A DNA stretch of 64,000 bases. It comes from Macrostomum hystrix (Eukaryota > Animalia > Platyhelminthes). Shown here in pieces: positions 1 through 64,000 of the stretch. The notes below the pieces were generated by a model that ran no database searches, was not told where the DNA came from, and saw only the letters and a program-made list of their open reading frames with translations. The stretch lies in contig CATNEN010000026.1 of the NCBI GenBank assembly GCA_950097015.1, positions 1,612,001-1,676,000 on the forward strand, in the 5' to 3' direction. The number at the start of each line of letters is the position of its first letter. Positions within the stretch are counted from its first letter, which is position 1. A program made the position numbers and the translations under genes.

Positions 1-515
1 TCTGAATGTTATCCCTTCATTCTGAATATTATCCCTTAAGTCAGAATATTATCCCTTCAGTCTGAATGTTATCCCTTCAGTCTGAATATTATCCCTTCAG
101 TCTGAATATTATCCCTTCAGTCTGAATATTATCCCTTCAGTCTGAATATTATCCCTTCAGTCTGAATATTATCCCTTCAGTCTGAATGTTATCCCTTCAG
201 TCTGAATGTTATCCCTTCATTCTGAATGTTATCCCTTCATTCTGAATATTATCCCTTCAGTCTGAATATTATCCCTTCAGTCTGAATGTTATCCCTTCAG
301 TCTGAATGTTATCCCTTCATTCTGAATGTTATCCCTTCATTCTGAATATTATCCCTTCAGTCTGAATATTATCCCTTCATTCTGAATGTTATCCCTTCAG
401 TCTGAATATTATCCCTTCATTCTGAATATTATCCCTTCAGTCTGAATATTATCCCTTCAGTCTGAATGTTATCCCTTCAGTCTGAATATTATCCCTTCAG
501 TCTGAATATTATCAG
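1..515. repeat. 20-bp minisatellite (tctgaatattatcccttcag)n, about 25 copies, runs off window start
   Basis: Direct reading; variants tctgaatgtt and ccttcat. Confidence 0.97.
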
Positions 516-1191
516 TCTGATTAGTTCTGGACATACGATTTCTAATGTAAAGGCCAAATCTCAAATGGAACCCTCTGCAAACATGCCAGAGTGAGGACAT
601 TGCATTAATCAGTTCAGAAAGTTGTACATGTGATTAGGCTGCCCAGAAGATGGTGGTCTGGTGTGTGTTTCCTGCTATGCGACGGAACAAAGACAAGCCC
701 AACTCGCTATAGGTGGGTCATTGTTTAAGCTAGAGTTTGGGCCGCTTCTCAGACCACATTAATAATTTATTTATTGCTTGTCGGAGACTCCCACAGACCA
801 CCTTGAGGCTAAAAGTTGTCTCTCTTGGATGGAAAATCTAGGAGATCTCCCTGTGCTGATCATGAACAGTTTTTTTTCCAAGTTGTATGCTTTTTACTTG
901 CGTTTCAGGCCAGCCTCTCAACTGTATTCTCCATCCATTCCCTTTGTTCTAACTTTGTTTCCCATTCTATTGTTTCCCACCTGTTTCTGAGGCTTTTTTC
1001 TCCGGAGCTCCTGATCCTGAGACCTGGCCTGCTGTGCTCACCCAACTCCAACTTATTCGGCACTGATCTTCAGCTAAAATAGGTCCTATTTGCAGTTTCT
1101 TCCTAAATCGTGAGTTATGAAGTTCAGTTCTTTTATCCCTTTAGTGATACTTCTGGTGTCCGGTCATGGAATGGGAATGAAAAAATCTAAT

Positions 1192-1692
1192 AGAACAGAA
1201 CAGGACAGAGCAGGACAGAACAGGACAGGACAGGACAGAACAGGACAGAACAGGACAGGACAGAACAGAGCAGGATATAACAGAACAGGACAGAACAGGA
1301 CAGAACAGGACAGAACAGGACAGAACAGGACAGGACAGAACAGGACAGGACAGAACAGAACAGGACAGAACAGGACAGAACAGAACAGGACAGGACAGGA
1401 CAGAACAGGACAGGACAGGACAGAACAGAACAGGACAGGACAGGACAGAGCAGGATATAACAGAACAGGACAGAACAGGACAGAACAGGACAGAACAGGA
1501 CAGAACAGGACAGGACAGAACAGGACAGGACAGAACAGAACAGGACAGAACAGGACAGAACAGAACAGGACAGGACAGAACAGGACAGGACAGGACAGAA
1601 CAGAACAGGACAGGACAGGACAGAACAGGACAGGACAGGACAGAACAGAACAGGACAGAACAGGACAGAACAGAGCAGGACAGGACAGGACA
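1192..1692. repeat. Pentanucleotide microsatellite (acagg/acaga)n
   Basis: Direct reading; source of the spurious NRTGQ/SCPVL ORFs. Confidence 0.97.
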
Positions 1693-3596
1693 AGTCAGTT
1701 CCCGAATAAGAAAGCAAGATGAACAGACAGGCATTTCGGTCACAGTCGTGTGTGCAGACAATATCAGAGACCGGCCTCTCAAGAAGTCTGGAAGGCCAAG
1801 CGCAGGAGTTCAGTGTGTGGGAGGGGCCAGTCTGGGAGTCTGGTCCAGATGAAGCTGTGATATCGATAGCCTGTGTAAACTGACTAGCCGGATAGGTTTG
1901 AGTATAGAGTGGGGGCTGAATATTTGTGGCGCCGTGTGATTTCTGCGTGCAATTCCCCAGCTACACCTGGGCCAGTGGAGGCGGTGGAGCGGTGGATAGT
2001 CGAGGAGCAGTTGTTGAGGGGGGGTGGCAGCTGATTAAAGTTTCAGAAGCTTGTCTGCAGAGCGGACGAGGGAGGGGAGAATGAGCTCGCATGGTCCCCG
2101 GCATATTTTATCCCTCTCATTCCCGGTGATGTTCCCAATCCAAAAACGGTGTGTTTGTCACCGAGGCACCGGCCCCACAATCAGCAGTTCCATACAGCTG
2201 GCCCGCTCCGATCTATAATGAAATCTCAGCCGTGGGCGGGCGGGCCTAAAGCCATGAAAGTCGCACGGATCTCAGGAGTGAGTGAGGCCTGGGGTGGGCG
2301 GCAAACTCAATTTGGGCTGCTCTAGAAAGGTATGAGATAAGCTCGCACTCCTGAAGTCTCCAATGACGCCATTATCTATAAGGTAGGGTGGAATGGAGTT
2401 GGGTTGCATAACCTCAGAGGCAGCTTGGCAAATTAAGAATCTGAGCACAGGATAGGTCAGTGATGCGCTTCGTTTAGAGGCCTCTTCAGTTGTCTCTTCT
2501 TTCGCAGCAAAGACAAAAGCCTTCGAACATTGGCTGCACGCTGAGTCACTCTGCATAGAACTTGATCGTGTACTCATCTTGGCCAGCACGCAGGTAGAGA
2601 ATAATGCTGAGGTGCGCGCGAAAGCGAGACAATTCTGTCTTGCGCATTTCCTGTAAAGGGGAAAATGCGTTTTTTCTCCTCGCAACAAGCTGGAGACCGA
2701 GGCTGAGAGGGGAGAGAAGGAAGAGAGACAAGGAAAAGCAGGGAAATGTTTTAGGCACAACAATGGCAGTGCCCACTTCCTCTCGTGCTCACTGCTGCCA
2801 CACCACAGAGCCCCGACCCCCGCTGCTGGAGCTGTCCTGTTCTCAAAACAACAACCTGGAAGAGACAGGCAGACAGAAGCAGGCGGGAATTTCTTGATTA
2901 ACCGCCTTAAACACAGTCGGGACTGAGTAGAGGATCGGTTGAGCGTGCACTCGACAGGAAGTGACTCTCGCATGTTGCGCCACTGCTGTTGCTTTCTCCT
3001 CTTACCCAGCTCAAATCCCAATACTGTGCTCAGTGCTCCGCTGGGAATTGAGTAACTTAGCAAAGTTGTATCAACATATGGCTCGGGGCTATGTGCTGTG
3101 ACGCGATAAGTCCTGCTATTTGCGCCAGTTCAAGTGAAGTGGGACAAGACACTCATCCTTCAGTTTTATTGACACCTCAAAATGTCTGAAAATAAAATAC
3201 TTAAACGGCGGGCCAAACTGGAAATTAATCCCAGGAGGAACATTACAGTTTGGATTTGGAAATTTCCCTCCTGATTGCAGCACGATCTGCAGCTACCAGA
3301 GTGAGAAGCTTGTCGTGAGTAGCCTTGGCGCTTGGGGTGTGAATTCTTGCTCAGTTCCAGGAAATGCAGCGGTAGAATAAGAAACGACTTTCGGGGGCAT
3401 TGGCAGATAATCATAAAAGCAGAAGAGAGAGAAGAGTAGCGAACAGGGGGGGTCCGGAAGAAGAAGATTTTTGAAGCCGAGCAATATCTGAAGCCACTGG
3501 CGCCTCCAGCGAGCGGATCCACCGGGAGACGCCGGCTCGCTGCAATTTTACGTGACTGGGAAATCAAATGAGGAACTGTTCCACCCGCAGCCATGG

Positions 3597-3618
3597 CCAC
3601 ACACACACACACACACAC
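3597..3618. repeat. (CA)n microsatellite
   Basis: cacacacacacacacacacaca. Confidence 0.9.
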
Positions 3619-4259
3619 ATTACTCATCCCCGAGCATTGTTTGTGCTCAAGCGCCGCTTTCTCTCGAGGAGAGCAGAGTTTTGGGACTTCTCTGTGTCCT
3701 CCTGGGACGGGATGGAGGGCCTGACGGTTGAATAAGGGAAGGACAAGTCTTGCATGCGCCCGATTAAAATTCATTAGCATGACCCTCTGTCCACGATTTC
3801 TGCTGCGTGAGATTTGCACGATTTGCAGATTTCAGAGCGAGTTTTTGCTCTTTTGCCAGCTTCTTCTTTGATGAGAGAAGATGATGAGGTAAAAGATGAA
3901 GAGAATATTGCGGCAGCTTTGTTCCTCAAATTGACGCTAGCTCATTCCGCTCGTCGATACGTGAGTCTAATTGCGCCTCGCCTTTGTCTGAGCTGTAGCT
4001 GACATCACGTAGTAGATTTTTGCAGCTTTGAGTATGAATGGCGGTGCAATGCGCAAAGAAAATAATGTTATTCAGTGAAAGACTAAAAATGATCGAATCA
4101 AGACATGGAACTTTCAATCGTGCGAGTGAGTGGCTGCGGCTTTTCGCCTATGAGGGCCAACCCCAAGTCAGAGTGCTTGAGAACACAGCCTCGATAGGAA
4201 TTCATTACCCAAACACAACATCACGCAGGTGAGCGCATCTTAAAAGTGCACGCCAAGCC

Positions 4260-7200
4260 ATGCCTCATCAGCGAGCTCTAATCCTGCAGCTACTGACTGC
4301 TTCAACTGTTTTGGCGGCAGCCGCAATCGACATCGCCGACAATACGCCGTCGGGAACGATCATTGCCGATCTGCGCTCCTACCTGCCGCCTGGCGGAGTC
4401 GTCGGGGAGCCCGTCAGTTTGAAGATCCTCAATCCGGGCGATCCCATTGTCGACTGCTTGGCAATCAACGCCACGAAGCTCTATGCCAGGCGCTTGGTGG
4501 ACAGGGACAATCTCTGCCGGGAGCCGCTGAGAAAGATCTACGCCAGGCAGTGCTGCCTCCTAGCTGAGCCGTGCGAGATCCGACTCAAGCTGTCCTACTC
4601 CGTCGATGGATCGCCGGCGTCGGTTCCTGACCTGCCGCTTCGTCTGTTGGATGCCAACGACAACGCGCCGAAATTCAGACGCTCCAATTTGGAGGTGTAC
4701 GTCAACGAGGGCGATCTGGGCCGGATTGACCGAGAGGAGTTTCTGGCGGCGGATCCGGATCAGGGCGACAACGCCAGGCTGACCTACCGTCTAGAGTCCG
4801 ACGAAGAGATGCCCTTTGCGTTGAAGAGCAGCGACAGACGGCCGGTTGCCGTGGAAACGATTCACGCCCTTGATAGGGAGACTAAGGATCGGTGAGTGCG
4901 TTTTACCTACTGTGACAGCTCAATCCTGAGATTCAGGAGCTGTGACAGCTCAATCTTGGGAGTCAGGAGCTGTGGCAGCTCAATCTTGGGAGTCAGGAGC
5001 TGTGGCAGCTCAATCTTGGGAGTCAGGAGCTGTGGCAGCTCAATTCTCGGAGCCAGGAGCTGTGGCAGCTCATACATAAAAATGAGGATTCAACAATCCT
5101 TTGTCGATCTCACCTGTCCAGGTACACACTCCGTCTCCTAGCAATCGACCGGGGCAGTCCTCAGCTCACGGGCACTTTGTCGCTCACTGTCCTGGTGCTG
5201 GACATCAACGATGAGACGCCGACATTTGAGCAGGCTGTGTACGCGGCCACAGTGTCAGAGATCGCCCCGCCGAAGAGTTCCGTGATCAAGGTGCGCGCAA
5301 TTGACCGAGACCAGGGCGACAACGGCTACGTGGACTACAGAATTAGCCCGGGTGACTTTGCCAGCTACTTCTCCGTGTCCCGTCAGCGAGACGGCTCTGG
5401 ACTGGTGGCCCTAGAGCACAGGTTAGACGCTGATCAGCTGACTCAGCGGGATCGAAAGATTGACGTGTTCATTGTGGCCACTGACCGCGGCAGTAAGTCT
5501 GCAAGGAGCTCGGAGGTGCGACTCGAAGTCACGGTTCTGGATGTCAATGACGAGAAACCCATTGTGAGCAGCTCTGGCAGTTAAATTTGAACTTTTAGAT
5601 TTAAATCATCATTTTTACGAGCTAGTTTTCATCTATTGCGTTGCCTGTTGATCAAGTGGTAGTTAACGATCAAAATATCAAAATAGTTAAGTTATCAAAA
5701 TATTTAACGATAGCCGACATGATTACTGTTGAAATTTTGTGAGCAGAAAAATGGTGCCCATATTTGGTGGTATTTGAATCGTTGAATATCTCGATGTTTT
5801 GTGATCCTGAAAGTTATTTCATCGGATCGAGCGGAAAAACTTAGCCGGTTGAATATTTTAGAGTTGGTTGAATATTTTAGAAGATAAAAAAGGAAAAACG
5901 TGGGTACTTGTTATAAGTCGTAATCGTTCTACTGTTAAATAGCAACATTAGGAATTAAAACACCCTCGTTTTGCCAGGTCAAGATAATGCCGCTGAGCGA
6001 CCAGGTGCCAGAGAACAGCCAGGACATTCCCGTGGCCAAGGTGGAAGTGAACGATCGCGACTCCGACCTAGCCAGCATCCAATGCCACGTTGATAGTCTC
6101 GACAATGTCGGCGCCGACAGCTTCGAGTTGCGTGACGACACCTCCCTGCCGTTGTCATCGCGCAATCTCGCCGGCCAGCAGAGCCGCGGCTTCATCCTGC
6201 GAGTCAAGCAGCCGCTGGATCGCGAGCGCCAGCCGTTGGTCCACCTGCTCGTCGTGTGCGCCGACTCTGGCGGGCTCAACGGAACCGCCGCCGTTCGCCT
6301 TCGCGTCGCTGATCAGAACGACAATCCGCCCAGCTTCCCTAGTGGTGGCTTCCGCTTCCAGCTGCCGGAGAACACCCCGGTGCCTCCCGCCGAGTTCCGG
6401 ATCGGCATTGTGGAGGCTCGCGACCCGGACGAAGGTGTCAACGCGCGTGTCTCCTACTCGCTAGAGCCGTCGGCCGATTCCGCAGCCTTCCGATTGGACT
6501 CGGAGTCGGGGCAGGTGTTCGCCATGCAGCCCTGGGACAGGGAGGAGCTCCTTCGACGGTCGGTGGCTACTGGCGGACCCAGACAGGCGCAGGTATGTTG
6601 CCACCTAATTTCAAGTAAAACATATTTCAGGAATGCCGGAAAGACCTCTAGGCTCGTTCACACAATGCCATCAAAAGAGGTTGCAACATACGATTGCATT
6701 TTTTTTTGTGCCGAACAATAGTGAATGATTGGGTCAGATGTGCAGCCGACAGCACAGCCGCAGCTATTCCGCAGCGCATCTGAAGGCTGGGTACGGCTGT
6801 TCAGTCCTATGGACTGGAAGACGCCACACCCACCCTAAATTACCCCAACTGATTTTGGTACCCATTTAAGAGCTGGTTGAGCTGAAGCAATGCAGAGTTT
6901 AGTGTATTGTTATAGGATACAAATCGTTCCAGTGGAGTCGGGAATCGAACCTCCGACCTTAGACAACAACCACCAGGTAAGCTGATTGCTACTAAAGCTA
7001 TTGTAGTATTTGAGTATTAGGATTGAGATTGCGTATTGTCGCATACAAATGTAACAAACAAAATCCAAACTGGCAAAAGTTTCCGAATGTTCTCAGATTC
7101 TGATGTCCTATTCTGATCGAATAATAAAACCCGAATACCCCATCTGCCCAGGTGATTCTCACAGTAACCGCCACAGACTCGAATCCGGAGCATCGCGACT

Positions 7201-10200
7201 CGACCAGAGTGCTGGTTGTCATTGGCAACGTGAACGACAACCCGCCTCAGTTCGACCGGCGCGAGTACAACTTCCGGGCATCGGAGAACTCGCCAGCCGG
7301 TCGCGAGGTCGGCCGCATCCAGGCAACCGACGCAGACGACGAAGGAGATTCTTCGGCTCTGGGACTCATCGACTACGTCATCGTTGGCGCCGAAGAAGAG
7401 CCGATGGAGTCAAGAAAGCTTCAATTGGAGGCGCAGCGCAGCTTCAGGCTGGACAGGCGGACGGGCCGGTTGAGCCTGGCGCGGGTGCTGGACCGAGAGG
7501 CGCAGGCCACTTTTGTGTTTCGCGTAGCTGCTATAGACGGCGGTGGGGGAGGCGGTTTAGGAGGCCGATTAACTGGAACCGCCACCGTCACGGTGGAGGT
7601 CGACGACGAAAATGACTGCGATCCCCAGATTGTCAAGGTGATTTTAGGCTATTTAAATAGATAATTTCCTATTTGTATTGTTATTGGAGTCTCATGATAC
7701 ACTTCTACGCCAACCACAGCCACTAGCCGACCAAGTGTTCGACGTGCCGTCGTCAACGAAGCCGGGCCGCACGCTGCTCACAATTCAAGCTGTGGACAAT
7801 GATACCGGGCCCAATGCGCGGCTGGAGTACAGCCTGGCATCTGCGGACACGGACGCCATCAGCGTGGACCCCGGCAGCGGGACTGTGCTGGTGACGAGGC
7901 CGCTGGGGCCTCCCGGAGTGACCTTTCGAGCTACCCTGGAGGCCAGAGACTGCGGCAGTCCGCCCAGATTCGCTCGAGTTCGGGTCGCCTTTCGCGTCTC
8001 GCCGGGCTCAGCCACATCGGATGGCGGCGAGTCGGACGCTTCGGGTGTCGACAACGCAGTCGACAAGCGCAACGGCGGTCGCGGCGGCGGCCTCTCATCC
8101 GGTCGGAGTCCGTCGACGCGGGCCGTGCTGCTTCTGGGCTTGCTGCTGCTCCTGCTGCTGCTGCTGGCAGCCTCCGCCGCTGTCGCCGTCGCCCTGCTGC
8201 GGCCGTGCCAGCAAAGGCGAGGTGGCGACCCAGGCGGCGATGCAAGACATCAAAGGCGGCCGCCGATCGGGGAAGCGGCGATGCTCGGCGAATCCTCCGA
8301 GGCGGCCAGCTCAGCGGCGGTGCTTTCGAAGTGCGGATTCGATTCAGCGAAGGCTCTTCTACCAGGGCGAGGTGAGGCTTCTCTCACTGAAGTGCCCCCT
8401 CAACTCAACCATAAACCGCCCGATAATGAGGAAGCTTCAGATGCCAGTAGCTACTAAAACTCATTGATTACGAAATTCAATATTGGTGATCACGCATTAA
8501 CATCCCAATTTTCGGTGTGAACTCAATCAGCTCCTAAACTATAGATTCCCCCAGTCACAAATACGTTATCATAGGATCGATTATTGAGTCTTAAGATAAT
8601 TGCATTGTTTAACGACTTGTTGATTCCATTTTCAGAAGTTGGCATGTACGACACTTCGTTTGGCCATGCGGAGGTAAGAGTCTGACGGTTCGGTTTCATT
8701 GGTTTATTCATACGTTCCTTAGTGTCTATTTACTCTTGTGATTCACAATCAAAGTTTTTTTCAATTGCAGCAGCAATACAATCTGATTCAAGGAACGATG
8801 CGATATGCGCCTGATCGAGATGGCGACGAATGTAAGTTTATTGATTATTGGTCAGTTTGCTCGTTTGTGTGCTGTCGTTGGCATCGAGTTTTGACCATAG
8901 ACTATTAAACCTGGGTACTTTAACAGTAGGACTACCAAGCCATTTTGCCGCCCGTTTTTATACCAAGGGGGGGGATTTTTTCCCTTTTTTTTGCTGCACC
9001 CGAACGGAACAATGCAAGCACACGAAACTCAAGAACACGGGCCAACTTTTTGTTGCGCATCTTCTGAAACAAGAAACAAGTCGCCAGCCCTTCAGACTGT
9101 CGAGATATTCAATGTTTCTGGCCGAAGGTCCGATTTTTCCCATACGAGCTAGTGTATTTGATACACCCCTATACACGAATTTGCACTGCGCCTCAGTGCG
9201 GCATTGCCAGGCCTTCAAACTTTATCAGCATGTCACCCGAATGTGCTTGCATCATCTCCGACTTCGGCGGTCACCGACCTTTATCTAGGCGGAGCTGCTG
9301 GACCTTCAACAAGTGGCACCAGCCGACTATGGAGTCGGTGACCGCCGAAGTCGGAGATGATGCAAGCACATTCGGGTGACATGCTGATAAAGTTTGAAGG
9401 TCTGGAAAGGCCGCACTGAGGCGCAGTGCAAATTCGTGTATAGGGGTGTATGAAATACACTAGCTCTTATGGGAAAAATCGGACCTTCGGCCAGAAACAT
9501 TGAATATCTCGACGGTCTGAAGAGCTGGCGACTTGTTTCTTGTTTCAGAAGATGCGCAACAAAAAGTTGGCCCGTGTTCTTGAGTTTCGTGTGCTTGTAT
9601 GGTTCCGTTCGGGTGCAGCAAAAAAATTGTCAGGGGGGAAATTCCCCCCCCCCTTGGTAGTTCTACTGTTAATAAACAAGTTCTCGTCTCACTTCATATG
9701 AGTATAATGAACACTTGCTTCTTTAATTGGCCCAATCCTTTCTGGCCTCTCATCATCTCCCTCCTAACTCACCAACCCTGCCTAATACATCATTTCTGCT
9801 CAAGCAGTTGCGCTCAGTTTTAGCCACCCTTCAATAGTAATCGAGCTGGAGTCCTAATTGCAATTGATTTCCAATCGCGTGGATCTGTTGCCCCATTTAC
9901 CACTCGCTATACCTTTCTTTGCATGTGCGCCCGAGTATTTGGTGTCTGCAATTGCTAAGGCTTGAAGCTATAGCCAAAGGATTGTGGGCGAGTGGCTAAT
10001 CATTGTTGAAATGTGATCACTGTAGGTTTAGTACTTTGCGGGCTGGCCAAGGTCTGAACTCTTCTGACAGTTAAATATATTCTACAATCTGTTTTATCTG
10101 TTTTTCTAATACTATATCCGCTAGGATATAGGCAGTTAGATTCAGCACAGGAAGATAGATTAATAGTGGTCGTGACAGAGGGGTTCCTACAGACTGAAAT

Positions 10201-10669
10201 GTAGTGTGTAGCCAATCATTGCATTCCACAAGCGAACAGTAGAAAGCGCACCACAATTTTCACAGTTCATCAAATGGTGCTGATTGGAGGAAGTTCAGAG
10301 CCTTATCAAAGCCTTCGCCAATCGCAGCAGCAGCCAAAGCAGTTGCAGCAGCAGCAGACAATGCAGCACGCGCACACGTACTATCAGATCGCATCAGCGT
10401 CAGCCTCCGCCTCAGCAGTGGCCTCTGGCTTTGCCACCATGGATAACAAACGGCACTGCCTGCGCCGAGGCGAAGCCGACGGCACCGTGGCGGCCGCAGT
10501 TCCAGGAGCCGGTGCCGCGCCCGCCGAACTCGACGAAGACTTTAGGCCGACGCCGCCGTTTTCTAATGTCGACGGCGGCGGTGGCAGCAGAAACAAACTG
10601 CCGACATCCGCGTCGACTGGACGAAAACCCACCCAGTTTAATCCCCACGCGTACGCTAGCTTTGTTTAG
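4260..10669 (+). CDS. Protocadherin: signal peptide, 7 cadherin repeats, TM helix, cytoplasmic tail; about 1109 aa
   Basis: Exons 4260-4891, 5122-5563, 5978-6592, 7152-7637, 7720-8371, 8636-8673, 8771-8831, 10266-10669, all GT-AG and phase-consistent. Calcium-binding linkers DANDNAP, DINDETP, DVNDEKP, DQNDNPP, NVNDNPP, DENDCDP; DRE/DRD motifs; Cys-containing EC1; TM AVLLLGLLLLLLLLLAASAAVAVALL. The three cytoplasmic exons are less certain than the ectodomain exons. Confidence 0.92.
4911..5072. repeat. 30-bp minisatellite (tgtggcagctcaatcttgggagtcaggagc) x about 5.5 in protocadherin intron 1
   Basis: Units start at 4911, 4941, 4971, 5001, 5031, 5061. Confidence 0.95.
5700..5939. mobile_element. 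Dispersed repeat fragment (probable non-autonomous DNA element) in protocadherin intron 2
   Basis: Shares gatagccgacatg, gaaattttgtgagca, gaatcgttgaatatctcga, tttcatcggat and gtgggtacttg with about 48855-49085; ends in gttctactgttaa like the 8924-9668 element. Confidence 0.6.
6729..6961 (-). mobile_element. tRNA-derived SINE family 1, head-truncated copy in protocadherin intron 3
   Basis: Aligns by eye with 32106-32370 and 33313-33602; B box GGTTCGATTCC on minus strand. Confidence 0.85.
8924..9668. mobile_element. Fold-back non-autonomous DNA transposon with about 320-bp inverted arms, in protocadherin intron 7
   Basis: Termini cagtaggactaccaag / cttggtagttctactg flanked by ttaa on both sides; arms 8963-9278 and 9334-9657 are reverse complements; related copy at 25000-25519. 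Confidence 0.88.
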
Positions 10670-11929
10670 AAGTCCCTCAATGACAGTCATTTGACATTGA
10701 GTCTCCTGCAGTATCAGAGAGATGAAAGTAAGTACTATGTACTTACTAACCACTATGTACTATAGAATTTTTTGTATTTGTCTAACAGCTTTCAAGAATA
10801 CTCATGCCCAGATACTGACCTAACCCTAAATTTTAATGACAACTGTATATATTGTTAAATTTGGACCATTGTATTCAACTCGCAGTGCTGCAACTGACAC
10901 ACCGGCATGGCTGTATGCTGTGCCAGTACAAACGTTTTTTTGCTTGCGTGACTTACGAGCTGCCCAGACTACATAAGATAGTCTGGTTGTTCTTTGTTAT
11001 TTCTTAATTTTGTTTGGAACACAAAAGATAGAAAACTGCCACACAGAACTCAGGCAGCGAAAGCTACGATCGGACCTGCCGTCTGGTTTCGTGTCTTCAT
11101 AAAGTTATCGTTGTGAGCTCTTTGTAGCTCGTACATCTTCCACGGTTGAGCTAATAAAAGGAAAGTAAAAAGAGCTGTAAGCGAGACATGGCATGAACTT
11201 TTTCGTAACTAAGATAACTTTTTGGAAGTTGTCGATTTAACATGTAATTTTGTTTTTTTATAATGAAATATAATATTTTATTCAGATTCTAAGTTCGATG
11301 CCCGAACAATTAAATTTAAGAAGGCAAGGCATCGAAAGGTTTTAGCGTCTAGACAGCTTATTTTCGCTTTCAGAATCAGACAAGGTCGTGATTTACCTGT
11401 TTAATGACAAGCTAGAGCTATACATGCTAGCATAGGAGCGTAGTTGAGATGCAACTGCATCATGGAATGCACTGCTTCATAATAATGCTGTGGTGTGTCG
11501 TCTTGAGTCTGGAGTCATAATTGCATGCACTTCGGCTAGCTACACACGCAACTTCGCATAGCAGTGATGTACCCCTATGGAACCGACGGCCCTCGATCCG
11601 AGGTCACAGCTGCCTAACATGTCAAGGGTCTTTGACATGAAAAGGCATGAAAGGGGTCGGACAAGAAAAGTATATAATTTGCAAACTCACAAGCAATGTT
11701 AAAACTGTGAGCATGCGAACATATCGGGAAGGTACCTGGGACTTTAAACTCGGGGTGAGTTCTACTCAATATAATGTGGCGGACAAGGAGATGGCAAAAT
11801 GGCAGTATGCTATAGGCTTCTACAAAACCTCCAGGGTGCTCTTAAGCCATGATCAAGGCGTACTCGATCAATTTACTGTGCCAACAATACTATAGAAAAT
11901 ACGTCGAAAAGAAAACGAGGCGATATAGG

Positions 11930-12030
11930 TGATTATGGTCGTCGAAACCGTCCTGCTTCACAACGCCGAGACCTGGACGCTGACAGAGACGCTGGAACGT
12001 CTAGTCGATGCGACGCACGCTGGCTTTAAA
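11930..12030 (+). mobile_element. Non-LTR retrotransposon (RTE-like) ORF2 C-terminal remnant
   Basis: Translates VETVLLHNAETWTLTETLERLVDATHAG, matching the remnant at 16230. Confidence 0.7.
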
Positions 12031-14421
12031 GTTGGCTACGACCATACCACTTAGTTTAAACTTAATTTGGAAGCAACCAGAAGTCACATGGTGCAAGGTG
12101 AGTATAACGACATCCAGACAAGCGTCTCGGGTCGGCTAGGTAAAATTTATCGACATTGTATTTCCAGACTTTTTATTGTACAAAAAAGTGATTTGTGAAT
12201 ATTTTTTCGACTGCCGTGATGTAATTCACTCGTACTTTTTTTTATCTAGCTGTCATCTCGATTTTTACCCAGAAAACTAATGTACAGTGACACTAATTCA
12301 CAAGAATTTATTTGAACAACGGAATTACACAGCAATCGCCAGTATGATGCTTTAGCCGGAAAACTGCCATTGGAATGAGGATCATGCAGAGTTGGCCGTA
12401 TCTGAGACGAAAGTGACTTTTGTCCGAAGGGAGCTACAAAAGCCTACTAGACACGCAAGTCAACAGACTACACTCCTTCCCTGTTGGCGGGGAAGATAAA
12501 GTTTAATCGGACGATTCCTAAAGCTGGCGCGGCATTTTCCTCCCATATGCAATTAAAGCTCCGAGCCGATCATCAATATGCTGCGTTTATCGCTTCCCTA
12601 GGAGTGCTCAGAAATCCCGGAGACGAGCAGAGTAGAGGGGGGGATAGTGTGCTTCCGGATTGGCAGCGGAGCAGTCGAATCTGTTGCCGCTGTCTGCTCT
12701 ATTCGAAGCTTTTACTCTTTAACTAATGGGAGAACACGGCAATCTCTTGAGAATCCATCCATTAAATTCTGTCCTTCTCTATAACAAGAGGCTTGTAATT
12801 ATTACTATTCTAATGAGACTACACCTACAGGCAGCAATCGCATACCTGGCTGTCCTAATTACAGCTTAAAGTTTGCCAAATCTGCAACCCTAGTATGACC
12901 TCTTTGGTAACTTTAATTATTTAAATATATGTTTTAGTTCTATAAACAAATAAACCAGGAACAAATAAATGATTGACACCTGTAAGGTAACTTTGTCCTC
13001 AAAAGAAGATTTCATTGATAAGACTTATCAATCAAAAGCTAATGTATAGAGAAGCTTTTAGTTTATAGTACAAGGTATTATTTTGTTCAAAACGATTAAG
13101 CAGATTTGTGCTAAAGAAGTAGAAATAATCGTTTAAACTACTGTCAGTAAAGCATTGAGCGTCAGTGAATATTTATTTAACACACAAATAGAATAATAAA
13201 TCTACTGATAGACAGTTGACAACGGGATCTAGGAAAATAAACACAGAATTCTCTATGCTAACGGGTGAACATCGAAGGTGTGAAACCACGGACTTAGATT
13301 AGCCATCCGGTCGAACTGCGTGCGGTCTCGTACAGTCCAAACTAAGGTCCAACTGCATACAAGTCCACCAGGAAAATCCATCCTGCACTTCGACTTTCAC
13401 ACCGGCGCCCAGCTGGTTATCATTGCCATTAGGGCCGACTTGGCCGGGATCCGGCGGATGAGGTCGCTTCTGAGCCCGTGCGCTGATTGGCTGGGGCGAA
13501 TTAGTGGTAGTTGGCGCTAGACCAGCTCTGATTTGCTGGTAAAAATCGGCGGCTGGTGTTTGGCCGGAGCTGATTGGCTGGGAAAAGTCCAGGCCTGACA
13601 TAAGTTCAACGCTGATTGGACAGAGAAATTTATGGTAACTGAAATGATCGACGTGCACAGTAACGCTTTGAAGCTGACGACGAGGTTATCGCGAAACCTT
13701 TCTGCTCTATCGTTTCTGTCTTTGAAAAGAAGAAACCTTTTAAAGAAAAAATATCATTAAAAAAAAACACGCTGCACAAATCTGTGTATTAAAAAGCATC
13801 TAAAATATGAAAATTTTCTTCAGAGCTCTATTTATTAAAAAACTTGATAATTTTTGCTCTAAATCAAATAAATACTTTAGTCGGATTATATGGTGAATTG
13901 AAACTACAAAGATATAAAAATGGACAGAATAGAAAATAAAAGTCTAGATTGCAATTGTTTTTTTGTTTCTGGGAAAAGCAATGCTAAAATATTTATCTGG
14001 ACTATACGGACGCCAATAAAAAATCAAATAGTCAATTGTAGAGTGTAGAATAGCAACGCTGAAATTAAATATATATAATCACGAAGGACTCAAGAGAGGT
14101 TGTTAGCAAAAGATAGCAAATTATAAAAAACACGGTCAAAATTCGATTAAAAAAACGAACCAGACAAGAGAAAAAAACATTAATGGCTTGAGCACACTGA
14201 AACTACTTATACCCTAAACTATGACTAATACGTCATTAATACTATGAATGAAGTATTGCCGATATGTTTAAGCCAGATACATTGAAAATGGGAAATGCCA
14301 TGAAGATGGATTCGCGATTGTAGAGCAAAATGAGAGCACTTATCGGGTTGTGACAATGCGTCGTTAAACAAGGCTTTAAAACTAGGCTTCAGTCTAACTG
14401 ACTTACGAAAAAATTACTGTC

Positions 14422-14804
14422 ATAAATTGATGGATCGATAAATCGATGGATCGATAAATCGATGGATCGATAAATCGATGGATCGATAAATCGATGGATC
14501 GATAAATCGATGGATCGATAAATCGATGGATCGATAAATCGATGGATCGATAAATCGATGGATCGATAAATCGATGGATCGATAAATCGATGGATCGATA
14601 AATCGATGGATCGATAAATCGATGGATCGATAAATCGATGGATCGATAAATCGATGGATCGATAAATCGATGGATCGATAAATCGATGGATCGATAAATC
14701 GATGGATCGATAAATCGATGGATCGATAAATCGATGGATCGATAAATCGATGGATCGATAAATTGATGGATCGATAAATCGATGGATTGATAAATCGATG
14801 GATC
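14422..14804. repeat. 16-bp minisatellite (tggatcgataaatcga)n, two ATCGAT palindromes per unit
   Basis: Direct reading. Confidence 0.97.
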
Positions 14805-14831
14805 AGTGAATGACTAAAATCAATCAACACT

Positions 14832-15972
14832 TCACTTGGCCCCCATAGCAGCCAGCAGATCCTCAGGCGGTGAGACGCCAACGTCAGCCACTGCCCTAGC
14901 AACGCCCGCAGCAGTATCTGTTGCTAACTGCAGATCGGCTGGACGCGGCGTGTGTCTAGCAGCGGAGTCATCTCCTGTTCTCTCGGAATCGTTGATGAGT
15001 AGTTGCAGGCCGCCGCCGCCGCTGCCAGGCAATGGCCGCCTGACCTCGCCGGCAGATGCCGCCGGTGATTGAGCCAGCTGCTCCTTGGCGGCTTTCAACA
15101 GCTCGCGAGTTCGCTTTGCCAACTCGGCCGGCTCCAATGGCCGGCTGGACGCCTCGCCAACAGCAGCAACGTCGATTACCTGTGGCGATAATATGATAGA
15201 CAATCTGAGGATCTGGGATGATAGAGACTACTGCCTGAGGATCTGGGATGATGGAGACTGCAGCCTGAGGATCTGGGATGATGGAGACTGCAGCCTGAGG
15301 ATCTGGGATGATGGAGACTGCAGCCTGAGGATCTGGGATGATAGAGACTACTGCCTGAGGATCTGGGATGATGGAGACTGCAGCCTGAGGATCTGGGATG
15401 ATGGAGACTGCAGCCTGAGGATCTGGGATGATGGAGACTGCAGCCTGAGGATCTGGGATGATGGAGACTGCAGCCTGAGGATCTGGGATGATGGAGACTA
15501 CTGCCTGAGGATCTGGGATGATGGAGACTGCAGCCTGAGGATCTGGGATGATGGAGACTACTGCCTGAGGATCTGGGATGATGGAGACTGCAGCCTGAGG
15601 ATCTGGGATGATGGAGACTAAAAGCTAGTTAGGAAATGGTCTGAAAGTACCTGAATAGCTACACTGTCTAGAATATGTGCTACTGCCGCGTTCAGATCGG
15701 CCTGTTGAGCCGAGACGCCTTCGCGGTCGCCATAGCTACCAAAAACTCCATTGGCACCAGGGGGCCGCTCCCAAGTGCCAGCGCGACTAGTGCGGTATCT
15801 GAATAATTAAAATGTATATATAGAATTGTTAAGCAAACCAATACAACTTAAATAGTTTGTAGTGCGAATAGTGCATTGCATACCCATATGGATCTTCTGA
15901 GATTGGACTATGAAGCAGACGACCAGTTTCGCCTATCTCATCTGGCTCAGTTTTGCAGCAACAGGCGCCCAT
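14832..15972 (-). CDS. LAMTOR1: Ragulator complex protein LAMTOR1 (p18)-like, 194 aa, three coding exons
   Basis: Exons 15972-15884, 15798-15651, 15179-14832 join in frame: MGACCCKTEPDEIGETGRLL...ILDSVAIQVIDVAAVG...LEPAELAKRTRELL...PADLQLA...VGVSPPEDLLAAMGAK*. Gly2 myristoylation site, N-terminal Cys cluster and acidic dileucine ETGRLL. The motifs parallel LAMTOR1 as recalled (ILAKTASNIIDVSA, EELVVQF); no database search was run. An upstream acceptor near 16020 implies a 5' UTR exon. Confidence 0.8.
15205..15620. repeat. 30-bp minisatellite (ctgaggatctgggatgatggagactgcagc) x14 in LAMTOR1 intron 2
   Basis: Direct reading; fills most of intron 15180-15650. Confidence 0.97.
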
Positions 15973-16229
15973 GCTGTGAGGCTAACACAATATTGGTTCA
16001 GGTGACAACTACTTTAAAACTGAAAGTTAAGGAGGAGGTTTTCACAGTAGACAGACCAGTTAATAGATTGTCTTGATAAAGTATTACAATCTTTTAATAT
16101 AATCTAGATATTAAAAAATATTGTTTCTTTTTTATAACAATATACACAAATATACAATTTTATTTTATACACTGGCCTGGCCTGGGCCATGTTTTGCTCA
16201 GTGTGCTGTGCTCCAATCTGAGGCCTTAG

Positions 16230-16490
16230 ACAATGGGCTCAGGGCTTGGCTGTTTCAGGCAGTCATTGAGACTGTCTTGCTGTATAACGCGAAAACTTGG
16301 ACCATGATGGACACCTTGGAGAGGCAGCTGGATGCTGGGCATGTGGTCAAGCTACATGTGGCATTTGGGGGTCTGCAGTCGCCCAGGCAGCAAGACCACA
16401 CTCTATGCAAGGGCATGCCTGATGCAGCCTTCTGACCTGCAGTGCAGGTGTTAACTTTGACTGGATAGCTATATTATCTAGTCATGGGTC
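16230..16490 (+). mobile_element. RTE-like LINE ORF2 remnant, 5' part, interrupted by the LTR element
   Basis: LRAWLFQAVIETVLLYNAKTWTMMDTLERQLDAGH; resumes at 19597. Confidence 0.7.
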
Positions 16491-19400
16491 TGTAGAGGGT
16501 TTTAATAAATGAAGTGTAAAGGCGGTGGTTCTTTTGTTTTTTTATTGTGATCAAGTCAGGCGTTAAAGATTTTCAGCGGTGGCCGTCGTTTATTTATAAC
16601 TATTTACGGCTTTCTGGAAAGTTCTTTACAATTATAACAAATATAATATAACTAATTTTGTACAGCCTAGAGTTGATGCAAACAAAATAAATGCGTATTG
16701 CTTTTAAATAATTTATCTATTTCATATCAATAAATTGGAATACAAACAATTCCTAAAGAAAGTCTAAGAAAATTATAGAAATTTCTACGACGGAAAACTA
16801 TTTTTAGTAAGTACGATACAATAACAATTTTACGATTTGCTACAACAGTCCCCCCGCGGAAGACGGAGTCCCGATGGAAAAGTACAGTATCTATGGTTTG
16901 AAAATATGCGATGAAATGCGGTACTTAGGATAAGTTACTGTCAATTCGAATGGATTCGGCGATGGAGTCTGGTGTGATGGCGATCGATCCACTCGTGTCC
17001 TCGACTGGTGCTCCCGGTTGGCGGATTGTCGGACGTGGGACCAACTGGGTGCTGCCGGATGCAGACAGACGACACCCTGGATGAGGTGCACCGGAGAAAG
17101 GCGGGTTGTCGCTCTGCGGCCGAGGGTACCAGGCGAAGCGCACGAGACGGATGTCGATGTTGATGGTTTCGTGGTGATGATTGCTGGCTAAATGTGGTGA
17201 TGCCGCTTCGCGGTGGATGTGTCGAATGGAACGGCGGCTGGTCCACTCGTGCGTCCTCCTGCGTTGCTCCAGAATGGCGGGATAGCGCTGGTGCGACCTA
17301 CGGAAGTTGCCGAGTTGCAGACAGACGACTCCCTGGACTATGGCGGGGGACGACGGCGGGCAGTCGCTCTGCGGCTGGGCAGCACAGAGGGAGCGCATGA
17401 GATGGGCCGGAAACTGCGGATGTGATGCGACGGTGTGGCCTGGACGATCACCGGTTTGTTGGATGACCTCGTGTTAGGCCGTTGAAATGGTGACTCCCCG
17501 GTGATGTTGGTCGGAACTGCTTCGGTTGGCGGCTCTTGGAGATGCTGGATTGGTGCAGGAAGCTCGGTCGATAGGCCTTTGTTAGCCCGTGTTGGCGTGG
17601 TTGATTGGTCGTCGAAGGAGTCCTGCGTTGCTGTGGAGTTGCTGCGGAATCGGATGATTGCTGAGTGGATTGTGAGGCATTGTTGACGATGGTACATGCG
17701 ATGTGCTGACGGTGATGATGACGGGCGAAAGTTCAGGCGATATTTTTACATGTTGGTTTGTTGTCCTGCCCCTGACGGGGCTTCGGCGCCTTGCCGGACC
17801 AGTTGTAGTGGTTGACGGCGCCTCACCGGACCAGTTGTAGTGGTTGACGGCGCCTCACCAGACCAGTTGTAGAGGGTTTTAATAAATGAAGTGTAAAGGC
17901 GGTGGTTCTTTTGTTTTTTGATTGTGATCAAGTCAGGCGTTAAAGATTTTCACAATGGCCATCGTTTATTTATAACTATTTACGGCTTTCTGGAAAGTTC
18001 TTTACAATTATAACAAATATAATATAACTAATTTTGTACAGCCTAGAGTTGATGCAAACAAAATAAATGCGTATTGCTTTTAAATAATTTATCTATTTCA
18101 TATCAATAAATTGGAATACAAACAATTCCTAAAGAAAGTCTAAGAAAATTATAGAAATTTCTACGACGGAAAACTATTTTTAGTAAGTACGATACAATAA
18201 CAATTTTACGATTTGCTACAACAGTCCCCCCGCGGAAGACGGAGTCCCGATGGAAAAGTACAGTATCTATGGTTTGAAAATATGCGATGAAATGCGGTAC
18301 TTAGGATAAGTTACTGTCAATTCGAATGGATTCGGCGATGGAGTCTGGTGTGATGGCGATCGATCCACTCGTGTCCTCGACTGGTGCTCCCGGTTGGCGG
18401 ATTGTCGGACGTGGGACCAACTGGGTGCTGCCGGATGCAGACAGACGACACCCTGGATGAGGTGCACCGGAGAAAGGCGGGTTGTCGCTCTGCGGCCGAG
18501 GGTACCAGGCGAAGCGCACGAGACGGATGTCGATGTTGATGGTTTCGTGGTGATGATTGCTGGCTAAATGTGGTGATGCCGCTTCGCGGTGGATGTGTCG
18601 AATGGAACGGCGGCTGGTCCACTCGTGCGTCCTCCTGCGTTGCTCCAGAATGGCGGGATAGCGCTGGTGCGACCTACGGAAGTTGCCGAGTTGCAGACAG
18701 ACGACTCCCTGGACTATGGCGGGGGACGACGGCGGGCAGTCGCTCTGCGGCTGGGCAGCACAGAGGGAGCGCATGAGATGGGCCGGAAACTGCGGATGTG
18801 ATGCGACGGTGTGGCCTGGACGATCACCGGTTTGTTGGATGACCTCGTGTTAGGCCGTTGAAATGGTGACTCCCCGGTGATGTTGGTCGGAACTGCTTCG
18901 GTTGGCGGCTCTTGGAGATGCTGGATTGGTGCAGGAAGCTCGGTCGATAGGCCTTTGTTAGCCCGTGTTGGCGTGGTTGATTGGTCGTCGAAGGAGTCCT
19001 GCGTTGCTGTGGAGTTGCTGCGGAATCGGATGATTGCTGAGTGGATTGTGAGGCATTGTTGACGATGGTACATGCGATGTGCTGACGGTGATGATGACGG
19101 GCGAAAGTTCAGGCGATATTTTTACATGTTGGTTTGTTGTCCTGCCCCTGACGGGGCTTCGGCGCCTTGCCGGACCAGTTGTAGTGGTTGACGGCGCCTC
19201 ACCGGACCAGTTGTAGTGGTTGACGGCGCCTCACCAGACCAGTTGTAGAGGGTTTTAATAAATGAAGTGTAAAGGCGGTGGTTCTTTTGTTTTTTGATTG
19301 TGATCAAGTCAGGCGTTAAAGATTTTCACAATGGCCATCGTTTATTTATAACTATTTACGGCTTTCTGGAAAGTTCTTTACAATTATAACAAATATAATA

Positions 19401-19596
19401 TAACTAATTTTGTACAGCCTAGAGTTGATGCAAACAAAATAAATGCGTATTGCTTTTAAATAATTTATCTATTTCATATCAATAAATTGGAATACAAACA
19501 ATTCCTAAAGAAAGTCTAAGAAAATTATAGAAATTTCTACGACGGAAAACTATTTTTAGTAAGTACAATACAATAACAATTTTACGATTTGCTACA
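16491..19596 (-). mobile_element. Non-autonomous LTR retroelement as a tandem dimer LTR-internal-LTR-internal-LTR
   Basis: LTRs 16491-16844, 17868-18220, 19244-19596 with TG...CA ends; 4-bp TSD GGTC at 16487-16490 and 19597-19600; 1376-bp period; PPT-like GCGGGGGGAC next to the LTR on the minus strand; no recognisable gag/pol. Confidence 0.88.
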
Positions 19597-19760
19597 GGTC
19601 CATAGCCCTGAGTTGCTACATAATGTGTTGCTGCTCAAGCTGCAGGGACTGTGCAAGCAAGGCCAAGGGCAAATGGCAAGATTCCCTGACCAGCTTTTGA
19701 GTGATGTTGGCACTCTAGACCAAGCAACTGGATGTGACTTTTTAGGTCTTTGAGATGTGC
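19597..19760 (+). mobile_element. RTE-like LINE remnant, 3' continuation
   Basis: Translates HSPELLHNVLLLKLQGLCKQGQGQMARFPDQLLSDVG, resembling RTE ORF2 C-termini. Confidence 0.5.
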
Positions 19761-20155
19761 TTTTTGACTCTTCCCCAGTTTCTGGCCACTTCTTAAGTTG
19801 GTGGGTATGTGGGAGCAGTCCTGTGTTGTTTGTTGTTGTTATACAATTTCCTTTGATACATTTTACTATAGCCACAATACATTTCACAATCTGTTTATTT
19901 TTATTTGAGCTTTAAAAGTGTACACCAAGATACACTGATATTAAAAAAGCTACAATAGCTACCATGATATGCCAGTGATAGCTGAGCATCTAAAAGGAAT
20001 AACAAAGGAAGAAGAAAACTTTTTTTGTGTTGAAATATGAAATGCTGCTCTTTTAATATTGTATATCTAAACATATTTGTTGCTGAAATTGTATTAATTG
20101 ATGATACAAGTTGAATATTATTTCTAAAAATTAATAACAATGTCAAAAAGTTATA

Positions 20156-20797
20156 GGGTAATGTATCATCAACCAAACAAGAATGTGTATTTTTTTAACT
20201 TCAAACCTAAGCTACAGATTTTCTATTTAAGATATGATGATAAATCAAAAGCCAAGTTATAGAAAACAGTTACATCTTTCTAAAAAGTATCTGCTTTTGC
20301 AATTTTATCAAATAGAAAAAAGTTATTCCTGCTTTTTATCTATAACCGAACAATGATTTTCATGTATCTTCAAACCAAACAGAAAATTTGATGTTTGGTT
20401 TTACAATTTGAGTGAGTGTTTAAATCTTATTTTAAGGAGTGAACTATCATGAATTATGTCATTTGAAAGCATTTTTCATGCTTTATAAATAACTACATTT
20501 TTGGTCATTTCATTGGCAAGCAACCACATACAATCTTCGTCTAAAGTACATACTGAAAAATTGTTGTTAAAAAGTATGCTTTTGCAATAAAAATTTCTAC
20601 TGAAACATCAATATCTTTCTTTCCTCTTAATGCTTCATTGCACATCATGCCTCAGCTTGTAGATAATTTCTTCAACTTTCAAATTAGTTGTTCTGTGAAA
20701 CACAATAGCTTGTTTCTGTCTTGCACGAGACCAAGGAAGAAGTAAAAATTATTGTTCGGTTTTGAAGATACACTGTTCGGTTGATGATACATTACCC
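20156..20797. mobile_element. MITE-like element, 24-bp TIRs, TA target duplication
   Basis: TA|gggtaatgtatcatcaaccaaaca ... tgttcggttgatgatacattaccc|TA (1 mismatch); subterminal tatcttcaaa(a)cc repeats. Confidence 0.7.
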
Positions 20798-23193
20798 TAC
20801 CTGAGATTTTAAGTAGGTCTACATATTTTGCTTGTGTATCATGTGTAATACATCCAAATCAGCTACAAAAATACACTGTATAGCCCAATTTCACCAATAG
20901 GCCTACACCATGGAATATAGCAACTTTTTGTTATAATCATAAAACATTTAAACTCAATTCTAGACCACATGAGGACTATAAATTATGACTTTCTTACTAG
21001 ATAGATAATTAGTTATTGCTTATGCGTTTTCACAAAGGTTACAATCTCACAAACCACAAAACAAAATACATGTATACAGCTTTCTATATGGTATGTACAT
21101 GATTTCACAGCACAATATAGCAGGGTGTTGAGTTGAATGTATATTAACACATGGACGTTTTAATTAAAAAATACAAATACAATACAAACAGATACAAATT
21201 TGTTTTTAAGACGCAAACTTTTTTACTTTAAATTCGTCTCAGATCAATTTATTGTTTTAGTCTTGTAAGAAAACATTTACAAGGGACAGGAAAACCTTTC
21301 TATGATCTGTGACGAATTAAATGCGAAGATTTTGTGTAGCGAACAGAGGTTATTTGAAAACTAAGACGAAGTTTATTTGCTATATTTTCGGTAAATATAG
21401 AAACATGAGCTAAATTGAAATTAGGCCTAGTTGAAACTTGAGCTCGGTCCGGGGCAGAACAATGTCAAAAATGTTTTAAATACAACCATTGTTTCTACGA
21501 ACAGTTATAAAATAACGAAATAAGATTCAAGTCAAGTATAATAGTGCACAATGATAATATCTATAGAATAAATAAAGCAACTAAAATTGACTGTACGCTC
21601 GTATAAGTAAAACGTTTTTATAGTAAGCAGACAAAGTGATATCGTCACGGATATATGTCCGTATATATTTAAAAGTTATATACCTTGCGTTTACCTTGCG
21701 TTTAAGCTGTCGTCACTTTAATTATACTTTACTTTCATTTATTTATTATATAATTATTTATTATTTATTATTAATTTAATAAATTTAATTTAATTAATTA
21801 TAATTATTTATTATAATTATTTATTATATAAGTCTTATCTTAAGCCACATAAGACTTAAAAAGTACTTATTAAAAATATTTAAAAGTTTAAGTAGGTGGT
21901 CCTGGGTGATGCTTCTTTTTACAATTCGAGCAGGATTTAACTACACATGATAATTCTACTATATGATATTTAATGCAACGGCAGACTTGACAATATTGCA
22001 TAAACAAACACACAAGCTTTCACAGAAGTAAAGCAAATAGCAAAATACAGATGGATGGATGCATGTTGTCAATCGATTCTTCGATCAATCAAACTTCCAG
22101 TCTGAGTTGCTTGTACTTATAAATTCTTAAGTTCGGCAACCCTTGAAAGTGCCACAGCAAGCATGTATCTATGTTGCTTCATTTAAGTCGATGATGTCGA
22201 GCCAGATCAATATAATTTCGATCGTATACAAATTCGTTGAGTTTTATAAAAACAAATCCACTAAGGACTTACATTTGATTGGATTTCGAGCATCTTAGAG
22301 CTTATTTGACGAGCAGTGAAGTCTATATTTAGCACAGGGTTAGTTATATGTTTATTGGCACAAATCATGCAAGTTCAGTTTTTACGAAAAAAATATTTCC
22401 TTGCTAAATTAACATAGATGAATCTACATATGTAATGGTAATACGGAAAATATGATCAATGTTAGGATTATTTTAAAAAATTCAGTAGAATTTTCAGATT
22501 TTTTTTCACATTCAATTGAGATGTTGGGGAGATAGGCTTTTTCATGCTAAGCATGGCATTGACGGCAGTAAAGACTGTTAATTTATAACAATTAACGCTA
22601 TGTGATGCTGAGAGTAGCAGAGAGAGATATTAAGAGAGTAGCTCTTGTTGCTGCGTATTAGAAATCAAGACTGAAATATGTGGGCTGAATCAATTGTGCT
22701 AACGATATATACCGCCTTTGTCTGTAAAATTGGATAAAATTGGAAAATCGATTTAGCAAGTAAAATTGAAATTAATTGCAATGTAAGAAAATGCTCGCAT
22801 TGCTCATTTTCGCAGGCCAAATATTGGCTCCTTAAACATTTTCCGAGCTAAAAAAACTTTGACTGTGTATTTCTCTACTTAATCGACGAAATACTGGATC
22901 TCGATCGCTACTGGAGAACTGGAGAAGCCACTGCATTGCGGACTGACAAACACACAAAATGACAATATTGCTGCCCAAAATGACAATAAGACAGTCTGTA
23001 TGACATCAGCCAAATGCATGAATTCGATCGAATAATACATACTATGATCTAATAACAGGTTGAGTCGAATTCTGTCCACTGATTGCACACTCCGCTAGTC
23101 CAGCAGAGTAGAGAAATTATAATGCACGATTCGATCCTAACGATAGGGCTGACCTAGGAAAGTTTGGCATGCTCTGTGGCATTGCCTTAGCTA

Positions 23194-24727
23194 ATTCTGA
23201 GGTATCTTTATTCCTGAGGTGTCTTCATTCCTGAGGTGTCTCCATTCCTGAGGTGTCTTCATTCCTGAGGTGTCTGCATTCCTGAGGTGTCTTCATTCCT
23301 GAGGTGTCTTCATTCCTGAGGTGTCTTCATTCCTGAGGTGTCTTCATTCCTGAGGTGTCTTCATTCCTGAGGTGTCTGCATTCCTGAGGTGTCTCCATTC
23401 CTGAGGTGCCTGCATTCCTGAGGTGTCTTCTTTCCTGAGGTGTCTTCTTTCCTGAGGTGTCTTCATTCCTGAGGTGTCTTCTTTCCTGAGGTGTCTTGAG
23501 GTGTCCTGAGGTGTCTCCATTCCTGAGGAGTCTTCATTCCTGAGGTGTCTTCATTCCTGAGGTGTCTTCATTCCTGAGGTGTCTTCATTCCTGAGGTGTC
23601 TTCATTCCTGAGGTGTCTGCATTCCTGAGGTGTCTCCATTCCTGAGGTGCCTGCATTCCTGAGGTGTCTTCTTTCCTGAGGTGTCTTCTTTCCTGAGGTG
23701 TCTTCATTCCTGAGGTGTCTTCTTTCCTGAGGTGTCTTGAGGTGTCCTGAGGTGTCTCCATTCCTGAGGAGTCTTCATTCCTGAGGTGTCTTCATTCCTG
23801 AGGTGTCTTCATTCCTGAAATGTCTTCATTCCTGAGGTGTCTTCATTCCTGAGGTGTCTTCATTCCTGAGGTGTCTTCAATCCTGAGGTGTCTCCATTCC
23901 TGAGGTGTCTTCATTCCTGAGGTGTCTTCATTCCTGAGGTGTCTTCAATCCTGAGGTGTCTGCATTCCTGAGGTGTCTTCATTCCTGAGGTGTCTCCATT
24001 CCTGAGGTGTCTGCATTCCTGAGGTGTCTTCATTCCTGAGGTGTCTTCATTCCTGAGGTGTCTTCATTCCTGAGGTGTCTTCATTCCTGAGGTGTCTCCA
24101 TTCCTGAGGTGTCTTCATTCCTGAGGTATCTTCATTCCTGAGGTATCTTTATTCCTGAGGTGTCTTCATTCCTGAGGTGTCTTCATTCCTGAAATGTCTT
24201 CATTCCTGAGGTGTCTTCATTCCTGAGGTGTCTTCATTCCTGAGGTGTCTCCATTCCTGAGGTGTCTTCACTCCTGAGGTGTCTTCATTCCTGAGGTGTC
24301 TTCATTCCTGAGGTGTCTTCATTCCTGAGGTGTCTTCATTCCTGAGGTGTCTTCATTCCTGAGGTGTCTTCATTCCTGAGGTGTCTTCATTCCTGAGGTG
24401 TCTTCATTCCTGAGGTGTCTTCATTCCTGAGGTGTCTTCATTCCTGAGGTGTCTTCATTCCTGAGGTGTCTTCATTCCTGAGGTGTCTTCATTCCTGAGG
24501 TGTCTTCTTTCCTGAGGTGTCTTCAATCCTGAGGTGTCTTCATTCCTGAGGTGTCTTCATTCCTGAGGTGTCTTCATTCCTGAGGTGTCTTCAATCCTGA
24601 GGTGTCTGCATTCCTGAGGTGTCTTCATTCCTGAGGTGTCTCCATTCCTGAGGTGTCTGCATTCCTGAGGTGTCTTCATTCCTGAGGTGTCTTCATTCCT
24701 GAGGTGTCTTCCTTCCTGAGTTGTCTT
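23194..24727. repeat. 17-bp minisatellite (ttcattcctgaggtgtc)n, about 90 copies
   Basis: Direct reading. Confidence 0.97.
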
Positions 24728-24999
24728 CCTCTTCCTCATACTGAGCTAGCGAATCCAGATAGTTTGTCCTTTTAGACAATGTTTTGATACCTTTCATGGA
24801 AAATTTTGCATCTATTTTGAGGGCCATTATTTGTGCTTAAAACACAATCAGTGCAAAATAATGAGAAAAAAACTGCTTTAGACAATGCGCAGTCAGTCCT
24901 TGAATGGGCAGGGTTTGCAGGTCAAGAGAGGCGATGAATTGTGTTTAGGATAGAATTAGTCAATGCATCATTTTTTCCTAAATCAATTATTAGGAAAAC

Positions 25000-25519
25000 C
25001 AGCACTACCAACGTGAATTTCCCCAAGGGGATTTTTTGTGCTGCACCCGAACGGAGCAACGCAAGCACACGAAACTGAGTCGCCAGCTCTTCAGACCGTC
25101 GAGATATTCAATGGTTCTGGCCGAAGGTCGGATTTTTCCGACTTGAATTTAATTCACCCCTATACACGAATTAGCACTGCGCCTCAGTGTGGCATTTCCT
25201 GGCCTTCAAAATTTATCAGCATGTCACCCGAATGTGCCTGCATCATCTCCGTCTTCGGTGGTCACCTGCCTTTATCTAGACAAATTTGCTGGACCTTCAA
25301 GGGCTACAACAGGAGGAAATAGGTCACTATGGACACCCTGACGCGAATTTCTCCAATTTCACTGATCAAGCCTAAATATTAGGCGCAGCTCAACCACAGC
25401 ACACCATCGCCTACTAGTCTGTCAGCCAATCAGTCACCACCAATCTGTTAGCATTCAGGGTCGAATCCTCTTAGTCTTAGGTATAAAACGGGCGGTAAAA
25501 TGGCTTGGTAGTCCCACTG
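25000..25519. mobile_element. Non-autonomous DNA element, same family as 8924-9668 but not folded back
   Basis: Left part matches the 8963-9310 arm; right end aaaacgggcggtaaaatggcttggtagtcccactg is the reverse complement of 8924-8960. Confidence 0.8.
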
Positions 25520-26126
25520 GACTACACTGGACTACCTTAGCACAAATCGCTGTCCAGAATGTTTAGTTTATACACCTTGTTTTCTCATTTCAGAAAAAAT
25601 CATGTTCTTAATTAGTTTTCGAATCATTACAAAACAGTTTCGCATTGTTTTGGAACAGATTTTGATCAGCTGATAATCATTCTGCGCTTCCTCTTCGTAG
25701 ATACCCTCACATCGCGGCAGGAGGCAAAAGTACACAGACGTTATCAAACTTCAAACCAGCGAGTCGCATTGCCATGCAGCCAAGTCAACAGGCGATAATC
25801 GGTCATAAAGTGAGCGACAGCCACCCCAACTCCTTTGACGGCGGACTTTGAGCAGCTCAAGCATGACGGGGAGCTGAGTAAACAGGATTGAGATACGTTA
25901 TGGTGAGGAATATTTTGACTGAGCAAACGAGGAATCGCGTGTCTCCATTCGGCTCTGACAGCTAGAAAGGCATGAGATTTTCCGCATTGGAGCGTTGGCG
26001 TCGGCACGCGAGAAGGGCATCGCCTGATTTCTTGCTCATTCAACTGGCTGAGGACTGAGTGTGTCATTCGAGCTCTTTTGAGTGTCGCAGTTTTGACAAA
26101 ATTCCGAGCTAAGGACAAAGTAAGTT

Positions 26127-26355
26127 ATCGATAGCTCAGACTGAGGACCAGGTGAGTTGTCGATAGCTCAAACTGAGGACCAGGTGAGTTGTCGATAGCT
26201 CAAACTGAGGACCAGGTGAGTTGTCGATAGCTCAAACTGAGGACCAGGTGAGTTGTCGATAGCTCAAACTGAGGACCAGGTGAGTTGTCGATAGCTCAAA
26301 CTGAGGACCAGGTGAGTTGTCGATAGCTCAAACTGAGGACCAGGTAGGTTGTCGA
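26127..26355. repeat. 32-bp minisatellite (gatagctcaaactgaggaccaggtgagttgtc) x about 7
   Basis: Direct reading. Confidence 0.95.
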
Positions 26356-26402
26356 GTTATTGGTCAGCCGAAAGTGGCAGCATGTTTTGTTCTGATATGG
26401 GC

Positions 26403-27249
26403 ATGAGCAATTAACAATGAGCAATTAGCAATGAGCAATTAGCAATGAGCAATTAGCAATTAGCAATGAGCAATTAGCAATGAGCAATTAGCAATGAGCA
26501 ATGAGCTATGAGCAATGAGCAATGAGCAATTAGCGATGAGCAATTAGCAATTAGTAATGAGCAATGAGCAATGAGCAATGAGCAATTAGCAATTAGTAAT
26601 GAGCAATGAGCAATGAGCAATTAGCAATTAGCAATTAGCAATGAGCAATTAGCAATTAGCAATGAGCAATTAGCAATGAGCAATTAGCAATGAGCAATTA
26701 GCAATGAGCAATGAGCTATGAGCAATGAGCAATGAGCAATTAGCGATGAGCAATTAGCAATTAGTAATGAGCAATGAGCAATGAGCAATGAGCAATTAGC
26801 AATTAGCAATGAGCAATTAGCAATGAGCAATGAGCTATGAGCAATGAGCAATGAGCAATGAGCTATGAGCAATGAGCAATGAGCAATTAGCGATGAGCAA
26901 TTAGCAATTAGTAATGAGCAATGAGCAATGAGCAATGAGCAATTAGCAATTAGTAATGAGCAATGAGCAATGAGCAATGAGCAATTAGCAATTAGCAATG
27001 AGCAATTAGCAATTAGCAATGAGCAATTAGCAATGAGCAATTAGCAATTAGTAATGAGCAATGAGCAATGAGCAATGAGCAATTAGCAATTAGTAATGAG
27101 CAATGAGCAATTAGCAATGAGCAATTAGCAATTAGCAATGAGCAATGAGCAATTAGCAATGAGCAGTTAGCAATGAGCAATGAGCTATGAGCAATGAGCA
27201 ATTAGCGATGAGCAATTAGCAAGGAGCAATGAGCAATGAGCAATGGGCA
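26403..27249. repeat. 7-bp satellite (agcaatg/agcaatt)n
   Basis: Direct reading. Confidence 0.97.
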
Positions 27250-28383
27250 ACGGTGTTTTTCTCTCGTTGGCGCTTGACTGCCATGAAGTTGATGCTATCA
27301 GCCTAAGAGTAAAGATTATGCAGGATATGAGCTAAGAGGCATTGGGATTTTAATTTCCTGAACAAACGATTATTCCTAGAAATAATTGAGCTACTCCTAT
27401 TTTCTCTTGCTCTTGAACTCCTAGCTGACAACAATTATTCACAAAACAAATGCAATCACACTTGAAATTAAAAAGCTGAAATGGTGAATAGGAACTAAAA
27501 TGAAGAGAGAAAGACAAGAAGAGTGGAGAGGAGGAGAGAGGAAGAGGGAGAGAGAAGGAGTGGAGGGGAGAGGATAGGATGAGAGGGTTAGGTCCAGAAA
27601 ATAAGCGAATAAATACTTCAATCTTTCCAATAGGATAATCTGACTAAAGCAGCCTTTGATCTATAGGCAAACGGAGCTGAATTAGCTCGTATCAGGCACA
27701 TGCCATTCGTCAAGATTAACTATATTGGATTAATCCCATTGCGGTTGTCTCATGCAATGCGTCTGAGCTGGTGCTGTTACAGGAAGTTGACTTACTGAGC
27801 ACACTGAACTCACAGTTACCGTGGCCTGGTCTCCGCCCCCACTTTTTTCCTTTTTTAGTTAATCTTGTTCCCCCTTAGAGGAAGCTGGAAGGTCGCCAGC
27901 CAGAACCTGGTAATTTAGTTCACTGAAATTATTCAGGCATGCATACCTTATGTACATAGGAGTACGATTCAATTACTTTGTAGAGTTCAGCGTTCTGCTC
28001 GAAAAAAATGTTATCAAGTGTATTGCGAAGCTAGTAGCTACATGGTTAAAATTTCTTCACTAAAAATATATACATACATATATATACTAAATATATACAT
28101 TCTACAAACAAAACAAAACCAAGCAAAGATATCTTTCGAAGGTCCTGGAAAATTAAGATTTCCCGCGTCTTCGCGAATCGATGGACTGATATAGAGGCTT
28201 GAAGAGGGACAGAGAATAAATGAAGGCCGATGCCATATGCACTTCTCTTAGACAAGCTTAATTAGCAGCTCAGCGATTTCCTGAACCTGGTCTTGCTTCT
28301 GAATACAAATTAAATATAGATTCCGCTGAATAGGAGCACTTCACACAGGTCTTGTTCAAATAGCGTAACTATTTCATTGTTAA

Positions 28384-28497
28384 TAAGGACTAGCTGTGAC
28401 ATTGATGCTGTGATATTGGTAAGGACTAGCTGTGACATTGATGCTGTGATATTGGTAAGGACTAGCTGTGACATTGATGCTGTGATATTGGTAAGGA
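28384..28497. repeat. 36-bp tandem repeat x3
   Basis: taaggactagctgtgacattgatgctgtgatattgg at 28384, 28420, 28456. Confidence 0.93.
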
Positions 28498-28699
28498 TAC
28501 AGGCTTTAAATACAAATGTACATCCCTAAACTTCATAATCCGTAATATTTGTTTTGACTGCTTGAACTAAAGAGAAATAGGACATCTAAATAAAGAGTTA
28601 TTTAGATCGGCTTTCGCAGCGCGTCCTGTCGTGGCCCCGGCTACAGGGGCGTGATCAGCAGGACGTCCTGCACCTGTGGCCTGCTACCTCCTGAGTATC

Positions 28700-29270
28700 C
28701 CAGCTCCATAGGTACAGTTCTTAGACAGACAACACCTCTGTCGTCTCGATATTCCCCGCTTTGAATAGCCCGGCCGATGTCGCAACCGCCACCAGGCTAA
28801 TAATAATGATAATAATAATAATAATTTCAGGAGGGCTGCGGGCAATGGCACATCGTTTAGTGACACTAGACCCGCAGCCTGCGAGGAGGCAATTCAGCCC
28901 ATTCCGTTGACTCATGAGCACACACGCGCACAGATACCGTACGCAGGCACACGCTCACACAGGTGTGTACATCTACCCCTGACTTTCTCATCGTCAGGCA
29001 GTGTACACTTTCGCTGTGCCTTGGAGGTTGGCCCTCAAGGGCGTAAATTGCACGACAAGCCACCAAGCCTTCTCTCGGCGGCTGCGCCCCAAATAAATGT
29101 GGCCTCGCCGTGGAATCGAACTTAGGGACCTTGGTGCGAGAGGCAAACGCTTTAACCGCTCTGCCACCGACCCCCTCGCCACCAGGTCGGGCTGGGCTTC
29201 CTCAGCCGAGGAGGCAAGCAGGTCATCGGCGTAACCCAGGAGCGACAGCCGCTTATTACTCAGGTTTCTG
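28700..29270 (-). mobile_element. LINE reverse-transcriptase remnant with YADD motif, split by a SINE
   Basis: Removing the SINE and one TSD copy gives NKRLSLLGYADDLLASSAEEAQPDLVAVATSAGLFKAGNIETTEVLSV; YADD at 29222-29233. Confidence 0.75.
28797..29175 (-). mobile_element. tRNA-derived SINE family 2, full-length
   Basis: 5' GGGGGTCGG, A box TGGCAGAGCGG, B box AGTTCGATTCC, (ATT)n tail, 10-bp TSD cgccaccagg at 28787-28796 and 29177-29186. Confidence 0.9.
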
Positions 29271-30106
29271 AAATGGACAGTTTGGAATTTTTAAGCAAAT
29301 CCAACTTGATTTTAGTCTAGCCTTGTGTATTAGAATATTTATCGCTTCACTATTTGTAACGTAGTTTATTTGGCTTGACTAATGAAGGTCGCCATTAGAA
29401 ATAACAGAGGATTAATCGAGGATTATAAGTAAACAAATAATTATTTAGAATGATGCTTAAGTTATAATGGTTATTCATAAAAACTATACGAGAAGTAGGC
29501 TTGTTTGCAGTTAAAAACCCATGCACACGAGCACACATTTAGGATTATCTGATTGCAACTATAGTAGTCATCGAGTATTGCAAACAATAGCAGGTACAAT
29601 TATACAGAGTGAACAAAGTCGAAAGTGTTTATTGCGCAGTTAGTGCTGTAAATAAGAACTGATTGGGTGGACTTGGGTGGACACTAATATTTCAGGACTT
29701 TAATTTCTAATGCAAACTTTTAGTGCAATTCAATTCGGACGTGTGACACTGACGTAGGCTTGGGAGATTCGAGAGCGTGTTGACAGACAGTTGGGGTCTT
29801 AGACCGAGGCGTTCAGCTCGACGGAAACTGGGGAGCGAACACAGAGTACCGGATGCGGCACTTCAGCCGTCTCGAATGTCGGCGAGTTCAGGCGCCCGGA
29901 TACGCCTTCTAATTAGGAACAGAATGTAGAACGAACGAAGTGTCATCGCCTCTGGCTTATTAACTACTAGACCAGTGACCAGATGGCTTTGTCGGCTCGA
30001 CCTCACAATAACCTCACTCGACAGGATTTATAAAGATTGTTAGAAAAACTAGAAAAATTGGGTTAACCGCAGAGGTGGCAAGTTTGTCTTCAAGTTTGTC
30101 AAGCCT

Positions 30107-31345
30107 TCAAGCGTCAATCTCATCGGAGTTTCCCAGCGTTCTCAACGGAATCTCCGCCTCAGAGCAGCTGCTCTCCTTGGCCTGACGAGCCGGAAGGCTG
30201 CTCATCTGCAGCTGCTGTTGCTGCGGCGGCGGCTGCTTGAAGCGGCTCGGCAGAAGGCGCCTGCAGGCGTCGTGCTTGTGTGTCAGAAGGATGCAACAGA
30301 CGAAGGCGAAGTACGCTATGGCGCTGAGTACATTCTTCAGCGGCTGCAGGATGTAGAGCAGCAGGACGTACTCCCGAGGCGACAGCTCTTTGCGAAGATG
30401 GACTGTGCGAGCTTTGAAGGCGCCGGTGGCAGCCAATGGCGGGTAGCAGACCACAGCAAGGACCAGGAAAAGGGCCCGAGAGCTGGCGTTGATCAGGTCG
30501 ACGCTCTCAAAGCCTGACTGCTGCTGCTGCTGTCGGTTTTGCTGACGAGGCCGCGGGCGCTGGTGCTGTTGCAACTGTTGGTTCGGATGTCGGCGCGAAC
30601 GAAGACAGCCGAGCAGCACAATGACAGCGCTAGCCCCAAACAGCAAGGCTGGCGCGTAGGCGTTCGCCACAACCTCTAGGATGATCGACACCACGTAGAC
30701 GGTGTTGAACTCCGGCAGAATGCCGCAGACCAGTTCATCCTTGGCCAGCTGGATCTCCCTGGTGACGTTAGCCGAATCTAACTGTCCCTCATCGGCTGCC
30801 CCGATGCCGCTGCGACGCGACTCGTGCGGGCTGACGATGCTGAACATCCAGATGTAGTTTAGGTGCCCGGCCAGTCCAACGGCTCCAGCGGCTGCGGCGC
30901 CAATGCGCAGGCGAAACTGGCTGAAGTGTTTCAATGCGAAGCGAGGACTGATGCTCATGGCGGCTCGCTCCATGGCGAACAGAGCTAACAGCCAGACCTG
31001 AGCAGTGGTGGTGGTGTTGTCGCTGAAGTGGTAGAGCTTGCACACCCAGGCTGTGACGTGTCGCCCGGCCACGGTCAGGAGGTCGGGTCTGTTCAGCACG
31101 GTGAAGCCGGCCTTGTGCAGCAGGCAAAGAAGATCGGCCACGCAGTTCCAGCGGATGATGAGCAGGCAGCCGAGCCGGTAGCGGCTGAACGGGCGCCGGC
31201 TCAGCAGGTGTATGCAGGCGGATAACAGGGCTATGGAGACGCAGCAATGGCCCAGAGCCACCCAGGTCAGGGTGGAGCTCAGATCGGTGGACTCGCTGCC
31301 AGCTGGAATCGTCCAGTTGCTGCTGCTGCTGCTAGCTTCCTGCAT
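30107..31345 (-). CDS. Intronless rhodopsin-class (class A) GPCR, orphan, about 412 aa
   Basis: 415-codon ORF with ATG at 31345; seven hydrophobic segments; N-glycosylation site NWT; TM2 ADLL; TM3 Cys (WVCKLYHF) and MER in place of DRY; ECL2 Cys (LVCGIL). Confidence 0.85.
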   Translation of the reverse strand: MQEASSSSSNWTIPAGSESTDLSSTLTWVALGHCCVSIALLSACIHLLSRRPFSRYRLGCLLIIRWNCVADLLCLLHKAGFTVLNRPDLLTVAGRHVTAWVCKLYHFSDNTTTTAQVWLLALFAMERAAMSISPRFALKHFSQFRLRIGAAAAGAVGLAGHLNYIWMFSIVSPHESRRSGIGAADEGQLDSANVTREIQLAKDELVCGILPEFNTVYVVSIILEVVANAYAPALLFGASAVIVLLGCLRSRRHPNQQLQQHQRPRPRQQNRQQQQQSGFESVDLINASSRALFLVLAVVCYPPLAATGAFKARTVHLRKELSPREYVLLLYILQPLKNVLSAIAYFAFVCCILLTHKHDACRRLLPSRFKQPPPQQQQLQMSSLPARQAKESSCSEAEIPLRTLGNSDEIDA

Positions 31346-32105
31346 TGTCTTCAATGAGATTCTACTGTCCTTGTTATTTGAGCGGTTGGCGCATAATAAT
31401 GGGGAGCAGGAAAGTCTAATTAATAGACTTGGGAATCAGGGGTGGGGGCAGTCAGATCCGAGGCATGGGATTGGCTGCATGTCCCAGCCAGCCATAGGAG
31501 CAGCAGACAAGGTCATTTGGAGGCAAAATCGAAGTACAATGGACAGGGGATTCTAGGCGTAGTAAATAAATAGATAGAGCAGTCTGCTGTTGTTGGACTA
31601 GTGACAGAAAATGTTGTTCTCGAACTGGCATTGTAGCGCAGCTTCAAACATGTGATCAGTAGGTAGCAGGGACCTAGCTCGTTTGCTGCTAAGAGTTCGT
31701 TTGTTAAGCGTCCCGCGGAGACAGAGCGATACGAATTGTTGGCTTGCTAACAGAGCGGGAAGGGGAGATACGAGATTGGCTGCGAGGAGACACAATAAAC
31801 GACGCCCCACTAAACAAGCACTGAAATCTATTCTGCCTGATGCAACTGGAGCTGCTATATACGATAATACAAAATGTGAATTGTAAAATGTAAAATTGTT
31901 AAAATGTTAAAAGACTTTGAGTCTTCTAAAGATCAGTTTTTTCAACGGATAAGTTTGTAGTTAATGTTGAACGATGCACGATGTACATGGAAAATGAGTG
32001 TCGGTATAGTTGGAGCATGAGAGAAATATTAAGGGGTAGCTTATATTTCAAAAGATAAAAAAGTCCTGTCCTTGTCTTTAATTAATAATAATTATTATTA
32101 TAATC

Positions 32106-32370
32106 GATTACACCTGCCCCAATTGGGTCAGATGTGCAGCCGACAGCACAGCCGCAGCTAATGCGCGGCGCATCTGAAGGCTGCGTACAGCTGTTCAGTC
32201 CATGGACTGGGGGGGACGCCACACCCACCTTCAATTATCCCAGCTGATGCTGGTACCCATTTAACAGCTGGGTGAACTGAAGCAATGCAGAGTTGTTCCA
32301 GTGGAGTCGGGAATCGAACCCCCGACCTTCAAGTCGTGAGTCCGACGCCCTAACCACTAGGCTACAACCT
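32106..32370 (-). mobile_element. tRNA-derived SINE family 1
   Basis: A box TAGCCTAGTGG, B box GGTTCGATTCC, AT-rich tail at about 32081-32105; about 26-bp internal deletion relative to the 33313 copy. Confidence 0.9.
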
Positions 32371-32373
32371 CTT

Positions 32374-32503
32374 AATCTTTGTTTAAGCGATCTTTGTTTA
32401 TTAATTCGAGAGGTCACGCTTCACACACAACTGCCTTAGCGTCGAGGCCGGTAGGCTTAATAAATTAATAAATTAATAAACAAAGATCGCTTAAACAAAG
32501 ATT
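32374..32503. repeat. Perfect 33-bp inverted repeat around a 64-bp spacer (MITE-like)
   Basis: aatctttgtttaagcgatctttgtttattaatt (32374-32406) and its exact reverse complement (32471-32503). Confidence 0.85.
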
Positions 32504-33293
32504 CAATCACCCTTCGCTTTCAATAGGGTGATTGTGTAGCGGTTTGTTGGTCGCTAGAGCTAGGCGGTGGTTTTTTTGTATTGTTTGTTGAGTCTCGTAT
32601 GACATCGGAAAGGCTTGATTATTGCTGGATCGGATGCAGTATATTTATTTTAGTGTTTAGTGTTTATTTTAGTATTTTAGTGTTTCCGAGAGTTTCTAGA
32701 AATATACTGTACGGTAAAACAAATATAATCGAGCTACTTATTATTATAGTTAGGTGTGGGCGCATATTGAGTTTGTGTTAGATACTTACAATTTGATATA
32801 CAATAATTTATGGTTAAATATGCGATTATTGAACTCAAGGAATATTCTAGAAACAATGGCGAAGTTTAATTTGTGCTATATGACAGAATTTTCTAGAAGT
32901 CGATATTTTCGTACCGCATGTGAGTTTCGCGAATTAAGGTCGCTACAAGGTCACTACAATTGAATGAGAGGATTGGCCAGAGGGTGAGAAATGATAAAAA
33001 GGGGGGAGAGGGGTTGAGGAAAGAGAGACGACGAGCGAGCCAATCAGAGACTCACGTGAATGTTAGCTGAGAAGTTTAATATACTGAGGGAGAGAGAAGA
33101 GAGTGCAGTAAGAGGGCATGTGTAAACCACAACAGACGCTGAAAGCGAGCGTGAAAGCGAGAAGTAATTACAACGTTTTTTTCATTGTGAATCGTTTTAA
33201 TTTGTCGTCATTTCTAAACAAGTTTCGCACTCAGTCTTCGTCGGTACAAGATTGCCAAGATGTGTACTTGCATGTTTATTGCATTAGCAATAA

Positions 33294-33602
33294 TAATATA
33301 ATTAATATAATTGATTACACCTGCCCCAATCGGGCAAGATGGGCAGCCAACAGCACAGCCGCAGCTATTGCGCGGCGCATCTGAAGGCTGCGTACAGCTG
33401 TTCAGTCCATGGACTGGGGGGACGCCACACCCACCTTCAATTATCCCAGCTGATGCTGGTACCCATTTAACAGCTGGGTGAACTGAAGCAATGCAGAGTT
33501 AAGTGTCTTGCTAAAGGACGCAAATTGTTCCAGTGGAGTCGGGAATCGAACCCCCGACCTTCAAGTCGTTAGTCCGACGCCCTAACCCCTAGGCTACAAC
33601 CT
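33294..33602 (-). mobile_element. tRNA-derived SINE family 1, full-length
   Basis: A and B boxes; 11-bp direct repeat attagcaataa at 33283-33293 and 33606-33616 (TSD). Confidence 0.9.
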
Positions 33603-34245
33603 ATTATTAGCAATAAAAAGCTTAATATAAGTATTTTATGTAGATTAACACCTATATTTATTTATTTCTAATGCGGGTTTCTTATAATCGCGACAGACGC
33701 CATGACGTGCGCTGTTCGCTCGTTAAATTTAATCTCGACTTGCCTGGATAAAAAGACGCTAAAATTAGTTTTGTTAAAACCGCAAAAGCGGCCATCTCAA
33801 CCGGTTCTTACTCAAGCTATCCAACGTCCCTTGAAATAACCATGCAGACTTATTGGAAATCTGAAATTATTATCCGGATTAAATAGGATTTTCGTTCGGC
33901 GCTTTTAGTCGAAGCACGATTTAGAAGCCCTGGTGATAATCTTTGGTTTCCTCATTCTAGTTATTCACAATGGCCGCTTCTATCTTCTTTCCTCCGTTGC
34001 CCCATGCCAACTCACGCGCTTTAGAATTTAAAGACTTTAGGACTCAGCCATGTCTAACGCATCATGATTACATAGAGCTTAAGCAACTGACTAATCCTAA
34101 TGACTAATTCTAATGGCAGACGCTCACTGAACGTCGAACACGATGCAATTTATCGCTGCTAGGTTCTCTCACAGCGATGTACTATTGGGTTCGTGTACTT
34201 GAAGAAAGCTGTGTATAATTATTTCCAGAAATCAGATAGAAATTT

Positions 34246-34805
34246 CTGGGAACTGAGGAACTGAGTTATGAGGAACTGAGTTCCTCAGTCAGTCAGTTCC
34301 TCAGTCACTGAGTTCCTCAGTCAGTCAGTTCCTCAGTCACTACGTTCCTCAGTCACTGAGTTCCTCAGTCAGTCAGTTCCTCAGTCACTACGTTCCTCAG
34401 TCACTGAGTTCCTCAGTCAGTCAGTTCCTCAGTCACTGAGTTCCTCGGTCAGTCAGTTCCTCAGTCACTAAGTTCCTCAGTCATTTCCTCAGTCACTGAG
34501 TTCCTCAGTCAGTCAGTTCCTCAGTCACTAAGTTCCTCAGTCATTTCCTCAGTCACTCAGTTTCTCAGTCACTGAGTTCCTCAGTCAGTCAGTTCCTCAG
34601 TCAGTCAGTTCCTCAGTCACTCAGTTCCTCAGTCAGTCAGTTCCTCAGTCACTGAGTTCCTCAGTCAGTCAGTTCCTCAGTCACTAAGTTCCTCAGTCAC
34701 TCAGTTCCTCAGTCACTAAGTTCCTCAGTCACTCAGTTCCTCAGTCACTCAGTTCCTCAGTCACTCAGTTCCTCAGTCACTCAGTTCCTCAATCACTCAG
34801 TTCCT
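34246..34805. repeat. Minisatellite of ttcctcagtcactgag / ttcctcagtcagtcag variants with an inverted leading segment
   Basis: Direct reading. Confidence 0.95.
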
Positions 34806-35388
34806 CCTGTCAGGTGCCAGGTGCTAGGTGCAATCCGGCTTCACCTCTCAGGTAACTAATTATTGGTCATCCGATTCAGAATATTTAGAAGCTTTGAACC
34901 GGCTGCCCACGCATGGAACCAGAAAGCCATTTGGAAATCTAGAAAAGGGATTCTATTACAGCCGGATTATTAGTCAGCAGATACTGGCCGGGAACCGACC
35001 CCCGAGCCAAATTCTGATTAACAAAGCTCTTCCCCTTTAGATATTTCTTCATCGGGGCTTCCTAATCTTAGTGGGCCTGCGTGATTAGTGCTTATTAAGG
35101 CATAAATATGCAAGGCAAATATGAATGGCATCAGTCTAATGCACAGATTCAGGCCTTCATGCATAGCCCCCTGATTGCGTGCCGCCGCAGTCGGCTGGAT
35201 TACTGCTCCAAACCTGAAAATTAAACTGATCAATTCCAACTTATTGGCTTTCAATTCGCCCACACAGCGACTGCCAGGGGCTTCACTTATGCTTTTTCAA
35301 AGCAATTTCAATCTCATTTGATATTTCGATGCTTTTATTCAAGTGATTAACGTTTTGGTCTAATTTGCCTCTATCTCATCTTAACTGT

Positions 35389-35692
35389 CCACTCCTCTCC
35401 TCTCCTCTCCTCTCCTCTCCTCTCCTCTCCTCTCCTCTCCTCTCCTCTCCTCACCTCTCCTCTCCCCTCCCCTCCCCTCCCCTCCTCTCCTCTCCTCTCC
35501 TCTCCTGTCCTCTCCTCCCCTCTCCTCTCCTCTTCTCTTCTCTCCTCTCCTCTCCTCTCCTCTCCTCTCCTCTCCTCTCCTCTCCTCTCCTCTCCTCTCC
35601 TCTCCTCTCCTCTCCTCTCCTCTCCTCTCCTCTCCTCTTCTCTCCTCTCCTCTTCTCTCCTCTCCTCTCCTCTCCTCTCCCCTCCCCTCCTC
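35389..35692. repeat. (CCTCT)n microsatellite
   Basis: Direct reading. Confidence 0.97.
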
Positions 35693-36088
35693 ATAAAAAT
35701 GAAAATTAAAACATAAAAATTACTCGAGCCGACTTCGAGGATCCTCTTGATAAAATGTTGACAAAGAACGCAATCTGCAGGTCATGCAATGATTTCCCAC
35801 TGCGTCTCACTGCACAGTAACTACCATGCTTTATATCCAAATCAGCCGTGAGTGGATTGATGACGAGGACCTCTGCAGAACTCTGCTATTAGAGAATGCT
35901 TATGACCAATTAGTGGTGAAGAAGACAAGAAAATTGCAAAAACGTTTTTGATACGTTTTTGATATTCATTTTTTCCTTTCTGAGAAGAATTTCTTATAGT
36001 GAGGCATCTGATGGCAACATCAAATGCCTCACTATAGCCAGAAAAGTAGCCAGAACAGTAGCTAGAACAGTAGCTAGAACAGTAGCTC

Positions 36089-36680
36089 TACACAGCATCT
36101 GATGACACATTACACAGCATCTGATGACACATTACACAGCATCTGATGACACAGTACACAGCATCTGATGACACATTACACAGCATCTGATGACACATTA
36201 CACAGCATCTGATGACACATTACACAGCATCTGATGACACATTACACAGCATCTGATGACACATTACACAGCATCTGATGACACATTACACAGCATCTGA
36301 TGACACATTACACAGCATCTGATGACACATTACACAGCATCTGATGACACATTACACAGCATCTGATGACACATTACACAGCATCTGATGACACATTACA
36401 CAGCATCTGATGACACATTACACAGCATCTGATGACACATTACACAGCATCTGATGACACAGTACACAGCATCTGATGACACATTACACAGCATCTGATG
36501 ACACATTACACAGCATCTGATGACACATTACACAGTATCAGATGACACATTACACAGCATCTGATGACACAGTACACAGCATCTGATGACACATTACACA
36601 GCATCTGATGACACATTACACAGCATCTGATGACACATTACACAGCATCTGATGACACATTACACAGCATCTGATGACAG
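36089..36680. repeat. 22-bp minisatellite (cagcatctgatgacacattaca)n
   Basis: Direct reading. Confidence 0.97.
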
Positions 36681-37123
36681 ATGGCCTATAATGCATTAAG
36701 AGGCTTATCTCAAGTCACTACATTCAATATCTGGTAGCTTCGCATTTTTAAACGCAGATTTTAACGTCGCACTTGTTTTGAATAAAATACAATCTTTAGT
36801 TGGCCAAATGCTAATTTTCTCGATTTTGTTTTCAAACAAAGTTTAACACAGTGAAAGGTCGGGCGAGTTTAGTAACACTGTCTAACGCTACGCAATTCAA
36901 TAGAATTCACTAACTGTAACCAGAAGCTCGATTGAATATCATTAAGGTGTTATTGATATTTCGGAACAGTCGCATTGCTAATGAGCCGAAAGAAGGTAAT
37001 TGGGGTAGAACAGAACTTAGCCCGAAAAGGGACGCGCTGTTAAAAATTGCCTTAAATATCTGCTACACGAGTGAAAACTGACTTCAGTAGCTCTACCAAG
37101 CTGAGCTTTTCAACAGGCCAAGA

Positions 37124-40100
37124 ATGGCAAAAGCGGCTGTTATATTATCGGCTGCTTGCTTCTGGCTCTGCTGCATACTGACTGCAGCTGCAGCTGATCT
37201 GTGAGTTTTCAGCGCTTCCTAATGCACCTGTTTTTCATTGTTCTGCTGCAAACAATGCCCTTTCTCTGGAACAGTAGCTAGAACAGTATCTAGAACAGTA
37301 GCTAGAACAGCAGCTAGAACAGCAGCTAGAACAGTAGCTAGAACAGTAGCTAGAACAGTATCTAGAACAGTAGCTAGAACAGCAGCTAGAACAGCAGCTA
37401 GAACAGTAGCTAGAACAGTAGCTAGAACAGCAGCTAGAACAGTAGCTAGAACAGCAGCTAGAACAGTATCTAGAACAGTAGCTAGAACAGTATCTAGAAC
37501 AGTAGCCAGAACAGTATCTAGAACAGTCGCTAGAACAGTATCTAGAACAGTAGCTAGAACAGTATCTAGAACAGTAGCTAGAACAGTAGCTAGAACAGAA
37601 GCCAGAACAGTAGCTAGAACAGTAGCTAGAACAGTAGCTAGAACAGTATCTAGAACAGTAGCTAGAACAGAAGCCAGAACAGTAGCCAGAACAGTAGCCA
37701 GAACAGTCGCTAGAACAGTAGCTAGAACAGTAGCTAGAACAGTATCTAGAACAGTAGCCAGAACATTAGCTAGAACAGTAGCTAGAACAGTATCTAGAAC
37801 AGTAGCCAGAACAGTAGCTAGAACAGTAGCTAGAACAGTAGCCAGAACAGTAGCTAGAACAGTAGCCAGAACAGTAGCTAGAACAGTAGCTAGAACAGTA
37901 GCTAGAACAGTAGCTAGAACAGTAGCCAGAACAGTAGCTAGAACAGTAGCTAGAACAGTAGCCAGAACAGTGGCTAGAACAGTATCTAGAACAGTAGCTA
38001 GAACAGTATCCAGAACAGTAGCCAGAACAGTAGCCAGAACAGTCGCTAGAACAGTAGCTAGAACAGTAGCTAGAACAGTATCTAGAACAGTAGCCAGAAC
38101 ATTAGCTAGAACAGTAGCTAGAACAGTATCTAGAACAGTAGCTAGAACAGTAGCTAGAATCGCAGCTAGAACAGTAGCTAGAACAGTAGCTAGAACAGTA
38201 GCCAGAACAGTCGCTAGAACAGTAGCTAAAACAGTAGCCAGAACAGTAGCCAAAACAGTAGCCAGAACACTAGCCAGAACAGTAGCCAGAACAGTAGCTA
38301 GAACAGTATCTAGAACAGTAGCTAGAACAGTAGCTAGAACAGTATCTAGAACAGTAGCCAGAACAGTAGCTAGAACAGCAGCTAAAACAGTATCTAGAAC
38401 AGTAGCTAGAACAGTATCTAGAACAGTAGCCAGAAGAGTATCTAGAACAGTCGCTAGAACAGTATCTAGAACAGTAGCTAGAACAGTAGCTAGAACAGTA
38501 GCCAGAACAGTAGCTAGAACAGTAGCTAGAACAGTAGCCAGAACAGTAGCTAGAACAGTAGCTAGAACAGTATCTAGAACAGTAGCTAGAACAGTATCTA
38601 GAACAGTAGCTAGAACAGTATCTAGAACAGTAGCTAGAACAGTAGCTAGAACAGAAGCCAGAACAGTAGCTAGAACAGTAGCTAGAACAGTAGCTAGAAC
38701 AGTAGCTAGAACAGTATCTAGAACAGTAGCTAGAACAGTATCTAGAACAGTAGCTAGAACAGTATCTAGAACAGTAGCTAGAACAGTAGCTAGAACAGAA
38801 GCCAGAACAGTAGCTAGAACAGTAGCTAGAACAGTAGCTAGAACAGTATCTAGAACAGTAGCTAGAACAGTATCCAGAACAGTAGCCAGAACAGTAGCCA
38901 GAACAGTCGCTAGAACAGTAGCTAGAACAGTAGCTAGAACAGTATCTAGAACAGTAGCCAGAACATTAGCTAGAACAGTAGCTAGAACAGTATCTAGAAC
39001 AGTAGCCAGAACAGTAGCTAGAACAGTAGCTAGAACAGTAGCCAGAACAGTAGCTAGAACAGTAGCCAGAACAGTAGCTAGAACAGTAGCTAGAACAGTA
39101 GCTAGAACAGTAGCTAGAACAGTAGCCAGAACAGTAGCTAGAACAGTAGCTAGAACAGTAGCCAGAACAGTGGCTAGAACAGTAGCTAGAACAGTAGCTA
39201 GAACACTGTGAAGCAGGTGACGATGTCTTTCAGAGAGGTCTTCTTATGTTTCCGGAAATTAAAAGATGATGTACTTGTAGTAGGCTAACTATTTCTCAAA
39301 TTTTAACTTTCTCAGGCCGAAAATATTTTCAAGCCAAGGCAATCTCTTCATTGTAGCGAAGAATGGCAAAAATATCGAATTCAAAACGAAAAACACCGGA
39401 CAAATTATAGTTGGTCCGCACAACCTGCTACAACTCGCCGACGAGGTGATTTTACCGGATATCTCTATTGGGGATCAGTCTGAAATGGGGATCAGTCTGA
39501 AATGGGGATCAGTCTGAAATGGGGATCAGTCTGAAATGGGGATCAGTCTGAAATGGGGATCAGTCTGAAATGGGGATCAGACTGAAATGGGGATCAGTCT
39601 GAAATGGGGATCAGTCTGAAATGGGGATCAGTCTGAAATGGGGATCAGTCTGAAATGGGGATCAGTCTGAAATGGGGATCAGACTGAAATGGGGATCAGT
39701 CTGAAATGGGGATCAGACTGAAATGGGGATCAGTCTGAAATGGGGATCAGTCTGAAATGGGGATCAGTCTGAAATGGGGATCAGTCTGAAATGGGGATCA
39801 GTCTGAAATGGGGATCAGTCTGAAATGGGGATCAGTCTGAAATGGGGATCAGACTGAAATGGGGATCAGTCTGAAATGGGGATCAGTCTGAAATGGGGAT
39901 CAGTCTGAAATGGGGATCAGTCTGAAATGGGGATCAGACTGAAATGGGGATCAGTCTGAAATGGGGATCAGTCTGAAATGGGGATCAGTCTGAAATGGGG
40001 ATCAGTCTGAAATGGGGATCAGACTGAAATGGGGATCAGTCTGAAATGGGATGGCAATGTCGGAATTCTTGAAACCCAAATGAAAATATCGGTTGAAATT

Positions 40101-43100
40101 TTACAGTTCTCATCCGTGTCGACCGGGCTGCAGAGCATTCGCGAGTCCTTGGATACCAACGTGAGCAGGGCGTTTGATCGCCTGCAAAGCTTGCAGACCT
40201 CGCTGCGATCGCACACAACCGAATTTCAGCGACTCGGACTCAGAAACCTGCCCCATCAAGTCACCAGGCTCAACAATCAACTGGCGTCTATGGCCAGCAA
40301 TGTTCATTACTTCAGAAACCAGGTGCGCAAAGTTCAGCCCAAGAAAAAAATGCTCGTTTTATTACTTACGCATTCCCCATATTACTTACACATTCCCCAT
40401 ATTACTTACACACTCCCCATATTACTTACACACTCCCCATATTACTTACACATTCCCCATATTACTTACACATTCCCCATATTACTTACACATTCCCCAT
40501 ATTACGTACACATTCCCCATATTACTTACACATTCCCCATATTACTTACACATTCCCCATATTACTTACACATTCCCCATATTACTTATACATTCCCCAT
40601 ATTACTTATACATTCCCCATATTACTTACACATTCCCCATATTACTTACACATTCCCCATATTACTTATACATTCCCCATATTACTTACACATTCCCCAT
40701 ATTACTTACACATTCCCCATATTACTTACACACTCCCCATATTACTTACACACTCCCCATATTACTTACACATTCCCCATATTACTTACACATTCCCCAT
40801 ATTACTTACACATTCCCCATATTACGTACACATTCCCCATATTACTTACACATTCCCCATATTACTTACACATTCCCCATATTACTTACACATTCCCCAT
40901 ATTACTTATACATTCCCCATATTACTTATACATTCCCCATATTACTTACACATTCCCCATATTACTTACACATTCCCCATATTACTTATACATTCCCCAT
41001 ATTACTTATACATTCCCCATATTACTTACACATTCCCCATATTACTTACACATTCCCCATATTACTTACACACTCCCAATATTACTTACACATTCCCAAT
41101 ATTACTTACACATTCCCCATATTACTTACACATTCCCCATATTACTTACACATTCCCCATATTACTTACACATTCCCCATATTACTTACACATTCCCCAT
41201 ATTACTTACACATTCCCCATATTACTTACACACTCCCAATATTACTTACACATTCCCCATATTACTTACACATTCCCCATATTACTTACACATTCCCCAT
41301 ATTACTTATACATTCCCCATATTACTTATACATTCCCCATATTACTTATACATTCCCCATATTACTTACACTATTTTTTAAGTAAAAAAATATTTTAACT
41401 ACTATTTTAAGTTATCATCCTTACCTATAATTTTAGCTTGGTGCCGCTGCAAGAAATGTGAATGCCATTCAAAGTCATGTAAGTTAGTTACGAGTACAAT
41501 CTTTCTTTTTTGTATTAAACAACGTATTGTGTTTTTAAGACACAAAATCATTATTCGACCATGATTTTTCTTTCCAGATCAGTCAACTTCAAAATGTAAG
41601 CGAACAAAAATATTTTTCCTTTGGCTTGTTGCAGTCATATTTTTTTTATAAAAGGCCCAATTAAATATGACCTAACAAATTATTTCTAACTGGCCATTGC
41701 AGGTAATCTCGTCAAATCCATGCGAAAGCAATCCCTGCCGCAACGGTGGCAACTGCCTCACTCATTACTCGTCTCGCGGTGGCGGCCAACAGCTTGTAGC
41801 CGAGCACCGATGCATCTGCAACGAGGCTTGGACCGTGAGTGACGCGCAAGCAATTTGGTCTCTTTTGATCGGGTAATTTCTAAGAAAGATGTTTGCTGCG
41901 CAAATCACGCCAGGGTCCGAACTGCACAGTGGACAAGGACGAGTGCCTGTACTTTCGTCGGTACAGCACAATATACGGTAAGAAGCATCCGCGAGACTGC
42001 GTCCACGGCAGCTGTGTGAATCAGTACGGCACCTACGACTGTCGCTGCGATGCCGGCTACTACGGTGTCAGGTGGGACCATGATGATGATAATAATAACA
42101 ATAATAATCATCATCATCATCATCATAATTGCATGAGGGCTGTAGGCAATAGCAAATTATTTGGTGGCACTAGATCCGGAGGAGGCAATTCTGCCCATTT
42201 CGTTGACTCTTTGACTTCGTTGACAGATACCGTACGCAGGCACACACTCAAACAGGTGTTTGCATCTGTCCTGATTTTCTCATTGTCAGCCCCTCAAGCC
42301 TTTTCTTGAATCTGAATGGGGCCTCGCCGCGGTAGTATCGAGCTCTGGGACCTTGGTGCCAGAGACGAACGCGTTAGACCGCTCAGCTACTCACCCCCTC
42401 AGGTGTGACCAGGTGCAGGACACGTGCGGCCGCGATGATTTCGCCATGTGCGGCAGCGGCGGTGTCTGCGTCTCCAAGGGTGCTAGTCACGTGTGCGTCT
42501 GTCACGACGGCTTCGAGAATGAGACGCCGGACCTGCGCAGCTCGAAGTGCGTCCGTAGAGCCTGCCAGAAGAGCACCTGCTGGCGCAAAGGCGAGGCCAG
42601 GGCGCTGTGCATTGAGAGGCCGGAGCCGCCCTATTACACCTGCCAGTGCCCGAGAGGTTTCCATGGCAACGGCGAGGACTGCGAAGACATCGACGAGTGC
42701 GCAGAATACGAGTCTAATGCCTGTCCAGCTGGTCGTTACTGCATAAACACGTTCGGTAGCTTCGAGTGCATCTGCAGCTACGGGTACAGAATTGACGCTA
42801 ACGGCAGCTGCGTCTTCATGGCCGGCTGCGCTTGGGATCCGTGTGGACCCTATCAGAAGTGCACCCCGCAGGGCCGATACAGCTACACCTGCCAGTGCAT
42901 GGAGGGCTGGACAGCCGGGGCCGGGGGCGGCTGCCAACTGACCAATCAGAGCGAGGCATTCAACAACTGTACCAGAACCGAAGCTTGCAACAATGGGACC
43001 TGCATGCCGGTGAGGACTGGTCACACTTGGGAAACAGGGGAGGGAAATGAAAGACACACTTAGGAGAGGGGAAGGAAATGAAAGGCACACCAGGGAACTG

Positions 43101-46100
43101 GGGAGGGAAATGAAAGACACACTTAGGAACAGGGGAGGGAAATGAAAAATGAAAGGAACCAGAAGTACAAGGATCTTCGAATGGAAGGTACATCCGCAAA
43201 TTGTTTCCATTTCGCGCTGACATCATCAGGACGACGATAACGGTTTCCGGTGCAGCTGCAAAACTGGCTACACGGGTACCCGGTGCCTGGAGCGTCTGCC
43301 CTGTCCGGACTCAAACTTCTGTCAGAACGGCGGGAGCTGCAGTTTCAACCAGTACGGCATGCAGTGCACCTGCCCTCCGGTTTACTCCGGTCGTCGGTGT
43401 CAGCGGCGGAACAATCCGTGCGGCGGTGTGCGCTCGGATTCCTCCGGTGTCATCAGGTTCGACCCCAGCGTCTATGGCGACCTGCACGACAGCTCGTGCC
43501 AGTGGGAAATCCGCGCCCCGCCGGAGTATGTGAGTACTCAATGATTCCCTTACTTCTAATCTCTGTCACTCAATGATTCCCTTATTTCTAATCTCTGTCA
43601 CTCAATGATTCCCTTATTTCTAATCTCTGTCACTCAATGATTCACTCATTTCTAATCTCTGTCACTCAATGATTCACTCATTTCTAATCTCTGTCACTCA
43701 ATGATTCCCTTATTTCTAATCTCTGTCACTCAATGATTCACTCATTTCTAATCTCTGTCACTCAATGATTCACTCATTTCTAATCTCTGTCACTCAATGA
43801 TTCACTCATTTCTAATATCTGTCACTCAATGATTCACTCATTTCTAATATCTGTCACTCAATGATTCACTCATTTCTAATCTCTGTCACTCAATGATTCA
43901 CTCATTTCTAATCTCTGTCACTCAATGATTCACTCATTTCTAATATCTGTCACTCAATGATTCACTCATTTCTAATATCTGTCACTCAATGATTCACTCA
44001 TTTCTAATATCTGTCACTCAATGATTCACTCATTTCTAATATCTGTCACTCAATGATTCACTCACCCTAACTGACAGAGCGTCACGCTGGTGTTCGTCAA
44101 GTTCAAACTGCGCCAGTCAACCAACTGCCAGGAGGAGTACATTCAAATTGACAACGCCAATAAGTACTGCAGCGTTAGATCTAATTTTGTCTACGAATCC
44201 CTGTTGAGCAACGTGAGCATCTACCTGAAGAAATACAGCATGCAGGACAATGTCACTGAGATTGTTGTTCAGTACTATTTAAGTGAGTCGTAATTTGTCA
44301 TCGCTTCTAGCTAGTTTTAAATTTCGTGTAGTTTACAGTGAGTACAACGTGAGTACAGTGAGTACAGTGAGTACAGTGCGTACAGTGAGTACAGTGAGTA
44401 CAATGGGCACAGTGAGTATAGTAAGTACAGTGAGTACAGTGAGTACAGTGAGTACAGTAAGTACAGTGAGTACAGTGAGTACAGTGAGTACAGTGAGTAC
44501 AGTGAGTACAGTGAGTACAGTGAGTACAGTGAGTACAGTGAGTACAGTGAGTACAGTGAGTACAGTGAGTACAGTGAGTACAGTGAGTACAGTAAGTACA
44601 GTGAGTACAGTGAGTACAGTGAGTACAGTGAGTACAGTGAGTACAGTGAGTACAGTGAGTACAGTGAGTACAGTGCAGTATATGCTGTGTCTGGGCATGC
44701 CATTTTAATTGCAGAATCGCCACCCCAGCTGGCCAAATGCACAGCCGGCAAGTTGGGCAACCTGGTTGCAAACTCTGGCTCACTTCGAATTCCAACCGAT
44801 AGCGGCGGTGACTGGCCTAGCAACAGCACAGCAACCTGCCGACTTAGACTATTCCTACCGGAGTTCGATTCTCGGTCGGAGACGATCTTTTCAATAACAG
44901 GACAACTCGACGACAGTGTGGCTTGTGGTGCTGCAGACAACAACGATATGCTGTCTGTAAGTTCGCGGCGCCAAATTCCAAAAAGCTTCTAAACCAGATT
45001 TCCTAAATTATTTTATTTCACAATCGAAACTTCCAAATTTTAGATCGCCTTCTACGCCAGCAACTCGGAGGGCGCACTGCCAGCTATGCTGCGCAGTAGC
45101 AACTCATGCGACCTACGCAAGCGGATCGCCATCGATGCTTCTGGAGTCTATTTTGAGGCTGTGCTGACTGCCCGCCTAGTTGCGGGCTCCGGGACAGTGT
45201 TTCAGATCGACTGGCGGCCAGCATGTGAGGGAACCGTTTTTTCTGATTAGGGAGGTTTAAGCTGTTGCTATTTTTAGAATGACGTCACATTAGTTAGGCT
45301 GAAAAACGCAAATTGGCTAATGAGGGTTAAGTTTCTTGTTGCTATTTTTAGAATGATGTCACACAAAAAATGCTTAGATAACAGCTCTCGATTTTAATTG
45401 GATTGATTCACCTACGTAGTTGCTATTTTTAGAAAACCAATTTGGGTTATCTCTTTTTAAATGACAATGTGCACGTGATATACCTCAGTCAATGATAATT
45501 TAGCGGCATAGTTTTTTTGCAAATCCGGTTTGTTTTTGGACAAAACCAAAAACAAAACCAAAAACAAAACATTTTAGCGCACTAAAATGAATGTCTGGAA
45601 ACTTTTACTTGTTGAGATTTACCTTGTCAAGTCTCATCCCTGGAAATCATGTTAGTAAAAAAGCCTAGCGTTTTGCTGCTTTTAGTCGATTGCTCGGCAT
45701 TCGACAGTGCGTCGAACGCGTCGCCACACGGAGTGCTGCACTTCACCGCTGCCACAGCGCACTGCGGCCAGACTATCAACTATCCGCTGCAGCTTCCGTT
45801 TGTGCTGAAGGTGCTACGAACTGATGGCGCCGCTGGGCGGTCATCAATCTGCTTGATGGTGAGTCACTTGTTATATAGCTGATGAGTCACTCCATTTTAA
45901 ACCGATGAGTTACTCACTCCTCAGAAAACTGATGAGTCACTCCTTAGAAAGCCAATGAAGTCACTTCTAAGAAAGCCGATCAGTTACTCCTAGGAACCGT
46001 TTGAAATAGCACACATTTGCTAGCTAATGCTTGGACAGGGAAATTAGCTGGAAATGACACCTTTTTAAGGACTTATTCTGGCCTAGAACAAGGCATTGGT

Positions 46101-49100
46101 GGCAGGAAACTGAGGCAGCGGATGTCAGAACCACACTGGATAAAATTGCGACAAAATATTTCCGACAGTTTTAATTAAAATTTTCTTCTGCCTGGCTTGT
46201 ATACAAAGTATTGGCGAAAAGATGCCTAAATGTACTTCTCTTATTCCTATCTTTATTCTAATGTCTACTGAACTAAGGTGCGCACCGCGGGACTATCCAG
46301 TCAGGAGCACCGACACTTTGGCTGCCACTCGCCCGGAGACACGATCGGCCCAATTTATCCCGTCATGCTCGGCAGCGGCGCCATCCGAGTCACCAGCTGG
46401 CGGTTTGACGGCAACTTCGAGGTCGAATGGTCACCGAGTGAGCCTCAATGGCTGTTTTTCTGAAGGGTTGGAGGAGGAGAGAGTGGCAGCCCATTATCAA
46501 CAGACTCGGGGAGGAGGAGGGGGAGAGTGGCAGCCCATTATCAACAGACTCGGGGAGGAGGAGGAGAGAGTGGCAGCTCATTATCAACAGACTCGGGGAG
46601 GAGGAGGGGAGAGTGGCAGCCCATTATCAACAGACTCGGGGAGGAGGAGGGGAGAGTGGCAGCCCATTATCAACAGACTCGGGGAGGAGGAGGGGAGAGT
46701 GGCAGCCGATTATCAACAGACTCGGGGAGGAGGAGGGGAAAGTGGCAGCCCATTATCAACAGACTCGGGGAGGAGGAGGGGAGAGTGGCAGCTCATTATC
46801 AATAGACTCGGGGAGGAGGAGGGGAGAGTGGCAGCCCATTATCAACAGACTCGGGGAGGAGGAGGGGAAAGTGGCAGCTCATTATCAACAGACTCGGGGA
46901 GGAGGAGGGGAGAGTGGCAGCCCATTATCAACAGACTCGGGGAGGAGAAGGGGGAGAGTGGCAGCTCATTCTCTTCATCGCTTCTCCAATCTGAAAATAT
47001 TTTTTCCAGTCAACTGTTCGTACACCATCAACGCTGTCAGCAGCGAGTGGGTGAGCCACAGTGCGCCAGAATGGACAGCCACCGTCGGTGATTCGCTAGA
47101 ACTGCTTCACTGCAGCTACCTGCTGCGAGCTGCTGATGGCATGCAGGTAGAAATCTCACTGCCACCGGTGGTCATCGAAGGAGCTTGCGAGGATAACTAC
47201 CTACAGGTGAGCAGCCATTTATAAGTAGCTACTTCTTTAAACTCAGAAACACACCAAGCTACAAATCTATCTAGCTACACATCTATCAAGCTACACATCT
47301 ATCAAGCTACACATCTATCTAGCTACACATCTATCAAGCTACACATCTATCTAGCTACACATCTATCAAGCTACACATCCATCAAGCTACAAATCTATCA
47401 AGCTACACATCTATCAAGCTACACATCTATCAAGCTACACATCCATCAAGCTACAAATCTATCAAGCTACAAATCTAACAAGCTACACATCTATCAAGCT
47501 ACACATCTATCTAGCTACACAATCTAGCTACACATCTATCTAGCTACACATCTATCTAGCTACACATCTACCAAGCTACACATCTATCAAGCTACACATC
47601 TACCAAGCTACACATCTATCAAGCTACACATCTATCAAGCTACACATCTATCTAGCTACACATCTATCTAGCTACACATCTATCAAGCTACACATCCATC
47701 AAGCTACACATCTATCAAGCTACACATCTATCTAGCTATACATCTATCTAGCTATACATCTATCTAGCTACACATCTACCAAGCTACACATCTATCAAGC
47801 TACACATCTACCAAGCTACACATCTATCTAGCTACACATCTATCAAGCTACACATCCATCAAGCTCCACATCCATCAAGCTACACATCTACCAAGCTACA
47901 CATCTACCAAGCTACACATCTACCAAGCTACACATCTATCTAGCTACACATCTATCAAGCTACACATCCATCAAGCTCCACATCTATCAAGCTACACATC
48001 TACCAAGCTACACATCTACCAAGCTACACATCTATCAAGCCGTTCTGTCTGCGGGTCGACTGCGCCAAAACAGCTGACAAAACCCTATAGAATAGTATAA
48101 TAAGGGGCATCAATTAAAAGACAGCTCATTAAGCGTGTAACATTAACAAGCAGAAGAACGAATTGAAAGGCGCATTTAAAAATCGATAACTTCGGTAATT
48201 TCAGCTCGGCCTGACAATCTTGAACAACACACGGACTGAGTACTTTCAGCACTATAAACTCTGCGGCATGGTTGAGGCTCTCAATATGACTACATCAATG
48301 TCTGGCCAGCTGTCTCTGGTGCTGCACGGACGGCCGAGATATATTTCCGGCTTCAACGGTTTCCGCTACCGTTTGCGGGGTAAGCGAAAGCCAGTTGCTT
48401 ACTTATAGGAACTTCTCCTGTCATAATCAATGACCTGTCATTATTGTCATTAGACAACTATGCAATTTTACAAGGTCAAGTCCATAAAGTACTTCAAATA
48501 TATTACGTACATCACCGATGCGTACACGATGTGTAAAAGTTTGTGTACTTTAGCAAGCCACTTAACTCAGGAATTTCCCCAGTCCATGGACTTAATAGCC
48601 GAACGCAGCCTTCAGATGCTCCGCGCAATAGCTGGAGGCTGTGCTGTCGGCTGCACATCTGGCCAAAATGGGGGCAGGTGCAACCAACTATAAGTATCAA
48701 TAATGATTAGGCATTTAGTGTGTTCGTACGGTTTAAATGTCTATGGTAAAAAGCTAGTCTAATGCATCTAGATTAGACTAGCTTTAGCGAATAGCGAATC
48801 CATACTGGTTAAAAAAATAAAACGATAAATATAACCAATACAAATATAATCAACTATGATAGCCGACATGGTTATATGATGAAATTTTGTGAGCAAAATA
48901 TTACCACCAGACAACCCGCCGAGAATCGTTGAATATCTCGACGATGCCGATGTTTTGAAATTCTGGAAGTTGTTTCATCGGATAAAGCGGTAAATTTTAG
49001 CCCGTGATCCAAAATTTCATCACGATTGGTTGAACATTTCAGGATAGAGACAGAAAAAACAAAAGTGTGGGTACTTGAAAACGTGGTCTTTGTACTGCTA

Positions 49101-52100
49101 GATGCTGAAGGGTTGCAACTAGCTCGTATCCTCAAAGGATCCTCTATTCTCTACGGGTTCCCAAGGTTTGCCTCTATCACTCATCGGTGTCGAGGCTTGC
49201 CCCTGTGTCATTAAGAATTGTCACAACGTTCGTGTCATCCTCAATGGGATTGTTGAAGGCTGACACCGTCTCTGGTATTTTCATACGTCACTCCAATACA
49301 AACCTATGAGTCACTCCGATGAAAACCGATGAAGCACTCCGATATAAATCGATGAGTCACTCAAATAAAAACCGATGAAGCACTCCAACATAAATCGATG
49401 ACTCACTCCAATATAAACCAATGAGTCGCTCCAATAAAAACCGATGAGTCACTCCAATATGAATCAATGAGTCACTCAAATAAAATCCGATGAAGCACTC
49501 CAACATAAATCGATGAGTCACTCCAATATAAACCGATGAGTCACTCCAATATGAACCGATGAGTCACTCCGATGAAAACCGATGAGTCAATCCAATATAT
49601 ATCGATGAGTCACTCCAATATGAGCCGATGAGTCACTCCAATATGAGCCGATGAGTCACTCCAATATGAGCCGATGTGTCACTCCAATATATATCGATTA
49701 GTCACTCCAATATGAACCGATGAGTCACTCCAATATGAATCGATGAGTCACTCCAATATGAACCGATGAGTCACTCCGATGAAAACCGATGAGTCACTCC
49801 GATGAAAACCGATGAGTCACTCCGATGAAAACCGATGAGTCAATCCAATATAAATCGATGAGTCACTCCAATATAAACCGATGAGTCACTCCAATATAAA
49901 TCGATGAGTCACTCCAAAATAAACCGATGAGTCACTCCTATGAAAGCAGAGTGTCACATCCGTATCATCCTCACTGAGATTGTTGAAGGCTGTCACCGTC
50001 TCTGGTATTTTCATACGTCCTTTGCAGAATGCGGCGGTACCATTGTGCTGCCGCAGGTCAGAAGCTGGGCGACCCTGCGCTACCCGGACGGTCCGGTCAG
50101 CAACTCGGCCGGCTACAGGCCCGGCGTTGTCTGCGAATGGCAGGCGCTGTCGCTGGACTCCACCGCCGAGATCTACTTGACGGTGGCCGTTTTCCGGCTG
50201 GCGCCTCCCGAGAGTGGCAGCTGCTTGGCCGACTCGCTGACTGTGGCCAGCCAGGGCGACAATGTCACGAATACGTGAGAAAAAAATGTGCTCTAAAGCT
50301 GCTACTGGCAAATGTAATGAGTAGGGGGTGAGTGGCAGAGCAGTCTCGCCGGAATGGGCTAAATTGCCTCCTTGCTGGATGCCGAGTCTACTCACATCAA
50401 TTGATGCGTCGGTGCCTCAGTCCAGTGAGCACTGAGAAGTCCGGAGTTCGAGTATCAGTTAAATGGAAGCAATATGTGTCCTAGACAAAGACACTTAATT
50501 CCCCAGTGCATCGGTTCACCCAGCTGTACAATGGTTACCAGCATCTGCTGAGAAATTAGTGTGTGTGTGTGATTGCCTCCCAGTCCACAGACTTGACAGT
50601 TGTAAAGACAGTTGATCTTCCTCAAAATGCACAGCTACTGCGGCGATCACGGCCCGCCGTCCCGAGTGCACCGAGCCAGCCGGCTGTCGATTCGCTTCCG
50701 AGCGGCCATGTCGGGACCGCTGGCCGGCCGAGAAGGCTTCGAGATGAGATTCCTGGCCGTTCGGGCGGGCCTGACGGACCTGCTGGCTGGGCCAGTCGAC
50801 CGGCTGATCGACCTGCGAACTCTGCGCTCCAGCGGCCGCGTCATTCGAATCTACGCCGAGCGACGCACTCAGTTCATTGTGTTGAATGTGACGGCGGTGG
50901 CGTCGGCAAACGCCCGCAGCTCCTGCATTCTTGTGCTCTACGGGTGAGTCAGCGAATGAGTCAGCGAATTCGGCAGAATTGCCTCCTCTTGTGTGACCAA
51001 ATGATGCGCCATTACCTGCGACCCTCCAGGAATTATTCTTATCATTAATTGTAACGTTAGCGTTACCTTTTCGATACATATCGGCAAATAAAATTAACAG
51101 CCAATATAAATCACCACAGCGGAAACCAGGTGGAATGCATCCGACCAATAAACAAGGTGTACTCAACCAGCACCTCATCCATGCTGCTAGTATTCAAAGA
51201 TCGTCAACAGTTATCCTACCTGAGACAGTTCAACATTCGCTACAGAGCGGATGAATCTCAGGCTTGCAATAGCCGGCTAGACATGTGGACAATGGGCTTG
51301 TCTAAAACCTTCCTCATGCCCGCCCTGATTGGCCAGCCAGTGCCAGTTGAGGTGCAGCTATGCCGGACACTGCTGCTCATACCATCAGGCAATCGGCTAA
51401 ACATCAGCAGCCGGGTTCAGTGCCCGGCACTGGAAACTGGAGGACGAACTGTGCCTGTTGTGCGAGTAAGAAGTCAAACTTGATAGATGTGTAGCTTGGT
51501 AGATGTGTAGCTTGGTAGATGTGTAGCTTGGTAGATGTGTAGCTTGGTAGATGTGTAGCTTGGTAGATGTGTAGCTTGGTAGATGTGTAGCTTGGTAGAT
51601 GTGTAGCTTGGTAGATGTGTAGCTTGGTAGATGTGTAGCTTGGTAGATGTGTAGCTTGGTAGATGTGTAGCTTGGTAGATGTGTAGCTTGGTAGATGTGT
51701 AGCTTGGTAGATGTTTTTATTGTTTTAAGCGCACAGTGTTTACTGAGCTACTCCCCGAACATGTCAATCAAGGTGTCAGAGCGCATTGGCCGAGACCAGG
51801 TGCCTGTGGCCTGGCTGCCCTGCTCAAGGCCCGGCCAGACACTCAGCAGCCTGTACAGCGGGGAGTCATTCTACATTGACTACGTGAAGCCTGCTGCAAT
51901 TCAGGCTCCATTGGTTTACCTGCTGGTCACAGCGAGCATCGGTGAGTTTGCTAGAGTTCCGTGTCGTCATTCTTTAAGTGTCACCCGCTGTACTAGAGAT
52001 CTCCGCAGCCCCTATCGCGGTGGTTTCCATGGATCGAGTCACGTTGGTTTCTGTAGTTCCAATCGTGGTGGTTTGCATAGATCCAATCATGGTGATTTTG

Positions 52101-55100
52101 CATAGATCCAATCTCGGTGGTTTCCATAGATCCAGTCACGTTGGTTTCCGTAGTTCCAATCGTCGTGGTGGTTTTCCATAGATCCAATCACGGTGGTTTC
52201 CTTAGTTCTAATCGTGGTGGTTTTCCATTGATCCAATCACGTTGGTTTCCGTAGTTCCAATCGTGGTGGTTTCCATAGATACAATCACGTTGGTTTCCAT
52301 AGATCCAATCTCGATGGTTTCCCTAGATCCAGTCATAGTGGTTTCCATAGATTGAGTCACGGTAGATTGCTTTCGTATTTCTACTCGTAATCACGGTGGT
52401 TTCCGTAGTTCCAATCGCGGTGGTTTCCGTAGATCCAATCATGGTGATTTCCATAGATCCAATCTCGGTGGTTTCCATAGATCCAGTCACGTTGGATTCC
52501 ATAGATCCAATCGCAGTGGTTTCCCTAGATCCAGTCATAGTGGTTTCCATAGATTGAGTCACGATAGATTGCTTTCGTATTTCTAATCACGGTGGTTTCC
52601 GTAGTTCCAATCACGGTGGTTTCCGTAGTTCCAATCGTGGTGGTTTTCCATAGATCCAATCACGGTGGTTTCCTTAGTTCCAATCGTGGTGGTTTCCATA
52701 GATCCAGTCACAGTGGTTTCCTCGCTTTGTTGGTTTCTCAGCTTTGATTAGAATATCGCCATGCATGGCGTCTCACCGCAACCGCCCGCAGACTGCAACG
52801 TGACCCTATCAGACACCAGCGGCCTGCTTCAGTCACCGGCTAGCGGCCCGTGTCGCTGGGTATTGAAGCCCCGGCTCGCCTTTGCAATGCAAATTGACAT
52901 TGTGCCAACCAATTTGACTAATTCACTGCAACAGCCCGAACAGAATTGCACCGGGAGCGCTAAGGTTGAGTTTGTGCTCTTTCAAGATGCTTCTTTATTA
53001 AAATCAGCTTCCCAATCGCTAATCCGATTCCCATTGCTAGTGATTCCCAATTTATACGAGTTTATCCCACCTTCCGGTCCACCAGATCACGGACTCGCTG
53101 GGCCAGGTGCTTTACGAAGAAGCCGACTGCCAGCCGTTGACCAACATCTCCGAGGGCGTCAGCACTCTGGCCGATTCGGTTATCGTTGAATGGAACTACT
53201 CGCTGCGGCGATACTCCTCCGGGTGGGCCTACAGATTCAGGCTCTCTTATGACGGGCATCGTGAGCTACTGCTTCTTCTGTTGGGACTTTTATTCTGCCT
53301 ATTTTGAATATTTTACTATCGTATCTCAACTTCTCTCGGCTTGCTTCCCTTACTCAGCTCCTTCTCTTCTGCTCTCCTCACCTCTGCTCTGCTCTCCTCT
53401 CCTCTCCTCTCCTCTCCTCCTCTCTCCTCTCCTCTCCTCTCCTCTCCTCTCCTCTCCTCTCCGCGCTTCTCCAATCCTCTCCTCTCCTCTCCTCTCCGCG
53501 CTTCTCCAATCCTCTCCTCTCCTCTCCTCTCCTCTCCAATCCTCTCCTCTCCAATCCTCTCCTCTCCAATCCTCTCCTCTCCTCTCCTCTCCTCTCCAAT
53601 CCTCTCCTCTCCAATCCTCTCCTCTCCTCTCCTCTCCTCTCCAATCCTCTCCTCTCCAATCCTCTCCTCTCCAATCCTCTCCTCTCCTCTCCTCTCCTCT
53701 CCAATCCTCTCCTCTCCAATCCTCTCCTCTCCTCTCCTGTCCTATTGTTTTCTGATGGATCGGCTTCTTTACAGCCTGCAGTCGGTCACTGCGACAGTCA
53801 AGCGGGACAATCAGGTACCCGGATGACAGTGACGAGTCACCAATATCCTGCGAATGGCAAATTGAAGTCGAGCCGGGCTATCAGATCCAATGGAGCGCAG
53901 AGCTGAGTCTGGGCAATGTGCAGCCCAGGCAGGCCTACCTGGCTGTGTGGGAGGGCACCAGGCCACCCGCTAGCGACTCGGCCGTGTCCGAATACGAATG
54001 GAAATTCACCGGCACGGCTAGCAAGTCGGGTAGAACCGTCGGCAGCTCCTTGTACGTGATGTTCTACGCCAATGCGAGACAGCTGGCTGGAATACCAGTG
54101 TCCTTCCGCCTCAGCTATTGGAGCCAGCACTCAAGCGGTAGCGGCATTATGTTTTTTTTTACCCTCCCAAGAGATAGTTAATAATTCACAGGGCACTCAA
54201 CTATTATGGGACAACAACTAGTGACATACGACCTTCCCGTGAAACCAATAATTACATTTGACCTTCCAATGAAACCATTAGCATCATTTGACCTTCTGAT
54301 GAAAACACTAGTGACATTTGACCTTCCCATGAAACCACTAGTGACATTTGACCTTCCCATGAAACCACTAGCATCATTTGACCTTCCCATGAAACCACGG
54401 AACCACTAGCGACATTTGACCTTCCCATGAAACCACTAGTGGCATTTGACCTTCCCATGAAACCACGGAACCACTAGCGACATTTCACTAGTCGCTTAGT
54501 GACACAGGTAGTGACATAACCACTACCTTCCCATGAAACCACTAGTGGCATTTGACCTTCCCATGAAACCACGGAACCACTAGCGACATTTGACCTTCCC
54601 ATGAAGCCACTAGTGACATTTGACCTTCCCATGAAACCACTAGCATCACTTGACCTTCCCATGAAACCACTAGCATCACTTGACCTTCCCATGAAACCAT
54701 TAGCATCATTTGACCTTCCCATGGAACAAGTAAACACATTTTTACCTCGAATATTGCAGTTTGCGGCGGCCATTTTCAAAGCTCAACTGGGCGCTTTGCC
54801 TCTCACCGCGACTTCGGCCACTCGCGCTATCCAAAGAACGCGGACTGCGCTTGGCTCGTTGCCAGCGACCCGCATCACTACCTGAACCTGACTTTTGTCA
54901 ACTTTAGCACACCTGTTGAAGGCAGCGACTACATGACTGTGAGAGCCACATGAGCTAAATAAAAATATGAGTGAACTGTGAATATATTATCGAAAAGAAG
55001 AGAATTGCTATATTCGATATTTGTTTGAGGTATTTAAATCTACTAGACTCGAGAAGTCAAGAGACTAAATTTCAGAGAAGAGATCTACAAGATTCGAATA

Positions 55101-58100
55101 GTCGAGAGACTAGATGCGAGGAAAGAGATCTACTAGATTCGAATAGTCGAGAGACTAGATGCGAGGAAAGAGATCTACAAGATTCGAATAGTCGAGAGAC
55201 TAGACGTGAGGGAAGAGATCTACTAGATTCGAATAGTCGAGAGACTAGACGTGAGGGAAGAGATCTACTAGATTCGAATGGTCGAGTGACTAGAAATGAG
55301 GAAAGAGATCTACTAGATTCGAATAGTCGAGAGACTAGACGTGAGGGAAGAGATCTACTAGATTCGAATAGTCGAGAGACTAGACGTGAGGGAAGAGATC
55401 TACTAGATTCGAATAGTCGAGAGACTAGACGTGAGGGAAGAGATCTACTAGATTCGATTGGTCGAGGGAGATATCGCAGCAAAGATATACTAGATCAGAG
55501 AGTTCTGTGACGCCAGAATTCTCTAATCGAATGGAAAAAGCTGAAACTATTCTGTCCTCTAATCTCACACTTTCAGACCTACACCACGTGGTCAAGAGAC
55601 GCCAGCTTCAATGTGGCATTTCCTTTGAACAGGAACGTCACCAGTGCGGGCCCGGCTGATCGAACGGGTCGTATCAAGGGCAATCCGCAGCTACCGCTGC
55701 AGTACATCAACGAGAGGCAGTCGGCACTGAGGAGCGAGTTTGTCACAGACGACGATCAGAACGGAGAGGATCCAACTTCGGCGGGATTTTTGGCACTTTT
55801 CCAACAGCGTGAGTTCAATAGGAAGCGAAGCACATTGTGCATCCTACTTTAGTGCACATTCAAAAGTCAAAGGCTGTGTAGTTTTATGCAGTTTGAGGGG
55901 CTCTCTCTTATAATTTCATTCTCGCGTGCGTCAGACTGCGGCGGAGAGCTCACAGCTGGAGATCACCTGCAAGCCATCGAGTCGCCCAGAGATCAACAGC
56001 GCCAGTGCAGTTGGACCATTGTGGCCAATCAGTCCCAGCCAGGGGGTAAGTCAAACAGCTTGTTTGTACCATAGATATTAAAAACACATGCTGGTGTCTC
56101 GTATCTGGTAGGTTCTAGTACTCGTATACTTCAGTATTATCATGTTCTGTGTCTGCTTTTGTCTTGGACGGAAACTTGAAAAGTGTTTTATGAATAAATT
56201 AGTAGAATTATAACGAAAAAATGTTTACACTTTACACGAAGCAAGCTCGCGGCATTTCAGCAGCTGAAGGCAGAAAAATTGACGGCTTGGAGATTTAAAA
56301 TACAAAATAGTTTCGGTGATTGACAAAAAGTCGGACACAAAAAACTGAAAATTAGCTTTGTGCTTTCAAGAAATCACAGTTAAAAAATACTAGCTTTCAG
56401 TGGCCTCTACGTAAGTAGTCATGCACACATCCTGCTTGACTTGCAGATTCAGTTCTACTGTACTTCTCCGAAGTGCACTGCCGATTCATCGACCTGACAG
56501 TTAATTACACACTCGGCAGTGGCAACTATCATAGGCGGATCTGCAGTCGGGACTACAGCGGCGATACGGAGAGCGAAGACTTGGCGTTCACAGTTAACCA
56601 GGCCCGGATCCTGTACACGGCCTATCGGCACTCATTCATCTTCACGTCGTCCAGCGGCTTTGTGCTGCACTACGGCATGGCCAGATCAAGTAACATCATA
56701 GCTTTGCTATATGCCGCAATTTTTGTCTATACGGACTCACAGAAAGCCATTTGATGATAACAGCAAGGAACTGACACTAGCGTAATTTAATCTCCATCCA
56801 GGCTGCGATTTTGACTTTAGTAGCACATTCAGCGGCTACATCCAGTCCTATCCGAGCATCGAGAGCATCAGTCCGGGCGAGCCGTTCTTCTGCGAATGGC
56901 GCCTTCAGGCTGGCGACGGCTGGATCATCCGGCTGGACATTGTGTACGCCCTATTTAAATGTAGTTTTAAATCTTAAAATCTTAACTGTCGGGTGAACAA
57001 CGGAGTAACCAAACTCAAATCCGCGGCGAGACCACATTCATTTGCGACGTTACAGCTAGTGGTAGTGTCATTGCCTGACGATGAGAAAGCTGTCCATATA
57101 TGCTTAAGAGTGTGATTATAAGCCTGAGTACGTATCAGTGTTATTGTGTGTGTGCTCAGGGGCCAATGGAATGAAAATACAAAATTTCCTGCTACATCGT
57201 TTTTTATTATTACTCCAACGACACTACTGATGGAAAAAATCTATCCATTGAGAATTTTAGATGTTTCCAAATTACAGCTCTCTGAGAATCGACGCCGGAA
57301 GCGACTGTTACGACAACTTCCTGGATCTCAGGCGACGCAACGACTCAGGCCTTGAGGTCACCAGCTTGCTCTGCAGTCCTACTTTTACCAGCCAATCAGA
57401 TCGAGTTTTCTTTGCCGAACAGATTCGTTTGAAGCAGCGTCGAGGTCCGATGACAACGCCCCGAAATTTCGAGTTCAAACTGAAATTCACCAGGGAGCCA
57501 TTCGTGTTTCCGAATGCTAACAGCGGAGTATTGACTTCGCCGCTGCATCCAAGGAGCTACATGTCTGACCAAGAGTTTGTCTGGCGGCTGAGGGTTCGAA
57601 GCTGGCAAGTTGTGCGATTCACCGTCGAAGATTTTCAGATTGAAACAAGTTGCTACGACTATATTGAGGTGGGCTAAGAAACTTAATGCTAATAAATCTT
57701 TTGATACAACCCTAAATTACTGCAGTGCCTCTACATAAACCTCGAACAAATGACTATATTTTAGTTGACTGAGGCCAACAGAGTTCAGCGGTACTGTTCC
57801 AGAGGATATGCTGGAACCTCCATTCCAGAGGGTGGAGTGTTCTACTCGTCTAGTTCAGATGTACTTTTCAAGTTTCACGCTGACATCTCCATCGACCACT
57901 TTGCCGGCTTTAGGATTCGGTGGGCAGCTGTGTCTAGAAGTCAGCGAGGTAAAAATTAACGTTTGTAATAGGCTCTGTGAGCCTTCTATCAGTGTCATTA
58001 AATTTATATTATTACTCCTGACAGAATGCAACCAGGTGCTTCAAGCGTCACGGTGGCCGCAGACCTTCTCCTATCCGTCGCCACCCGCCACCAATTACGA

Positions 58101-61100
58101 AAATAACATCAACAACTGCGAGTTCAGGATTCGTCTAAACACCAGATTGCATGTGCGCGGCAACTCGGTGTATGTGAACTTCACTAAACTCGACCTGGAA
58201 GATTATTACGATGTTCTGAGCATCACAATTGGTACGTCGAATTTCAACATATGTTGCTCCTGACATGATTTGAAGCGCTCAAGCCAGTTTAATAGATCGA
58301 TGCTTCAGTAAGACAAGAAATTCTCCGGCATTTAAAACTCTAAATCTAATTTTAGAGTCGTCCGGCATTCGATCCCAAACGGTAACTAACCAACTGGGTT
58401 ACTTTGAGACGAGGCCCACTGCCAACGATATGGACTCTACTATAATTCTGAGCTTCCGAAGTGACTATTCGATCACGAAGACTGGCTTCAGCTTCTCGTA
58501 TGGCGTTGGTAAGGCATGATTCGAATGGATGGGGTCGTCTAGATCGACCAGCTACTGATTTCAGTTCGTTTGGTTCGCTCATTGACCGTGGGTTCCATTC
58601 AAGAGCCTCTAGTTGACATCCAATTTGCCACCTCGCTGGCTAGCCGGGGGTTAGCTTTCGCCAAATTATTGACCATTATCATCTCGTGCCCTTTGACTTT
58701 GAGTTTTCATTTGTATTCTGTTGCTAAAATGTGAAGCTGGAAATTTTCTCCGAAATTAACTTTGGACAGGCTGTCACGGCTTCTTTGACAACACAGTCAA
58801 CATCGCGCGTCAGCCACTGATCCTGCGGGCGCCAGTTTTCGTCAATACAAACTACAAGCCGTCAGAGGAGTGCAGCTGGACCATTGAAAACTTTGCCGAC
58901 GACGCTTTGTCTCTGAAATTTAACTCGTTCAATCTGGCCGCCTCGGCCGGGACCAGCTGCGAATCGGCCGATCGAGTGAATCTCACGGACGCAATCACAG
59001 GGTCACGAACTCTGTACTGTGCGACAAACCAGCCAGCAATCAGGCAGCCTGTCAATGTGACAGCCAGACAGCTGATAGTACAGTTCAACTCGCTGAGTTC
59101 CTCAACCGGAGGTCGCGGCTTCAACTTGGAAGTTCGCCGAATCCTTGCTGGGTGCGAACAGCGGATCGCTCTGTCTCCGGGTCGGTCGGCGGTGTCAATC
59201 ACTGACGGACTGTTCAGGCAGCACAGGCTGTGCTCGCTGACCATTTTTGGGCCGGAAACGACCAGCGACATCGTCGTTCGGCCGGTCTCCATTGCGTTTC
59301 CCTCGTAAGATTTATATGATTTTCATAGTCATCATTTCAAATGTCTACACTCGAGTTTTGAAAAAGTATTCTTAGCATTTTCTAATCGAATTTCAGCTCG
59401 TCCGTTTGCAATTTGAACGATGCCTTCTCTGGAAGCTACCTGAAGGTTTCCGACGACTCAACTTTCGGCCGCTCTCCGCAAATCATGTGTCGGAACAACA
59501 TTCACGATGTCATTAGTAGGGGCAGTCCGATCACCTTGACAACCTATACAGATGAGCCAATCTCTAGCTTCAACATAACGCTTTCTCTTGGTAAGTGAGT
59601 TTGATATGAATTTTCATGATGTTTATTAGTTTTTTTAAAACCCAGTAATTTTGACCTCGTTTTAGCCACATGCGGTGGTCCGATTCCTAGAAACCGAATG
59701 ACCAGTCCCAACTTTCCGGAAAACTACGGCGACAATTTGAACTGTGTCTGGCGCAGCCAGTTCGCATCGCCGAGGACGTTCAAGCTGCAGCTGAGCTACA
59801 GGGTTCCATGCAACACGGACTACATCAAGCTGACGGACTGTTCCCTAATTCCGCTCAACTTTAGCAAGGACACTTTCTGCACATCATCGGATTCTGGGCA
59901 CGATCTGGTGAGCGAGACGGTCAACATCGAATCTGTTCAGTGTCTACAGATCGAGTTCAAGTCGGGCTACAATCAACAAGGTGCTGTCAGGAAGTTTGAA
60001 GCTCTGGTCCAGATGAGCAGTTCAGGTGAGGATGTTTCATTTTCTAATCGACGATGGGCGATCAGAACGTGCAATGCTGCTTAGATGTAGCTTATTTAAA
60101 GTCAGAAAAACTGAAAGAGAGCGCACTGATTTCAGGCTGCTACCACGTCGCGAACCAGTCTCCAAATCAGCTCAGTTTTGAGCTGAGCACAGGCGCTAGC
60201 CTCACCTCAACCAGCTGCCTGTTCGTAATGAACGCCCTGGAGGGTTACGCAGTGCGGACAGTCATTGACGAAGCTACCCAGTGCGACCAGAGCTGCCAGT
60301 CACGCTGCCGTCTGGTGGCTCTCCAACTGCCGGACCGGGCCAGACGTTGGCGCTACCTTCCCCGAGAGTTCAGAAACCTGGCCACGCGCCAACGGTTCCC
60401 CATGCGGGCAGGAACTGAGATTCTGGGCTGGACCACGAAACTCTTAATTATGGCAAGGTGTAGCGGCCAGGTAGCCGGGTATCGCCTGAAGCTGCGCGTC
60501 GACTTTCCATTTCAGCAGTCAGGTGCGATCTTTGAATTTCACCGCTTGTATTATTATATTTGGTAGATTTAACTCATCAGATTAATTACTCTAATTTTTT
60601 TAATGCTTCCTGCATTTACGTACATGTACTAAGTAAATAAACAAACAAGACCTGAAAACGCAAAACAATAATCGGTCGATCAGGTTGCATTGATCAGCGC
60701 GCGGTGCCCAGCAACTCGTTTGAGCCGCTGCGCATCTCCAGCTCCCGGGCACAGTCTATAAACGGCTCACTGCAGCGAATGTGCGCCTGGAGACTAACAG
60801 GCAGCGGCAGCCAGAAGACGACGGTGCTGAAGGTTAACATGGCCGCAGTCGGAGGCGGAAGATCTCTGCGATGCCGAGCGTACGTGGTGGTGGTGGCGGT
60901 TCACACTAGCCAAACAGGTGAGTTATGCTTTTTTCATTTTTTATGATATTTTTGCAGCATCAGCTGCACAATGCTCCCTTCACCCACAGACTCAAGCCGA
61001 TATCCTGTGACTCTGCTGTCCAAGAGGTGTCCAGTTGAGGAAATCAACGAAGTTCTTCTAACCAACGCTGGAGAAGTATTCGTCTACTACATGGGACTGA

Positions 61101-63724
61101 ACAGTGGTGGTGGCAGTGGACGACGAACGGATCTTCGAGCAGACATTTTTATGCAAGGTGAGAAATATAAAGCTCTAAATCTGTTTGATATTTCTTAGGT
61201 CAAGAAAATTAAAAATCTGGAAAGCCTAAATTTCTGCGAAAAATTTTATTCACAGACTGCGGTGGCTTCATCCGTAGTGCCACTTACGACGTTGACTTCA
61301 CCTCCATCCCGGCGCAGAACACGGCAAACGGTACCCAATGCGCTTGGACTTTTGGTCACGCACAAGTGGAGCATCCGAGCATTGTGCATAACCTGACTGT
61401 GTTGGCTAGTAACGTGTCCAGCTCAAGCTCCTGTCGAGAGCTAGTCAGAGTGGATTTGATGCAGTCCGAACTGCACGGCAGCGACTTGACAGCCAGCTAT
61501 AGTCGCGTCTTCGACTCCTGTCGCGAGGCCTCTCTACCTATTGGAAGGATATTTTTGCAGAGAGCCTCAATGCTCAAACTATCCTACCAGTCATACCTGA
61601 GCACAAATGGTCACCTATCGGCGCGATATCAGTCCCACATGAGCGACTCGGGCAGCTGTGTTAAGACGGTATCTGGGCGCAGCGGCAACTTGAGCTCGGA
61701 CAATTTCCCACGAGCTTATGAGCAGCGCAACTGCACTTGGATCATTCACTCTGAAGAGGGCACGGTTCTGAGGCTCAGCTTCTTTAATGAAAATTTCGGT
61801 GTCGGCATGACCGGGCAGTGCGACAGAACTGTGAGTATGGAATTCTCTAAGACCACGGAGTCTATTTGCCTCTCTCGGGTTGGGGGCATGTCGTGCAATT
61901 TACGTCTTGGAGGGCCAACCTCCAATGTACAGTGAAAGTATACACTGCCTGACGATGAGAAAGTCAGGGCAGAAGTACAAACCTGCGTGCGTGTGTGCCT
62001 GCATACGGTATCTGTGTGCGTGTGTGCTCAGGAGTCAGCGAAATGAGCAGTATCGCCCTCTCGCTGGCTGCCGGTCCACTGTGACCAAGTGATATCATTA
62101 TTATTTTTATTAGTATATTTCGGTATTGTTCTCTCTATCGAAACCTAAATCAATGAGGTATTTTTCTACGAGTGTATACTGTGCTTTAACTTATGTCAAA
62201 TCAAAACATCATTTTCGCAGGACCGGCTTGAAGTGTGGGATCCGAATGGCTCGAATGGAATGGTTAAACTGCTGAGTTACTGCCACACGTCACAGGCTCC
62301 TAGTAGTGCTGTCAGATCCAACAGCAATGAACTGATGGTCCGCCTGGTGTCAGCTAGCAGTCATCCGGGTACTGGATTCAAAGCTCAATACAGAACCCAG
62401 TGCTGGAGGAACCTGCGCCGGTCAACCGATTCGGTGCTCCACGACGGCAGGGACCAAGTTGGCAGAACCTGCACCTACGCAGTAAACACAGGATCAGATG
62501 ACACTGTCACGCTCACGTTTCAAAGATTGAATCTGATAGACGGCTCCTTGATAGTATTACCCAGACGGCACTACAGGATTTACAGTAGCATTTCCTACAA
62601 AACTAGCGATGGTTTTGTGCGGCGAGCCGCCTACGTGTACATCGACTCAAGGAATCAGGCCAGGTTTCGAAATGCGCTGCTCTTCAGCTCCGGCGGAATC
62701 AGTGTTGTGTATAGGGGACCGGCGTCTCAGCGTCGCGTGAGGTCGGGCCAGTTTCGCTTCAGATACAGCATTGAGCGTGAGCACTTTTTCAATATCTAGG
62801 GCGACCTGACTACATTGTCTTCGATGTGTCCTACATTTTTTTAATTAAATAAATAAATCAATCAAAAAACTATTTTCAGGATGCAACGAAAATATTACAT
62901 TGACGGAAGGAGCCGTGCATCATATCAAGAACCCCTTTAAGACTACGAGGTACTCCTTTTTCTGTCGCAGCCACATTACAATACCGCAAAATGATCGCCT
63001 GTTTGTTAGGTAAGCTTTCATATTATAAGGATCGGAATGTTAAAATTATGGTCAAGAGAATCAATAAAAGTTTGACTCCCAATGTGGACAGTCAAAGAAT
63101 TTTTTTTTTGCCCTTTCTAAGATTCTTTCGCCTAAAATTTCAGTCTTCGTGTCCTACTGCCACCCAACTATCAGAAAGCGTGCAGTCAGTTCAATGGCAA
63201 GCGCATTGTCACTGTGCCAGAGGCGCAGAACAGCAGCCTGAGCTACTATGAGCTAGTCAACTCAAACTCCATTGAGCACAATGTTTGCATAGACAGCTCA
63301 TGGAACTCGCACTGGTGGTACACAGATGAGCGGCAGTACTCCGTGTACCAGATTAGTACAAGCATGGACTCTGTATACTCGTCCATCACGGTCGATTTAA
63401 CACTTTTCATAATGCCTGGTATGTATTCGTATCGTCTTTCACGGAACATTTTTTGTTTAAACTGTGTACTTGTAAAGTATTTTACAGCGCAATCACAATA
63501 CGCTTTAGTATATTCTTACGCATACGGCTATTATAAAAAATTAAAACACAGGACCAAACAGAGGCTGCGGTGCCAATGTACAAGCGTCAGAGTCATGGCA
63601 AGCTGTCAACTGGAACCCGCAGGCCCTCAGTGCCATCAACAGGCACGTGCTGTGCATCTACCGTATTAGTGCAGGTCCGAATCAACTCGTAGAGCTGCGA
63701 ACCAATGAGAGCCTCAACTGGTGG
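37124..63724 (+). CDS. CUBN: Cubilin-like receptor (signal peptide, N-terminal region plus coiled coil, 8 EGF, about 24 CUB-like domains); 3' end outside window
   Basis: 41 phase-consistent GT-AG exons: 37124-37200, 39316-39445, 40107-40322, 41703-41834, 41914-42071, 42403-43009, 43230-43529, 44078-44282, 44715-44956, 45044-45224, 45686-45858, 46278-46437, 47010-47206, 48205-48379, 50028-50274, 50635-50943, 51120-51465, 51737-51941, 52792-52964, 53086-53260, 53775-54137, 54760-54938, 55577-55808, 55935-56045, 56447-56689, 56802-56943, 57278-57668, 57765-57948, 58025-58231, 58356-58508, 58770-59304, 59397-59590, 59666-60025, 60136-60522, 60684-60917, 60990-61157, 61256-61830, 62221-62776, 62880-63009, 63144-63418, 63552-63724. 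Exon 2 PKIFSSQGNLFIVAKNGKNIEFKTKNTGQI resembles the cubilin N-terminus ([25 protein letters not shown]). Eight EGF repeats followed by tandem CUBs is the cubilin architecture. Confidence 0.9.
37269..39205. repeat. 12-bp minisatellite (agaacagtagct)n, about 160 copies, cubilin intron 1
   Basis: Direct reading; source of the spurious 657-aa RTVA ORF. Confidence 0.98.
39470..40052. repeat. 17-bp minisatellite (ggggatcagtctgaaat)n, cubilin intron 2
   Basis: Direct reading. Confidence 0.97.
40361..41371. repeat. 20-bp minisatellite (cattccccatattacttaca)n, cubilin intron 3
   Basis: Direct reading. Confidence 0.97.
42081..42398 (-). mobile_element. tRNA-derived SINE family 2 making up essentially all of cubilin intron 5
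   Basis: Head GGGGGTGAGTAGCTGAGCGG at 42398; (ATG/ATT)n tail at 42081-42130; aligns with 28797-29175; 13-bp TSD tcaggtg(g/t)gacca at 42068-42080 and 42399-42411. Confidence 0.9.
43020..43160. repeat. Imperfect purine-rich repeat of about 30 bp (ggggagggaaatgaaagacacacttagga) x about 4, cubilin intron 6
   Basis: Direct reading. Confidence 0.8.
43537..44064. repeat. 32-bp minisatellite (ctcaatgattcactcatttctaatctctgtca)n, cubilin intron 7
   Basis: Direct reading. Confidence 0.97.
44333..44678. repeat. 9-bp satellite (tacagtgag)n, cubilin intron 8
   Basis: Direct reading. Confidence 0.97.
46471..46968. repeat. 43-44-bp minisatellite (ggaggaggaggggagagtggcagcccattatcaacagactcgg), cubilin intron 12
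   Basis: Direct reading. Confidence 0.96.
47256..48040. repeat. 16-bp minisatellite (ctacacatctatcaag)n, cubilin intron 13
   Basis: Direct reading. Confidence 0.96.
48575..48715 (+). mobile_element. SINE family 1, 3' fragment
   Basis: ccccagtccatggact...gcagccttcagatgc...ggctgtgctgtcggctgcacatct...ggggcaggtg is the reverse complement of the 32106/33313 copies. Confidence 0.8.
48855..49085. mobile_element. Second copy of the dispersed repeat seen at 5700-5939
   Basis: Shared blocks in the same order and orientation. Confidence 0.6.
49296..49940. repeat. 23-bp minisatellite (accgatgagtcactccaatatga)n, cubilin intron 14
   Basis: Direct reading; degenerate relatives at 45859-45990. Confidence 0.95.
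50944..51050 (+). mobile_element. SINE family 2, 3' fragment starting at the donor of cubilin intron 16
   Basis: gagtcagcgaa...gcagaattgcctcct...gcgaccctccaggaattattcttatcatt matches the SINE2 3' end. Confidence 0.65.
51481..51714. repeat. 16-bp minisatellite (tagatgtgtagcttgg)n, reverse complement of the 47256-48040 family, cubilin intron 17
   Basis: Direct reading. Confidence 0.96.
52015..52722. repeat. Degenerate repeat of about 24 bp (ggtggtttccatagatccaatcac), cubilin intron 18
   Basis: Direct reading. Confidence 0.9.
53388..53738. repeat. (CCTCT)n/(CCAAT) microsatellite, cubilin intron 20
   Basis: Direct reading. Confidence 0.95.
54210..54722. repeat. 30-bp minisatellite (gacatttgaccttcccatgaaaccactagt), cubilin intron 21
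   Basis: Direct reading. Confidence 0.93.
55035..55460. repeat. 45-bp minisatellite (agatctactagattcgaatagtcgagagactagacgtgagggaag), cubilin intron 22
   Basis: Direct reading. Confidence 0.95.
61870..62110 (+). mobile_element. SINE family 2, 5'-truncated copy in cubilin intron 37
   Basis: tcgtgcaatttacg...gagggccaacctccaa...acactgcctgacgatgagaaagtcaggg...gtgcctgcatacggtatctgtg, the reverse complement of the 28797 copy; ATT tail. Confidence 0.85.
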
Positions 63725-64000
63725 GTGAGTATAAAGACCATCTTTAGGTACCTATTTCGGGTCTGTCCGTTCGAAAATTAGATGATTAGCATCACGAAAG
63801 GGCCTAAAAACTGGCTTTATAAGTGCAGTGTTCCAACAGTAGTAAGACCACGCTGTTTATCCCAGGGAAAGATCACGGCCCACTGCCTACTTCACGATAG
63901 CTCTCGAAACCGAATGACTGATTTTCGTGAAAGTCCACCATTTGGATCAACATTTTCCGCCATTTACGATGAACTCACTTTCAAAGCCGTCCGAGTCAGC

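What the first reader, a model, noticed from the sequence alone, without database searches (positions are those of the whole stretch)
42068..42411. A spliceosomal intron apparently created by a SINE insertion, with the target-site duplication supplying both splice sites
Seen in the sequence: cubilin intron 5 (42072-42402) contains only an antisense, full-length SINE2 (42081-42398) and parts of a 13-bp direct repeat, TCAGGTGGGACCA (42068-42080) and TCAGGTGTGACCA (42399-42411). The repeat carries an AG|GT proto-splice site, so the left copy gives the donor (AG|gtggga) and the right copy gives the acceptor (cag|G). The antisense SINE head supplies the pyrimidine-rich run ctcaccccct. Splicing restores exactly the presumed pre-insertion sequence GGTGTCAGGTGTGACCAG, which completes the EGF motif CDAGYYGVRCDQ. 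The single TSD mismatch lies on the intronic side. The same SINE family makes a 10-bp TSD at 28787/29177, so this repeat is a credible TSD. Established knowledge: documented introner elements are mostly DNA transposons. Inference: this is a recent retrotransposon-driven intron gain, and the family may act as an introner wherever it hits an exonic AGGT.
Basis: partly seen in the sequence, partly recalled or inferred. Interest (0 to 1): 0.9.

Follow-up and report, generated by a model that had tools for sequence, protein, structure and literature searches.

The report
Old SINE insertion turned into an intron
A short jumping-DNA element (SINE) landed inside a coding exon of a cubilin-like gene, and the 13-base duplication it made supplies both splice sites, so the cell cuts it out as an intron; this is a clean animal example of a known but rarely documented way of gaining an intron, and the insertion is old, not recent.

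Summary
A 13-bp direct repeat (12/13 identical) at 42068-42080 and 42399-42411 abuts an antisense SINE at 42081-42398. Removing 42072-42402 (331 nt, GT..AG) restores the frame and the last cysteine of an EGF module; keeping it shifts the frame into stop codons.

The repeat is a real target-site duplication. Other copies of this SINE family carry 9-15-bp duplications at the same element ends. Because the repeat reaches into both exons, the 13 bases were continuous when the SINE landed. That rules out an older intron later filled by a SINE.

An RNA contig (run X3) joins exon 5 directly to exon 6 with no mismatch, and it also lacks the neighbouring 79-nt intron. The mature mRNA therefore lacks the SINE.

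"Recent" is not supported. This copy is 14-17% diverged from the family consensus, against 2-11% for 16 other copies. It has several private deletions, and its diagnostic stretches are unique in the 220-Mb genome.

"The family acts as an introner" was not shown. Of 74 antisense copies with AGGT beside the head, I read 50, and none restored a convincing coding frame. Other unchecked notes of this scan list at least seven similar candidates on other DNA of this genome.

Precedents exist: the rice catalase A SINE intron, Alu intronization, and non-LTR introners. I could not test whether the same animals that gave the RNA carry the SINE, or whether related species have an unbroken exon.

The parts
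41914..42071 (+). Upstream exon (EGF module), ending ...GGTGTCAG. Its last 4 bases belong to the left repeat copy.
   Evidence: Open frame. Pfam EGF_CA and EGF_2 match its translation. RNA contigs in X2 and X3 cover 41914-42061/42067, and the 79-nt intron 41835-41913 in front of it is spliced out.
42068..42080 (+). Left copy of the 13-bp target-site duplication, TCAG|GTGGGACCA. It supplies the donor GT at 42072-42073.
   Evidence: It directly abuts the SINE tail. The G at 42075 is the only difference from the right copy.
42072..42402 (+). The intron: 331 nt, GT..AG, phase 2 (AG|G of an Arg codon). It consists of 9 nt of the left repeat copy, the SINE, and 4 nt of the right repeat copy.
   Evidence: Removing it restores the frame; keeping it gives stop codons. 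X3 record 10 joins 42067 to 42399, which is the same cut given the repeated TCAG, with 0 mismatches. Splice signals are comparable with the neighbouring introns.
42081..42398 (-). SINE copy, antisense to the gene. Both ends are intact, it is internally deleted, and it is 14-17% diverged from the family consensus.
   Evidence: Its diagnostic deletion junctions are unique in the genome.
42081..42129 (-). SINE 3' tail, a trinucleotide repeat (ATG/ATT/ATC units in the sense reading). It lies right behind the donor-side repeat copy.
   Evidence: Sequence. The family tail is (ATT)n.
42315..42398 (-). SINE head with A-box and B-box-like motifs. Read antisense, it gives gctcagctactcaccccc, the pyrimidine-rich run and a likely branch-point region in front of the acceptor.
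   Evidence: It matches consensus positions 1-80 at 81%. 75% of the 20 nt before the AG are pyrimidines, against 60-65% in the two neighbouring introns.
42399..42411 (+). Right copy of the target-site duplication, TCAG|GTGTGACCA. It supplies the acceptor AG at 42401-42402 and the first 9 exon bases, including the Cys codon TGT.
42403..43008 (+). Downstream exon (several EGF modules, 201 codons from 42404).
   Evidence: Pfam cEGF, EGF_CA and EGF_3. RNA contigs cover 42399-43008, and the next intron, 220 nt long, is spliced.

Best explanation
A SINE retroposed, antisense, into the middle of an EGF-coding exon of a single-copy cubilin-like gene. LINE-type integration duplicated 13 bases of the exon (TCAGGTGTGACCA), which happened to contain AG|GT. 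The left copy now provides the donor (CAG|GTGGGA). The right copy provides the acceptor (TCAG|G). The antisense SINE head provides the pyrimidine tract and probably the branch point. The spliceosome removes the SINE plus one copy of the duplication (331 nt) and rebuilds the pre-insertion coding sequence exactly. The event is old: the element has decayed in place, and the intronic repeat copy has picked up one substitution (T to G at donor +4). Shown here: the anatomy, the restored frame, the family-typical duplication, and SINE-less mRNA. Inferred: that this mRNA comes from the SINE-bearing allele by splicing, that integration went by target-primed reverse transcription, and that the +4 change slightly helps U1 pairing.
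For: Repeat and element boundaries. Frame restored by removal, stops if retained, EGF signature completed. Other copies carry 9-15-bp duplications directly at the same head and tail ends (L003 13 bp, L006 14, L026 13, L027 12; the window copy at 28811-29175 has 10). The repeat spans both exon edges (4 nt of exon 5, 9 nt of exon 6), so the site was uninterrupted at the time of insertion. RNA: X3 record 10 (384 nt) equals 33 nt of the exon before, plus 41914-42067, plus 42399-42595, with 0 mismatches; two introns are removed in one molecule. No exact contig lies inside the SINE in X2 or X3. X2, X3 and X6 splice the flanking introns, and X6 has a 10.6-kb contig, so the gene is expressed and intact. 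Age: 14-17% divergence against 2-11% for other copies, with private indels unique in the genome. A presence/absence polymorphism that old is unlikely, and the junction contig is identical to the assembled haplotype in 351 flanking bases. No empty site and no close paralogue occur elsewhere in the assembly. Run X1 (DNA) holds 95% of the words of the stretch.
Against: Only one contig from one run bridges the junction. The tool's own joint table did not list it, because the microsatellite at 42074-42135 was masked, so I read it from the piece table. The X2 contigs stop at 42061 and start at 42399. Contigs cannot show splicing efficiency or rule out retention. No DNA from the animals that gave the RNA was examined, so an allele without the SINE is not formally excluded. 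No orthologous locus from another species could be obtained.
Confidence: 0.85

Rival explanations
1. The SINE is an unspliced, gene-breaking insertion present in the assembled haplotype, either as a null allele or in a decaying gene. The SINE-less RNA then comes from a second allele that never received it.
For: An empty allele would give exactly the same junction sequence as splicing. The RNA study (P2, 2020) differs from the genome study (P1, 2023), and X2 shows two SNPs against the assembly.
Against: The copy is far more decayed than other family members and its changes are private, which fits long residence and fixation. The X3 junction contig matches the assembled haplotype with 0 mismatches. 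All flanking exons stay open and are expressed. The donor, acceptor and pyrimidine tract are as good as in neighbouring introns. No empty site exists in the assembly.
Confidence: 0.07
2. An old intron stood at this position, and a SINE later inserted into it and came to fill it.
For: SINEs commonly sit in introns. This gene's window holds other SINE fragments in non-coding stretches. No outgroup was available to show an uninterrupted exon.
Against: The intron holds nothing but the SINE and one repeat copy. The repeat includes 4 exonic bases on the left and 9 on the right, so the two exon edges were adjacent when the element integrated. An older intron would have had to be zero bases long.
Confidence: 0.02
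3. The intron arose by repair of a double-strand break that captured a SINE cDNA or DNA as filler, with the short repeat made by the repair. This is the model proposed for Daphnia intron gains. Ordinary retroposition would then not be involved.
For: New introns flanked by short AGGT-containing repeats are known from repair or duplication events (PMC2394776 background; PMC3265369, listed).
Against: The element is complete from its first G to its tail. The repeat abuts both ends exactly, and its length (13 bp) is typical of ordinary copies of the family. This is the signature of normal LINE-mediated integration.
Confidence: 0.03
4. An assembly artefact: a SINE was wrongly placed in the exon by the assembler.
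For: Repeats can be misplaced. Only one assembly was seen.
Against: This copy is unique in sequence, with its best other copy 81% identical. A clean duplication flanks it. The contigs of DNA run X1 hold 95% of the words of the 1951-nt stretch, though that run may be the assembly's own source.
Confidence: 0.02

Closest known systems
[quoted passage not shown]
   Same: A SINE inserted into a coding exon and is removed as a spliceosomal intron.
   Different: That case is a plant gene and a different SINE family. I could not read the original paper, so I cannot say whether the target-site duplication supplies both splice sites there. The case here is in an animal, and the duplication gives both sites.
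Alu 'intronization' in human 3' UTRs (Sela et al. 2007, PMC2394776)
   Same: SINE insertion into an exon activates a new intron. An antisense SINE contributes a pyrimidine tract and a 3' splice site.
   Different: The four human cases lie in untranslated last exons and are alternative (retention also seen). Their splice sites lie within the Alu or the old exon, not in the duplication. The case here lies in coding sequence, where exact removal is needed to keep the frame.
Introners: transposons that create introns on insertion, with splice sites co-opted from the target-site duplication (PMC9860276, PMC12130899, PMC11282704)
   Same: The intron equals a transposable element plus its duplication, and a splice site is taken from the duplication. 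Non-LTR retrotransposon introners are on record (about 5% of classified families).
   Different: Introners are defined by many near-identical introns in many genes. They are mostly TIR DNA elements with 2-8-bp duplications, and they are rare in animals (two animal groups in 3,325 genomes). Here only one decayed copy is shown. Recurrence was tested in part and not found.
Intron birth by tandem duplication of an AGGT-containing segment (PMC3265369, listed; idea cited in PMC2394776)
   Same: Duplicating an exonic AG|GT gives a donor and an acceptor whose use restores the original message exactly.
   Different: There the intron body is duplicated exon sequence. Here the duplication is only 13 bp and the body is a retroposon that also brings the pyrimidine tract.

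Membership tests
SINE (short non-autonomous retroposon) | Short, non-coding, very many dispersed copies | tested here: met
   The consensus is about 365 nt plus tail. The genome holds 3143 first-look candidates, and 40 were scored.
SINE (short non-autonomous retroposon) | 3' simple-repeat or A-rich tail, and target-site duplications of variable sequence, about 7-20 bp, at both ends | tested here: met
   (ATT)n tails and 9-15-bp duplications occur in other copies; this copy has a 13-bp duplication.
SINE (short non-autonomous retroposon) | Pol III promoter head derived from tRNA (class SINE2) | tested here: inconclusive
   The consensus head has A-box-like GTGGCAGAGCGG and B-box-like GTTCGATTCC. 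ARAGORN finds no tRNA in the window, the consensus or this copy, and Rfam finds none at E up to 1 in either copy of the window.
SINE (short non-autonomous retroposon) | A partner LINE with a matching 3' end | not tested
   No search was made.
Transposon-generated spliceosomal intron | The intron is co-extensive with the element plus its duplication, and the exon is restored exactly on removal | tested here: met
Transposon-generated spliceosomal intron | It is removed from mRNA at the predicted sites | tested here: met
   X3 record 10 joins 42067 to 42399 with 0 mismatches. Support is one contig. Splicing and an empty allele are told apart only by inference from the element's age.
Transposon-generated spliceosomal intron | The exon is uninterrupted at the same site in relatives or paralogues | not testable with these tools
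   The genome has no close paralogue. No orthologue above 50% identity was found in the protein libraries or metagenome contigs.
Introner family (sensu Gozashti et al.) | Many similar element-derived introns in unrelated genes of the same genome | tested here: inconclusive
   Of 74 antisense heads with AGGT within 9 nt, I read 50. Seventeen had a clear duplication and none restored a convincing coding frame. Other unchecked notes list at least 7 further candidates.
Cubilin | An N-terminal run of EGF modules followed by many CUB domains in a very long protein | tested here: inconclusive
   EGF families match the exons at 41914-43541 and CUB matches exons at 59620-61932. The best solved-structure match of a CUB exon is cubilin, but it is weak (E 3.6e-6). 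A 10.6-kb transcript contig exists. Domain counts and orthology were not established.

The most novel reading that the evidence does not exclude
This SINE family is a recurrent retroposon 'introner' in a bilaterian animal. Whenever a copy lands in an exon with AG|GT inside its 9-15-bp duplication, the antisense head (pyrimidine tract) or the sense head variant GGGGGTGAGTGGC (a consensus donor G|GTGAGT) makes it spliceable. The genome has gained a series of introns this way over a long period, and the cubilin intron is one of the older ones.
Probability: 0.35. Interest if true: 0.85.

Novelty: new member of a known kind. Interest (0 to 1): 0.6.

Why it matters
Few introns have an origin that can be read directly from the sequence, and in animals such cases are very rare. 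Here every part of the intron can be traced: donor and acceptor to the two copies of a 13-bp target-site duplication, the pyrimidine tract to the antisense SINE head, and the body to the SINE. The anatomy itself shows that the exon was continuous when the element arrived. This shows that ordinary LINE-driven retroposition, not only cut-and-paste DNA elements, can produce an immediately spliceable, frame-preserving intron in coding sequence. If the other candidates noted in this genome hold up, it would be the first SINE-type introner family that I know of in a bilaterian. That would offer a way to measure how often exonic insertions are rescued by splicing.

Tried and rejected
1. Orthologues for the outgroup test. 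A HMMER search of exon 6 against 1.84 billion representatives returned only multi-EGF proteins at 48% identity or less. Three that I checked have no CUB domains. The word-indexed search found nothing at 1e-20. The metagenome contig scan gave only distant EGF proteins at 28-59% over short stretches. The intron's presence in relatives could therefore not be tested.

2. Empty site or paralogue in the same assembly: none found.

3. Sibling copies sharing this copy's private deletions: none found. I therefore rejected the idea that it is a young copy of a rare subfamily.

4. Genome-wide test of the introner idea. I used the antisense-head + AGGT pattern and an ORF-across-the-junction test. The flagged loci turned out as follows. 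L064 is a minisatellite. L059, L071 and L073 show no coding signal. L072 looks like an antisense open frame. L068 is a SINE that duplicated an existing donor site.

5. A phage-collection BLAST of the SINE was pointless and found nothing.

6. Rfam hits in the tail microsatellite (snoRNA and miRNA models, far below their gathering scores) are chance matches to simple repeats.

7. tRNA recognition of the head failed.

Full report
**What is there**

The window between 41.7 kb and its end carries a long plus-strand gene. Its first exons encode EGF modules and its later exons encode CUB domains (Pfam). The best solved-structure match of a CUB exon is cubilin, though weakly. RNA contigs show it is expressed as a very long spliced message; one contig is 10.6 kb. 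I call it cubilin-like. Orthology was not established.

At 42068-42080 and 42399-42411 lie TCAGGTGGGACCA and TCAGGTGTGACCA, identical at 12 of 13 positions. The 318 bases between them, read on the minus strand, start with GGGGGTGAGTAGC and end in a trinucleotide-repeat tail.

That stretch belongs to a dispersed repeat family with at least 3143 first-look candidates in the 220-Mb genome. In an alignment with 16 other copies, the window copy shares the family's first base and its tail. It lacks about 60 nt of the linker, about 14 nt more near the head, and two blocks of 8 nt.

Joining 42071 to 42403 gives a continuous frame...YDCRCDAGYYGVRCDQVQDTCG..., which completes the EGF cysteine pattern. 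Reading through gives ...GVRWDHDDDNNN... and stop codons, because 331 is not a multiple of three.

**Is the repeat a target-site duplication?**

Yes. Other copies of the family carry direct repeats of 9-15 bp that begin right after the tail and end right before the head. Examples are L003 (13 bp), L006 (14), L026 (13) and L027 (12). The young copy 13 kb upstream in this window has CGCCACCAGG, 10 bp.

At fixed positions, a 12/13 match has a chance probability of about 6e-7. If the five bases CAGGT are discounted as splice consensus, the remaining 7/8 match has a probability of about 4e-4.

The repeat contains 4 bases of the upstream exon and 9 bases of the downstream exon. The two exon edges were therefore adjacent in the DNA when the element integrated.

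**Is it spliced?**

I laid the contigs of four runs on 41650-43600.

- X2 and X3 have no depth in the neighbouring introns, and they carry GT..AG joints at 41834/41914 and 43008/43229. They are therefore RNA.
- X3 record 10 (384 nt, depth 5.3) consists of 42595 down to 42399, then directly 42067 down to 41914, then 33 nt of the exon before. It has no mismatch.
- Because TCAG is repeated, this is the same cut as 42071/42403. The T of the exonic repeat copy is the base kept.
- The tool did not list this joint in its own table, because it masked the microsatellite at 42074-42135. I read the joint from the piece table.
- X2's contigs stop at 42061 and begin at 42399, so they are uninformative.
- All contigs laid inside the SINE carry 5-9 mismatches per 60 nt and come from other copies. 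No exact intron-containing contig was seen.
- X6, labelled as another organism and as DNA, carries spliced contigs identical to the window, so it is RNA of the same species or mislabelled. It does not cover the junction.

Splicing or an empty allele? The junction sequence alone cannot tell the two apart, and I had only one reads call. Three indirect arguments favour splicing.

- **Age.** The copy is 14-17% diverged from the family consensus, against 2.3-11% for 16 other copies and 4.7% for the neighbouring copy. Its deletion junction and its rearranged block occur nowhere else in the genome at up to 3 mismatches. The changes therefore arose in place over a long residence. A frame-breaking insertion in a large, expressed, otherwise intact single-copy gene would not persist that long as a polymorphism.
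- **Haplotype.** The X3 junction contig is identical to the assembled haplotype over 351 flanking bases.
- **Signal quality.** The donor CAG|GTGGGA, the acceptor ...CTCACCCCCTCAG|G and a 75% pyrimidine run are at least as good as in the two RNA-confirmed neighbouring introns.

The intronic repeat copy has one change in its 7 unconstrained bases, which fits the element's overall divergence. That change, T to G at donor +4, would turn a U-U mismatch with U1 into a G-U pair. This last point is inference only.

I put the SINE-made, spliced intron at 0.85.

**What is not supported**

"Recent" is contradicted by the divergence figures above.

"The family acts as an introner" was tested only in part. 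The pattern of antisense head followed within 9 nt by AGGT has 74 genomic matches. I could read 50 of them, and 17 had a clear duplication. The loci with an open frame across the restored junction resolved as follows:

- L064 is a minisatellite.
- L059, L071 and L073 have no coding character.
- L072 looks like an antisense frame.
- L068 is a copy that landed just behind an existing donor site of an SLC6-like exon and duplicated it.

Old copies like the one studied would escape both patterns.

Other notes of this scan list at least seven more "SINE = intron" candidates on other DNA of the same genome. One of them was followed up and read as a real case, and that note calls the organism a flatworm. 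These are unchecked leads. I tested neither them nor the organism's identity.

**Comparison with what is known**

[quoted passage not shown] The same paper describes four Alu "intronizations" in human 3' UTRs.
- Introners, transposons that make introns and often borrow a splice site from their duplication, are mostly TIR DNA elements (about 82%). About 5% are non-LTR retrotransposons (PMC12130899). They are very rare in animals: two animal groups among 3,325 genomes (PMC9860276). Neither survey mentions SINEs.
- Duplication of an AGGT-containing segment is a demonstrated route to a working intron (PMC3265369).

The present case combines these. A retroposon's 13-bp duplication plays the part of the AGGT duplication, and the element brings the pyrimidine tract. 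It is a new and unusually clean member of a known kind. It is not a new kind, and the evidence here does not show an introner family.

**Limits**

- One bridging contig from one run supports the junction.
- No DNA from the RNA donors was examined.
- No outgroup was available.
- The tRNA origin of the head is not confirmed by ARAGORN or Rfam.
- The genome-wide scan is incomplete.

Noticed in passing
L068 (G000:C25:6478382-6481402), left repeat at 1130, right repeat at 1514: A young SINE copy sits directly behind the donor site of an SLC6-transporter-like exon. Its 14-bp duplication (TACAAG|GTGAGCTT and CACAAG|GTGAGCTT) duplicates the 5' splice site, so the gene now has two candidate donors about 384 nt apart.
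   Followed up: partly
Genome-wide, for example G000:C1:3499699-3499715: Most of the 171 matches to AGGT + SINE head are the identical 17-mer AGGTGGGGGTGAGTGGC. A subfamily or composite element therefore has a fixed AGGT in front of the head. The head variant GGGGGTGAGTGGC contains a consensus donor G|GTGAGT in the sense reading.
   Followed up: no
window 28787-29186: A young copy of the same SINE (95% identical to the consensus, antisense on the plus strand) with a 10-bp duplication CGCCACCAGG. It serves as an age contrast to the intron copy.
   Followed up: yes
window 61877-62093, 50958-51046, 57058-57173: Further partial SINE copies (71-88% identical to the consensus) lie inside the cubilin-like gene, apparently in ordinary introns.
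   Followed up: no
window 16934-17683 and 18310-19059: Two stretches give identical open-frame translations about 1.4 kb apart, which points to a tandem segmental duplication upstream of the gene.
   Followed up: no
window 35347-35713, 37223-39208, 40011-41395, 44342-44989, 46442-48097, 53141-53823: Long micro- and minisatellite arrays appear as hundreds of codons of open frame made of repeated peptides (LSSP, VART, YSE, HIYQAT and similar). Their density around and inside the gene is unusual.
   Followed up: no
runs X6 and X10: X6 is recorded as 'organism B, DNA?' but holds spliced contigs identical to the window. X10 ('organism D') holds a 151-nt exon piece with one mismatch. The run labels do not match the content.
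   Followed up: no
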